Origin: a virus
Taxonomy: Duplodnaviria > Caudoviricetes
Strand: one strand, 5' to 3'
Virus record (IMG/VR): IMGVR_UViG_3300025168_000010
Location: 1-51,402 of that record
DNA length: 51,402 bases
The notes beneath the pieces are model-generated. The model ran no database searches. It was not told the origin of the DNA and was given only the letters and a program-made list of their open reading frames with translations. Below, one piece after another: positions 1 to 51,402 of this stretch; the first letter of the stretch is position 1; every line of letters begins with the position of its first letter. Position numbers and translations under genes: made by a program.

Positions 1-127
1 CTAAACAAAGTGGGAGAAGGGAACAGTGCTCAATAAATACAAGGCAGAGTTGGTAGAGGTTGGCGTTGTTTCAAATGAAGCAGTGCTTAACCTAATCAAT
101 TCATTAAACCGTGGGCCTATATCTACA
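1..127 (+). repeat. Terminal direct repeat, left copy (circular assembly overlap)
   Basis: Bases 1-127 (ctaaacaaagtggg...cctatatctaca) are identical to 51276-51402; 127 equals a common de Bruijn assembler k-mer, and ORFs run across the junction. Confidence 0.95.
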
Positions 128-343
128 CTGGAAACACCTACGAGACTTGTGTGTGGTGCAGGGGTATCACCATTAGACGCTGGTAGGGCGGCACTAAGAG
201 AGGCTTCGACCTCGGTAGGGGGGTTAGATATCTCAAGTAAAACATACGACAGGATAGCGGTGCTGTCCCCAGTAGAGTTCATAGACCCAGACTTAATGAA
301 GTATGTCTGTATAGTTGTATGCCAACCTATTAGTGACCAGTAG
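26..343 (+). CDS. Hypothetical protein (continues the operon of 51096..51311 across the circular junction)
   Basis: 105-aa ORF, GTG start preceded by GGAGAAGGG; its start overlaps the stop of the upstream ORF in the duplicated copy (51301-51311). Confidence 0.55.
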   Translation: MLNKYKAELVEVGVVSNEAVLNLINSLNRGPISTLETPTRLVCGAGVSPLDAGRAALREASTSVGGLDISSKTYDRIAVLSPVEFIDPDLMKYVCIVVCQPISDQ

Positions 344-1091
344 CCTTAAGCAGTGCGGCCTCGGTAAAGCGGCCACGTATCCCGTCCACAACAAGTCCAC
401 CATTCTTTCGTTGGAACATAGTCAGAGCGGTTCGGCTAAGCGTCCCCCATACACCATCAACGGGTATCCCGTAATCCAGTTCGTTCAATGCCATTTGCCA
501 ATCTTCTACTGAAGATAGAGACTTCAGTGCTGGGAGAAGTGAGGTCATGTTGTCGGCTAACGCTGATAATAGATCACCTGGACATTGAGTCGGACTAAAG
601 TTGTGATGTCCCCATAGACTATTAACGGAACAACCAAGCACATTATACAATGACGTAGGTATATACTTGTGCATGGTCTCACCTGTGAGGTGGCTCCATA
701 GTGTTAGCAGTGCGAGTAACTGGGCCATCGGCACTCCCGTATTACCTTCACTTCCGTAGTTACCAGAACATACAATAGCCAAGAAGTTCTTATTAGGTTG
801 TGTGTTTGGTATCGGGACACTGTGACCACCCTGAGAATGAGTGATACTCTCAAGGTCATTCGCCCAGTACACAGTCCCAGTCTTATCTATAAAGAAAGTA
901 TAGAGTAGGCCAGCGCAACCGTCCTTACATACATGGTTAGGTGACACATGATACTTGGCTACGTTCTCAATGTAAGACTCTGAAGCAGTATGGTGTATCA
1001 CTCCACCCTTGATATCCTTTACCTCTCTTCGATTAAACCTTTTAGTCTTATGAGTTGGTAATGAATCTCTTGAGTCTACAAACTTAAACAT
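330..1091 (-). CDS. Endolysin: N-acetylmuramoyl-L-alanine amidase (Amidase_2-like) with C-terminal peptidoglycan-binding domain
   Basis: VIHHTA, YTFFIDKTG, LWGH...TQCPG amidase motifs; C-terminal WQMALNELDYGIPVDGVWG...FQRKNGGLVVDGIRG is the PG_binding_1 pattern. Start moved to ATG 1091 (GGGGA upstream) from the track start at 1274. Confidence 0.85.
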   Translation of the reverse strand: MFKFVDSRDSLPTHKTKRFNRREVKDIKGGVIHHTASESYIENVAKYHVSPNHVCKDGCAGLLYTFFIDKTGTVYWANDLESITHSQGGHSVPIPNTQPNKNFLAIVCSGNYGSEGNTGVPMAQLLALLTLWSHLTGETMHKYIPTSLYNVLGCSVNSLWGHHNFSPTQCPGDLLSALADNMTSLLPALKSLSSVEDWQMALNELDYGIPVDGVWGTLSRTALTMFQRKNGGLVVDGIRGRFTEAALLKATGH

Positions 1092-1209
1092 ATAATCCCC
1101 AATGGTATACATGCGTATAATATAAATAGGGCTGCTGCGCAAGTCGCTTAGGCCAGAGCAAGCCGCGTGAGGCAAACCAGTGTGCGTCGGACTGATTTGC
1201 GGAAATCGT

Positions 1210-1238
1210 TTGACAGCCGATGGCTGCCGCGATACTTG
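1210..1238 (+). promoter_or_regulatory. Putative sigma70-type promoter with overlapping palindrome CAGCC-GAT-GGCTG
   Basis: TTGACA at 1210-1215; weak -10 (TACTTG at 17-nt spacing); palindrome at 1214-1226; upstream of the first early gene. Confidence 0.45.
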
Positions 1239-1286
1239 CCGCTCGTCACGTCGATGTGATGCAACGAATCTCAATCAGGAGAACTT

Positions 1287-2513
1287 ATGAACGCAGTAAA
1301 TGTACGAAGAGAAAGCCTTACACTAGACCCTAGAACTTTAGTTAACTACCGATTAGGTGCTAAAGGAGCAGTGCTTAGCAGTAAAGGATACAGCAAAAAC
1401 CTAGACAACCCTTTGCTTCTTAATCAAATTAGAACAATGATTAAGTCTGTCGAAGATAAACAAGAAGCCAAAGACCTTCAGCGTGAAGGAAGAATGCTTC
1501 AACTATCTATCGAGAACGGACGTGCTTATGGCACAGTGTTCTACCGTGACCGAGTAGATGAGAAGATGCCATTCACTAAGACAGCATTCCAACAACTACT
1601 TGGATATGTTGGTGGCGTTAACATGAATGATATGAAACATAACTGGGCAGTCAGTGACCGAGGAGACAAGATAACTTCAGCACTATACGCTCATTGTTCT
1701 ATCGACATAGAAGAAATCTTTATGGTTAGGACTATGCTACGACAGGGACAGCGAGTCATTCGTTCTGTTCATAAAGCAGGGCACAACAACTGCTACCAAC
1801 CATTCAGTCATCTTCAGTTAGTTGATGATCTTATTGCTGGCGCACCAGAGTTTGCAGATGCTCCCATCTTAGGCTTCCACTTAAATGATAATGGTGTACG
1901 ATTAACTCTTGCTTCACCAGAGATAGAGAACGGATACGTTGAACATCAAAACATCAATGGCATTGATGTAAACAAACCAGTCAAGACATTCTCTCTGGGC
2001 AACTCAGAGACAGGACAAGGTTCGCTACGTATTGACGGCGGCATTCATACTTGGGTTTGTTCTAACGGAATGTACTCATACAACAAAGAGTTCTCTAAGT
2101 CTACACCTCACCGTGGCAAGAGTGAGCGTCTAACTGGCTGGTTCACTGGAGCAATCGAAGATGTTCTTACTGCACAGCATGGTGTCTTAGATAGATACGA
2201 ACAGGCTTTGGATACTTACATTGATGATATCCATAGTTTCACACAGGAGATGTTCAAGCAAGCAGCAACCAAGTCGAGACATTCAATCGCAAACAACAAA
2301 GATATCATTAACGATATTAAGACATACGGCTTGTACGATGAGACTACACCGCAGAACAATAGCGTTGCACAAGTTTCACAGGCTGTTGCATTGATTGCAC
2401 AGAAGCAAGACTTTGCAGGTGAGAGATTGCTTGAAGAGATTGCTATGGATATACTATACAAGGGAACAAACATGGCTGTCGATGGACGAATCATCATGCC
2501 AGTTGAAGCCTAA
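1287..2513 (+). CDS. DUF932/DUF945-like protein
   Basis: Motif FSLGNSETGQGSLRIDGGIHTWVCSNGM fits the NS..G..S......(R)xVCxNG pattern of this family; AGGAG RBS. Confidence 0.65.
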   Translation: MNAVNVRRESLTLDPRTLVNYRLGAKGAVLSSKGYSKNLDNPLLLNQIRTMIKSVEDKQEAKDLQREGRMLQLSIENGRAYGTVFYRDRVDEKMPFTKTAFQQLLGYVGGVNMNDMKHNWAVSDRGDKITSALYAHCSIDIEEIFMVRTMLRQGQRVIRSVHKAGHNNCYQPFSHLQLVDDLIAGAPEFADAPILGFHLNDNGVRLTLASPEIENGYVEHQNINGIDVNKPVKTFSLGNSETGQGSLRIDGGIHTWVCSNGMYSYNKEFSKSTPHRGKSERLTGWFTGAIEDVLTAQHGVLDRYEQALDTYIDDIHSFTQEMFKQAATKSRHSIANNKDIINDIKTYGLYDETTPQNNSVAQVSQAVALIAQKQDFAGERLLEEIAMDILYKGTNMAVDGRIIMPVEA

Positions 2514-2611
2514 CGAGTTGCGTCGATGAGCGGGGACGACCAGATAAACGTATTACCCGCCGAGTCGGTGAGAGGCCGACACCTTTAACAATCCAATTAA
2601 GGAGATGAATC

Positions 2612-2923
2612 ATGGGAATTAAATTTGAAGTCTGGGCTGAAATTGTAGAGTATGACGAGGAGGCTGACGATTATTTTCACGCGACAGGTGGTGTAATACT
2701 AGATTCAACATACTCATTTGAAGAGGCTAAAAAAATACGAGATAGTATAGTCAACCGAATGACAATAGACTCGGTAATAAAAAACTTAGAAGTTATCCGA
2801 GATGAGACACCGTGTCTTGACTCTGACGCAAAGCGTTGTGGTTGTGAGCGGTTTGATTATGTTCTCGATTTGCTGAGAGAAATTAAAGACAATCCAATTA
2901 AGGAGGTGAGTGATGACAGATAA
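2612..2923 (+). CDS. Hypothetical acidic early protein
   Basis: 103-aa ORF, AAGGAG RBS, flanked by 17-nt direct repeats at 2588 and 2889. Confidence 0.65.
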   Translation: MGIKFEVWAEIVEYDEEADDYFHATGGVILDSTYSFEEAKKIRDSIVNRMTIDSVIKNLEVIRDETPCLDSDAKRCGCERFDYVLDLLREIKDNPIKEVSDDR

Positions 2924-3182
2924 GTTTAATATTTCTTTAATAGCAGACGAAGTAAAAGAAACCGACGACCAGCCAATCAAGCATTGGGATATTCAATACA
3001 TGATCAGTTGTACGTTTCTAGGAACAAAGGAAGAAGCCCTAATCAAAGCAGAAGATGACGGCGAGTGGTTGTTCGATGAAGCAGAAGGCCAAGGAATGTG
3101 GCTTAAAGAATGTACGGTTTATTATAATGGTGAACCAGAGGAGTGGACGCTTAAGAATCATTTGGGGGTGGAAGATGACTGA
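2913..3182 (+). CDS. Hypothetical acidic early protein
   Basis: ATG 2913 after AAGGAGGTGAGTG; overlaps neighbours in a coupled operon. Confidence 0.65.
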   Translation: MTDKFNISLIADEVKETDDQPIKHWDIQYMISCTFLGTKEEALIKAEDDGEWLFDEAEGQGMWLKECTVYYNGEPEEWTLKNHLGVEDD

Positions 3183-3387
3183 TATTATTGTACACCACAT
3201 TGGTCACGATAACTCTTGGGCTTTTGTGGAAACTAAAGGGATAAGATTTGAGGTAGGCTTAACTCATGACGAGGACGGCTTATCATCTGTGACTTTCTCA
3301 CCAGTAGAACTGACTGAGGAGGACATGGATCTAATAGAGAATGAAGTAAATACAGAACCAGTAAAGGTGGAGGTGAGTGATGGGTGA
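3175..3387 (+). CDS. Hypothetical acidic early protein (MTDIIVHHIG...)
   Basis: Internal ATG 3175 of track ORF 3055..3387, preceded by GGGGGTGG and overlapping the previous stop. Confidence 0.55.
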   Translation: MTDIIVHHIGHDNSWAFVETKGIRFEVGLTHDEDGLSSVTFSPVELTEEDMDLIENEVNTEPVKVEVSDG

Positions 3388-3994
3388 TTTCAAATTAACT
3401 AATGACATAACAGATGCAGACAAAGTATTTCTTGTGTCAGAATACGTTCGCTTAATGGATAGGGAAACTCTCGAAGACGAGATGTATAATGAACTTGAAA
3501 TGAAAGGTGCGCTACATGATATTGAATATTATTTAGATAGTTATTGGTGGCGATTACTAGACAATACAGTCAAGGAGAGGAAAGAAATGGAGAACATATT
3601 CTGGATAGATGCGTTGTATGAGAAGTTAGGAATCTCAGTACGAGACAATCAATACTATGCAACAAGAAAAGATGGCACTAAACTTCGTGTCTATTGGCAT
3701 GGCAGTGATGCGCCTAATGCTCAGACCAAATTAGATATTGCAATACAAGGAGGCTACCATGAACGTGAACGTCCTGTAGAGGAAGACATTCCTGCTTGCT
3801 TAATGTCAAGGAACGGAGAGGTAGATATAACAGACAAAGAGTTTATAACTGAAGCGTTTGAGATAGCGTTCGGAGATGACGCAATCAACAGAGCCTTTTC
3901 AAAGCGAGAAGTGTTGGAAGAACTGATGGGCTTTAGTAAAACAGCGTTGCTGTATGATGATGATAAGGAGGAGTTCAATGCCAGAACTAAATGA
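3380..3994 (+). CDS. Hypothetical acidic early protein
   Basis: About 204-aa ORF after GGAGGTGAGTG RBS. Confidence 0.7.
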   Translation: MGDFKLTNDITDADKVFLVSEYVRLMDRETLEDEMYNELEMKGALHDIEYYLDSYWWRLLDNTVKERKEMENIFWIDALYEKLGISVRDNQYYATRKDGTKLRVYWHGSDAPNAQTKLDIAIQGGYHERERPVEEDIPACLMSRNGEVDITDKEFITEAFEIAFGDDAINRAFSKREVLEELMGFSKTALLYDDDKEEFNARTK

Positions 3995-4223
3995 GTATAT
4001 CCTGCCTATCTACTGGGCTAGTTACATCATCAATGGTGATGCGACTGGGCTACGAGACGGGGAACAAGAAGAGATAGATGAATACTTCAAGAGCGTAGGT
4101 AGCCCCTACATTGTAAGCGTCGGAGATGAGTACTGGTTTGCTCATAGGAATGATGCGACCAAACTAGGTGGAGATGTTTGCTCTTACTATTCATTGAATG
4201 AGTCGGAGGCACTAGATGTGTAA
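3978..4223 (+). CDS. Conserved small phage protein (LPxYWASYxINGDxxGL type)
   Basis: ATG 3978 after AAGGAGGAG; motif ILPIYWASYIINGDATGL resembles a recurrent uncharacterised phage family (recalled, not searched). Confidence 0.6.
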   Translation: MPELNEYILPIYWASYIINGDATGLRDGEQEEIDEYFKSVGSPYIVSVGDEYWFAHRNDATKLGGDVCSYYSLNESEALDV

Positions 4224-4410
4224 TCCAAAACTAGAAGAGAAAGAACTACCAGAGTCTAGGTACATTGTGACAGGTGTGACACGGACAGGACATAGGTTCA
4301 GAGTTGAGACAGAAAGTTTAATCCACGCATTAGGAATCAATCTTTGGAAGGGGACAGTATGGGAAATTGTTGAGGGACATAGAAAGAAAATCAGAACAGT
4401 ATCTAATTAA
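4216..4410 (+). CDS. Hypothetical protein
   Basis: 64-aa ORF, GGAGG RBS, overlaps previous gene end. Confidence 0.6.
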   Translation: MCNPKLEEKELPESRYIVTGVTRTGHRFRVETESLIHALGINLWKGTVWEIVEGHRKKIRTVSN

Positions 4411-4419
4411 GGAGAACAC

Positions 4420-4539
4420 ATGGACGCAGTAACAACAGTAATAGTAGGGCTTGCAGCAATCCCTTTGCTTGGACTCATGGGAGTTAAGGCACTACCAATC
4501 ATAGCAATCTTGCTAATCACATTCATTTACTTAGACTAG
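4420..4539 (+). CDS. Small hydrophobic membrane peptide (39 aa, not in ORF track)
   Basis: AAGGAG RBS, then MDAVTTVIVGLAAIPLLGLMGVKALPIIAILLITFIYLD*; fills the gap between two genes exactly. Confidence 0.65.
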   Translation: MDAVTTVIVGLAAIPLLGLMGVKALPIIAILLITFIYLD

Positions 4540-4548
4540 GAGTCAATC

Positions 4549-4956
4549 ATGAGAACAACACAAGAGTTAATCGGAATAACAATGACAGCACTGACAGCAT
4601 TGAGCAATCATATCAAGGAGAACACTCATCTATATGAGGACTTTGATGTTGCTATGGATAACCAGAAGGAGGCTAATGAAATCTCAGACGGAGAAGAGTT
4701 AGACGAACTAATCAAAGTAAACTCTTTAGATGTAGACGAACTTAACAAAGAGTTTCCACCTCAGCAGTACACTGATGGTCACGTACTAGAAGTAATGAAG
4801 GAACGTTTAGACAAACCAGAGGAAGGAAAGATCTATAGTCTACACAAACTTTCAGAGACTAAAGAGTGGAGCAAGTCTGAAGTTATCGAGGACGTTCAAT
4901 TGCATGACGTTGAGATGACTGAGGTAGATCTCGATGATCTGTTTAACGGACTTTAA
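4549..4956 (+). CDS. Highly acidic hypothetical protein
   Basis: 135-aa D/E-rich ORF, TAGGAG RBS, ends DLDDLFNGL. Confidence 0.7.
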   Translation: MRTTQELIGITMTALTALSNHIKENTHLYEDFDVAMDNQKEANEISDGEELDELIKVNSLDVDELNKEFPPQQYTDGHVLEVMKERLDKPEEGKIYSLHKLSETKEWSKSEVIEDVQLHDVEMTEVDLDDLFNGL

Positions 4957-4971
4957 CCACTAGATAGAACA

Positions 4972-5037
4972 GTCATTCCCTGTAAGATAACTATGATCTT
5001 CTACTATAGATTAGAGTTAATACTTACAGGGAGTGAC
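4972..5037. other. Long imperfect hairpin closing the first early operon
   Basis: gtcattccctgtaag (4972-4986) pairs with cttacagggagtgac (5023-5037), one G-T, with further inner pairing; no U-tract. Confidence 0.7.
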
Positions 5038-5173
5038 ACCCCACCTAAACGTTGTACTGCTAGGCACACAGTCTTAGCCTGGAACATTCATCTGAACAAC
5101 TGTTGAATCGTTGACAACAACATTTAGTTTGACTGATGCGCAAGGCCGCGTCGGAGTTGTCGGAATATTTTAA

Positions 5174-5252
5174 CGTCGGTTCGGTCGTCATATAGAACAT
5201 TCATTCTAATGTTTGTTCAAATGTTTCGTCGTCAGTTCGGTCGTCGTATAGA
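5174..5252 (+). repeat. Two 23-nt imperfect direct repeats separated by 33 nt
   Basis: cgtcggttcggtcgtcatataga (5174-5196) and cgtcagttcggtcgtcgtataga (5230-5252), 21/23 identical. Confidence 0.75.
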
Positions 5253-5318
5253 TACGATACGGAGTGGGATAGGAACTGACTCAGTTTCATTAGCAATGCT
5301 TACGCATTGAATTTAGCA

Positions 5319-5385
5319 GCAGTAACCTTCGCTCCGCTACGGTTCTTTCTTTTGTGTATTAATTAATAATACATTTAACTAGGAG
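5319..5385 (+). promoter_or_regulatory. Cassette-start element, copy 1
   Basis: TAACCTTCGCTCCGCTACGGTT 5323-5344, 10-nt gap, TGTATTAATTAA 5355-5366, ATACATTTA 5369-5377, TAGGAG 5380-5385, ATG 5392. Confidence 0.85.
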
Positions 5386-5391
5386 AGAAGA

Positions 5392-5661
5392 ATGCTAAGC
5401 AAAGAAACCATAGCAATACATGAACCCAATTTGAGTCTATCAGATTACCCTGACCAACTCAAAGTAACAGAGACCGCTGTTGATACAGAGACATACAATA
5501 AGATGAGGTATAAAGCGCGACGTGCTGGCATGTTGCAAGATGTACACGCATCTTATGAGTACTTCGTATCAACAGGTAAGTCACCATCATTAGCAGCCTA
5601 CCTTGCATTAGCAGAGTGGGAACTTGCTACCATCCCGAACCTAAACAAAGGAGATAAGTAA
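5392..5661 (+). CDS. Hypothetical early protein (cassette 1)
   Basis: 89-aa ORF directly after the repeated element; TAATG coupling to the next gene. Confidence 0.7.
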   Translation: MLSKETIAIHEPNLSLSDYPDQLKVTETAVDTETYNKMRYKARRAGMLQDVHASYEYFVSTGKSPSLAAYLALAEWELATIPNLNKGDK

Positions 5662-6143
5662 TGGAAGAAGTCACAGACCTAATGGGAATCACAGGTGAAA
5701 CTACTGTAGAAGAGGAGGTAAAAGTTGAAGTCACAATCGAATACAATGAAGTCAATATATATAAAGATGTAGAAGTTCAAGCAGAAATTCAACTAGGCTG
5801 GGAAGAAGTTAAGGAACACATCCTTGATGGTATTCATTTCAAGGACTACCCAAGTGTACAAATGGTTCTCATGCAATGGGCAGCCGACGTCGCTGTGTCC
5901 TACATGTCATTCATGACAGAAGCGAAAGACCAGGAATACATGAACGTCAAAGGAGAACTGAGAGACACAGTGGCTTCATTCTCTAGGGTTCAAGGACAAC
6001 TACTAGATCTACGACAACAAGTCGTGGGTTCATCACCGTCATTTACACCAGAGGAAGTACTAGAACGCCTCAAGGAAATGACGAACAATTCAGATAAGTA
6101 CGAAGCAATGGTGCTGAGTGCTACACAACAAGACAAGGAGTAA
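5661..6143 (+). CDS. Hypothetical acidic early protein (cassette 1)
   Basis: 160-aa ORF, AAGGAG RBS. Confidence 0.7.
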   Translation: MEEVTDLMGITGETTVEEEVKVEVTIEYNEVNIYKDVEVQAEIQLGWEEVKEHILDGIHFKDYPSVQMVLMQWAADVAVSYMSFMTEAKDQEYMNVKGELRDTVASFSRVQGQLLDLRQQVVGSSPSFTPEEVLERLKEMTNNSDKYEAMVLSATQQDKE

Positions 6144-6146
6144 GAC

Positions 6147-6449
6147 ATGTGGAAATTAAAGACACCCACAAGGGAAGCAATCTTCAATTCATTAAAGCCA
6201 GCATTAGTAGTTGTTGTACAAGAAAAAGAAGAGATGATTACAACAATCAAAATGAATAAGTTCAGCAGCCGTAAAAGTAACTACCTATCATGGGAAGTTA
6301 GTTACATGCTCGACAACGAAACATCTAAAGTGGTAAAAGAACACGCCGACTCTTACAACAGCAGATCATCATACGTTTTTGAAGTAAACGTCCATGATGT
6401 CAGATCGAAGCATGGAATGACAGACGAAAGTCATCCAAAACCAGAGTAA
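6147..6449 (+). CDS. Hypothetical early protein (cassette 1)
   Basis: 100-aa ORF, AAGGAG RBS. Confidence 0.65.
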   Translation: MWKLKTPTREAIFNSLKPALVVVVQEKEEMITTIKMNKFSSRKSNYLSWEVSYMLDNETSKVVKEHADSYNSRSSYVFEVNVHDVRSKHGMTDESHPKPE

Positions 6450-6463
6450 GTTACCAGTGCTTT

Positions 6464-6513
6464 GGACATCGGCTCACGCAGTCGGTGTCCTTTGTTCTGC
6501 TAATTTCAGCAGA
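6464..6513 (+). other. Intercistronic RNA hairpins (weak terminator or processing site)
   Basis: ggacatcggc-tcacgca-gtcggtgtcc followed by tttgtt, then tctgct-aatttc-agcaga. Confidence 0.5.
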
Positions 6514-6540
6514 GAGATAGAAACTAACTAGGAGATAAAC

Positions 6541-7044
6541 ATGTCAGACATCGTAACAGAACTAAACAACTACGTAACAATCCGTTCATTCGAGAATGCT
6601 AAAGGAGAGACAGTCAAGTACATAGCAGGCCCAGACCTTAAGTCAGCCAAGCCTAACAACTTACTACGCGCTATGATTGAAAAAGGAATCACAGCAAAAG
6701 AACTTCTTCAGATGGTAGAGACACCAAAGAAGACAGCAAGTAAAGGGCGAGCAGTTGGTAACGCTGTAGGTATCCAGCCAGTAGTAGACAAACTCAAGTC
6801 ACTACCAGAGAGTAAGCAAATCGTATTGCTATCACGCTTAAGTGAAGAGCAAGCACGACTCGTTGACCTTAACCTACGAGGCAAGAAAGGTTCTAACAGT
6901 GGACCAAAGATGAATCCAGTCAAAGTCCTAAGTACTATACTTAACAGTCTCGGACTTGAGTACCAAGTCACGCCAGACCTGGAGATGATTAAGGTCGGGC
7001 TAGAATCAGACCTTTACTTCGACGACCTACTCGCAGGACTTTAA
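6541..7044 (+). CDS. Hypothetical early protein (cassette 1)
   Basis: 167-aa ORF, TAGGAG RBS, ends FDDLLAGL. Confidence 0.7.
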   Translation: MSDIVTELNNYVTIRSFENAKGETVKYIAGPDLKSAKPNNLLRAMIEKGITAKELLQMVETPKKTASKGRAVGNAVGIQPVVDKLKSLPESKQIVLLSRLSEEQARLVDLNLRGKKGSNSGPKMNPVKVLSTILNSLGLEYQVTPDLEMIKVGLESDLYFDDLLAGL

Positions 7045-7122
7045 GTTGGACTTCCTATGCGGAATCATATCCGCCGTAGTCTTAAGTATCATAGTATCGC
7101 CGTACATTAGAGAGGTAATGAG

Positions 7123-7284
7123 ATGAGTATATCACTAGAGAAAAGCAAGGCATCAGTAGAAAAGAAACGCGCAACCAAAGCAGAGAAGCGACAGGCAAAG
7201 CGCGAAGGTCGTTCCATCAAGCAACAACTAGAGATAGCACATGCAGGATGGTTAGCACAACTGCGAACAATCTCTAAACAATAG
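7123..7284 (+). CDS. Small basic protein (53 aa, not in ORF track)
   Basis: GAGGT upstream; MSISLEKSKASVEKKRATKAEKRQAKREGRSIKQQLEIAHAGWLAQLRTISKQ*, ending just before a terminator. Confidence 0.6.
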   Translation: MSISLEKSKASVEKKRATKAEKRQAKREGRSIKQQLEIAHAGWLAQLRTISKQ

Positions 7285-7297
7285 ACACATAACTAAG

Positions 7298-7332
7298 GGT
7301 CGAGATCAGCAATGGTCTCGGCCTTTTTTTTT
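7298..7332 (+). terminator. Intrinsic terminator ending cassette 1
   Basis: 11-bp stem ggtcgagatca/tggtctcggcc with GCAA loop, then T9. Confidence 0.9.
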
Positions 7333-7336
7333 AACC

Positions 7337-7400
7337 GCAGTAACCTTCGCTCCGCTACGGTTTCATTTTTTTTGTATTAATTAAGATACATTTATAGGAG
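7337..7400 (+). promoter_or_regulatory. Cassette-start element, copy 2
   Basis: Same 22-mer at 7341-7362, 10-nt gap, TGTATTAATTAA 7373-7384, ATACATTTA 7386-7394, TAGGAG 7395-7400, ATG 7407. Confidence 0.85.
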
Positions 7401-7406
7401 TCAATC

Positions 7407-7661
7407 ATGACAACAAAGACAGCAAAGAGAAGAGTAAAAGCAGAACAAACAACAACCCTAACAAACGCAGTAAGAGGACTGGAGTTCACAGTAATCAGAG
7501 GCAACGAGATGGCCACGCTCAAGACAAGAAGCGGGACATACCAACTCAAACAATCAAGTTACGACCGCCGGTTGTACAAAGGATGCGCTAACGCATACGA
7601 TGTAGAGATGAGAATAGAAGCAGGACAGATGGAACTATCATACAAACCAACAGTAAACTAG
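7407..7661 (+). CDS. Hypothetical early protein (cassette 2)
   Basis: 84-aa ORF after the repeated element; extremely A-rich coding strand. Confidence 0.7.
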   Translation: MTTKTAKRRVKAEQTTTLTNAVRGLEFTVIRGNEMATLKTRSGTYQLKQSSYDRRLYKGCANAYDVEMRIEAGQMELSYKPTVN

Positions 7662-7672
7662 GAGATAAGACA

Positions 7673-7894
7673 ATGAAAGATCAAACCAAACCAAGCGCAA
7701 TGACATCACAACCGACCGTCATCGAAGCCTTACACAGTCAACTAGAGGAAGCCAACGACACCCTCAAGCGATGGGAGAACAAAGCGATCACAGACATCGC
7801 AATCGGGAAGCCCAACACAACCGCTTGCCGAATCTGGAACAAAGCAAGCGCAAGGCGCAAAGCAATACTACTCGCCCTAGAAGCAAGGCAGTAA
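7673..7894 (+). CDS. Hypothetical early protein (cassette 2)
   Basis: 73-aa ORF, TAGGAG RBS, ends just before a terminator. Confidence 0.65.
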   Translation: MKDQTKPSAMTSQPTVIEALHSQLEEANDTLKRWENKAITDIAIGKPNTTACRIWNKASARRKAILLALEARQ

Positions 7895-7898
7895 CTGC

Positions 7899-7931
7899 AA
7901 GGCGGGTATCGAAAGGTACCTGCCTTTTTTT
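7899..7931 (+). terminator. Intrinsic terminator ending cassette 2
   Basis: Stem ggcgggtatc/ggtacctgcc with GAAA loop, then T7. Confidence 0.9.
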
Positions 7932-7969
7932 ATGTCAACACATACCGTTAGCAACAAACAACAGAACGA

Positions 7970-8031
7970 TAACCTTCGCTCCGCTACGGTTAATGGTTTT
8001 GTGTATTAATTAAGATACATTTACATAGGAG
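7970..8031 (+). promoter_or_regulatory. Cassette-start element, copy 3
   Basis: Same 22-mer at 7970-7991, 10-nt gap, TGTATTAATTAA 8002-8013, ATACATTTA 8015-8023, TAGGAG 8026-8031, ATG 8038. Confidence 0.85.
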
Positions 8032-8037
8032 CATTCA

Positions 8038-8244
8038 ATGCTTAAATTTAAACTAAACTTCTTACGCCTTAGTCTAAAACAAAAGGGATGGAGCAGCCTC
8101 TCCACTCTCCTTAATGTTTTACCTATAGATCACCGTGGTTTGTTTGGACTTGGAGCACCTCATTGGTACTTCAAAGCCGACTCATACCTAAACAATAAGC
8201 GGTGGAAGGTACAAGATGAAATGTGGGTCTTGCTAGACTCATAA
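8038..8244 (+). CDS. Hypothetical early protein (cassette 3, single gene)
   Basis: 68-aa ORF between the repeated element and a terminator. Confidence 0.65.
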   Translation: MLKFKLNFLRLSLKQKGWSSLSTLLNVLPIDHRGLFGLGAPHWYFKADSYLNNKRWKVQDEMWVLLDS

Positions 8245-8250
8245 GCAATC

Positions 8251-8278
8251 AGCGGCACCAAACGGTGTCGCTTTTTTT
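8251..8278 (+). terminator. Intrinsic terminator ending cassette 3
   Basis: Stem agcggcacc/ggtgtcgct with aaac loop, then T-run. Confidence 0.85.
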
Positions 8279-8912
8279 ATGTCGGCGTGTAACCTTGGCG
8301 CAGTACTTGAAGAGATGTTTGCTTAAGGTAATGAAACGTAATGCGTACTTGAGAGAGTAAGAGATGATGAGAAGAAGAAGGGTATCCAAACCAGAGCAGT
8401 CTATTCCATGTAGTTCAATGGTACTACCAACGCTCATGTACACAAACTCGTAAACTCTTTGTACCTTAACGTCTCCTCCTACCGCTCATTACACTCGATG
8501 CATCGTTCCATTCACTAGGTCGGAGCCTTCATTAGCCGTTAGTTAGCAAGGGTTCCTGCACAACATTGAGTTAGTTATCCCCCCCCGTATCGTATTCTAT
8601 ATATAGAAATATCATCCCCTCAAAAAATTTTTCTGGATACGACATATCGTCTTTTTTTACAGCAATAGCTAGGACTTGTCTCAAGTGATACCTGATGAAA
8701 CGTTGTGACCCTCTATCTTACCTTCTACTCTAGCTTCTCCTATCTAGGGATAGTCGTAGCGAATAGCTTTACCTTAGTAACGTCTCGAAGCTTCGTTATA
8801 AGTAAGTAGGCAAACAAAACATGCACTGTTTCTGTGAATCTGTCAAGGTAGGTTTGACAACTTATTTGTAAATGGGTTACCCGTAGTCCATAATCCACAT
8901 AGAGAGGTCTAA

Positions 8913-10373
8913 ATGAGTAGCGAATGGTCTGAACTCCTTGAGCAGCTAAGCTCTGATCGTCTAAAATCCTCACTTCGTGAGTCTAAGTACAGCCGGCTAT
9001 GGCAGTGGTACGGTGAAGAAAGTGGGATGAACTCAAACGAGTTTAAGGAGTTCTGCCTTTGGGCACGACGGCAGTTAAACGTCAAGCGAGAACGCGGTAA
9101 CTCGCCTGCCCCGCAGCCAGTTGCTGTAGTAGAAACCAGTTACGCTCATGAGGCTGGGTACTATTACGATGAGACTAAAGACCTATACATAGTACACCTG
9201 CAATCGAAGAAGATGCCTATGTCTATCCCTGGAGACATGTGGCGGTCTATGAAACTGGCCTACTCTAACTGGGACGGCGCTCCATCTAGTGTAAATGAAC
9301 TCTCTCGTAAGTTCGGATTGGCTAGGAATACGGTTACTGAGTTGTTTAGGGCTATGGGAACTACCCATGATTCCTCCCCGTGGTCGGATGAAGAGCTACA
9401 TTCCACTGACGAGCGGGATCTAGTAGAGGATTTGCTACGTGCAAAGGAAGAAAGGGTACTTGTTAAGGCAGAACGGAAGGAATACCGGCGAATTAAGAAG
9501 GATGCAGAGTCATTTAGACGGCTAGACCTACTAGCAAGTCGTATATCGGGCCGGTTTGCGGAGTCTGCGCCTGATTACGAGGTGCCATTGCTTGATTTGC
9601 CGCCTGCCAAGGAGGAGTATGCACTAGTTATCTCCCCAACCGACTTTCATTGGGGCAAGAGGGGTACAAACTACAACCGTAAAATAGCTCAAGAGCGATT
9701 ATTCGACGTATCAAAGGGGCTTTTAGCCCGTGTAGCCGCTGCTGGGGCACCAAGTAAGATCATTGTGGCCCTAGGTGGGGACGGATTGCACATTGATAAC
9801 GCCCAATCCACAACTACACACGGTACTCCACAAGATTGTGACGGCTCACCGGAAGATATTGCGTGGTCATACGTCATGATGTGCCGTGATTACATAGATA
9901 TGGTACGTCAGTTCGCTCCTGTGGAGCTATTTGTGATTCCTGGTAACCATGACCGGTACTCAGCGACACTTATCCGGGCTGCTTTAGCAGGTTGGTTCTC
10001 TACGGTAGACGATGTTGACGTTCATACGTCCCTCAGTAACCGCCAATACATAATATACGGCAATAGTCTCATCACATTCCTTCACGGAGACGTAGGAAAA
10101 GTAAAAGACTGGCCAGCAATCATAGCCGGAGAGGTGCCAGCACTGTGGGGACTAACTGAATGGCGATTCATTTTCACAGGACACTTCCATACAGAGCGTG
10201 AGTTGCCCACATACGGCAACGTAACGGTGTACAGGATGCCAAGTTTAGCAGGAAATGATGCATGGCACGAAAGAAAGGGTTACAAGTCTCGTAAGGCTTT
10301 GGTCGGGTACATGGTATCCCTCGACCGTGGGGTCATTGGACAACATGCAGAACCGGTTCTAGAGGATATTTAA
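8913..10373 (+). CDS. Calcineurin-like metallophosphoesterase with N-terminal HTH-like region
   Basis: Ordered motifs TDFHWG, GGDGLH, PGNHD, FLHGD, TGHFH; N-terminal SVNELSRKFGLARNTV is HTH-like. Confidence 0.85.
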   Translation: MSSEWSELLEQLSSDRLKSSLRESKYSRLWQWYGEESGMNSNEFKEFCLWARRQLNVKRERGNSPAPQPVAVVETSYAHEAGYYYDETKDLYIVHLQSKKMPMSIPGDMWRSMKLAYSNWDGAPSSVNELSRKFGLARNTVTELFRAMGTTHDSSPWSDEELHSTDERDLVEDLLRAKEERVLVKAERKEYRRIKKDAESFRRLDLLASRISGRFAESAPDYEVPLLDLPPAKEEYALVISPTDFHWGKRGTNYNRKIAQERLFDVSKGLLARVAAAGAPSKIIVALGGDGLHIDNAQSTTTHGTPQDCDGSPEDIAWSYVMMCRDYIDMVRQFAPVELFVIPGNHDRYSATLIRAALAGWFSTVDDVDVHTSLSNRQYIIYGNSLITFLHGDVGKVKDWPAIIAGEVPALWGLTEWRFIFTGHFHTERELPTYGNVTVYRMPSLAGNDAWHERKGYKSRKALVGYMVSLDRGVIGQHAEPVLEDI

Positions 10374-10374
10374 T

Positions 10375-10791
10375 ATGGCAGACGCAGAAAAAGAAATCGA
10401 AGGCAAGGGATACAAGAGCCTAGAGCCTTGGGAAGTTAAGATGATCCTGATGGACGCACCGCGAGGTGGTGACCCTAAAGCAATACTTGATGACTACATC
10501 AAAACAGTTTCTGCTGAAGAGGCTATGACTAAAAAAGTTTTAGACGAAGCAGCGGCAAGTAAGAAAGTTCCCGATCCTACACTAGAAGAATTTGATGCCA
10601 GCCTCGCTAAATCACAGACGAAAACACAAGAGCAAGGCGATAAGTATCGGATAGACGAGAACCAGACCCTTTCTGAAATCGCACAGATGTATAAGACTAC
10701 TGCTGAAGCTATCGCTAAGCACAACAAGATTGCAGACCCTAACAAAGTTAAGGTCGGTCAAGTCTTAGACATGAGTCCATTTAACCCATAA
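10375..10791 (+). CDS. LysM-domain protein
   Basis: C-terminal YRIDENQTLSEIAQMYKTTAEAIAKHNKIADPNKVKVGQVL is a canonical LysM repeat. Confidence 0.85.
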   Translation: MADAEKEIEGKGYKSLEPWEVKMILMDAPRGGDPKAILDDYIKTVSAEEAMTKKVLDEAAASKKVPDPTLEEFDASLAKSQTKTQEQGDKYRIDENQTLSEIAQMYKTTAEAIAKHNKIADPNKVKVGQVLDMSPFNP

Positions 10792-10806
10792 TCGTAGAGA
10801 GTAATC

Positions 10807-10917
10807 ATGCCAAATATGCACCATCCTAAGCACAATAAAACCATGAAAAAGAAAACAGCGCCAACTATGGCTAAAAAGAAAGCAGCGCCGAAGAAGCCTA
10901 AGAACAAAGGCTACTAA
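10807..10917 (+). CDS. Small Lys-rich peptide (36 aa, not in ORF track)
   Basis: MPNMHHPKHNKTMKKKTAPTMAKKKAAPKKPKNKGY*; TAATG-coupled to the next gene. Confidence 0.55.
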   Translation: MPNMHHPKHNKTMKKKTAPTMAKKKAAPKKPKNKGY

Positions 10918-11222
10918 TGGCCAAGAAGCTAAGCGCTAGTGCTCGTGCTGGGATTTTTATCCGGGCAGGTGTAGAAGGGTGCAACAAACCTAAGCGTACT
11001 CCCAGCCATCCGACGAAGAGCCATATCGTTGTAGCCTGCGAAGGCGGCAAAATAAAGACTATTCGTTTTGGTGAGCAAGGAGCTAAGACTGCGGGTAAGC
11101 CCAAAGAGGGCGAGTCCGAGAAGATGAAAAAGAAACGTGCCTCATTCAAAGCCCGACATGCAAAAAACATAAAGAAGGGCAAGATGAGCGCAGCTTACTG
11201 GGCAAATAAAGAAAAATGGTAG
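10917..11222 (+). CDS. Conserved basic phage protein (DUF6321-like)
   Basis: IRFGEQG...KKRASFKARH...SAAYWA pattern recurrent in environmental phages (recalled family). Confidence 0.7.
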   Translation: MAKKLSASARAGIFIRAGVEGCNKPKRTPSHPTKSHIVVACEGGKIKTIRFGEQGAKTAGKPKEGESEKMKKKRASFKARHAKNIKKGKMSAAYWANKEKW

Positions 11223-11473
11223 ATACAGAATCAAAGATCCTTCTCCTTGAACCTAGAGAACAGTTTGACGCAGCCTTTGTGGGCTACGTTGACCGCTTTG
11301 GGCAACAAACAATCGCTTGCTACGACCATGAAAAGGTTATTGAGACCTTTAAAAGTCAAGGCATGTCCGATGATGAAGCACGAGAGTTCTTCTCGTACAA
11401 CACTATCGGGGCTTGGGCTGGAGAGGGGACACCCTGCTTCCTTTTTAGCTCTTCGCCTCCTGATTTGCTCTAG
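11216..11473 (+). CDS. Conserved phage protein of unknown function
   Basis: FDAAFVG...YD...GMSDDEAREFFSYNTIGAWAGEGTP pattern common in aquatic phages. Confidence 0.7.
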   Translation: MVDTESKILLLEPREQFDAAFVGYVDRFGQQTIACYDHEKVIETFKSQGMSDDEAREFFSYNTIGAWAGEGTPCFLFSSSPPDLL

Positions 11474-11711
11474 TCGCAGAAGAATAAACCCCTACCCACA
11501 CGCCGTTAGAATCCCAAAGATGGAATCCTAGCAGCCGAAGACCTGTTGGCGTTATCCAAGTTCCTTGCCAGATAAGACTGCTTGCGTATTGGTTCATGCT
11601 GCTCCGCTTCTGAATATAAGAATGCTGTAGGTTACTAGAGTTGCTACAAGGGCACCGTAGCACGTACCGAGGATCATACCCAAAGTAAAGGCCCCAAACT
11701 CGCGGGTCCAC
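11445..11711 (-). CDS. Hypothetical protein
   Basis: 88-aa ORF filling the gap downstream of the zinc-ribbon gene; no recognisable motif. Confidence 0.3.
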   Translation of the reverse strand: MDPRVWGLYFGYDPRYVLRCPCSNSSNLQHSYIQKRSSMNQYASSLIWQGTWITPTGLRLLGFHLWDSNGVWVGVYSSATRANQEAKS

Positions 11712-11714
11712 CCT

Positions 11715-11912
11715 TTAACGTTTTGTACGAGTTCGTAAGCCATAGCCATCCTTGTACCAGCCGCCGCCTTTTAAGACAAAGCTACCGATGCTAATCTGCT
11801 TCTCCACCTGTTCATTGCGACAAGAAGGGCAGGCAGGCGCAGCCTGGCGTAGCTTCATTAGCTTCTGGAATCGTTCATCGCATTCTGGGCATAGGTATTC
11901 GTAGATAGGCAT
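11715..11912 (-). CDS. FmdB-family zinc-ribbon protein (CxxC-CxxC-SSSS type)
   Basis: MPIYEYLCPEC...CPSC...KQISIGSFVLKGGGWYKDGY; true start is ATG 11912, coupled to the upstream stop. Confidence 0.9.
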   Translation of the reverse strand: MPIYEYLCPECDERFQKLMKLRQAAPACPSCRNEQVEKQISIGSFVLKGGGWYKDGYGLRTRTKR

Positions 11913-12079
11913 TACATCAATGGTCCCGGCTGGTCGTCTTGCCAAGCCTTAAATAAAATTTTCTCTTGCTTGCTTTCGGGTAAACCCTCAAGCGAAGACT
12001 CCTCTACGAGATAATGAGCCAAGGCTTTCTGGTCCTTCGATAGGTCTTTATAGCTTTTTGGTTTCTTATTCTTAGCCAT
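11912..12079 (-). CDS. Hypothetical protein (55 aa, not in ORF track)
   Basis: MAKNKKPKSYKDLSKDQKALAHYLVEESSLEGLPESKQEKILFKAWQDDQPGPLM*; fills the gap in a coupled operon. Confidence 0.6.
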   Translation of the reverse strand: MAKNKKPKSYKDLSKDQKALAHYLVEESSLEGLPESKQEKILFKAWQDDQPGPLM

Positions 12080-12085
12080 GCTTAC

Positions 12086-12466
12086 CTACGCAGATATATA
12101 GATTCCGACAGCAACGTTACTTGCTGGGTTAGTTGGGGTAAAGGCTGCTGCTGCAAAGTTAGTAGCCCCTGCCATGCAGATCCCGGTACCGAAGACCATG
12201 TTTCTTGGGAAGATGTAGTGCTTTGACGTTCCTGCTGGACAGAAAAGAACGGAATGTGGCTTCGTTGTGCCGAAAGTAACAGAGCCTGTGAGGTTCCATA
12301 GGTACAAGTAGAAGCCTGAGCTAGTATTCTTCTTGTTGTCTATGAAGATCTGTTGCACATTTGCGGCACCGCTGTTGATATTGTCTTCAACCGTAGAGTT
12401 TACATCTGTATCTCGGATAAGTTTAGCGACACTGCTTGTCGAAAAAGAGGAGGTTATAACTGCCAT
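12086..12466 (-). CDS. Putative beta-rich virion accessory protein, paralog A
   Basis: YLYLWN...GTTKP...CPAGT...FGTGI pattern shared with the adjacent gene. Confidence 0.6.
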   Translation of the reverse strand: MAVITSSFSTSSVAKLIRDTDVNSTVEDNINSGAANVQQIFIDNKKNTSSGFYLYLWNLTGSVTFGTTKPHSVLFCPAGTSKHYIFPRNMVFGTGICMAGATNFAAAAFTPTNPASNVAVGIYISA

Positions 12467-12475
12467 TTCTTACTC

Positions 12476-12838
12476 CTAGGTTGTGTATAGATATAAGGTT
12501 GATGTTGCGCCGTAGCCACCAGAACTAGCAGGGTCTGCGTCTGTGCTAGTAGCATTGTAAGAAATACCGCTAGTGAATGGGATCCCTTCGGGTACATTCA
12601 GCGAAAACGTAGTTCCGGACGGCACAATAAAGGCCATCTTTGGTACAGTTGTTCCGGCTACAGCACTGGCTGAGTCGTAGAATCGCAGAAAGAGGTTACC
12701 GGCACCAGCAACAAGCTCAAACCCATACAACACGCCTGACCCGCCAGTAACATCTGAAACCATAGTGTTAGATACAGCGGTATCATGCGTGAGTGCATAC
12801 GCCGTAAATATTCTATTTTTGCCCGTCTTAAGTGCCAT
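12476..12838 (-). CDS. Putative beta-rich virion accessory protein, paralog B
   Basis: FLRFYD...GTTVP...VPSGT...FTSGI pattern shared with the adjacent gene. Confidence 0.6.
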   Translation of the reverse strand: MALKTGKNRIFTAYALTHDTAVSNTMVSDVTGGSGVLYGFELVAGAGNLFLRFYDSASAVAGTTVPKMAFIVPSGTTFSLNVPEGIPFTSGISYNATSTDADPASSGGYGATSTLYLYTT

Positions 12839-12849
12839 CTCTCACCTCA

Positions 12850-13173
12850 CTATACTTGCTGTTTGACTACTGCTTTTTTAGCAAACTCTAATGCTTGCAT
12901 CTGTTTATTATGAAGTTGTTGGCTCTGAGTGTTTAGTTTTGCTAACGCTTGCTGGTAGTGAGTTCGCTTAACCTGGCGCTCCTTCGCAGACATAGCCTCT
13001 TTAACGCCACCATACTTTTTGATCTCTTCACCAGTGGGCAGATCTTCCACAGTAACGCCCGGCTTAGTCTCTAATAAAACGTCAGGGCTAACTTGCGCTG
13101 CATACTTCGTACTGTTGTCCATAGCCATACCAAACCTCTCCAGAGGACTATAACCCACTACAGCCATTTGCAA
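12850..13173 (-). CDS. Hypothetical protein, Gln-rich coiled-coil C-terminus
   Basis: 107-aa ORF in the leftward operon; start uncertain. Confidence 0.55.
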   Translation of the reverse strand: MQMAVVGYSPLERFGMAMDNSTKYAAQVSPDVLLETKPGVTVEDLPTGEEIKKYGGVKEAMSAKERQVKRTHYQQALAKLNTQSQQLHNKQMQALEFAKKAVVKQQV

Positions 13174-13215
13174 AAACTACTGTTTCTCACTACAAGACTT
13201 GTCAGGGGGTTGACA

Positions 13216-13473
13216 ATGGACAACATTAGCAATTGGGTAGAGTCGTTATCAGATAAAGATCTTGCTTTTCTTCAGTTATGTGTAGAAGATGAGACCAAAA
13301 AAAGAAGGCCACGCAAAAAGCGCCGCCTTAGTGAGAGAACTATTTCAATGATAGAAGACTTACGTATGTATTCGCCACGAATAGTGGCTCAAAAGCACAA
13401 GGTATCACGCCAATATGCTTATGAGATCTGCAAACGGTACGATATACCGCCTGTTAATCGACGGCATCTGTAA
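13216..13473 (+). CDS. Small putative HTH DNA-binding protein
   Basis: SPRIVAQKHKVSRQYAYEICKRY is HTH-like; ATG 13216 after GGGGG. Confidence 0.5.
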   Translation: MDNISNWVESLSDKDLAFLQLCVEDETKKRRPRKKRRLSERTISMIEDLRMYSPRIVAQKHKVSRQYAYEICKRYDIPPVNRRHL

Positions 13474-13741
13474 CGAAAAACCCAAGGTTGGGTACAAAGG
13501 TATACTCTTTACCCATCGTAGTAACAACGGCAGAACTTCCGCGAGAACACCTTATTCCTATTGAATTTTTTGCTACAACTAATTCGCGGTAGCTTTCAAA
13601 CTCTAGTTCAGCCTCTTGCCCATGAGTAACTACTTTCATCCTAAACAATTTTGCCTTAGACTTCCGTGTACTTTTAGTATCTTCTGTAGCTTTTACAGTC
13701 TCTGCTGCCCAAGGTGGGTCAATTTTCTTTGCTTTAGCCAT
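13454..13741 (-). CDS. Hypothetical basic protein
   Basis: ATG 13741 after GGAGAG; divergent from the terminase operon. Confidence 0.55.
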   Translation of the reverse strand: MAKAKKIDPPWAAETVKATEDTKSTRKSKAKLFRMKVVTHGQEAELEFESYRELVVAKNSIGIRCSRGSSAVVTTMGKEYTFVPNLGFFVTDAVD

Positions 13742-13807
13742 TGCGCTCTCCATGTTACTCTTATAGTTAGTACATATCTGTCATGCTGACAAGTAATAGG
13801 AGAAGAC

Positions 13808-14116
13808 ATGCCGCGCAAGAAGAAGGTCGAAGAAAGAGTCCCCCTGTTAGACGAACGCTTTAGCCTAGATAGCTACGAAGGCATACTAGGTAGCCTACGA
13901 ATCGTGGCAGAAGGGATCGCAGACGAATCTCTCAAGAGAGATAAGGCAGATCTTCTGCTAAAAGTTTTAAGTTCTGCAAGAATGACAATTACAGAAAAGC
14001 GAAAGACTTCCGTTCTCGACAATAAGGCAGTTTCCCCCGACCCTATTGCTGGGGCCTCCGTCAAAGTTAACTCTAGTGGGCCATTCGCGGTATACTCGAC
14101 CTCAGATAAACAATGA
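13808..14116 (+). CDS. Possible terminase small subunit
   Basis: Position only: 102-aa helical ORF directly upstream of and overlapping TerL. Confidence 0.4.
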   Translation: MPRKKKVEERVPLLDERFSLDSYEGILGSLRIVAEGIADESLKRDKADLLLKVLSSARMTITEKRKTSVLDNKAVSPDPIAGASVKVNSSGPFAVYSTSDKQ

Positions 14117-15750
14117 TCGTAATGCCAAGTGATCCGGAGTTTTGGAATCCGGAAAAGTTCCTGCCGATGCTTAGTGTAAGAACTAAGAGTGGGGCGATAA
14201 AACCATTTGAGCTTTGGTCTCACCAGCGGATACTGAGCGCAGCCGTAGTTAGGTGTTACCAAGAAAACAAGTGGCTGTGCCACGTAAAACCTCGACAGGA
14301 AGGAAGCTCTACGTTCTTCACGGGGGTTCTATTTCAGCACGTTGCGTTTAGATCAGGTTGCTATGCAGGGATTGTGGCTCACAAAAGGGAAGTATCTGAG
14401 AAACTTGCACGTATTGCTATACGTTTCCACCAAACATGCCCAAAGCCTATACGACCGTACCGGACTCCGGGGCTAAAAAGAACTCTGGAGATACCTAGAG
14501 ACGACGGTGGCGACAGCTTGCTTACTTGCGCATCAATTAAGGATGATGAGCCACTGCGTGGCGATACCGCTCAGGTGGTATTAGCAACAGAGATTAGTTC
14601 TTGGAAAGGCAGGGCCGGAGAAGACGCTTGGACCTCAGTGCTAAACGCAGTGCCTGAAGATGGTGGCATTATATTTGGGGAAAGCACTCCCAAGTACTAC
14701 GGAGATCAGTTGCATAAAGTCTTTGAGGACTCTAAAAGAGCAGGTTCAAAGTGGCTTTCTGTCTTTATACCTTGGACGTTTGTAGAGGAGTACTCTAGGG
14801 AGCCAGCTAAGGGGTGGAAGCCTAGACCAGAAATCCTAGACTATGCAAACAAGAACAAACTGACACCTGCACAGGCTCATTGGATGCAAGCAGTCGGCCT
14901 ACCTAAGTGTCGTAACAATATATCTAAGTTTCAAGCAGAGTATCCTATCAACGAGCTTGATTGCTTCGGCCTTGCCGGAGATCCTGTGTTTAATAGTGAG
15001 AAACTTATGGGAGTTCTCCAGGCTATGGATGGAGCCACTGGGATCGCGAGTGAAAGTAAAGAACTTGAGATATTCAAAGAGCCAAACCGTGACCACAGAT
15101 ACATTATTGCGGTAGACCCTGCATCATCTTGGTCTAAAAAGGATAAGTTTGGTGTAGAAGTATTAGACCTGTTTACCTGTGAGCAGGTCGCAGAGTATGA
15201 AGGGCATATAGATGCCTACAGTATGGCAAAGATGCTTGCTGAACTCGGAGCAAAGTACAATAAAGCGACTATATACGTAGAGGCCAACGGAGTTGGTGAT
15301 GCTTTGTTAAGTCATTTGCTTGCGCCATCTATCGCATACAACATGGTATACCATCGGCAATCGACAAACCCATTAAACAGAAGTGGTGGGTCTTCTCTTG
15401 TTCCTGGTTGGTGGGCATCGTCAGCAACAAAGTCTGCTGCAATAAGTTTCTTGCAAGAACTAATACAAGATGATTCAATAGTTATACATTCTCAACGTCT
15501 GCTAAGGCAGTTAATTCAGTACCGTGGGCAATGGGATAAACTTTCCCGCGATGCCGAGGGTGGTCACTATGACCTTACAGCAGCCTTTGCTTTGTCTGCT
15601 TGGGCGTATAGAAACGAGGTTAAGAGGGGGCATACACGTATGCGCCAAACAGAAAGTAGCATTCGCAAGGCTGCTTGGGACAGGCTATTAGAACGACTAG
15701 AGGGTTCTTCCGAAAGCGATTGGAACAATCGTTGGGGTAAACACAAGTGA
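14113..15750 (+). CDS. terL: Terminase large subunit
   Basis: Walker A-type KPRQEGSST, Walker B variant VVLATE, coupling motif GEST, F.QEYP-like FQAEYP, nuclease IIAVDPA, YVEANGVG and GHYDL. Confidence 0.92.
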   Translation: MIVMPSDPEFWNPEKFLPMLSVRTKSGAIKPFELWSHQRILSAAVVRCYQENKWLCHVKPRQEGSSTFFTGVLFQHVAFRSGCYAGIVAHKREVSEKLARIAIRFHQTCPKPIRPYRTPGLKRTLEIPRDDGGDSLLTCASIKDDEPLRGDTAQVVLATEISSWKGRAGEDAWTSVLNAVPEDGGIIFGESTPKYYGDQLHKVFEDSKRAGSKWLSVFIPWTFVEEYSREPAKGWKPRPEILDYANKNKLTPAQAHWMQAVGLPKCRNNISKFQAEYPINELDCFGLAGDPVFNSEKLMGVLQAMDGATGIASESKELEIFKEPNRDHRYIIAVDPASSWSKKDKFGVEVLDLFTCEQVAEYEGHIDAYSMAKMLAELGAKYNKATIYVEANGVGDALLSHLLAPSIAYNMVYHRQSTNPLNRSGGSSLVPGWWASSATKSAAISFLQELIQDDSIVIHSQRLLRQLIQYRGQWDKLSRDAEGGHYDLTAAFALSAWAYRNEVKRGHTRMRQTESSIRKAAWDRLLERLEGSSESDWNNRWGKHK

Positions 15751-15757
15751 GGTAGGC

Positions 15758-17557
15758 ATGGCTAACGACAGTACTGACGCATTTAGTCCACAGGACGACA
15801 GCAAGGAAGACAAGGCACGTAGAAGAATGCTGGCTCTTGTACAGCAGACTGAGAAGTGGTTTGAGAGTAACATTGCAGAAGAAGCAATGCGGAACCTTGC
15901 GTACTACCGTGGCAAGTTCTGGGCTGGAGATGGATACGCCACTAACAAAAAGATTCGCAGTTACGCTGCTCAAAAGAATGAGATCTTCCCTATCATTGAT
16001 ACCATAGTTTCAACCTTGGCTATGGACCTGCCACAAGTTGAGGCATTAGATCAACGAGCGCGTACAGCAGATGCTCCTACCAGAGCAACCGACGCAACTG
16101 TACAAGGCCGCAGAATCTCTGCTGTCATGAACTGGTTTGCAGAAGAAGATGAACTGGACTCAGTTGTTCAAGAACTTGTACTACATGCGCTCCTCTTTAG
16201 AAGTTCAGTCGTAAAAGTATCATGGTCTAGTTCTTTAGGGCGACCTGTCTGGCGAACAAAACTACCTTGGGAAGTGCATTTTGACCCGATGGCTAAGAGA
16301 ATATCTGATGCAGCTTGGTGCTTTGAGAAGTTTACTATCCACATTGATGACCTAAAGTCTCGCATCAAATCAAAAGTTTACGGTAAAGTGAAGAAGGATA
16401 TTAAGGCAGACGCCTATCCGCGAACACTAATTGACCAGTACGACAAAGACTTAGACTCTAAGCAGGAGCAATTAAAAAGCCTTGGCTTAAAAGAGTACAT
16501 CGGTCTGGTCGAGTTCTGGGACTTCCGTAGCGGAAAGCTTTTCCACTTACATCCACCGACGGGACAAGTCCTGATGGAAACAACGATCCCTTACGGCAGG
16601 CCCTACGAGGCACTTGTGTTCCACAACGGTGTTGGTCGAATTGATGGCATTCCAGATGTGACTTTGATTGCAGAAATGCAACGAGACATCAACGAATTAG
16701 TTAGCGCACGTCGTGAGATTGTATCTCGACTACCCAAAAGAATGCTGATTGATGCCTCCTTGTTCCGCTCTGAAGATGAGTTCTCTCGCTTTAAGAACTC
16801 CCGGACTTGGGAACCACAGATGGTGCAGAAGCCTGTGGATGGAAAAATAGCAGATCGTGTATTCGTTACTCCAAGTATGGATACTACTTTTGACTTTAAC
16901 AGAACGTTAGAAGATGAAGTTCAAGGTGTTCGTCGCATCGTCGGTGAGGCTGACTACCAACGTGGTGTTGTTAAAAACATTCGGACAGCAGCAGAAGTAG
17001 ATGCTTTACGGGGATCTATCGAGGGTCGTGTCAATATCCGAATGAGAAAGTTGGTTCGTGCTGTAAAGGCTATGTTCGAGCTAGGCCAAGCGGTAACTCG
17101 ATGGGCAACCTTAAATCCTGATGACTCCCTCATTGATTTCGATAGACTAGCAAAGCACACACAGGTTGATGTGTCTGGAGCAGTGCTTGCCAAAGACTTT
17201 GCAGAAGGAACTCTCAAGTTCCGTTTACTCCCTTTCTCTCCTTTAATGGAAGACAAGCACACTCGAAGGGACTCCTTATCACAGTTACTACCTACTCTTT
17301 TGGGCAGCCCACTAATGGAACACCTGGACGGAAAGGAACTTGCTAAAGAGATTATTGAGCTGTATGGCTGGAGGCCATCCATTATGAAGCCGGAGAAGAC
17401 TGGCCTACCAACAGATAAAGAACTTGGTGTAATGGAAGCAAAAATGCAAGCCCCAGCGCCTGAAGAAGCTGCTGCAATGGCCCCTGAAGCTGGTGCTCCA
17501 GTTGATGAGGCTATGCCTGCCGGGTTAGAGCAAGCCTTATCACCACTTGGACAGTAG
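15758..17557 (+). CDS. Portal protein
   Basis: 599 aa directly after TerL; helical, with podoviral portal-like motifs (YYRGKFW, NEIFPIID, QRDIN, RTAAEV) and a Pro/Ala/Met-rich tail. Confidence 0.8.
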   Translation: MANDSTDAFSPQDDSKEDKARRRMLALVQQTEKWFESNIAEEAMRNLAYYRGKFWAGDGYATNKKIRSYAAQKNEIFPIIDTIVSTLAMDLPQVEALDQRARTADAPTRATDATVQGRRISAVMNWFAEEDELDSVVQELVLHALLFRSSVVKVSWSSSLGRPVWRTKLPWEVHFDPMAKRISDAAWCFEKFTIHIDDLKSRIKSKVYGKVKKDIKADAYPRTLIDQYDKDLDSKQEQLKSLGLKEYIGLVEFWDFRSGKLFHLHPPTGQVLMETTIPYGRPYEALVFHNGVGRIDGIPDVTLIAEMQRDINELVSARREIVSRLPKRMLIDASLFRSEDEFSRFKNSRTWEPQMVQKPVDGKIADRVFVTPSMDTTFDFNRTLEDEVQGVRRIVGEADYQRGVVKNIRTAAEVDALRGSIEGRVNIRMRKLVRAVKAMFELGQAVTRWATLNPDDSLIDFDRLAKHTQVDVSGAVLAKDFAEGTLKFRLLPFSPLMEDKHTRRDSLSQLLPTLLGSPLMEHLDGKELAKEIIELYGWRPSIMKPEKTGLPTDKELGVMEAKMQAPAPEEAAAMAPEAGAPVDEAMPAGLEQALSPLGQ

Positions 17558-17566
17558 GAGACTTAG

Positions 17567-18025
17567 ATGAAATTCAAAGAATTAGCAGGTAAAGCTGGCA
17601 AAGGGCACGAAGGTGCAGTAAAAATCTTTCTTATGATGCTGCCTAAAGGCGGTATGCCAGAAGGCATGGAGCCACAAGAGTACGCTTCTGAGGTTTCTAA
17701 CGATGAAGAGTTTGAAGACTACGATGTAGAGGAAGACTCTTTTTTCGAGTATCTTGGCGTAACTGAAGAGGAAGTCGAGGATGACGACCCAGAGGTTGAC
17801 GAGCAAGGCACAGGCTTTCAAGACTTAAAGCTTAAAAAATCAATTTATGATTGTATGATGCCGCTTGAACTTCCTGAAGACGCTGTTAAAGCAATTTGCA
17901 GTGCTGTATACGACGGCATTGTTGGTGGAAAGATTTTCCCTCGCCTTGAAAAAGGTCAAAAGAAGGCATACAGCAGCGACGACGAAGCCGATACGCACAA
18001 CGAAGAAGAGGAATCCGACTACTAA
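17567..18025 (+). CDS. Acidic hypothetical protein in head module
   Basis: 152-aa D/E-rich ORF, AGGAG RBS. Confidence 0.65.
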   Translation: MKFKELAGKAGKGHEGAVKIFLMMLPKGGMPEGMEPQEYASEVSNDEEFEDYDVEEDSFFEYLGVTEEEVEDDDPEVDEQGTGFQDLKLKKSIYDCMMPLELPEDAVKAICSAVYDGIVGGKIFPRLEKGQKKAYSSDDEADTHNEEEESDY

Positions 18026-18564
18026 TGCCTTTGTATAATTACACATGCACTGACGGTCATACATTTGAAGAGCTAGTTCGGGGACGTAACGTCGATGTAA
18101 TATCTTGCATCGTAGACAACTGTACATGCATGGCCAACCGCTCTACGGTTTACGCAGTTACAACTATAGGTCCTGTGTTTGAGCACATGGAAGCACATAA
18201 TAATAGCCTACTTAGTAAAAGGCAAAGAAAAGCAGGCATGGAATTAAGGTCTGCAAAAGACGTTCAAATGATGCAGGAGAAGCTTGGGCTGCGCCCAGTC
18301 GATCCCAAAAGTCGAGAAGGAAGAGACTTATTGGAAAGGCAAATGGACGACAGTCGTGATATTGCTAAGGTGCATGATAAAGATGGCCGAACAGCAGCGG
18401 TTGATTATGTATATAAAACTGAAATGACTAGAAATACAGGATGGACAGATGGCCAGTACAGCAATTGGAAATCAAGCAACGATGCCGCAACCACCGCCGC
18501 AAAGTCAGGGAGGGTCGACCTCTCCGCAGCTAAGCGAAGAGCAGATTCAAAACCTTCCTCTTGA
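18025..18564 (+). CDS. Protein with N-terminal FmdB-like zinc ribbon
   Basis: MPLYNYTCTDGHTFEEL...SCIVDNC start; TAATG-coupled. Confidence 0.65.
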   Translation: MPLYNYTCTDGHTFEELVRGRNVDVISCIVDNCTCMANRSTVYAVTTIGPVFEHMEAHNNSLLSKRQRKAGMELRSAKDVQMMQEKLGLRPVDPKSREGRDLLERQMDDSRDIAKVHDKDGRTAAVDYVYKTEMTRNTGWTDGQYSNWKSSNDAATTAAKSGRVDLSAAKRRADSKPSS

Positions 18565-18997
18565 AGAACTAGAGGCATTAGTTTTTCAGAGGGCATCAGA
18601 ACTACAAGCAGCAATGGGAGGAGGGGCTATGGAAGAAGAAGGAATGGCAGCACCAACAGAAGGAATGGCAGCACCAGCACCAGAGGCTGGAGCGGGGATG
18701 ATGGACCCAGCTATGGTTATGGCAGCAACATCTCTACTTGTAGAAGCAGGCTTACTGACCCAAGCAACAGACCAACTTACACCAGAAGTAGTAGCAGCAC
18801 TCCAATCTCTAGTTGACAAGATACGTCCAGGGCTTTATGACTTGACCGTACCAGAAGAACTGATGGAGGTTATCAATGGACTCGCAAACGGAACAATTGG
18901 ACTCGACGTTGGAGGAGACGCAGCAGCCCTCGGAGCAGGACCAGACGCAGGAGCAGGCCCAGCCGGACCTGCCGGAGCAGCCGGACCTCTCCTCTAA
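18449..18997 (+). CDS. Ala/Gly/Met-rich hypothetical protein overlapping both neighbours
   Basis: 182-aa ORF (alternative ATG 18482); the only + strand ORF covering 18565-18875; internal 21-nt tandem repeat at 18637-18676. Confidence 0.6.
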   Translation: MASTAIGNQATMPQPPPQSQGGSTSPQLSEEQIQNLPLEELEALVFQRASELQAAMGGGAMEEEGMAAPTEGMAAPAPEAGAGMMDPAMVMAATSLLVEAGLLTQATDQLTPEVVAALQSLVDKIRPGLYDLTVPEELMEVINGLANGTIGLDVGGDAAALGAGPDAGAGPAGPAGAAGPLL

Positions 18998-19784
18998 TGA
19001 AGCGCCTACATCTGAAGATAGTGAAGACACTGTTAAAGCTGATGAAGTTGATAGTGAAAGCGTTGTTGAAGCAGGAGGAGAAGAGCAAGGAACTTCCGAA
19101 GAAGTAGAACCTGAAGCTCCTACGGAAGTAGAACCAGTAGCAACCGAGGCTGTAGAGTACGGAACTCTACAAGACGTAGCGGTTGCTCTAGACTCCATGT
19201 CTCCAGAGATTCGTGCACATGTTGAGCCAGTAATGAATCTGATTCAAACGGCACACGAAGATTACAAAGCCGCTGTTGACAAATACGAAGTTGCAAGAAA
19301 AGAACTTCAAGAGTTTGCTACAGAGATGAAAGACTTCGGTGTAGAGTCTGAAGAGGTGGTTCAACGGTTTGAAACACAGCAGAAGCAAATTAGAGTATTA
19401 AACAGTGCATGTGTTGATACAACATGGACAGCATTCTCTAGATTGCATCCAGAGTACTCTGGGCAAACAGAAAAAACTAAAACTATTTTTAGTGATGTTG
19501 TAGCGTCAATGTTGAACAAATTTCCCGGAGAATCAACACTTGACAAACTGGAAGAAGCATACAAGTACGCTCAGTATACTTCAGGAGAAACTGCGGCTAA
19601 GGCCCCCAAAGTAGAAGCCAAGAAGGAGGCTCCTGCTCCAGAGAAGGCTGCTCCTCCTGTAAACATTAACAGTAAGCAACAAGCACTTGTCACCGATGGG
19701 TCTAATCCCCTCTCTAACCCAGTGCTTGATGTTGACGACATGTCCTGGAACGAGATACTAAACCGTCATCTCCACTTGTTGTAA
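18876..19784 (+). CDS. Putative capsid scaffolding protein
   Basis: Acidic disordered N-terminus plus coiled coil, immediately upstream of the capsid gene; GGAGG RBS. Confidence 0.65.
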   Translation: MDSQTEQLDSTLEETQQPSEQDQTQEQAQPDLPEQPDLSSNEAPTSEDSEDTVKADEVDSESVVEAGGEEQGTSEEVEPEAPTEVEPVATEAVEYGTLQDVAVALDSMSPEIRAHVEPVMNLIQTAHEDYKAAVDKYEVARKELQEFATEMKDFGVESEEVVQRFETQQKQIRVLNSACVDTTWTAFSRLHPEYSGQTEKTKTIFSDVVASMLNKFPGESTLDKLEEAYKYAQYTSGETAAKAPKVEAKKEAPAPEKAAPPVNINSKQQALVTDGSNPLSNPVLDVDDMSWNEILNRHLHLL

Positions 19785-19821
19785 TAGTCGTGGGGATGTT
19801 TAATAAACTTAGGAGTTTTAA

Positions 19822-20913
19822 ATGGCCCTGTTAGAGTACGCAAGTTTTACAGTACCCGATGTCGTCAAGAAGTCAGTGGTATCTTTCTATAACCAAGACC
19901 CGCTTCTGCAAGCATTGCAGTCTCGCCATAAAGTCAAACGTTCTGGTGGCACTGAAGTTCGCATCCGTCGTGTTAAGTCAGCTCACTCACAAGTGACTGA
20001 GATCAACGCAACGAACATGAGCGTTCCTCTTTCAAAGACTGAGACTTTCGGCACACTCACAGGTGATTGGGCACGTTACATCAAGCCTATCATCCTTCCT
20101 CACTACGACCGTGATCGTATGCAGAGCAAAGAAGATCGTGCCAACTGGGTACGTGATACTACTGAAGCTGCAATGATGAGCCTTAAGAACGACGTTCTTC
20201 GTCGTTTATACGTTGGCGACCCAACTACAATAGCACTTTCTGGAATGGGAAGCTTGAACGGTCACTACGGTAACGGTACTTCTGCTGGTTTTGAGCGTGG
20301 CGCACTTGAGTTTAATACTCCTGGCGACCAAGCCACTTCGCCTAATAGCTACCTTGGCCAAGCTCGTGCAAACGATGCTACTGACCATGTGAACAACTGG
20401 CACAACCAGTACGTTCGTATGGGTACCGGTATCGGAACTGACTTTCTTAAAGCTGCTGAAGAAGTTAAAATTACTGCTGACAGCTTTGCAGACGATTCTG
20501 AGGGTATCTCTCTCGGTATCTTAAGCATTGCTGATCAAGTCGCTCTTGGTGAAGAAGTACGTTCTTACCCAGGTGGTTCTAGCAACGCTGCTGCAATCAT
20601 GTACACACCAGAAGATATCAAAGCTGGTAAAGCACATCCCACAGTCTGGATGGTTGGCGGCGTTCGCTACTACAGCAACCGCTGGATGGCTACCGGAACT
20701 TCAACAACTGGCATGGGTGGCGAAATAGGTGCATGTTACCTTCTCAACCCAAACCAGATTGAGTACTGGGTCAATGCTAACAACGATTTCCGTGTAACTA
20801 AGTTCACTGATCATCTCGCAACTTCTAACCAAGATGCAGACATCGGTTACATCATCATGGAATCACAATTCGCTATCCCTAACCTAATGGCTAATGGCTG
20901 CGTGAGCCGCTAA
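19822..20913 (+). CDS. Major capsid protein (podoviral HK97-fold type)
   Basis: 363 aa after the scaffold; N-terminal DPLLQAL...SGGTEV pattern, C-terminal YLLN...F...NQDA; strong AGGAG RBS and highly-expressed-type codons (cgt, gct, act). Confidence 0.8.
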   Translation: MALLEYASFTVPDVVKKSVVSFYNQDPLLQALQSRHKVKRSGGTEVRIRRVKSAHSQVTEINATNMSVPLSKTETFGTLTGDWARYIKPIILPHYDRDRMQSKEDRANWVRDTTEAAMMSLKNDVLRRLYVGDPTTIALSGMGSLNGHYGNGTSAGFERGALEFNTPGDQATSPNSYLGQARANDATDHVNNWHNQYVRMGTGIGTDFLKAAEEVKITADSFADDSEGISLGILSIADQVALGEEVRSYPGGSSNAAAIMYTPEDIKAGKAHPTVWMVGGVRYYSNRWMATGTSTTGMGGEIGACYLLNPNQIEYWVNANNDFRVTKFTDHLATSNQDADIGYIIMESQFAIPNLMANGCVSR

Positions 20914-20923
20914 GGAGTTTGAC

Positions 20924-21397
20924 ATGATTGGATCTGATATTTTCTTAAGTGAAGTGAGTACTACCAGTACGGAGCAACTTGCTCCTATGGGGACTGTACG
21001 CGCTTATATTGATACAACCTACGGCTTTCAACAGTACCGCATGGTACTAGCGACTATCGCGCTGGATGCAAACGTAGTGGTGGAATACTCTGACGGGCTA
21101 ACCTCCGCAGGGGTTAAGGCATCTGCCGCTGGTCTCTCCGCTGTAAACATCGCTGGGATCACGCAAAACGCGATCCCAGTTGGTCAATACGGTTGGGTCT
21201 GCTGCTCAGGAACCTGTGTAGTCACTGCTGCTGCTGATGTCGCCGCTGGCGCTGCCGCTGTAACCGTTGGCACCGATGGCCATGTTGATGATACTGCGAT
21301 CACAACCATAGAGGATGCTATCATCGGTGTCTTCCCAGCCATCATTGATGTCTCAGTACTTGCGACTGGACCGATCCGTCTGTCTGGCCTTCTGTAG
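20924..21397 (+). CDS. Capsid decoration/cement-like protein
   Basis: Small Ala/Val/Gly-rich protein after the MCP with IPVGQYGWV...G motif; followed by a terminator. Confidence 0.6.
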   Translation: MIGSDIFLSEVSTTSTEQLAPMGTVRAYIDTTYGFQQYRMVLATIALDANVVVEYSDGLTSAGVKASAAGLSAVNIAGITQNAIPVGQYGWVCCSGTCVVTAAADVAAGAAAVTVGTDGHVDDTAITTIEDAIIGVFPAIIDVSVLATGPIRLSGLL

Positions 21398-21408
21398 CCA
21401 ATAACTTA

Positions 21409-21434
21409 GTGGGGGCTTCGGCCCCTGCTTCTTT
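21409..21434 (+). terminator. Intrinsic terminator after capsid genes
   Basis: ggggc-TTCG-gcccc (C-UUCG-G tetraloop) followed by ttcttt. Confidence 0.7.
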
Positions 21435-21443
21435 GGAGGCTTA

Positions 21444-21842
21444 ATGCCAAGACCTATTAAGTACGCTACTGTTGGTTCACATAGTCTATCTAATACTGCT
21501 TCTGTAAGTGGTGCTCTAGTGGGTGATGGCTCTACTGGTTCTGCAACTCCTGGCGGGAGATGTCGTCTGGCTTCTTTGGAAGTCACCATATCAGGTGGAA
21601 GCCTTGCTTCTGCGGGGTCTGTACCCCAAATCTACCTAGCGAAAGACTCTGCTGGACTACATCCGATTACAGATTCATCTGTGGTCGGTAAGATAGGAAT
21701 CGCTGCCGGAAACGCTGGTGGAGTTTCAGTTAGGCTTGAGCAAGATGCCTACATTGAAGGTTCTGTCTACGCTGTAGCGAAGCTTGCTAGTGGGAAAACC
21801 GGGACTGGCGTATGGAAATTAACATTCGTACAAGGCGGCTAG
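21444..21842 (+). CDS. Putative virion protein
   Basis: 132-aa Gly/Ser-rich ORF, GGAGG RBS, in the structural module. Confidence 0.55.
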   Translation: MPRPIKYATVGSHSLSNTASVSGALVGDGSTGSATPGGRCRLASLEVTISGGSLASAGSVPQIYLAKDSAGLHPITDSSVVGKIGIAAGNAGGVSVRLEQDAYIEGSVYAVAKLASGKTGTGVWKLTFVQGG

Positions 21843-21866
21843 TTTGAACTGAGTATTACTCAGACG

Positions 21867-21901
21867 AGGCTTCCGCGTTACAATACACGGGAGCCTTTTT
21901 T
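21867..21901 (+). terminator. Intrinsic terminator
   Basis: aggcttccg...cgggagcct stem followed by a T-run. Confidence 0.7.
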
Positions 21902-21916
21902 ATTAGGGAGAGAGAG

Positions 21917-23416
21917 ATGGATTTAGCTGGTCTTAGATCACAAGTTATGGCTGTAACGGGGTACCCAGAGAGGGGTACAGTTGGCCAACAACGACTTAAC
22001 ACAGCTATAAACTACTCTTTGCGCCAGTTGTGGCGTGAGATGCCAGAATCTTTAATGAAGGAAGAGTTCCGTTTTAGACTTGAGCCGCCTGTAAGTATCA
22101 ATACTATTTCAGTTATTTCCGCTGACCCGCTAACAATGACTGTCGATAGTGGGACTACTTCGTTAACGTCATCCACCTTTGCTACTGATGGTACACTGGT
22201 AGCCCGTTGGCTTGAGGTAAAGACTGGCTCTCGGTACGTTTACCGACGGGTCAAAGACGTATACTATGCGTCTTCTACATGGTACATCGTCATGGACAAG
22301 CCGTGGGAAAACACTAGTGATACTGGATTGACATACAGGATCTTCACAAAAGAGTACCCATACCCATCTGATGTACAGAAGATTCGCAAGGTTATGTATG
22401 ACCCTGAGAACTCTAGTCACAAGATCACCTACTCATTGCTTGCTGATGAACTCTATGAGTGGCGACTGGGGCATGGTTTCAGAGACACTGGCGTACCACA
22501 ACGTGCTGCCAGAGGAGACTTCTTCACTCTACCGTCACCGCATTATAAACCAGCAGTAAGCTCTTTATCGCAAGATGCTAGAAAGTGGGGGTACAACGGA
22601 GTTTCTGAAGACTTAGACTACGGACCAGCGGGAACGTTTAGCTACAAAGTAATGCACGTATGGGGAAGGCGACCACTGCTTGACCCTAGCCACCATCGAC
22701 CATCTACTCCAGGATCAGGAGGAACACTTGCTCCATTCTATATGTCATCTCCGTCAGAGGCATCTGATCAAATCACAACCACTTGGGGTGGTGGTGCAAT
22801 ACAAATAACTACTCCAGATGTCGATTATATGAGCGGGTACGCACACGACACCTCGTCAGCCACAAAGTCCTACCAGCATAACGGAGTAGAGAAGTGGATA
22901 TTTAGAGCACGTCATGCAGCAACAACAGGATCAACCAATCACCCAGATGTTGAAACCGATGGAATCTACTACCTATGGAAGGTAGTAAAAGGATGGCAAG
23001 CAACAAGTACATCGGAGACTTTCGATGTGGGTCAGTCAGACCCTGTAGATAAAACTGTGCCCTTAAAGGACGTACACGGCCATTTTCACATCCGATTCGA
23101 CTCTTACCCTGAATCATCTGTTGATATGCTCATGAGCGTCATTAGAAGGCCAGATACGCTTAAGTATGACACAGACGTATCACGGGTACCACCAGAATGT
23201 TATGGGGCATTAGTAGACCTTACATGCTCATACTTAGTAGGACGTAGAGATGGAGAACCTAAACGGGAAAGTTACTACTTCGGCAGGTATCTTGCAGAGG
23301 TTGACCGACTACGTGGACTCTACACCTTCTCTGGCTTTCAGAATCCCGCTTTCGGGCCGGGTCTCGGTACTGGTGCGAGTGACGAGGGTCGCAATTACGA
23401 AGTCAAAGAAGGCTAG
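21917..23416 (+). CDS. Putative head-tail adaptor (tail tubular A-like) with large insertion
   Basis: N-terminal helices (LAGLRSQV...LNTAINYSLRQLW) and C-terminal VPPECYGALVDLTCSYL resemble podoviral adaptor proteins; position after head genes. Confidence 0.55.
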   Translation: MDLAGLRSQVMAVTGYPERGTVGQQRLNTAINYSLRQLWREMPESLMKEEFRFRLEPPVSINTISVISADPLTMTVDSGTTSLTSSTFATDGTLVARWLEVKTGSRYVYRRVKDVYYASSTWYIVMDKPWENTSDTGLTYRIFTKEYPYPSDVQKIRKVMYDPENSSHKITYSLLADELYEWRLGHGFRDTGVPQRAARGDFFTLPSPHYKPAVSSLSQDARKWGYNGVSEDLDYGPAGTFSYKVMHVWGRRPLLDPSHHRPSTPGSGGTLAPFYMSSPSEASDQITTTWGGGAIQITTPDVDYMSGYAHDTSSATKSYQHNGVEKWIFRARHAATTGSTNHPDVETDGIYYLWKVVKGWQATSTSETFDVGQSDPVDKTVPLKDVHGHFHIRFDSYPESSVDMLMSVIRRPDTLKYDTDVSRVPPECYGALVDLTCSYLVGRRDGEPKRESYYFGRYLAEVDRLRGLYTFSGFQNPAFGPGLGTGASDEGRNYEVKEG

Positions 23417-23418
23417 TC

Positions 23419-25593
23419 GTGTTTAAAGATTACGCTGCAAAGGCTATTACAGCCAAAGTTATGAGTGAAGTCCCTATTTCGGATGGGGATAAGGCTTATA
23501 GGATTATTAACTTTGATGTAGACCAGCAGGGCTTTCTTAACTTTAACTTTAGGCTTATGCCGCTTATACCCGACGAGTGGAACCCTCCACCGGCTGTAGT
23601 TATTGGAGCGCCAAGCCCCCCATCAGCATTTTCAGGAGTAATTGGTTTTGCGCAAGGTCTATTTGATGGAGGAGTTCGTCCTGAACTGTTGTTTCTTACT
23701 ACTAGTGGTGTTTTTCGTTACACTCCTTGGCTTAGAGAAAGTGGCTCATCTGGCAATAGGGGCCTTGAAGAGCAATTTACGCATGTAAACCGTACAACAT
23801 GGACCGCTAAAAGCGTTAAACCGCAAGATGAACAAAGATTCCCACCACAAAGTGTTCAAATTGGGGACAGGATATACTTCAACTTTGGAGATGGTGGAAC
23901 TACTTGGGTATGGAACGGATGGAAACTGCGTCCATTTGGATTTACAGCAGCGCCAGCCTCTCCTGCTGTATTTGGTCCGAGTGGAGATGCCACCGACGCT
24001 GCCTCTACTGGCTTTTCTGTGCAAGGAAGAATCGGTACACTAACTTCAAATCAGCTTTTAGACACTAATCCCACAACAACGGTTGTAAAAGGATCGCATG
24101 GAGTAAAAGAAGGCGAGTGGAAGTACTCTGTTGCCTTTGAAAACGAAGATGGTGCGTACTCTCAAAGCTCCCCACTTAGCAATAGCGTTACTTTAGATGC
24201 AGCAACAACATCAACGACTTCTGACTCTGAAGTTTATCGACGTGCTTTCTGGATAAAAGATATTCCGCTTGGTCCCATCGGGACTGTTGCTAGAATCTTA
24301 ATTAGAACGCCCGATATACGGAACGCTACCATCGCTGGTGGTGACCACAGGCCACGTTTCCTTACAAGGATACCCAATAATCTATCTGAAGAGTGGATAG
24401 ACAGTACCCCAGATGGAGAACTTGGTTCACCTTGGGATGACCGAGAGGCTGTGCCTATAGGGACGTACCTAATGGAATCATTTGCAGGTTCTTTGTTCTT
24501 AATGAGGACGGATAGCCACCCATACAGAGTATGGTGGTCGGAACAGACATCTCTGTTTGGCTCAACGCCAGAGAGTTTTATGAGGAATCATTACCTCGAT
24601 GTAAGCCCTGCAACTGGCGGGATTACAGGCAGTCAGGCTGTGCTGTCTAGCAGTGGAGACACAGCATCTCCGACACTTCTAGTGTTTAAAGAAAAAGGAA
24701 CACACTTTATAGCAGGGTCTTACCCAGATTTCAAAGTTGGTACGTTGCATAAGCAAGCAGGATGCGCGGGTCCGTCTCTAGTACAGTCTGCCCCAGATGG
24801 CACAGTCGTTTGGTACGGAAACGGTTCCTTTTGGGGCTTCGTTCCAGAGAAAGGACAGATTGTAGATATTGGAAAGCCGATCAAAAAGAGACTTTCTCGC
24901 ATCAACCACCGGTCTGCAAGGAAAGGAGTCTCCTGGGTAGACCCGAACGCAGGGGAACTGGTGTTTGCCCTGCCAACAGATGACTCTAATGTTCCGGATA
25001 CTCAGTTTATCTGGGACCACAGGTTCACAGGCTGGAGAGTCAAGGAAGACCTTACGGTAAAGGCAGCATTACCTCTTATAGATTCAGATATCATACTGAT
25101 AAGCGGTAACTACACTTCACCAGACGGAAAAGCAATCGGTGAGAACGTATATGCCTACGGCAATTCATACACAGGATACTCTGTATCTAGCCCCACAGCG
25201 GTTTACCAAAGCGGTTGGGCATCTATGGGAGAAATTGGACCTACCATGCACACACTATCAAATGTAAACGACCTCATAGTCATCTTAAAAGAATCTTGCT
25301 CAGGGACTGCAACTGTTTCCAGTTACCAAGACTGGGATGCAGATAACAGTATTGAATCAGGAACCATATCTACTGCTCACCCAGAAAATGACGACATCCC
25401 ATACTACGATGCAGCAAATTATGACACAGATGTATACCGAGAATTACGGACATATTCTGACCGCGTTGCTCTCAGCATAGCTTCTGCCTCTGTTTTCCAA
25501 GTCAAGATTGAATCAAGCAATCCAATCTCTCTTTTAACGCTAGACGTATACGGACCGATGGTCGCATACCCTGGCGGGAGGACTCCTCAGTAA
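23419..25593 (+). CDS. Putative tail nozzle / tubular B / stabilisation protein
   Basis: 724 aa, beta-propeller-like content (RVWWSE...PESF, LLVFKE, AGCAGP), following the adaptor. Confidence 0.6.
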   Translation: MFKDYAAKAITAKVMSEVPISDGDKAYRIINFDVDQQGFLNFNFRLMPLIPDEWNPPPAVVIGAPSPPSAFSGVIGFAQGLFDGGVRPELLFLTTSGVFRYTPWLRESGSSGNRGLEEQFTHVNRTTWTAKSVKPQDEQRFPPQSVQIGDRIYFNFGDGGTTWVWNGWKLRPFGFTAAPASPAVFGPSGDATDAASTGFSVQGRIGTLTSNQLLDTNPTTTVVKGSHGVKEGEWKYSVAFENEDGAYSQSSPLSNSVTLDAATTSTTSDSEVYRRAFWIKDIPLGPIGTVARILIRTPDIRNATIAGGDHRPRFLTRIPNNLSEEWIDSTPDGELGSPWDDREAVPIGTYLMESFAGSLFLMRTDSHPYRVWWSEQTSLFGSTPESFMRNHYLDVSPATGGITGSQAVLSSSGDTASPTLLVFKEKGTHFIAGSYPDFKVGTLHKQAGCAGPSLVQSAPDGTVVWYGNGSFWGFVPEKGQIVDIGKPIKKRLSRINHRSARKGVSWVDPNAGELVFALPTDDSNVPDTQFIWDHRFTGWRVKEDLTVKAALPLIDSDIILISGNYTSPDGKAIGENVYAYGNSYTGYSVSSPTAVYQSGWASMGEIGPTMHTLSNVNDLIVILKESCSGTATVSSYQDWDADNSIESGTISTAHPENDDIPYYDAANYDTDVYRELRTYSDRVALSIASASVFQVKIESSNPISLLTLDVYGPMVAYPGGRTPQ

Positions 25594-26387
25594 TGTCTAC
25601 CTATCTACCTAAAGGGCTAAAGTCTGGTGCGGTAATAGACCCAGATGAGTTGGGAGATGAGTTCATTAGAGCATCTAAAGTTGCCTCTGACACAACTCAA
25701 AACCAGTGGAGTGACGCATCATTCCAAGATGCAACAAACTCTAAGATTAATCTGCTTAAAGCAGGCACTGGAGTTATTGCAACTGAGGTAAGTCAGGCCG
25801 CCCTTCTACGCACAGGAGGGACTCCGGGATGGGGAAACGATCCGGGGCAGGCCCCAGACCTCACTGTGGCATCAGGCTCTGCCGAACTGTACCATATCCC
25901 CTACAACAGCGGGTTCTCAACGATCACAGGCACACAGGATATGGAAATAAATTGGACATCCAAATATCCAGAACTAGTCTTAGTTGCGTTCTCATACCAA
26001 GGTATCCGTAAAAGGTATACAGATTTTGATGTTTACAACTCAGGGAGCGACCATGTTTTCCCACAAACTCAAATCAGGATATCATTAAACGGAGGCACTA
26101 TCATTGGGACAGGTGCTTACGACCACCCCCATGACGGTGCCCTGCGTGGGCAAGGGATGCAAAATCGCCCTGTTCGCACGACTACATTAGGGATGACACT
26201 AGTGCCGCCAGGGTCACATTCTGTTATCGCAGAAGCAGCGCAACCACAAGCCTACGGAACGGCGTTAGGTGGAAGTAGTGCTGGAAGCGTAACTGCTTTT
26301 GACAACCCTCCAGACGAAGGTGTTTGCATAGGACACCGTACTCTTATACTTTTGCGTTTTCCAAAAGGAAAGCTTATCGGAGGATAG
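25593..26387 (+). CDS. Putative tail-associated protein
   Basis: Gly/Thr/Ser-rich, translationally coupled in the tail operon. Confidence 0.5.
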   Translation: MSTYLPKGLKSGAVIDPDELGDEFIRASKVASDTTQNQWSDASFQDATNSKINLLKAGTGVIATEVSQAALLRTGGTPGWGNDPGQAPDLTVASGSAELYHIPYNSGFSTITGTQDMEINWTSKYPELVLVAFSYQGIRKRYTDFDVYNSGSDHVFPQTQIRISLNGGTIIGTGAYDHPHDGALRGQGMQNRPVRTTTLGMTLVPPGSHSVIAEAAQPQAYGTALGGSSAGSVTAFDNPPDEGVCIGHRTLILLRFPKGKLIGG

Positions 26388-27119
26388 ATGGCTGTATCAA
26401 AACCTACTTCTGGCTCTACCATTACGCCAACTAGCGTTACGGATATGTACGACTCTGTGAAAGATGTCGTAAATGCTGTTCCTGTTTCTTCTGTCGGAGA
26501 GTCAGCGTTTGGACCGCATGTTTTACCGTCTTGCATCCCAAACCTAGTAGGGACAACTACTTCTGGAGCAGTTAACTCTGCTGTCGCAACAGCAGACGCT
26601 GTTACTATAACCAAAGCTTCTCATAACGTAATGTTGCTAGAATCAGAAGGAGATGTCGTAACATCTACCCCGTGGGCAACAGTAGTCGAAATCACTAAAA
26701 GTGGTGGATACGTGCTTCCCCCATGCAAAGTTTTAGTGATGTTTGATGCTAGAATCTCTAATATTGTCAAGGCGCACACCGCTGACGACCAGATAGGGCA
26801 AGCATGGTTTTCTGTCTACTATACAGCTAATTACGGGGCATCTGACGTAACTGAATGGGAAACTAGAAATATGGGAATGGTGTTTACTGCACCCAGCATA
26901 TCTTCGGATTCAACATTGTTAGCGTCAAGCACAATTGAAGAGCCAGTTTCTTGCTGGTTTTTGATAGACAAGTCAGCTCTGACTGAAAACTGGACTTTAG
27001 TTAACATCAAAGCCGTTGGCGCTGTTGGGACAGGGGCACAAGCCCTTTCGAGAAGACCGACGAGCGTGACGTTCACAAGTGCGAACCTCTCATTTATTGC
27101 TTTGCATAAGGATTCATAA
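26388..27119 (+). CDS. Putative tail-associated protein
   Basis: Ser/Thr/Val-rich, abutting neighbours. Confidence 0.5.
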   Translation: MAVSKPTSGSTITPTSVTDMYDSVKDVVNAVPVSSVGESAFGPHVLPSCIPNLVGTTTSGAVNSAVATADAVTITKASHNVMLLESEGDVVTSTPWATVVEITKSGGYVLPPCKVLVMFDARISNIVKAHTADDQIGQAWFSVYYTANYGASDVTEWETRNMGMVFTAPSISSDSTLLASSTIEEPVSCWFLIDKSALTENWTLVNIKAVGAVGTGAQALSRRPTSVTFTSANLSFIALHKDS

Positions 27120-27835
27120 TGCCAACTATTCCTGATATGCCCATAGCATCTGGTAGCAACGTGTCTTTAGACACGATCTATGACTTTGGATTATTTAACC
27201 CAGAGGTCACACCAGATACATTAGAGATACTAAACGGTGGACTAGACTCAGAGAACTTTGCTGGAGGAGATGGCTCTATCACTCCTAGAATGTGTCAGTT
27301 CGGCTCGTTTGCAATCGGTTACTTTTCTGGCTTTACTCGAACAGACAAGATTTACGCACGACAAATGTCTACAGATTTGTCTGGGAACTCGAACCAAAAG
27401 CACGTCCACACACAACTATCTGCATCGATACACATACCGTGGGCACCTTCTGCTTTGATATTTGGGTATCAAGGTTGGTTTCAGCAAGACGCTACAGTAT
27501 GGGATCTGAATGGCACTCCTGTTACTGAGGACTGGACATTAAAACTTTATCGAAGAGACTCTAATGGGACGGACGGAGAGGTCGTAGGGACAAGGGCTAG
27601 TTTACCTTGGGGCCGAGTTACGGATGATGCGCCTACTGCATCTGTAAGTGATGCCGCTGGAGAGCAACAACAATTTTCCTGGCGTTACGTCAATAAACAC
27701 AAAACAATTACAAACGCTGCCGCAGGCTTTCATGAGTTTGAGTTGCAGGTTTTTACAAGCAACAAGGCTCCCGATAGGGAGATCGCTAAACTTAAGACCA
27801 TCATAGGTGGGTTTTTCGTGTTAGCAATACGTTAG
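27119..27835 (+). CDS. Putative tail-associated protein
   Basis: 238 aa, TAATG coupling. Confidence 0.5.
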   Translation: MPTIPDMPIASGSNVSLDTIYDFGLFNPEVTPDTLEILNGGLDSENFAGGDGSITPRMCQFGSFAIGYFSGFTRTDKIYARQMSTDLSGNSNQKHVHTQLSASIHIPWAPSALIFGYQGWFQQDATVWDLNGTPVTEDWTLKLYRRDSNGTDGEVVGTRASLPWGRVTDDAPTASVSDAAGEQQQFSWRYVNKHKTITNAAAGFHEFELQVFTSNKAPDREIAKLKTIIGGFFVLAIR

Positions 27836-27844
27836 GAGTTTGTC

Positions 27845-28387
27845 ATGAGTTGGTCTGGAGCAACAGCAGGTGCAATAACAGGAGCACAAATAGGGTCTGC
27901 AATACTTCCGGGTTGGGGAACCGCTATCGGCGCTGGGCTAGGTGGCTTGGGTGGATGGTTTACGACAAGAAGAACTGGAGCAGAGAAATCACTAGAGGAT
28001 TTCTATGCGCAGTTAGGTCAAGGCATGTCTCCAGAACAGGCTGCACAAGAAAAATCTATTGCAGCAAGTAAGGCAGAAGCAGCAGAGGCAGAGAATAGAG
28101 CGAAACTAATTAAACGTGGTGGAGCCAGCACGAGCGGTATCGCTTCGGCTAATGCACTGCAAGCAGCGCAATTGGCCAGACTCGCTAAGACTGAGGGTGA
28201 AGGCAAACTAGCGAAAGAGCAAGCCGAGCGAAGTTTACAAATGAAAATTGCAGGGATGCAGGGAACGGCTTCTATTGAACAGCAAAAGAGACTGGACAAA
28301 GAAAAGGCTGCGAATCTGCTTCTTACTTCAGATATAGGCACAGATACTTTAAGTACTTTGGGCGAGAACCTTTCACAGATAGGATAA
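27845..28387 (+). CDS. Putative DNA ejection/pilot protein
   Basis: Glycine-zipper N-terminus GATAGAITGAQIGSAILPGWGTAIGAGLGGLGG, then Ala/Gln coiled coil, typical of podoviral internal virion proteins. Confidence 0.65.
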   Translation: MSWSGATAGAITGAQIGSAILPGWGTAIGAGLGGLGGWFTTRRTGAEKSLEDFYAQLGQGMSPEQAAQEKSIAASKAEAAEAENRAKLIKRGGASTSGIASANALQAAQLARLAKTEGEGKLAKEQAERSLQMKIAGMQGTASIEQQKRLDKEKAANLLLTSDIGTDTLSTLGENLSQIG

Positions 28388-28393
28388 CTGACA

Positions 28394-30469
28394 ATGGCTA
28401 CCCCAAAAACAGCAGGCTTTGGCGCAGGTTTATTCGGAAACAGCAAAACCTCTACAAGCCAACCAGGAACGTTTCCTCTAGGTGTTGGTGGCGGCATTGC
28501 TCAGATGATCGCTTCTCGTCGGGAAGGCCAGTATGCCTTCATGTCTCCTGCTCAACAGACTGCAATGCGCAATGAATTAGAGCTGAGTCTAGATGAGTTA
28601 GACAAGGTGGAGCACGAATGGCGGTTGGGTCTAGTTAAAGACAAAGACTCTAAGTGGGACAAGTTGTTCGAACTGTATAAGGCAAAAGCAGATATTGCAA
28701 AGGCTGCTGGCCAGCAGGCGATAATGAAGCAGGGGACTCTAGTGGGTGCGCTCGGCGTGATGGGTGTTGACCCTTTCTCTGCGGCGATAGTGGGTAACGA
28801 TGTGAACACGATTGATGGGGTTCTCAAGCTAACCACGGGAGTAGGCACCGCAATGACAGGACTTATCCCGACGGGAGGGTTTGATAAAGCCGCTGTAAGG
28901 GAGTTCCAGAAGTCAGGCGACAACCGGGCGAAGGCGCAGTGGATTTCCCAAAAGATTGGCAAGCCAATTGAGGCGTTTGCTGATCAGGCTAGAGACTACG
29001 GCAGCAGGATTCAGGTGGCTGGAGGATACGGGAGGCTGGCTACTACAGCGATGGTCCAGAGACAGGTTGGAAATCTGGTAACCAGTGATCTCTCAAAGTT
29101 CCTTCTTAATGCGATGCCAGACAGCACCGTTCAAGAACGGCTAGAAGTACAGCGTATCTTTATGGAAAAGCATGTAAGTAAGGGTAATGCAGACTGGGGC
29201 AAGACGGATACCGATGCTGTCATGAACGATAGAACAGATCTGGATAAGCAAGTAACACAAAAAATTCGTAGCTCCGATTACGTTCATGATTACATGAAAA
29301 GGGCCGGTGGCTTCGATCAAGGGACAGACGATGCCGAAGAACTTGAAAGGATTCTCAATCTCCCTCCGGATGACCCCACTAGCCCCATGAGCGACGTGGT
29401 GCCGCCTGATTACATGGTAAATAGAAGGGCCACTCTTGAGGCCCAGTTAGCCAGACTAGAGTGGAGTGACCCTTACGCAGACCAAGTTATACGTGTCGCT
29501 GAATTGGAAGGCTTTGACCAGTACAAGGCAGCACTAGGAATAAAAGGTACCAGCTACGAGTCAAACCGTAAAGCAGCTATGATCTTGGCTAAAGATCCGG
29601 GAGCAGCAACTGCCGCTTTCAAGTTTTACAAGCAAGCAAAGCTTAATGGTGTTCCTGAAGCAAAACTAGATGTAATGTACCGTCAGTACCTCGTAAAGAG
29701 TGGGGCACCAGAAGGGGGCCTGTTCGGTAAAAAGTTCGACTCGGAAAGTGTCAGACGTGCAACTCTAGCAGGGATGTCACCTAGTGAAGTCACAAGTATC
29801 GGAGCAACCATTGGTAACTATCTAGAGACGGGTGAGTTCCAGTACATAAAGCCTCCTTTTGCTACCAGATACCAAGAGTTCAAAGACTCTTTGATAGAAA
29901 AGTACGCAGACGAAACTAATGCTGAAGCCAAAACACTTCTTATGGAAGTCGATGTTGCTGCTTGGTTGGGTAAGCAAGATGCAGCCGAGCTTGATTCCGA
30001 CGAAGGTGCTGGTGTTATCTCTACAATCGAGAATGAAACCACCAAGGCTGTTCAGTGGCATAACAATATGCGATCTCTAGCCGAAGGCGGCGGGGGAGTA
30101 AGGTTTAAAGACGAGCAAGAACTTCTCTCTGAAGACCTTAAGCACTGGGAGGAAGTATCTGGCGTTGACACCTCTGAAAAAGCAGAGGCTGCTCGGAAGG
30201 CAGCAAGAGCCGTCGCTGCTGACTTGGGTGGTGAACGGCCAGAAGGAGTGATGCCAACGTCAGGGGAAGCACAAGAAGCATCAGAGACATTCGGTGTAGA
30301 GCCTGAACCACCTGTAACTGCTGAAACTGATACTCCAGTAAACAAGGGTGATAGCAAGGCAGAGGCTAAACGTAAGGCTATATCAAGAAACTTAGGCTTG
30401 AGGCCTGTGGTAGACGACTCTGAGGCAGAAGAAGCGAAGAGGCTCAAAATATCTAACAATCTTTTCTAG
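28394..30469 (+). CDS. Putative internal virion/ejection protein
   Basis: 691 aa, largely helical, between the pilot-like gene and the giant gene. Confidence 0.55.
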   Translation: MATPKTAGFGAGLFGNSKTSTSQPGTFPLGVGGGIAQMIASRREGQYAFMSPAQQTAMRNELELSLDELDKVEHEWRLGLVKDKDSKWDKLFELYKAKADIAKAAGQQAIMKQGTLVGALGVMGVDPFSAAIVGNDVNTIDGVLKLTTGVGTAMTGLIPTGGFDKAAVREFQKSGDNRAKAQWISQKIGKPIEAFADQARDYGSRIQVAGGYGRLATTAMVQRQVGNLVTSDLSKFLLNAMPDSTVQERLEVQRIFMEKHVSKGNADWGKTDTDAVMNDRTDLDKQVTQKIRSSDYVHDYMKRAGGFDQGTDDAEELERILNLPPDDPTSPMSDVVPPDYMVNRRATLEAQLARLEWSDPYADQVIRVAELEGFDQYKAALGIKGTSYESNRKAAMILAKDPGAATAAFKFYKQAKLNGVPEAKLDVMYRQYLVKSGAPEGGLFGKKFDSESVRRATLAGMSPSEVTSIGATIGNYLETGEFQYIKPPFATRYQEFKDSLIEKYADETNAEAKTLLMEVDVAAWLGKQDAAELDSDEGAGVISTIENETTKAVQWHNNMRSLAEGGGGVRFKDEQELLSEDLKHWEEVSGVDTSEKAEAARKAARAVAADLGGERPEGVMPTSGEAQEASETFGVEPEPPVTAETDTPVNKGDSKAEAKRKAISRNLGLRPVVDDSEAEEAKRLKISNNLF

Positions 30470-30485
30470 AAGTAAGGACTAAAAA

Positions 30486-31241
30486 ATGGCAGATAAATCA
30501 TTTCCCCACACAATGGCTGACGGGACAGTAGCCAAAGTTACGTTCAAAGGCGATACAGCATTTGTTGATGGCACAAAGATGAATGCGGCTGACTCGGCGA
30601 CGTTGCTTAGTATGTACGCAGAGCCAACTGTTGCATCCGGCCTTTCCCAACGAGCACTATCAGATATAGTCGGACCAGCTATTGCTGAGGCAGCAGAGAG
30701 GGACAAAGGAAAGATCATTGCTCTAAAGAGACTTTACCAGTTTGGCAGTAAGCCGACATACGCTGGGGGCGAAAAGCCGGGGATGTTTTCCGGCGGTGGG
30801 TTGCCTGAGAAATGGGACGCATCTGAAGATCCAAGATTTGCTCGTTACAAGGCGAGGCTGCAAACGGCTGATAACGTCCCCGATTCCATACGATTATTTA
30901 GTGATATGGTTGCCGATAAAAACCCTGCTGTCTCTGCGTTTGCTATGGATCGGTTAGACCTCCTTACCAACATTATCTATCGTGGCGGTAACGAAACCGA
31001 TGGGGTTCCGGGGGTCAGCACTAAAGCAGGGGCCGGTGGCTCCATTATAGGAAACAAAGAATGGTGGACCTCACCCGGAGGTATGCACATAAGCCTTACT
31101 CCAGAAAAAGGTTCTTTGCAGCACAGGGCGGCCTCTGCGCAGCATGGCGCTAAAGGTGCTGATGAGCTTGAGAGGCAGAAAAAGAAAGCAAAAGAACAGT
31201 ACGAAAGCCCAGAACCTGAAAAAGAAACCTACGAACTGTAG
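30486..31241 (+). CDS. Putative internal virion protein
   Basis: 251-aa ORF in the ejection module. Confidence 0.5.
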   Translation: MADKSFPHTMADGTVAKVTFKGDTAFVDGTKMNAADSATLLSMYAEPTVASGLSQRALSDIVGPAIAEAAERDKGKIIALKRLYQFGSKPTYAGGEKPGMFSGGGLPEKWDASEDPRFARYKARLQTADNVPDSIRLFSDMVADKNPAVSAFAMDRLDLLTNIIYRGGNETDGVPGVSTKAGAGGSIIGNKEWWTSPGGMHISLTPEKGSLQHRAASAQHGAKGADELERQKKKAKEQYESPEPEKETYEL

Positions 31242-31256
31242 CCCCCAGAGGAACTA

Positions 31257-34200
31257 ATGGCCGAGGAAGAAGGCAATAAACAAGCTGCTATCTCTTCAGA
31301 TGAAGGGATAAATCAAAAGCAGTGGTTGAACGATGCTGACTTGGGTGCTCCACAGCTGCCCAGTCTGCTTTCGGACGAACAGAAGGCTCGCCTTACCGAC
31401 CCTAAACAAACTTACCATAAGGATAAGGCTGCTGGGCGCAACCTCCGAGCCACTGAACCACGGTACCATCCTGCAAGTTGGAGGGAACTCGGTGGGAGCA
31501 TGTTGTCCACTCCTGAGAGACGGGAGGAAGCATCAGACGCCTATAAACTGGCTGAGCTATATCCTGAGCACAGAGACTTCTACATGGAGATTGCTGGTGC
31601 TAACGCTATCGGCCAACGAGACCTTCTAACATTTGAGGACATAGAAGAAGCAGAGTCTCCGTCTATCTGGGAAAACATAGGGACAGCCTTAGAGCCATTC
31701 CTAACCCCACAACGGATGCTTTGGTACTCTGGACTTAAGTTAGGAGAACTTCTTCCAGATCCCGGCAGTATGTTCGGTGACGCTGTGCAAGATGTTGTTG
31801 GTGTAATCGGGGCACCGTTCTTATTCGCTACAACAGGTATCTTAGAGGCTGGGCCTATGGCCTATGAAAGCCTATTCGGAGAGGGGGAGACGCAACGGGA
31901 TGATCACTTCTCAAGTGGGAAACCGCCAGCAGAGGAGCTGGCTTTAACGTTTAGAGATATGGTTGAGAATCTTTATGGAGATGTTTCTACAGGAGAACTA
32001 GCGGCTAAGGCCGAGGCAAACATGAGACCTTGGCTCTGGGGCGACTGGAGTACTGCACCTGCTCCGACGGGAACGTCGATTCTCGACTCAATGATGTCCT
32101 ACGAGGAAGCAGAGTACCTGTCGCAAAAAGGAGAAACCCGACAGTTAAGAAAGTTTGGGGACTGGATGAGTAGCGACACTGGTCGCATGGTGATGGGTCT
32201 TTCAATGGAGCTAATCGCAGATCCTCTCTGGTTCACTGGCCCTATTGGTAAAGGCGGTAACGTTGTTGCGCATGGCGATAAACTGGTTCGCGTAAGCAAA
32301 GTTTTAACGAAAACAGCAGGGAAGCTGCGCACACTAAACCCTAAGTACTCTAAGAATGACTTTACTCATTCGTTGATCCATCTTGTTGAAGGAACTGACG
32401 AGCAAATAAAAACAGCAGAGCTGTTGCTAAGTAACCATAGTGCAATGGCGAGAACTCAAATAAAAGCTCTTAACAGGGAAGCAGAGCTTGCAAAGAATGC
32501 TTTAAAGACAGACAACCCAGAAGACCTCAGAAAGGCAGTCAGGGCTATTGCAGACGAAAAGATAGACGCACAGAAAACAATAAGCGCCCACCATGAGATA
32601 CTAGCCACAAAGGGTGCCAAAGAAAGAGGGAAGCTTTTTGCTCAGCAAGAAACTGAAAAGATTAGGCTTATAGCCAGTGACCCTGCTAAGGCTAAAGTAT
32701 GGCTTAACCGTCAGGTAAGAGACCTTCCAAGGCGAGCTAAGGTGTACCAAGGTCTTTCGGACGATATTGGAAAGATAGTGGGAGATATCTCTGATGCGAG
32801 AAAGTTAGGCGGCAAAGCAGGCAAGAAAGCACTTTCTAAGTTTGCAGGAAAAGGTGGCAGGTGGGCGGTACATATCCCGCTTACAACCAAGCATGGCTTC
32901 CTTTTAGAGAAGGGAGCATTTGAGTCTGTAACCGAACTTATGCGTAAGGTTGGCCCAATTGATAACATGATGGATAACTTCGCTGTATCCGCTTTGAATA
33001 ATACAGTAAAAGTAGCAAGAGAAGCATCTCCAAATATATCAACGCTCGATGCGCTTGGTGGTAGCCAAGCAAAACTTGCAGCATACACCATGATGAATGC
33101 CACACAAAGTCTAGCCCTTATCCCCTTGGCTAGTTGGGATGTGTTTAGACGCGCTTTGGGTACTAGGTACTTACAGCCCATGACTCAATCCCTCCACCTA
33201 AGAGGGGCTTCTGAGAGTGGGTTCTTACCGGTACTCGGTGCAGGTACAAAAACCATCCAGCGCATAAAGAAGGTTCACCCGAAGGTATGGGAGCAGTACC
33301 AAGAAGGTCTTACCAAGATGATGGAGGGCTACACTGGGCTTGAGACACAACTAAGAGGTAGAATCCTTAGACTGTTTAAACTAGCAGGTCAAACAGCAGA
33401 TACACGTCGGAAGAAGTCAGCAGCGGAAGTTGCTCGCCTCACTGCGTTGCGTGGCAGGTCGACTGATCCTGTACGGATAGCAGAACTAAACTTTGAAATT
33501 GACAGAGCAAAGATGTGGGGGAACACTAAAGAGTACACAATTAAGAACATCATGAATGAAGCCGGTTCCGCTTTGGAGGAAGGCGCAGGTAAACTCGAAA
33601 AGCTATCTGACGACGCTCTTGAGGTCGGCAAGGGTGCTAGAGCCATCATTGATGCAATCCTTAACGACCCAACAATCAAAGCAGGAAAGCTAGAAGTAGA
33701 GCAAGCACTTGTGGCTATGGCTCGCCTTGCAAAAGGCAGCAATATAGAAAAAACAAGGATTCTTGGAGACTTAAAACTTATAGAAGAAAAACTTTCTACT
33801 ATGAATCTAGCAAAAGAGGTTGCTACACGTAAGATGCGCAGGGCTTACACTGCCCGATTAGCAGAACTTCGCTCTGCCACAAAAGTAATTGAAACAATAA
33901 GGCCAGAGGCTCTTACCTCCGCGATTCAAAGGATGATTGAAACCCCAGAGAGTCCAGCAGATCTGCTCAATGACTTTGTAAGGATCTTTGGAACTGAGGA
34001 GGCGGCACGTTCTGTACTTCGTAGTACAGCAATAGCGATGGGTAACAACAATGAAGCCACCGCTATGCGGATGTTCGCTGAAAAAATTGCAGGTGACTTA
34101 CCGACTGAAGTTATAAAGGATTCAGAGAAATTAAGAGAAGCGATTGGTCGTGGAATCAAAGACTACCTTTCTAGCCTGAAATCAGAGTCTGCTAGACTAC

Positions 34201-37200
34201 ACAACTCATGGGTGCAAGGCAGCTCTAAAACTAAAATTGGGCAAAGGGAGTTCTTCCCTGGAATGAAGTCTGATGACTTCGATGACCTTGCAAACTCTCT
34301 CATTGAAAGGGAGATTTTATCTTGGAAGGTCTTAGTCCCATCGAGTGAACGAGCAGCGTTTGAGAAGTGGGCCAGCAGAGGCCAAGTCCAAGAAGAAAAC
34401 ATACTAGCCATATTGGATAAAAGGGCACCTATTGTTAGCGCAGGAAGTGAACACTGGCAAGATGCTTTTGGTTTCTACAGCAGGGCTAAAGCATTAGAGC
34501 AAGTGAAGGTAACGGCTAGGAAGTGGGCCTCCTCCACAGATAAAGTCTCTGACATCCAACGACAAGTGCTACCGATTGCGAGTAGGGGGTCCAAGGAGGA
34601 GATGTACCGTGTTGCAGATGCCGCTGTAGCGGAGGGTGCTACCGTCTCAGATAGGTACATTGAACCTTCTCGCTGGCGCAGAAAGCCTAAGCCTAAGCCA
34701 GAGCCAAAGCATGTGCCTGTGCAGGCTATCCCAGATAAAGATTTATATGTCCCAACTCCAGAAGAGTTGGCCGCTGAGTTGGAGTTTGAAACTAATCTTT
34801 TAGCCCTTAGAGACAAGTTTACCAGAGTCTTTGATGACAAGAAAGTAGATAACAGCAAGTTTTTAGAGTCTTTAGGTTTAACAAAGAACGAACTACAAGA
34901 TCTAATGACCGACCTGTATGGTAAAAGCCATTTAAAGTCTTTGGCTGCAAAAGAGACACTGCGGAAAATCTTTAGAGAAAAAGCTGTCATACAGCCTCCT
35001 GGTCTTAGTACCAAAAAAATTGACGTAGACTTTGATCTTATTGCGCAAGACCCAAACCTAAGCGTTGCGGCTGTACAAAAGAAAGTAGGAGAGAGTGCAG
35101 AAATACAAATAGGACGCGCTCTGTTTAGAGATTCAGATTCTACAATTGTAGAAACAACAATACTAACTCCGAGCACCCCGCCTAAAAAGCGTATTACTGA
35201 CAAAGAGTTTATAGAAAAACAGTACAAAATTACGGGTAATCGCAAACTATTCAAATTAGAAAAAGGTGATGAATACCTACCAGACCCAGTACTTGACTTG
35301 CTGGATGAAATCGGAGACGTGCCCGTCTTTGTTCACGACGGTAAGTACCGACTTACTGGGCGTAGTTCGCTTGCACTTGAACATTGGCCCAAACCAAAGC
35401 CAACAGAATCCATATACTATTTCCCGAAACAAGAAGGGCCACCAGGCTATAATTTCCTAAAGGGTGAAGCTACTCCTGTGGCTGGTAGGCCAGTTGACCT
35501 TGGGGTCAAAGATGGTAGAGAATACTTTGTATTCAAACAAGTCTACAATTCCAAATCAAAACAAGGTGCCCTAAAGCAAGGTGACGAGGTAACCGGTCTT
35601 CATGGCGGTATAGACGATATAGAGAAAGGCCCATTAATGGAGTCTGGCTTTTCTGGCGCAGCGAAAGGAGAGGCAGAGGGTGTCCATGTTCGTATCATCC
35701 ATCGTGGGGAGGATCTAGAAGAACAGCTTATGGTTCCTATCCTAAACAAAAAAGAAAAGTTGCAACCGGGATACGGGACCGGAATCCACTACGTGCAAGT
35801 AAGAAGTAAAGAAGAACAGGTTGCAGCAGTAGAAATATCTGGGATGATCAGAGCCGGGAGGGAGCGTCTTGCGAGAAAGCGTTTTGAGAAGGGGCCAAAC
35901 TTTGCGGAGTATCAGAAAGTTACCGGCGAACTAAACGATCAGCGAGTTATCTTACAAAGCAACATACAGAAGAAGATAGATCAGCTAGAGAAAGCTCTCT
36001 CAAAGCTAGAGCGGAGCAGGGCTGGGGCACTAAGAGCAAGCTTGGCTGACCGGCCTGCTATCTATAAACGAATAGATGGTAAAGAAAAAGAGATTAATTT
36101 AAAGCTTAAGCCTCTGCTCGCTAACAAAAGAAAGTTTGTTGAAAAAAAGATAACCCCATTGGAAGGAAGGCTCAGTACGCTTAAGCCGCCTCCAGTTGCC
36201 GCAGGCAAGTCGACAGAAAATGGTGTCCTTCAGGTTGTTGGCCACGAAGTTGAAATTAGCTCTATGCTAGAAAGGCAGTTCTTTGTCTATATGGACAAGA
36301 GCACCAACAACTGGCATGTAGTAGACACTACTACCGGAGCTAGGGTATCACAAGGCCACAACTCTAATAGCGCAGTATCCGCAGCCAACCACCTCATCGA
36401 GGAAGAGGGCAGGATAAGCTACTTCAACAAACTTGATGGAAGCCCTAGTTTGTGGGGCTTTGGAGAAAAGCAGGTCAAAAAGGTCTTCACTGGGAAACCG
36501 GAGTGGCGTGTAAAAGATGTTGCATCAGGTCTTACACGCGGCAAAGGCCCGACTAGAGAAGCAGCGATAGATGCCGCAAAGAATAAAACGAACTCCAAGT
36601 TCGATTCGTATGTAGCCCAAGAACAAGCAAAGCCAAACTACAGGCCAGTGCTTAGAGAAGTTAGCCGTGAAGAGCAGGCCAAACTTCCTTGGCAACTTTA
36701 TCTTGAACAATCAGGCAAGCCCCACGGGAATCTCTGGGGTGGGAAAGTTGCTTTGGCAAGGACGAAAGAGCGAACTGGCAAAGCATTAATGCCTATTACT
36801 AAGGAAAGGATTAAGGAAGCACAAGAACTTGGTGCCACGTTTATACTTGGAAACACCAAGCATCTTGACCGCCAACTTGCTTTGTTCTTAGATGAAATCG
36901 GCGCAAACTACACAGTATACCATGCTGGAGATGTACCAATCGTTACTCGCCCAGTGGCTAGGCTTGAGTCTAAAACTTTGGAAGCGATAGAGTCAGCATC
37001 CCCACGAAGGCCATTCTCTAGGTATCTCCTTGATGAGTTGCGTGTCCCAGAGAAGCCTAAGCGCCCACCTCTAAACGAGTTCCCTGAACCTGTCTCAGCG
37101 TTTAACCCTATGGTGAAGCGCAAGGTTTACCGAGAAGATGGTGGCCAAGTAGTTGATGTTGCCAAGGTGGTAGACGATCTTGACCCTGCGGTTAAATTCA

Positions 37201-40200
37201 AGTTAGAAAAAGCAACTGAAAGAGCAGCAAGTGGAATAGATAAACTGTTGCCTTCCTTCCAAAAAGAGTTCTCAGTCTTTAAGGAAGCCAATATCAAGGA
37301 TATGAATCCTAGATTATACAATACGACCCCTACTCCTGATGGTTTACTTTTCTCCGTATTAGAAACCTTGAAGAAACTTTCTGGTCCAAGTCGCAGGAAT
37401 CCATTCCCCGATATGGACAGTCTTTCCGACCTCGAACTCTTACTCAGAGACCTTGACTCTTTTTCTTCTGGACTAGGGAAACAGTTCAAAGCCAGTGATT
37501 CTTTGTCGAAGAAAATACGAGCCGCCAGTAAGAAACTTAACCAAGTCAAGAACGCTACAGGTGGCAAGAAACATGGGCCATTGGGCCTGTTCCACGACGA
37601 GTTCGTACAGATTTTAAAAGGTCTTACTATTGGTGGCAAGCAAGGCTCCGCAACAATTAAAATTGCACTACGCAAACTACAAAGAAAGTATGGTAAGGAT
37701 CTGAAGTTAGCCCTACCTAGGCATGGAGAAGCAATACGCAGACCATTGGGACCAAGCCTGTTCGATTCAGCATCAGTAGCTCGTAGAATACGTCAACTTG
37801 ATGATGATACCGTCTTGGAGACCCTAGCATCACTAGTTGTAAAAGACGGTATTAGCGATGCTAAGATGAGAGGCTTGCTGAAGAACATTTATAAGAAGTC
37901 TAATGCGCGTAAGACGTTATCGCAGGCTACAGAAGAGACCTTACTAGCAGATATGACAAAGGTTAAGTCCGACCTACTTGAGGTTTCAAGGGTCAAGTTT
38001 GGTGTATCCAGTAAGACTGGAAAGTTTTCAAGAGGCGATATCGCAACGAAGATCTTTGCTGATGTAAGGAAAGAAAACAAACTTATTACCGATAAGCACA
38101 ACAAATTAACCGATGAGTACCTTGGTAAAATGAAGGAACTCCGCACTGCTTTGAATAAGAATATTGAACCTAAGACTATCGGTGACCGAACCAGAAAAGG
38201 TTGGGAGAACAGGCTGTGGAACCAGTTTAGTGCTCTGTCAACAAAGCATGGGCTATCAAACCAAGACCAGTTGTTTGCAGCATTTTCTGTTCTAAGCGAA
38301 ATGCCTCGCAATATCTCACCAGACATGATGAAAAACCTTACAAGCAAGTACCCTAACGTCATTGGCCGACGCTTTGGTGACATAGAGAAAGACCTTGCTC
38401 CTGTAATGGAAGAGTTAGAGAGTCTAATTAAGTTCTATGAACTAGAGTACTCCGATAGAATTTGGGATATTGTCCGTAGCCCAGAGACTATGATGGAGCG
38501 TTGGGGGGTGCTGGACTTTGTTCCGCACACGTTCCATGCTGGGACAGATGAAGTCTCTTTACAGTTAAGTATGGCTGGGAAGTCACAACTCGGAAGCGGT
38601 AAGGGTATACATGAGATGTTCTTCCGTCAGATGGACGCAGCAAAGGGTCGTAAGATCGCTGGCTCCATCAATGAGATCAATGCCTTTAACCATGCAAAAG
38701 AAGGTGCTGTTGACTTGATCAACCTTGAGCCTGCTCTGCTGTGGGGCAGGTATGCACAAGTAAACCATGCTTTAACCAACGATACCTTTATACAAACACT
38801 TATCTCAACGGGCGTTATACGCGGTCTTCGCAGTGGCGATGCCACCATAGCCAAAGACTACGGTATTAGCCTTACTCGTGGGGACGGTCTTGCTAAGACT
38901 GCCGATGAGATTGCGTTGGAACTAGACATGGTGCCTCTCTTTGACCGGTCTGTCCAGACTGAAGAGATGAACAGGTTTATGATGCTCACGCTTGACGATC
39001 TCCTGAACACCTACGCAACGTCTCCCGGAAAGGTTGGACACCAAGAAGTATCAAAAGCTCTTGAGCAAGTTGCTGACTCCCTGCAAGAAGCGTCAAAAGA
39101 AAAGGGTTTCGCTAACTGGATGAACACATCCAAGAATATAAATGCTTTGCGCAAACTTGAGCAGACATCTCTTAGGCTAAGGGCTGCACAGGCGGCAGAG
39201 GGTGCAGACTTATTCAATCCTCGTAAACGTTACGACGAATTACTTAAGCCTGAACTGGCTAATCAAGTAGCAAAGTGGGATGCGACAGAAGGTATAAAAC
39301 TAAACAATGCTCTACCTGATGATGAGTTTAATGCAGCTAGAAAGATAGCGTTATCCAAGTTAGACACGCAGGTCTCACGTAAAATATGGGATGATGTCTC
39401 TGCGGAAATGAACGCACTCCGCTCGAAGTACACTCCGAATGCACCTAAGACACAGGGTATGCATCTGTCAGCATACTATGACCCAAAGGCGGGGCTGTGG
39501 GAAATGTACATGCCAAGGGGTGTCCACCAGAGCATGAAAGAAGTCATTAACATGGACCCTAGATCACATGGGCTTGTCGGTAGAGGATTAGAAAAGTTTA
39601 ATAACTGGTGGAAGACCCGTGTTACCGTCATTGCGATTGCGTTCTCTACACGTAACTGGGGTGCAAACAATGTTTCTATGGCCTTTGATCTCGGCCCTCT
39701 GGGAGTACTTAATCCTAAAACACACATGCAAGGTCTTAAGTTATCCAACGCAGTCCGGTTCTACGACGAGTTTGGCAGTTTAGAAAAAGCATCAAGGGCA
39801 GCAAAGAAAGCCCTCCCTAGCGATGCTACACTCTCAGAAAAAGCAAAGCATGCCGCCTTACAAAGTGGCTTTAGATTCGGTGGGCTGCAAGGTCTACTAG
39901 ACAATGGTGTTCAGTTAACAGACGACCTATGGATGCCTATTGATGAACTAATGGAGCGCATGACTCGTACTGGTGTAGTCAGTCCAGCCTATACCCAAGT
40001 GGTTGACATTAACGCTATGGAACAAGCAATGTCTCACATGCATTTGCATGGTGGTGCTCTTGCTGATGGGACGACAGCCGCTAAACTTAAGAAGTACGCC
40101 TCGAACATTGAGGATGCAGTGCTCGTTACCGTTCCTACCATGATGACTGGCGGTGTGCCTGTCGCTATGTCCAAGAAGGTTGGTGCAGAGTTTGCCCGTG

Positions 40201-41456
40201 GTGTTGAAAACCAGTCTCGTATATTCAACTTCCTTTCTAACATTAAGAAAACAAACAACTGGGACGATTCGGTAGCACATGTAAACAAGTTCTTGTTTAA
40301 CTATGGTGACCTGACCCAGACTCAGAAGCGTTGGATGCGTTTGATTCTGCCGTGGTTTACTTGGAACCAAAAGAACTTTATACTACAGGCAGACTTGATG
40401 CAAAAGTCTCCTGCGCTGTTCTCCTCATTCCATAAAATGATGAGTGACGGGCTACCACAAGTAATGGCTGCAAGCCAAGCCGAGGCTGCTGGTGAGAGGT
40501 TTGTAAACTATGACCCACTCTCCAAAGAAAGGTTGAAAACTCGCGAGACCCACTCGATGCACACCATCCAAATGCCACTGCCTTCTCTTGAAAACTTTGG
40601 TCTTGGAAATGTATCCGTTCCTGTATTTAAGCGAGGAAAGAAAGGTGTTATGCCTTGGCAGTCGTTTGACATGCAGTGGGGCAAACTAGGTAAAGACTAC
40701 TTCCCAAGATTGAAGAACGCACACGTTCAAGGTTTTGGTCTCCCACAAGAAGCGTTTATAAACAACCTCTCACTGCTAATGACTGGAGCAGATGTTCGTA
40801 ACTGGCCTTGGCTTCCGCTTCCAGGGGACTTGGGTAAACAACAAAGGGCACGTTCTTTTGCATCTCGTAGCCGTTGGATTCGTATGGCTGGAGAAACTCA
40901 TGCTCTTATACGTCTCGCAGCAGAGATCGGCTCTGGTCAGCATACTTACTTTAACAAACCAATAAATGAACTTACTGATGGCAGGCTACTCTCTGAGACA
41001 ATCAACGGTATCCGGCAGGTCCCATTTGTTGGAGATACGATGGGCGACATCCTGTCTCAACGTGTAGGTATGAAAGGGTATACTGTCTACGACAAGTGGA
41101 GTGGAAACTGGAAGGAGTTTATCCGTGTTGATGGCGCAGCCAATCACTCGCTCGGACAACTTCCTTGGTCACGTACACTACGCGATGCGGCAGCAATGAC
41201 GGATCAATTCCTAATGAGTCGGCTTATTCCTTGGGAGGCGTTGGCAGCAGAAGGAATATCTCCTCAAGATTTTGGTGAGGTTCCTGTGCTATGGAGCGCC
41301 CTAGATGCCTTAAGTGGTGTCCGTATTATGCAGACAGACCCTGATTTGATGAGGTCATACGCTGACATCAGAACAGAAAAGCAGTTACAGAAGTATCTGG
41401 AAAGTAGAGGTTTGCTCAAGTCTTTCCAAAATTCCTACATACCATACAAATACTAG
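31257..41456 (+). CDS. Giant (3,399 aa) internal virion / polyvalent-type protein
   Basis: Single uninterrupted ORF, last in the ejection module; C-terminal WWKTRVT...FSTRN and ENQSR...FLFNYGDLT...ILPWFTW segments resemble large podoviral ejection proteins; variable central region. Confidence 0.75.
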   Translation: MAEEEGNKQAAISSDEGINQKQWLNDADLGAPQLPSLLSDEQKARLTDPKQTYHKDKAAGRNLRATEPRYHPASWRELGGSMLSTPERREEASDAYKLAELYPEHRDFYMEIAGANAIGQRDLLTFEDIEEAESPSIWENIGTALEPFLTPQRMLWYSGLKLGELLPDPGSMFGDAVQDVVGVIGAPFLFATTGILEAGPMAYESLFGEGETQRDDHFSSGKPPAEELALTFRDMVENLYGDVSTGELAAKAEANMRPWLWGDWSTAPAPTGTSILDSMMSYEEAEYLSQKGETRQLRKFGDWMSSDTGRMVMGLSMELIADPLWFTGPIGKGGNVVAHGDKLVRVSKVLTKTAGKLRTLNPKYSKNDFTHSLIHLVEGTDEQIKTAELLLSNHSAMARTQIKALNREAELAKNALKTDNPEDLRKAVRAIADEKIDAQKTISAHHEILATKGAKERGKLFAQQETEKIRLIASDPAKAKVWLNRQVRDLPRRAKVYQGLSDDIGKIVGDISDARKLGGKAGKKALSKFAGKGGRWAVHIPLTTKHGFLLEKGAFESVTELMRKVGPIDNMMDNFAVSALNNTVKVAREASPNISTLDALGGSQAKLAAYTMMNATQSLALIPLASWDVFRRALGTRYLQPMTQSLHLRGASESGFLPVLGAGTKTIQRIKKVHPKVWEQYQEGLTKMMEGYTGLETQLRGRILRLFKLAGQTADTRRKKSAAEVARLTALRGRSTDPVRIAELNFEIDRAKMWGNTKEYTIKNIMNEAGSALEEGAGKLEKLSDDALEVGKGARAIIDAILNDPTIKAGKLEVEQALVAMARLAKGSNIEKTRILGDLKLIEEKLSTMNLAKEVATRKMRRAYTARLAELRSATKVIETIRPEALTSAIQRMIETPESPADLLNDFVRIFGTEEAARSVLRSTAIAMGNNNEATAMRMFAEKIAGDLPTEVIKDSEKLREAIGRGIKDYLSSLKSESARLHNSWVQGSSKTKIGQREFFPGMKSDDFDDLANSLIEREILSWKVLVPSSERAAFEKWASRGQVQEENILAILDKRAPIVSAGSEHWQDAFGFYSRAKALEQVKVTARKWASSTDKVSDIQRQVLPIASRGSKEEMYRVADAAVAEGATVSDRYIEPSRWRRKPKPKPEPKHVPVQAIPDKDLYVPTPEELAAELEFETNLLALRDKFTRVFDDKKVDNSKFLESLGLTKNELQDLMTDLYGKSHLKSLAAKETLRKIFREKAVIQPPGLSTKKIDVDFDLIAQDPNLSVAAVQKKVGESAEIQIGRALFRDSDSTIVETTILTPSTPPKKRITDKEFIEKQYKITGNRKLFKLEKGDEYLPDPVLDLLDEIGDVPVFVHDGKYRLTGRSSLALEHWPKPKPTESIYYFPKQEGPPGYNFLKGEATPVAGRPVDLGVKDGREYFVFKQVYNSKSKQGALKQGDEVTGLHGGIDDIEKGPLMESGFSGAAKGEAEGVHVRIIHRGEDLEEQLMVPILNKKEKLQPGYGTGIHYVQVRSKEEQVAAVEISGMIRAGRERLARKRFEKGPNFAEYQKVTGELNDQRVILQSNIQKKIDQLEKALSKLERSRAGALRASLADRPAIYKRIDGKEKEINLKLKPLLANKRKFVEKKITPLEGRLSTLKPPPVAAGKSTENGVLQVVGHEVEISSMLERQFFVYMDKSTNNWHVVDTTTGARVSQGHNSNSAVSAANHLIEEEGRISYFNKLDGSPSLWGFGEKQVKKVFTGKPEWRVKDVASGLTRGKGPTREAAIDAAKNKTNSKFDSYVAQEQAKPNYRPVLREVSREEQAKLPWQLYLEQSGKPHGNLWGGKVALARTKERTGKALMPITKERIKEAQELGATFILGNTKHLDRQLALFLDEIGANYTVYHAGDVPIVTRPVARLESKTLEAIESASPRRPFSRYLLDELRVPEKPKRPPLNEFPEPVSAFNPMVKRKVYREDGGQVVDVAKVVDDLDPAVKFKLEKATERAASGIDKLLPSFQKEFSVFKEANIKDMNPRLYNTTPTPDGLLFSVLETLKKLSGPSRRNPFPDMDSLSDLELLLRDLDSFSSGLGKQFKASDSLSKKIRAASKKLNQVKNATGGKKHGPLGLFHDEFVQILKGLTIGGKQGSATIKIALRKLQRKYGKDLKLALPRHGEAIRRPLGPSLFDSASVARRIRQLDDDTVLETLASLVVKDGISDAKMRGLLKNIYKKSNARKTLSQATEETLLADMTKVKSDLLEVSRVKFGVSSKTGKFSRGDIATKIFADVRKENKLITDKHNKLTDEYLGKMKELRTALNKNIEPKTIGDRTRKGWENRLWNQFSALSTKHGLSNQDQLFAAFSVLSEMPRNISPDMMKNLTSKYPNVIGRRFGDIEKDLAPVMEELESLIKFYELEYSDRIWDIVRSPETMMERWGVLDFVPHTFHAGTDEVSLQLSMAGKSQLGSGKGIHEMFFRQMDAAKGRKIAGSINEINAFNHAKEGAVDLINLEPALLWGRYAQVNHALTNDTFIQTLISTGVIRGLRSGDATIAKDYGISLTRGDGLAKTADEIALELDMVPLFDRSVQTEEMNRFMMLTLDDLLNTYATSPGKVGHQEVSKALEQVADSLQEASKEKGFANWMNTSKNINALRKLEQTSLRLRAAQAAEGADLFNPRKRYDELLKPELANQVAKWDATEGIKLNNALPDDEFNAARKIALSKLDTQVSRKIWDDVSAEMNALRSKYTPNAPKTQGMHLSAYYDPKAGLWEMYMPRGVHQSMKEVINMDPRSHGLVGRGLEKFNNWWKTRVTVIAIAFSTRNWGANNVSMAFDLGPLGVLNPKTHMQGLKLSNAVRFYDEFGSLEKASRAAKKALPSDATLSEKAKHAALQSGFRFGGLQGLLDNGVQLTDDLWMPIDELMERMTRTGVVSPAYTQVVDINAMEQAMSHMHLHGGALADGTTAAKLKKYASNIEDAVLVTVPTMMTGGVPVAMSKKVGAEFARGVENQSRIFNFLSNIKKTNNWDDSVAHVNKFLFNYGDLTQTQKRWMRLILPWFTWNQKNFILQADLMQKSPALFSSFHKMMSDGLPQVMAASQAEAAGERFVNYDPLSKERLKTRETHSMHTIQMPLPSLENFGLGNVSVPVFKRGKKGVMPWQSFDMQWGKLGKDYFPRLKNAHVQGFGLPQEAFINNLSLLMTGADVRNWPWLPLPGDLGKQQRARSFASRSRWIRMAGETHALIRLAAEIGSGQHTYFNKPINELTDGRLLSETINGIRQVPFVGDTMGDILSQRVGMKGYTVYDKWSGNWKEFIRVDGAANHSLGQLPWSRTLRDAAAMTDQFLMSRLIPWEALAAEGISPQDFGEVPVLWSALDALSGVRIMQTDPDLMRSYADIRTEKQLQKYLESRGLLKSFQNSYIPYKY

Positions 41457-41468
41457 GATCAGAAGACA

Positions 41469-41765
41469 ATGGAAGGCTACGGAACTACAATAGCAATAAG
41501 CGCCCAAGCGGTGTCTTTGATCCTGTTCGGAGTCCTAGGCTTCTTTCTGAAGAGACTTGTAAATCAGGTGGATACAATGGAGAACAAAGCAACAAAGGTA
41601 AGACTAGTAGTAGACAAAGAGATGGCCTCTATCAGAGAAGATGTTGTGCGACTTGAAGCAAACAGCAGCAACTTCGGTGCTTCACTAACAGAAGTCAAAA
41701 CAAAACTGGACGCTCTCAGCGAGAACATCCAGTGGATTCGTGAGAAGTTGGCAAGCAAACCTTAA
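41469..41765 (+). CDS. Membrane-anchored coiled-coil protein (possible lysis accessory)
   Basis: One N-terminal hydrophobic segment followed by a heptad-rich helix. Confidence 0.55.
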   Translation: MEGYGTTIAISAQAVSLILFGVLGFFLKRLVNQVDTMENKATKVRLVVDKEMASIREDVVRLEANSSNFGASLTEVKTKLDALSENIQWIREKLASKP

Positions 41766-43411
41766 CGGGCTGCTATCCTACGTTGTAACTCTAACCGTCT
41801 CTTCTGCATCTCTAGCCTATCACTGCCTTCCTGACTGGGCAGTTCCTTAGAAAGATGCCTCATCTCTATCCGAGATACTATCCTCCCAAGAGTCTTCTCC
41901 GGCTCGTCGTGTCCTGTTCCCATTGCAATCTTATGGAGTTTAGGCTGTAATGATTCAGCCGCTTTCCTTGCAACAGTATGGGCTGGCTCACCAGACAGTA
42001 GGCTTTCTATAGCCTCGCGTTCTTCTTCCCCATAGATCCAGTCTAAGTTTAATAACTTCTTAGCCTTTGAAGCCATGCCTTCGTTCTTCATCAGGATACC
42101 TGCTAAAGCCAACGCTAGTGGGTCGTGTGGCTTCGATGTAGTCATCTGTGGCTCAGTAGGCGCTGGCTGTCCTACAAGGCGCTTAAGGGCCATGTACGGG
42201 ACACTAAGGATGTCTGAGACCTGACGCAGAACAACGTCCCTAGCAATCAAAGGATACGAACGGATTACAGGTATCGCCTCATCTACTGCTGCTTGCCTAC
42301 CATGTGGAGACCTGTCATGCTTTCTGGACAGAGTGCGTAACCATGTTCCGAGTAGTGGCTCCGCTTCTTCTATCCTAGCTAGTATCTCTTTCATGGAGTT
42401 TGAACCGACGTAATCAGCAGGGTCCATACCATCAGGCAGGCTTACTGTAAGAGAATCAATGTTACTCTTTGCAAGGATAGGCAAAGCCTTAGATGCTGCA
42501 CGTCTACCAGCATCGTCAGAGTCAAAGAAGCACAATGCTTTGTCTGTTAGTTTAGAGAACAGTTTCACATGGTCCTTGGTTAACGCTGTACCACAGGAGG
42601 CAACTGCTTCTGTAATCTCTGCTTGATGCAAGGCAATCACGTCGAAGTAGCCCTCAACAAGAATGACCCTATTCCATTCTCGAATAGCAGGGATGGCTTG
42701 GCTTAATCCAAAAAGGATTGAGGACTTGTTGTATAGTGTCGTCTCTTTACCATTGATGTACTTGGCCTTGGCTGTACCTGATATGTCTCTGCCAGCAAAA
42801 GATACCAACTGCCCTATCTTATTACGGATAGGGAAGATGATTCGATTAGCAAAGACACAGGATGGAGAGCCAAAACTAACACGGAGTATCCCTGCGCTAA
42901 CCGCTGCATCTACAAGGTTATGATCTCTTAGTGACTGGACTATTCCTTCCGATGAAGATGGGCAATAGCCTACCTCCCACCTGCGAATACTCTCCTTACT
43001 TACTTGTCTTTGCTTTAAGTATGCTACTGCATCTGGATGAGATGCCGCATGGCTAAAGTAATGTTGCGCTACATTAAGCGCCTTCTTCATGTCTTCCTTA
43101 GCCTTGTGTGCTGCGTCGTCGAGGTCTGTTTCAATCTCAATGTTAAACCTATCAGCAACATACTGGACAGCATCAATGAACCCTAGTCCCTCTAGCTTCA
43201 TGGGTATGGTGAAGATGTCACCACTGGCACCACAGCCATGACAGTAGAACACGCCACGGTTAGCCTCAACATGTAGGCTTGGAGTCTTCTCTCCGTGGAA
43301 AGGGCAGACAACAAAGATCTCCCCACTTTGCTTTTTTACCTTGGCATAGTCGCCAAACAACTCCACGATATTCGAGGATTTACGTACAGTTTCGATTACA
43401 TAGTCATTCAT
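41762..43411 (-). CDS. dnaG: DNA primase, full-length bacterial DnaG type
   Basis: CHC2 finger CPFHGEKTPS...CHGC, RIIFPI, KYIN, Toprim VEGYFDV and FDSDDAG, GMDPAD; ATG 43411 after AGGAG. Confidence 0.95.
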   Translation of the reverse strand: MNDYVIETVRKSSNIVELFGDYAKVKKQSGEIFVVCPFHGEKTPSLHVEANRGVFYCHGCGASGDIFTIPMKLEGLGFIDAVQYVADRFNIEIETDLDDAAHKAKEDMKKALNVAQHYFSHAASHPDAVAYLKQRQVSKESIRRWEVGYCPSSSEGIVQSLRDHNLVDAAVSAGILRVSFGSPSCVFANRIIFPIRNKIGQLVSFAGRDISGTAKAKYINGKETTLYNKSSILFGLSQAIPAIREWNRVILVEGYFDVIALHQAEITEAVASCGTALTKDHVKLFSKLTDKALCFFDSDDAGRRAASKALPILAKSNIDSLTVSLPDGMDPADYVGSNSMKEILARIEEAEPLLGTWLRTLSRKHDRSPHGRQAAVDEAIPVIRSYPLIARDVVLRQVSDILSVPYMALKRLVGQPAPTEPQMTTSKPHDPLALALAGILMKNEGMASKAKKLLNLDWIYGEEEREAIESLLSGEPAHTVARKAAESLQPKLHKIAMGTGHDEPEKTLGRIVSRIEMRHLSKELPSQEGSDRLEMQKRRLELQRRIAAR

Positions 43412-43450
43412 ATTCACTCCTAATTGAGAAAGTTATTTAAGCACAGTACT

Positions 43451-43936
43451 CTAGAATAGTCCGGCGAGGTATGCCGATGCGACCCAAAGTGCATCAGCCT
43501 CATTATCATCTTGTAATTGCCACCCTTCTTCCTGCCATCTCGCCAATGCAGAAGAAATCATAAGTTCTTTTGGGGCATTTCCTTTACCAGTTGCATGTCT
43601 TTTTATTGTCCCAACTGGGATGCTAACATAAGGATGTTTGTCCAGTTCAAGTACGGATTGAAGTGTTGCCATCAGTCCACCATAGATGTGTGCAGCAGTG
43701 ACACCACGGTGTCTCCGTACCTCTTCAAAGGCTACATGGATACTGTACTGGTCACGGTTGTTAAACAAGTCTCTAAGTTTGTTGGCAAACCTAACGTATC
43801 TCATGCCGCCACCTTCATGTCTCTGGGTTGCAAAGTCCCAAGTTCCAGAGTCTACACGAGTTCCGTCAGGTCTTAGTACTGCCCACCCACACTTCGTACC
43901 TAGGTCCAGACCGACAACGTATTCTACTTCTTTCAT
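43451..43936 (-). CDS. RuvC-like Holliday junction resolvase
   Basis: GLDLGTKCGWA, AFEEVRRH, IKRHATGKGNAPK and DNEADA motifs; ATG 43936 after GGAGG. Confidence 0.85.
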   Translation of the reverse strand: MKEVEYVVGLDLGTKCGWAVLRPDGTRVDSGTWDFATQRHEGGGMRYVRFANKLRDLFNNRDQYSIHVAFEEVRRHRGVTAAHIYGGLMATLQSVLELDKHPYVSIPVGTIKRHATGKGNAPKELMISSALARWQEEGWQLQDDNEADALWVASAYLAGLF

Positions 43937-44268
43937 TCTACCTCCGCTTTCCCCCCTCTGATTCTGGCTGGTGACCACCACCAGGACTCATTGAAGTCTC
44001 CATCTTTTGATGGGATTACTTCATCAAAGGAAGATATCCATTCGTTAATGTGAAACCTTGTAGGTGGGAACATTCCCTTCACCCTACCGTCTGGGCATCG
44101 AATGCCAGACAACCAATCATAAATGCAACTTATCTCTGTCCTGCAACCAGTGTTGACATAGATGCTGTGCTGCATAGCGGATACACTAGCAAGGTGCCTC
44201 TTAATTTCTAAGAGACGTTTCCTTGCTAGTGTATTGCTTCTTACGTGACCTCTACTCGAAGTAGTCAT
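43933..44268 (-). CDS. Hypothetical protein
   Basis: 111-aa ORF overlapping neighbours in the leftward operon. Confidence 0.5.
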   Translation of the reverse strand: MTTSSRGHVRSNTLARKRLLEIKRHLASVSAMQHSIYVNTGCRTEISCIYDWLSGIRCPDGRVKGMFPPTRFHINEWISSFDEVIPSKDGDFNESWWWSPARIRGGKAEVE

Positions 44269-44704
44269 TGTCTACTGCAAGCCAACGTATAGTCTCATCT
44301 TCATCTACAAAGATGACACCCTTTAGTTTGCCAGTTGAGTCATGAATCATACGAGGAGTATGGTCATACTTTATAAGGCTGATGCTGTGCTTGATGATAG
44401 TCCTGTCCCAAGGTATCGTAACGTATGGGGCAATCGTATCATCTTCACCTTCAAAGCCTACTATCTCATCACTTCCAGTCATTGCCATTACCGCTTCCGT
44501 AGCCGGAATCAGATACGCCACTGCTAGATGGCGCAGGGTTTCCAGTATCCACTGGTCCATGTCCTGAGCCGACCGGAGGACGGGTTCCACCAGAGGAGTC
44601 GCCTGACCCCACTCCTTGACTGTGGAAGTTTTGCCCAATACCTTCTGCACTAACTTTCTCGACATTGAACGCAGTAAGCGATGAGTAGTATGCCGCTTGC
44701 CCAT
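44252..44704 (-). CDS. Hypothetical protein overlapping the ssb tail (start uncertain, possibly 44488 or 44482)
   Basis: Only leftward ORF covering 44269-44468; frame stays open 236 nt into ssb. Confidence 0.45.
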   Translation of the reverse strand: MGKRHTTHRLLRSMSRKLVQKVLGKTSTVKEWGQATPLVEPVLRSAQDMDQWILETLRHLAVAYLIPATEAVMAMTGSDEIVGFEGEDDTIAPYVTIPWDRTIIKHSISLIKYDHTPRMIHDSTGKLKGVIFVDEDETIRWLAVDNDYFE

Positions 44705-44945
44705 TCTTTTCTACCTTACGTGTGGTGTACTTACCTTGACACATAACAAGTTGTCCACTGCGACAGTTACGAACGTTGTCCTTAGCCCTATCACCCCAGA
44801 TCTGAACGGTGTGATACGCATCGTAACGAGTACCGTTGCTTGTTTCCCATGTCTTAACCCTAAGATTAAGGACGCTCTTCTGACCGACCTGACGCTCTTC
44901 TGGTTCTGCTGCTAGTTCGCCAATTATTAAACAGTTGTTAATCAT
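44469..44945 (-). CDS. ssb: Single-stranded DNA-binding protein
   Basis: MINNCLIIGELAAEPE...YHTVQIWG...GQLVMCQGKYTTRK OB fold plus Gly/Ser-rich tail. Confidence 0.85.
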   Translation of the reverse strand: MINNCLIIGELAAEPEERQVGQKSVLNLRVKTWETSNGTRYDAYHTVQIWGDRAKDNVRNCRSGQLVMCQGKYTTRKVEKNGQAAYYSSLTAFNVEKVSAEGIGQNFHSQGVGSGDSSGGTRPPVGSGHGPVDTGNPAPSSSGVSDSGYGSGNGNDWK

Positions 44946-44946
44946 C

Positions 44947-45951
44947 TCATTCTCCTACGAATAGTTTTATCTTGGTGCTTTTCTGGTAAAAACCTGACGA
45001 GGAGGGTTCCTCGTAGGCTGAAGGCCAACACGTCTTCCAATGTGAGCACCAGTCACATGGGAATCTGAGTTGTCCTTTTGTGGCTTTCGCCGTTGATGGT
45101 TTAAATGGTTTTGCTATCTCCTCTGGTGATTGTGATTCTATGACTTCTCTCAAACGTGTAACGATCTGGTCCTTGACGATGGCATCGCCTTTAACCCAAT
45201 GGCCTACAATGGGACTTGCTTTAGCCCAAGAGCCATCCTCTCTAACGATACCATCCTTGACGGTAACGTTCTTACCTAGTGCTAGGACGTAAGTCCAGTT
45301 GTATTCCTTACCAGTCATCTGCGTCTTAGCCATTTGATAGGCTTGTGTCTGGTAGTTGTACAGGTCTTCAGGACTCAATCCGTTCTGGCGGAAACGCTTG
45401 AAGCCATAGTCACTCATTGACTTGATCTCAAGTATAGCGTCTACCATAGCGAACTCGCCTAAATCTCCACGGTAGAGAGGAAGTTGCATCGTTCCATCTG
45501 GATGACCTGCAACCTTAGCGGTCCTATCATCACTAAGTGGAATCTCTAAGCATACTCTTTCTTGAGCGAGACCTGTGTTACTTATGGTGATAGTATTGAT
45601 GTGGTCCGTAGCATCATGCAATGCAGCAACCATAAGCATCTCAATGATATCCCCTACAGCGAATACGATAGGAGAACTCTCATCAGGAACAAAGCCATTA
45701 GGTTTGTAATGATGGTAGTCATAGGCTAATGCTCGTTGGCATTTGCCAGCAGAACTCAAACGCAATGAACCAGTTGGTCCGTTCCTTGGTTCTTCTAGTT
45801 GCCTGACTAGTACCTTGCCTAGTTCCGCTGTATCATAGTTAGTTGTTATTGGTTTGTTCTGTCTTAGCCTCGCCAGAACTATAGCCGCCAAGTCTGGCAT
45901 CCATACTCCTCGTTCAACCTCAACCCACATCCCGTCTTTATCGACTTCCAT
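44947..45951 (-). CDS. PD-(D/E)xK exonuclease, Cas4/AddB-like with 4-Cys cluster
   Basis: SSAGKCQRALAY, GHPDG, LEIKS, YQTQAY and C-terminal CDWCSHWKTC. Confidence 0.85.
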   Translation of the reverse strand: MEVDKDGMWVEVERGVWMPDLAAIVLARLRQNKPITTNYDTAELGKVLVRQLEEPRNGPTGSLRLSSAGKCQRALAYDYHHYKPNGFVPDESSPIVFAVGDIIEMLMVAALHDATDHINTITISNTGLAQERVCLEIPLSDDRTAKVAGHPDGTMQLPLYRGDLGEFAMVDAILEIKSMSDYGFKRFRQNGLSPEDLYNYQTQAYQMAKTQMTGKEYNWTYVLALGKNVTVKDGIVREDGSWAKASPIVGHWVKGDAIVKDQIVTRLREVIESQSPEEIAKPFKPSTAKATKGQLRFPCDWCSHWKTCWPSAYEEPSSSGFYQKSTKIKLFVGE

Positions 45952-46261
45952 CTGTACCTCCTAGTGGTTCTTCATCAGTTAAGAAAACCTTGTCTGCAAT
46001 AAGAACAGTGTTCCTACCCTCAGACCCAAGCCTTCCTGTCACATGTACTACTTCTCCCTGACCTTCTTTTGCAAGCATCACAGCATTGTTACCGAACGCA
46101 AGCATTCTAATATAAGTATCGAACTTAGCCTTCTCTAGACTAGGGTTCCTAAGAACAACTCGAACCTTCTTCCCACTGGATACAGAGGGGCCGCAGTCGT
46201 CAACCTCTGTGACTAAACCACAGAAGTTAACAGAGTTTGGATATTGATTTTTAAAGCCCAT
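45938..46261 (-). CDS. Second, tailless SSB/PriB-like OB-fold protein
   Basis: NSVNFCGLV...YIRMLAFGNNAVML...GEVVHVTGRL matches the SSB OB-fold pattern; only 107 aa. Confidence 0.65.
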   Translation of the reverse strand: MGFKNQYPNSVNFCGLVTEVDDCGPSVSSGKKVRVVLRNPSLEKAKFDTYIRMLAFGNNAVMLAKEGQGEVVHVTGRLGSEGRNTVLIADKVFLTDEEPLGGTDGSR

Positions 46262-46270
46262 TAGTTCTCC

Positions 46271-47086
46271 CTAAAATGGAATGTCACTGTTGCCTGCATC
46301 GGCAAAGTACTGGTTAACTTTCTCTTTAAGAGTTCCATCCTCGTACCACTTCACAGCGGTATGAGATGCTATCTTCACTTGCTTATCTGAAGCATCGTTC
46401 GGGTGAGCAACACCCTTCCCAGTAAACTTATCGTCTTTAAAGGGAGCGGTTGCTGCCTCAATAACAGAGAGTAGTTGATCTTGGACACCCAACTTGGAAC
46501 CAATAACCTTAAACCTTGCAAGCCTACGCTGTCTTGGAGACTCTATATGGCGAACAGAATCATCTATTGATAGTAGGTGCCCTTGCACTTCTCGTATAGA
46601 TGGAGCAACACAGTATCCACCCTTTGTCCATACTAACCTTTCTTCAGGCACACCACTTGGTTTGTTCTGACTTGGCTTTGCATATGTTCTTCCGAGTTCG
46701 TAAAGGTGTCTACCCATTCCCCAGAGGACAGCAGATCGTTTGATTGCTCCTGAGATTCCTCCCTTCTCTGCTTCAACCTTAGTGTCTCCGGCTCCATCCC
46801 ACTTCCAGACCCACTCTCCAGCGATCTTAATGCCGATGCCGCCGAGAGTCTTACTGCCCTCAACTCGTATTTGTATTTGCCAGTTGGCTGGTCCCACCAC
46901 ATCATCGAGTCTCTCCTGTATACATCTACTATCAAGATAAGCCAATAGTTGAGCACTGCCATTCTTAGTCATTGATTGAACTCTCCAGTAAACCTCCTCA
47001 TCTACAAAAGGCCGTCTCAACCTAGACAATATTGATTCCATGTTTCTGCCATCAATTTGTTGTGGCCACTTTTTACTTGCTGTCAT
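46271..47086 (-). CDS. Rad52/Rad22-family (Sak-like) single-strand annealing protein
   Basis: LRRPF...WRVQ...LAYLDSRCIQERLDDVVGPANW...WKWDGAG...EAEKGGISGAIKRSAVLWGMGRHLY. Confidence 0.9.
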   Translation of the reverse strand: MTASKKWPQQIDGRNMESILSRLRRPFVDEEVYWRVQSMTKNGSAQLLAYLDSRCIQERLDDVVGPANWQIQIRVEGSKTLGGIGIKIAGEWVWKWDGAGDTKVEAEKGGISGAIKRSAVLWGMGRHLYELGRTYAKPSQNKPSGVPEERLVWTKGGYCVAPSIREVQGHLLSIDDSVRHIESPRQRRLARFKVIGSKLGVQDQLLSVIEAATAPFKDDKFTGKGVAHPNDASDKQVKIASHTAVKWYEDGTLKEKVNQYFADAGNSDIPF

Positions 47087-47124
47087 ACTTACTCCTCGGT
47101 GGTTAACGCCACCATCGTGCTGTG

Positions 47125-47153
47125 TTGATAGCCCACGGCTATCGTTGTGTCAA
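47125..47153 (-). promoter_or_regulatory. Leftward sigma70-type promoter of the recombination operon with a perfect 7-3-7 palindrome
   Basis: Minus strand TTGACA (47153-47148)-N17-TATCAA (47130-47125); GATAGCC-CAC-GGCTATC at 47127-47143. Confidence 0.65.
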
Positions 47154-47259
47154 GGAGAATCCGCAAATGAGAGGCAAAACCAACCCACGGATCCGCTACT
47201 CCCGACCCGGAAATCGAGCCGAGCGATACCTCTACCGAGGTACCAACCGCTACACTCTG

Positions 47260-47571
47260 TTGAGTGAGTGGAAGAAAAGAACTGCTTGTAGAATAGGTAG
47301 GAAGAAAAGAAGTATCTTCGTTATCAAAGAAGCAATAGGTATACTTGAAACCTGTGCTGAAGAACTCTCTGTCTCCTTTAAGGAGATCACATCTGCTACC
47401 TTGGACATATACTTCAGAAGAAGGATGAAGAATAACTTCCCTATCTTCTTTGAGTACAAGAACTCTATCCATTCTATCGTTCAAGAATGGTACCATGAGA
47501 ACATGGAACTTGAGATCGAGGTAAACATCAACAGGATTGATGAAGACCTTATCTCTGAACTTAAAGGTTAA
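47260..47571 (+). CDS. Putative ribbon-helix-helix DNA-binding protein (start uncertain)
   Basis: KRSIFVIKEAIGILETCAEELSVSFKEITSATLDIYF fits the RHH strand-helix-helix pattern; its stop overlaps the dnaB stop (TTAA 47568-47571). Confidence 0.45.
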   Translation: MSEWKKRTACRIGRKKRSIFVIKEAIGILETCAEELSVSFKEITSATLDIYFRRRMKNNFPIFFEYKNSIHSIVQEWYHENMELEIEVNINRIDEDLISELKG

Positions 47572-48968
47572 GACCATGATGGAGGCCAAGCACCGTTCCA
47601 CCAAGAAGGCACAGGCTCTTCTGTATCGTACACCCTACCCCAAGCAGTCTGAAGCACAAGGTCAACATCTTTCCTTGCTGCCTCCCTCGCTGCTAGGCTT
47701 ATCAGTTGAACAGGTTGGAACATAGTGGAAAGGTCATCGTCTGTGTAGTGTTCAGATGATGCTGCTTTTTTAGGTGGAGCATAATAGAACGGACGATAGA
47801 TACCAAAGGCAAGTCCGGCATCTTGTAAGAACTTATCTGAACCACGGAAGTCACTAGGATTAGGTACTCCCTTCTTACCATTCTCTAACCGTGTATCTAA
47901 TGTTCGATTGAACTGGGCAAGGGCTACAATAGCAACACGTTCTTCTTTAGCAACTTGCCTAACAGCATCAGCAATAGAGTCTAAGCGAGTACGCTCATCT
48001 TGCTTTCTTCCATACCCTGTCAGTAGTTGGATGTAGTCTATCCATATTACCTCACAGCCATGCACTCTCTTCATTTGTCTAATGCTAGATGCAACCATAT
48101 CAATGTTTCTAGATGCAGAGTCAACATGTATAGGCATCCTGGAGACTTCTTCTAAGCCCCACCTGAAGACATCTTTGTCATCGTCGTTACCATGAAGAGC
48201 CTCACGTAGAGAGACGCCTCCAAAGTAAGCGGCAAGTCTATAGGCAAGTTGTTTACTTCCCATCTCTACGGAAATGATTCCTTGTGGTATCCCAGCAATA
48301 GCACCCTTAGCAGCAGCAGCAAGCATGAACGATGTCTTACCCATCTTAGTTCTACCACCAATGTAAGTAGGCAATCCTCTTGGCCAGCCTAGGTAGTGCT
48401 TATCAAAACTAGGCATACCACTAGGAACGAACTCACTAATAGAACTATCTCCACTACACATGCCATCAAAGGATTCGGCTGCCTCACTGATGACATTAGC
48501 CGCTGACATGATAGCACCGATAGACTTAGTTCCATTCTTTTCAAGAACCATCTTCTCAGCGTATGCCCTGATCTCCTCTACTGATTCAGTGCCATCTACT
48601 ATCTTGTTCTTTATATCTTCAACAGAAGTCATCAGTCCTCTAAGGACTGAGCAGTCATAGATTACTTTAGCATAGGCTGGTAACTTAGAATCAATTACAG
48701 CATTGTCTCCCAATGAATGTAGGTACTGAATTGAGCCATACCTATCTTCACATTGTTGTTCCCCTTCCTTTTCTATCAGCACATGTAGACTTACTGGTTC
48801 ATTGGAAGATACTTGTTTCTGTATCCATTCGTACAGAAGTCCATGACCAGTAGAACTGAAGTCATCTTTAGATAGGATACCTTCTACAAGGTCTAGGCCT
48901 ATACCTTCTCCAAGTATTAGTGAGCCTAATACTATTCTCTCTGTTTCACTAGGGTACAATTGATTCAT
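47568..48968 (-). CDS. dnaB: Replicative helicase, DnaB family
   Basis: N-terminal ETERIVLGSLIL domain; GGRTKMGKT, ISVEM, IDYIQL, LAQFNR, DFRGS...QDA motifs. Confidence 0.93.
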   Translation of the reverse strand: MNQLYPSETERIVLGSLILGEGIGLDLVEGILSKDDFSSTGHGLLYEWIQKQVSSNEPVSLHVLIEKEGEQQCEDRYGSIQYLHSLGDNAVIDSKLPAYAKVIYDCSVLRGLMTSVEDIKNKIVDGTESVEEIRAYAEKMVLEKNGTKSIGAIMSAANVISEAAESFDGMCSGDSSISEFVPSGMPSFDKHYLGWPRGLPTYIGGRTKMGKTSFMLAAAAKGAIAGIPQGIISVEMGSKQLAYRLAAYFGGVSLREALHGNDDDKDVFRWGLEEVSRMPIHVDSASRNIDMVASSIRQMKRVHGCEVIWIDYIQLLTGYGRKQDERTRLDSIADAVRQVAKEERVAIVALAQFNRTLDTRLENGKKGVPNPSDFRGSDKFLQDAGLAFGIYRPFYYAPPKKAASSEHYTDDDLSTMFQPVQLISLAAREAARKDVDLVLQTAWGRVYDTEEPVPSWWNGAWPPSWS

Positions 48969-49122
48969 CTTTTATTTCTCCTTATTGAGATTGTAAGTAT
49001 AATTATAAGTAATAACGTTTCAGTAGTATAAGTACTGAAGTATAAGGTACTGTTGCTACGTTTCAGTATATAGCATAGTAGGTACGAAGTACCGTAGCAA
49101 CGCTTCGTTATGCGAGTGGTTC

Positions 49123-49151
49123 TTGACAGCGGCTAAGCCACCGGTTATCGG
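49123..49151 (+). promoter_or_regulatory. Putative promoter of the XRE gene with AGCC-ACC-GGTT box
   Basis: TTGACA 49123-49128, N17, TATCGG; AGCC in the same register as in the 47125-47153 promoter. Confidence 0.5.
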
Positions 49152-49170
49152 CCTGTGCAGGAGGTGTCAA

Positions 49171-49518
49171 ATGAAAAATGCAGAAATCGCAAAAAGGCAG
49201 GTTGGACCGTTGCTTTTGGCCGGACAGATTTTGTCCGCTTGGAGGGGTGGGGTGTCGGTGTCACAGCGAGCAATGGCGAGACGACTAGGGGTGAAGCAGC
49301 CTACATGGAGGAACGTAGAGTTAGGAGTAAAGCCTCCTGGAAGAGTTCTATTTATCAGAATGATATTGCTTTTAAGGCTAAAGAAAAAGCAAATCACTAC
49401 GTTGAGTACACTGTATCACTACTACGATATAGGATTAGACGCAGGTGACAAGGAGATAACAGACATACTCTGTGCCTTTGACTTGAATCCAACAGACCTA
49501 GGAGACCTACTACAGTGA
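49171..49518 (+). CDS. XRE/Cro-CI family HTH regulator
   Basis: LSAWRGGVSVSQRAMARRLGVKQPTWRNVELG..PP; ATG 49171 after GGAGGT. Confidence 0.8.
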   Translation: MKNAEIAKRQVGPLLLAGQILSAWRGGVSVSQRAMARRLGVKQPTWRNVELGVKPPGRVLFIRMILLLRLKKKQITTLSTLYHYYDIGLDAGDKEITDILCAFDLNPTDLGDLLQ

Positions 49519-50396
49519 GGGACACTATAGTAGCAACCAAGGCTTTCTCTAAGGGCAACGTAAAGAGTACGGACTTCGGGTATTACATCGCAAACTACTC
49601 CTTCATTAAAGATGGTAGGCAAAGAAAGAAGTACGTCATCAATCTAGGAACTGTAATGCTTGGTACACAGCCTTACTTCCTAGGAGTATGTAAGGGAGAG
49701 AGGTTTATCTTCCTCGGACTCAACGGTAAGGTATGGAGAATACCTGCGAAACTACTAAAGAATAATGTAGTTGTGCCGACAACTACAGACTTGGACGCGC
49801 TGCGTTCGTGGGCAGATACAGTATCTCACCGGATAGTAGAGACCTTATCTCCTAAGTTATCAATGAGGATAACAAAGGAAACTAACCGTAGGTACAACCT
49901 AATGGTCAAGGCTCTAGTTGGTAAGCGGATAGAGGAAGCAGCGGTGCTTGGCTTCGATAGAAGTTACGCCTACTACGCTGAGTACATAAACAGGAACTGG
50001 CAGAAGGTAGACCTAGTAAGCCCAAGGTTCCCTACCTTAAAACACGCGCTGCATGTGTCCCTTATGCTCGCCCTACCAGCAGAGACAGCAGGTACTCTAA
50101 TCGAGATAGGTGCGCTCAGTGAGTTCAGGTGTCCGTTGATAAGCAAGGACATAGGTATGTCTATCTATCAGCAAGCAGTCCAGTTGTTATCTCGCCTGTG
50201 TCCAGAGTGGTGGAACAACGGCGCTTTAACTCAATGGGAATACATAGGTAGTCTTGATGACTTGTTGTACAAACAGTACGCGAACATAGTCATCAATGCT
50301 TACAACCAACAAGTTGATCTGCCCACTGCGGCAGGTGCGGTGAGGTCGGATCCGCTGGCTTCACATAATAGAAGAGCAATAGAGTTTGAAGAATAG
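49515..50396 (+). CDS. Hypothetical protein
   Basis: 293-aa ORF, GTGA overlap with the upstream gene. Confidence 0.65.
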   Translation: MRDTIVATKAFSKGNVKSTDFGYYIANYSFIKDGRQRKKYVINLGTVMLGTQPYFLGVCKGERFIFLGLNGKVWRIPAKLLKNNVVVPTTTDLDALRSWADTVSHRIVETLSPKLSMRITKETNRRYNLMVKALVGKRIEEAAVLGFDRSYAYYAEYINRNWQKVDLVSPRFPTLKHALHVSLMLALPAETAGTLIEIGALSEFRCPLISKDIGMSIYQQAVQLLSRLCPEWWNNGALTQWEYIGSLDDLLYKQYANIVINAYNQQVDLPTAAGAVRSDPLASHNRRAIEFEE

Positions 50397-50399
50397 GGA

Positions 50400-50702
50400 G
50401 TGCTTATGTTTAAAAAGAAAAGACTTACACCAGAAGAGTTCGTTACTGCGTGGCAACTAGCGGAGTCAATTGATTTCTTCTGTGAGAATACAGGAATGAA
50501 GAGAGGCTCGGCAGTGGTACGTGCTTCCTACTACCGCAAGAGGGGGATCAACTTAAAGAAGTTCCCTCGTGGTCCTAAAGGAAAGAAGTGCCTAGATGTA
50601 GAACTGCTGAACCAACTCATCTCTGCGTCTACTGGGGCAGTAGTCGTTACTGATGATGATGGCTCAGCAGATTCTATCTGGACAGAATCTCCGTTCTGCT
50701 AA
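50400..50702 (+). CDS. Putative HTH-like DNA-binding protein
   Basis: EEFVTAWQ..ES...TGM...RASYYRKRGINLK resembles a small conserved phage family (recalled). Confidence 0.55.
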   Translation: MLMFKKKRLTPEEFVTAWQLAESIDFFCENTGMKRGSAVVRASYYRKRGINLKKFPRGPKGKKCLDVELLNQLISASTGAVVVTDDDGSADSIWTESPFC

Positions 50703-50705
50703 CAG

Positions 50706-50903
50706 TTACTCTGAGAGTGCTGCTTGTCCGTCGGTGTATGCTTGACCAAGGATATAACTAACGATAACCGTGGTTGAAGCGTACAGTGCTGACGCTGGGT
50801 CAATGACACCTGACATTGTTTCAAGAGCGATAGGTGTCAATGCACCTATAACTGCCATCCAAAACTTACGACTAATTACTTTTACTTTAATCTCTTCCCA
50901 CAT
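50706..50903 (-). CDS. Putative holin
   Basis: SRKFWMAVIG...YILGQAYTD with two hydrophobic segments; GGAGG RBS. Confidence 0.7.
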   Translation of the reverse strand: MWEEIKVKVISRKFWMAVIGALTPIALETMSGVIDPASALYASTTVIVSYILGQAYTDGQAALSE

Positions 50904-50969
50904 TACTACCTCCTAGTAAGGATGTTCTCGATAACATGACAAAGAAATATTACAAGTTGGAGCCTGACA

Positions 50970-51083
50970 ATGAGACAGAATAAGCCAGACCCTTACGCGT
51001 GGGCACTTGCGTGGTGCATCGTTATATACATTGTGATTTACTTTGTTGGTGGACCTTATACGAAGTATATAAATATTTCATAG
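50970..51083 (+). CDS. Small single-TM peptide (37 aa, not in ORF track)
   Basis: GGAG RBS; MRQNKPDPYAWALAWCIVIYIVIYFVGGPYTKYINIS*. Confidence 0.45.
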   Translation: MRQNKPDPYAWALAWCIVIYIVIYFVGGPYTKYINIS

Positions 51084-51095
51084 TGGTTGGAAGTT

Positions 51096-51311
51096 ATGCC
51101 GAAGATAGTCAGAACATTCACGGGTTGGCAGTTAATGGATATACAAATGTCTTTGCACATTGGTCTGCTCCCGAACAGACAGAAGCCAGTCCTTTACGCT
51201 ATGGACGAGGACGAAAAGATTACAGCACTCGCTGTGTTCTCAGACGACAAGGCGGTCGCGCTTGCCCGAATGCTCCTAAACAAAGTGGGAGAAGGGAACA
51301 GTGCTCAATAA
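51096..51311 (+). CDS. Hypothetical protein
   Basis: ATG 51096, 71 aa, coupled to the ORF that continues at 26..343. Confidence 0.55.
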   Translation: MPKIVRTFTGWQLMDIQMSLHIGLLPNRQKPVLYAMDEDEKITALAVFSDDKAVALARMLLNKVGEGNSAQ

Positions 51312-51402
51312 ATACAAGGCAGAGTTGGTAGAGGTTGGCGTTGTTTCAAATGAAGCAGTGCTTAACCTAATCAATTCATTAAACCGTGGGCCTATATCTA
51401 CA
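51276..51402 (+). repeat. Terminal direct repeat, right copy
   Basis: Identical to 1-127. Confidence 0.95.

Follow-up and report, generated by a model that had tools for sequence, protein, structure and literature searches.

Three consecutive cassettes of small genes in the phage genome studied here begin with the same sequence element, which raises the question of what this element does and, should it be a promoter, what reads it. The genome was analysed over its full length (the window, 51,402 nucleotides) and is that of a complete, circularly assembled, uncultured phage of ~51 kb. The 22-mer TAACCTTCGCTCCGCTACGGTT occurs in it as three exact copies at 5323, 7341 and 7970, on the + strand only; no fourth copy was found in the whole genome with up to three mismatches allowed, and 100 shuffled sequences gave 0 matches. 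A spacer of 10 nt separates the 22-mer (block I) in all three copies from TGTATTAATTAA (5355, 7373 and 8002), which is followed by ATACATTTA (5369, 7386 and 8015), TAGGAG and an ATG (5392, 7407 and 8038). Both downstream sequences are absent elsewhere in the genome, and a 12-mer count revealed no other 12-mers with at least three copies besides those of the element. The threefold exact repeat of 22-mer, N10, downstream blocks, TAGGAG and ATG given in a preliminary description of the locus is hence confirmed (Table 1).

Table 1 Features of the repeated element, its cassettes and the virion-module genes, as positions in the window.
Feature	Position	Strand	Remarks
Copy 1, block I (22-nt interrupted inverted repeat)	5323..5344	+	exact repeat; pairing backed by covariation with relative L073
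Copy 1, spacer (exactly 10 nt, variable, 3' end T-rich)	5345..5354	+	columns 31-40 of the seven-copy alignment, indel-free
Copy 1, block II (TGTATTAATTAA..ATACATTTA)	5355..5377	+	second inverted repeat TGTATTA/TAATACA inside
Copy 1, Shine-Dalgarno TAGGAG and ATG of ORF 5392..5661	5380..5394	+	
Copy 2, whole element	7341..7409	+	22-mer 7341-7362, spacer 7363-7372, block II 7373-7394, TAGGAG 7395-7400, ATG 7407
Copy 3, whole element	7970..8040	+	22-mer 7970-7991, spacer 7992-8001, block II 8002-8023, TAGGAG 8026-8031, ATG 8038
Cassette 1 genes	5392..7284	+	5392..5661, 5661..6143, 6147..6449, 6541..7044, 7123..7284
Terminator ending cassette 1	7295..7332	+	stem 7295-7326, T-run to 7332
Cassette 2 genes	7407..7894	+	7407..7661, 7673..7894
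Terminator ending cassette 2	7899..7931	+	stem 7899-7926, T-run to 7931
Cassette 3 gene (68 aa)	8038..8244	+	no family
Terminator ending cassette 3	8251..8279	+	
Three cysteine-free proteins (180, 691, 251 aa)	27845..31241	+	just 5' of giant ORF; candidate co-ejected
Cysteine-free virion-module protein (3,399 aa)	31257..41456	+	candidate ejected reader or cofactor of the element

Strong intrinsic terminators were detected on the + strand at 6464-6490, 7295-7326, 7899-7926 and 8251-8272. All three cassettes end in one, as had been described, and the terminator at 6464-6490 is a second one inside cassette 1, which corrects the earlier account. The reported distance of 38 nt between T-run and copy 3 was reproduced, while copy 2 starts not 4 nt but 8 nt past the T-run (14 nt past the stem). 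Since an upstream promoter would not fit at so short a distance, block I itself is probably untranscribed. None of the five genes of cassette 1 could be assigned to a family, and the ORF at 7673..7894 (73 aa) is a truncated counterpart of a 203-aa ORF in the close relative L073. The element heads small early-gene cassettes; pre-early timing, a reading as single-stranded DNA and an anti-defence role of the cargo, as put forward in the preliminary description, are inferences.

The interpretation that we favour, with a probability of roughly 0.45, is that of a structured early promoter module that is also a recombination joint of the PeSL type, in an uncultured podovirus-like phage. L073 carries four diverged copies (A, B, C and D) in the arrangement seen here, so that a set of seven copies was available, three from the window (W1-3) and four from L073. 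The alignment of these copies has no indel in the spacer (0 in 7/7), and a 1-base insertion in the loop is tolerated. A structural template, built from the same copies, matches exactly three plus four sites, each of them on the + strand; shuffled genomes gave 0.73 matches on average. Because the element was found in two genomes only, the seven copies are few and kin, and the shuffle control does not amount to a probability. A comparable element was not found in G001, a more distant relative which encodes a homologous giant protein.

In copy 1, block I consists of an outer stem AACC/GGTT, a 3x3 internal loop, an inner stem GC/GC and the loop TCC (GGA on the template strand). When all seven copies are compared, the 22-mer has two stem pairs that are altered on both sides and still paired; the stem covariation proposed earlier as a check on the fold was thus observed with the L073 copies. 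The second inverted repeat, TGTAT...ATACA, is present as described and covaries as well (T-A, T.G, C-G). Both-sided changes affected 3 of 15 tested pairs; shuffles averaged 0.7 and came as high in 9 of 500 cases, and slid controls gave 0-1 such pairs. The covariation score was 0.165 versus 0.108 for shuffles, with 3 of 500 as high, and under a random-substitution null, compensatory pairs in two or more copies had a P of ~0.003. RNAalifold recovered the same two helices unprompted, with compensatory pairs at 3/11. Not all of the dyad is kept: three of nine stem positions are not maintained as pairs, two of which never pair (columns 13-26 and 15-24, unpaired in 7/7) and one of which pairs only in the three copies of the window (14-25, unpaired in 4/7). 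Next to the loop the inner stem comprises 2 bp only, followed by the conserved 3x3 internal loop and then 4 bp.

The template strand of the 22-mer reads AACCGTAGC-GGA-GCGAAGGTT, and its internal loop contains G.A and A.G mismatches. Here the preliminary description was right about sequence and mismatches, but by nearest-neighbour DNA energies (-2.7 kcal/mol, z -0.41) the fold is no better than shuffled sequence, 64 of 200 shuffles doing equally well. All copies have marginal energies, between -1.6 and -5.0 kcal/mol (z between +0.68 and -1.56), and an imperfect inverted repeat of this kind is expected to extrude poorly from duplex DNA. Pairing within one strand is supported by the compensatory stem changes, the loop change, the fixed spacer and the covariation of the second repeat. 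Judged by its sequence, the 22-mer appears to behave as an intrastrand hairpin.

The template loop is GGA in five of seven copies and GTGA in copies C and D, i.e. 3-4 nt closed by C-G. The top-strand heptamer GCTCCGC is found in 4/7 copies (W1-3 and B); it is replaced by ACTCCGT in copy A and reads GCTCACGC in C and D. The template strand accordingly carries GCGGAGC (W1-3, B) or GCGTGAGC (C, D) in 6/7 and ACGGAGT in copy A. Of the template bases that mark N4-type promoters (-11 purine, -10G and -8G), -8G is retained in six copies (A in copy A), the numbering being ambiguous with GTGA loops. The mini-hairpin rule of two G-C pairs closing a 3-4-nt G..A loop on one strand fits the template strand in 6/7 and is broken by copy A; neither TCC nor TCAC, the loops of the top strand, satisfies it. 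With regard to conservation of the GNA loop, suggested as a further check, the G..A template loop is kept through a change from 3 to 4 nt, and the heptamer is lost in three of the four L073 copies. According to the source for mini-hairpins, GCGGAGC melts at 73 C, GNA alone forms structure among triloops, and standard models miss this stability; the natural examples it lists are the N4 promoter, the phage G4 origin and ssiA (PMC13037366). GCGGAGC or GCGTGAGC on the template strand resembles the d(GCGNAGC)/d(GCGNNAGC) mini-hairpins described there, from which copy A (ACGGAGT) differs, as does GTGA, which is absent from the loops tabulated in the portion available (PMC13037366). By analogy, the C(GGA)G and C(GTGA)G template loops may be stable in the manner of these unusually stable DNA mini-hairpins.

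Under our favoured interpretation, block I would act via this within-strand DNA structure (4-bp outer stem, 3x3 internal loop, 2-bp inner stem, 3-4-nt loop), and the rigid, T-rich 10-nt spacer would fix its distance to block II. Column 42 of the alignment holds the first invariant G, ~22 nt from the loop centre and preceded by a T-tract; transcription probably starts at or near this G of block II, position 5356 being the earliest plausible start in copy 1. With such a start, the TGTAT...ATACA stem-loop would be the 5'-terminal structure of the mRNA, just before the Shine-Dalgarno sequence. The element could be read by an activity that resides in, or accompanies, the cysteine-free giant protein of the virion; alternatively, host RNA polymerase could read it together with a phage factor. 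An intrinsic terminator would close each cassette, and the modules could act as joints for cassette gain and loss.

It is also conceivable, if rather unlikely, that these are ordinary duplex promoters of the host RNA polymerase in a T7-like tandem trio, with block II as a weak or host-specific -10, the 22-mer as an upstream or -35-like sequence and the dyad as incidental. The lack of a detectable phage RNA polymerase or sigma factor and the canonical intrinsic terminators would fit this, some copies show TAnnnT-like AT-rich hexamers in block II, and the promoter consensus of the host may differ. However, no sigma-70-like -35/-10 pair (hexamers 16-18 nt apart) overlaps any of the seven copies upstream of the Shine-Dalgarno sequence, in agreement with the earlier statement that TTGACA-type boxes are missing. 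In the seven-copy alignment, every candidate -10 loses A-11 or T-7 in at least one copy, and most of block II is absent from copy B. Moreover, a linear reading leaves the compensatory arm changes and the combination of a tolerated central 1-nt insertion with a rigid spacer unexplained. An operator of a dimeric phage or host regulator that switches a promoter in the AT-rich block is improbable. The ~21-bp near-palindrome with invariant T6, C8, T16 and C18 at a fixed distance to block II would suit it, yet a symmetric dimer would not predict matched half-site changes in copies A and B while sister copies in the same genome keep the old bases, the 1-bp insertion between the half-sites in C and D would shift the register, and the proteins that were scanned yielded no match to a helix-turn-helix or repressor family.

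Covariation cannot separate RNA from DNA pairing, and the U-A, U.G, C-G series of the second repeat is typical of RNA. The 22-mer might accordingly be transcribed and act as an RNA hairpin in processing, stability or antitermination of read-through RNA. We consider this very improbable: copies 2 and B both start 8 nt past terminator T-runs, so that the hairpin would be transcribed by read-through only, and the sense loop (UCC/UCAC, with C.U and U.C mismatches) belongs to the weaker strand. Least probable of all, and hardly to be expected, is that the repeats are mainly recombination joints (PeSL, attC-like) with promoter activity as a secondary property. L073 has an extra cassette of copy B, a DUF4326 gene and a SLOG gene, which is flanked by elements whose flanks match both sides of window copy 2, and PeSLs are described to behave in this way (PMC4122927). 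Annotated cargo is limited to this cassette, with DUF4326 and a YspA-type SLOG domain. Nevertheless, the fixed spacer and the position close to the Shine-Dalgarno sequence are not explained by a joint, nor are the compensatory changes, since homologous recombination needs identity rather than pairing. No integrase or recombinase dedicated to such sites was seen, and the Erf, RuvC and Cas4-like nucleases that are present have general functions.

As to the reader, no RNA polymerase or sigma factor was detectable in the genome. The giant protein has no PHROG, Pfam or PDB match and no sequence match among cultured phages. The polymerase motif T/DxxGR was not found in it, and loose patterns for motifs B and C matched only in isolation. 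A PF00940 search (E<=1) gave 0 matches; it recovered N4 gp16 and the CRP-7 RNA polymerase, and N4 gp50 with only 10.3 bits, so that its sensitivity is weak and a cryptic RNA polymerase domain may still be present. Comparison with N4 indicated no protein homology (hhalign probability 0.8% against gp50; no tblastn match). With respect to polyvalent (injected, multidomain) proteins of the LPD38 type, feature scores of 0.95-0.96 connect the protein to viral clusters, in one of which LPD38 is annotated on 61% of members; an HMM search with PF18857, run without a positive control, gave no match, as did Pfam. N-terminal leads scored below 0.9. The three cysteine-free proteins encoded upstream, whose N4 parallel is the lack of cysteine in gp51 and gp52, may be tied to the element.

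Virion-delivered RNA polymerases that transcribe the genes entering the cell first are described for crAss-like gp66 and, fused to the tape measure, for Thermus phage P23-45, in whose group the pre-early motif is confined to relatives with the virion enzyme (bioRxiv 2020.03.07.982082; 2022.12.01.518664). Both carry the two-barrel DxDxD motif, whereas the giant protein has a single D.D.D match, DVDFD at residue 1256, in a variable central region and not invariant among homologues. Furthermore, an AT-rich linear motif serves as the pre-early promoter of P23-45 and, in the text available from these preprints, gp66 early transcripts share no common motif. A further parallel is found in StenR_269 and Zobellviridae, where the structural module of a podophage without a separate RNA polymerase gene includes a very large, cysteine-free, mostly helical protein that also gives low-confidence models (PMC10747016). 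The authors guessed a virion RNA polymerase role from these features alone, and the accessible part of their report gives no promoter evidence (PMC10747016). It may be speculated, though we regard it as unlikely, that a family of cysteine-free giant proteins (~3,000-3,700 aa, no cultured member) carries or recruits a virion RNA polymerase which is unrecognisable by sequence and reads interrupted GNA/GNNA template mini-hairpins. If true, injected transcription machinery would gain another independent class, and a hairpin-promoter system would for the first time be known outside Schitoviridae. Promoters read as a folded single strand are, to our knowledge, known in essentially one phage family, and here pairing is apparently preserved inside a promoter-like element of an unrelated marine phage lineage without a recognisable RNA polymerase. 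If confirmed, either hairpin promoters arose more than once or transcription machinery is concealed in the large cysteine-free 'internal virion proteins' that occur widely among uncultured podophages. The element (22 + 10 + ~20 nt) offers a short, testable handle on how such phages start gene expression.

For the joints, the nearest known system is the PeSL (PMC4122927; PMC2839356), a composite terminator-promoter found between small ORFans in plastic regions of T4-like phages, at indel boundaries between close relatives (PMC4122927). The element shares with it the upstream stem-loop/terminator, Shine-Dalgarno sequence and ATG at the 3' end, ORFan neighbours and the position at an indel boundary. 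PeSL promoters, in contrast, have sigma-70 boxes (-35/N17/-10), which are absent at 7/7 copies here, and their stem-loop is the upstream terminator instead of a covarying interrupted hairpin within the promoter (PMC4122927). Our best reading is that the repeated modules would double as PeSL-like joints for cassette gain and loss, which could mean that such exchange operates outside T4-like phages.

For the promoter, the comparison is with N4 and LUZ7. N4-type membership was considered and rejected on the 2-bp inner stem, the heptamer lost in three of four copies of the relative and the missing start-G spacing: spacer columns of the seven copies contain no conserved G at the N4 (11 nt) or LUZ7 (13-14 nt) distance from the loop centre. 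Nor does the N4-like heptamer hold as a conserved feature, given ACTCCGT in copy A and the altered form in C and D, and -8G is not conserved throughout the copies of the relative either. N4-type hairpins are extruded in dependence on supercoiling and SSB, and the polymerase that reads them is a virion enzyme with T7-like motifs encoded by the phage. In LUZ7, hairpin promoters mapped by ONT-cappable-seq tolerate stems of at least 4 bp, and middle promoters have 3-4-nt loops with a G start at a varying 13-15 nt (PMC9163698). The variation in loop length between 3 and 4 nt is shared, whereas the LUZ7 hairpins, in the portion of the source available, are uninterrupted, GC-rich and read by LUZ7's own polymerases, and the first invariant G is much further from the centre here (PMC9163698). 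N4 itself has perfect stems of 5-7 bp, unlike the interrupted 2 + 4 bp of the element, a TTTT-G start 11 nt from the loop centre that is absent here, and RNAPII in a 70-kb genome, of which the 51-kb genome contains no homologue. On the other hand, N4 P1-P3 (Schitoviridae) are likewise three tandem promoters of early small genes in units ending in a hairpin and T-run, with an inverted repeat around a 3-nt loop and GGA on the template. The core GC-TCC-GC equals the non-template strand of P2 and P3 in NC_008720, where the P2 core given in the preliminary description proved correct, and gp50, gp51 and gp52 of N4 are cysteine-free like the giant protein. The element would resemble the N4 hairpin promoters in logic and differ from them in geometry.

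The repeated element of the early region is best read as a structured, hairpin-type early promoter module, present in seven related copies in two genomes. We put the probability of this reading at about 0.45, and in several defining tests the element falls short of an N4-type promoter. In the window, the 22-mer occurs exactly three times, and a window-wide search allowing up to 3 mismatches returned no additional site (0 in 100 shuffles). In every copy it is followed by 10 variable nucleotides, TGTATTAATTAA, ATACATTTA, TAGGAG and an ATG, and the 12-mers present at least three times in the whole window are those of this element only. Both the identity of the three copies and the downstream order agree with the preliminary description. 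The intrinsic terminators it had placed at the ends of the three cassettes were found as well (the best four on the + strand within the first 14 kb are listed below), and cassette 1 has an additional internal one. The distance of 38 nt between the preceding T-run and copy 3 was reproduced, while the 4 nt stated for copy 2 had to be revised to 8 nt. None of the eight cassette ORFs could be assigned to a family. The 435-nt non-coding stretch directly before cassette 1 contains two tandem repeats with 56-nt spacing (...GTTCGGTCGTC[A/G]TATAGA).

Coordinates and sequences of the features discussed in the text (window unless a contig is named).
Feature	Contig	Position	Strand	Sequence or remark
Endolysin		330..1274		
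Tandem repeats		5157-5252		
22-mer, copies 1, 2, 3		5323, 7341, 7970	+	TAACCTTCGCTCCGCTACGGTT
First invariant G after hairpin, copies 1, 2, 3		5356, 7374, 8003		
Intrinsic terminators		6464-6490, 7295-7326, 7899-7926, 8251-8272	+	
73-aa ORF		7673-7894		
203-aa ORF	L073	17032-17643		
Long non-coding region		8444-8912		C8 run, A6T5 tract
Counterpart in G001	L018	13142-13400		C-run, A/T tract
Virion-module proteins		27845-41456		180, 691, 251, 3,399 aa
Giant protein		31257..41456	+	3,399 aa
Mobile domain		36744-36947		aa ~1830-1897
C-terminal module		39357-41453		~700 aa
Divergent intergenic region		48969-49122		GTTGCTACG...CGTAGCAAC, CAGTA...TACTG
End overlap		1-127 = 51276-51402		
Copy A, 22-mer	L073			TAACCTCCAC-TCC-GTTACGGTT
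Copy B, 22-mer	L073			TAGCCTACGC-TCC-GCTACGGCT
Copy C, 22-mer equivalent	L073			TAACCTACGC-TCAC-GCTACGGTT
Copy D, 22-mer equivalent	L073			TAACCTACGC-TCAC-GCTGCGGTT
Extra cassette	L073	15978-16690		
Chance site with shared arm	L073	12851		
Block II match	L060	5761-5783	-	TTTG + TGTATTAATTAATAATACATTTA
Other repeated motif	L002; L004; L005	1298, 5348, 5710; 6024; 760		TAAACATTCACC

Relatives were sought in IMG/VR and in JGI/TARA metagenomes with scans anchored on neighbouring genes. A close one, L073 (51.2 kb; anchor protein 94% identical to that of the window; 99.5-99.9% identity to contig L067 across the overlap), carries four copies of the element (A-D) in the same arrangement, two of which directly follow strong terminators. 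The more distant G001 has a TerL with 76% identity, and its counterpart of the giant virion-module protein is a homologue of 3,731 aa with 31-34% identity; no comparable repeat or structure was found in its early region. Five pattern scans of IMG/VR revealed no true copies beyond the known relatives. The exact 22-mer gave 0 matches; the arms with the N4-like heptamer GCTCCGC gave 38 loci, none with block II, the segment that contains the TGTAT...ATACA repeat, downstream; and the block II pattern gave a single, unrelated locus. Freeing the stem positions yielded three loci, one true (on L067) and two unrelated, and the right arm with spacer and TGTAT yielded one true copy among the 81 matches examined. 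The unrelated block II locus (L060) is identical to copy 1 over 27 nt and lies between divergent genes; it is probably an AT-rich palindrome that matches by chance. Likewise, an L073 site with a shared arm inside a conserved ORF was attributed to chance, and contig L155 proved unrelated. Exonuclease-anchored loci (L002-L006) were discarded as a different phage group in which the element is absent. Three of these loci have a repeated motif of their own, which lies between a stop codon and the SD of the following gene and has a hairpin on its downstream side; the sequence of this hairpin varies (GCCC-GAAG-GGGC, GCCCCA-TGA-TGGGGC, GTCT-AAGA-AGAC).

Covariation was assessed on an alignment of the seven related copies (three from the window, four from L073). 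Pair 3-21, numbered by position within the 22-mer, is G-C in copy B and A-T in the other six, and pair 9-15 is A-T in copy A and G-C in the other six. Pairs 2-22, 4-20, 5-19 and 10-14 are invariant, 7-17 pairs in the window's three copies only, and 6-18 and 8-16 are mismatched with invariant bases throughout. In the TGTAT...ATACA repeat of block II, which is retained in six of seven copies, one pair is T-A in two copies, T.G in two and C-G in three; copy B lacks most of the block, of which TGT remains, along with the 22-mer and the spacer. Altogether, 3 of 15 pairs changed on both sides, compared to a mean of 0.7 in shuffles (9 of 500 as high) and 0-1 in slid-alignment controls. The covariation score was 0.165 versus 0.108 in shuffles (3/500), a null with an equal number of random substitutions gave P ~0.003 for compensatory pairs in at least two copies, and RNAalifold recovered both helices unprompted. 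Of the features expected in relatives, stem covariation was found; the GNA triloop is not conserved, as copies C and D have a four-nucleotide TCAC/GTGA loop. A structural template search returned exactly the known 3 + 4 sites, each on the + strand, with no further site in either genome (shuffle mean 0.73 per genome); as the template was derived from the same seven copies, this shows restriction to the cassettes and is not independent support.

The arms of the 22-mer might instead be two half-sites bound by a dimeric regulator. Matched changes of both arms in one copy, with sister copies in the same genome unchanged, argue against this, as does the tolerance of a one-base loop insertion beside a spacer kept at 10 nt in all seven copies. 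Both observations suggest pairing within one strand. The element may also be a host promoter with another consensus. No sigma-70-like box pair overlaps any of the seven copies upstream of the SD, and no candidate -10 keeps A-11 and T-7 in every copy, in agreement with the earlier description of the element as non-sigma70. By eye, a Bacteroidota-type -33/-7 promoter was rejected for its wrong spacing and the strong SD, and sigma-54, ECF, LexA-box, RfaH ops and integron attC motifs did not fit. The terminator T-run that ends 8 nt before copy 2 makes a promoter on the upstream side of the 22-mer improbable. Under the promoter-module reading, transcription could begin at the G nearest to the hairpin that is identical in all copies. 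The second helix opens with this base, and an mRNA started there would carry a stem-loop at its 5' terminus.

With standard DNA parameters, the hairpins reach -1.6 to -5.0 kcal/mol, no better than shuffles. The stability of mini-hairpins escapes conventional models according to a review (PMC13037366), which gives a Tm of 73 C for d(GCGGAGC), in agreement with the stability previously ascribed to d(GC-GNA-GC). Among triloops, this structure accepts only GNA, together with several four-base G..A loops (PMC13037366). The template strand reads GCGGAGC or GCGTGAGC in six of seven copies, copy A (ACGGAGT) being the exception, and the GTGA loop is absent from the review's table. The top-strand loops TCC and TCAC are outside the qualifying loops, so that the mini-hairpin sequence is confined to the template strand, an asymmetry resembling that described for N4.

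The window is a complete genome of ~51,275 nt, whose assembly has an exact 127-nt end overlap and is either a closed circle or terminally redundant. Small + strand early ORFs are followed by the genes for terminase, portal, capsid and virion proteins, of which the 3,399-aa ORF is the last, and then by a block of minus-strand genes that includes primase, RuvC, a Cas4-like nuclease, Erf and DnaB. Neither the cassette region (blastn) nor the giant protein (three parts used as queries) matched cultured phages, among which TerL had only distant matches (at most 25% identity). The best of these, roseophage CRP-7 (25%), has its own T7-like RNAP and a different layout. After the last cassette, a C-run and A/T-tract region with a similar counterpart behind the last early terminator of G001 could be an origin, packaging site or genome end. 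Nested palindromes also occur in the intergenic region from which the replication block and + strand genes diverge, a possible origin or site of regulation.

No RNAP, sigma factor or DNA polymerase was detected in this genome; in the PF00940 control, N4 gp16 and the CRP-7 RNAP were found, and N4 gp50 reached only 10.3 bits. As a candidate reader of the element, the giant protein was compared with the N4 vRNAP. PHROG, Pfam and PDB searches returned no match to the latter, hhalign against gp50 reached a probability of 0.8%, and no convincing T7-like or two-barrel motif was seen; AlphaFold models were too poor to use (mean pLDDT 38.3 for aa 2201-3399, 49.5 for aa 2701-3399). Conservation of the giant protein is found in the N- and C-terminal thirds and variation in the centre, the reverse of the N4 pattern. 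An exhaustive search with the central region recognised it mainly by a ~70-aa mobile domain, which a representative library contains in 80-odd proteins, many of them giant, with lengths between 100 and 5,000 aa. Ten scanned hits had no Pfam family for this stretch, one having unrelated 2OG-FeII and DUF7831 domains. Atlas leads pointed to LPD-type polyvalent-protein domains, without HMM confirmation. The C-terminal module also occurs by itself, in a protein of 732 aa (P0093), and at the end of 1,141-, 1,540- and 2,272-aa proteins, the last on a 57-kb contig (L165) of a Planctomycetota MAG in a genome-collection scan, from which no host was inferred. An identical 3,399-aa protein (P0001) occurs on two contigs, the longer of which (96,675 nt) fits neither a single nor a double genome. 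Two other proteins, P0002 and P0003, are 62% and 57% identical to the giant protein.

The giant protein and four homologues contain no cysteine, and the G001 homologue has one in 3,731 residues. The three virion-module proteins encoded directly before it are cysteine-free too, making four in a row, compared to 0.66% cysteine in the rest of the proteome, as are N4 gp50, gp51 and gp52 (gp53 has four). Given this parallel and the link between lack of cysteine and tail passage drawn in the LUZ7 paper, ejection of the giant protein appears plausible. For a large cysteine-free virion protein, the StenR_269 authors guessed at a vRNAP role from the same kind of features (PMC10747016).

The N4 early promoters read GTTGC-TTC-GCAAC, GAAGC-TCC-GCTTC and AGCTGC-TCC-GCAGCT on the non-template strand (NC_008720), which confirms the P2 core of the preliminary description, with TT(A/T)TGG 3' of each hairpin. 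The last two share GC-TCC-GC with the window element (P ~0.002 for either N4 heptamer in this orientation in a random 22-mer). However, N4 stems are perfect, whereas the stem here is interrupted by mismatches, and the hairpin centre lies ~22 nt upstream of the putative start, compared to 11 nt in N4 and 13-15 nt in LUZ7 (PMC9163698). According to a review on N4, recognition requires -11A/G, -10G, -8G, +1C and an A-tract as ruler. The hairpin interpretation is partly supported, for intrastrand pairing and not for several defining N4-type features. A limited literature search found no report of hairpin promoters outside Schitoviridae. A 73-aa ORF of the window has its counterpart in L073 in the N-terminal third of a longer ORF (203 aa), one of the two being truncated or extended. 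L073 also has an extra cassette comprising copy B, a DUF4326 gene (E 1.3e-20; this annotation is also on N4 gp12) and a YspA-type SLOG gene (E 5.9e-14), and the flanks of the elements bounding it correspond to the two sides of window copy 2. In build and behaviour the elements agree with the PeSLs of T4-like phages, composite terminator-promoter elements that lie between ORFans: a terminator or stem-loop precedes a promoter, an SD and an ATG, and indels are located at the elements (PMC4122927).
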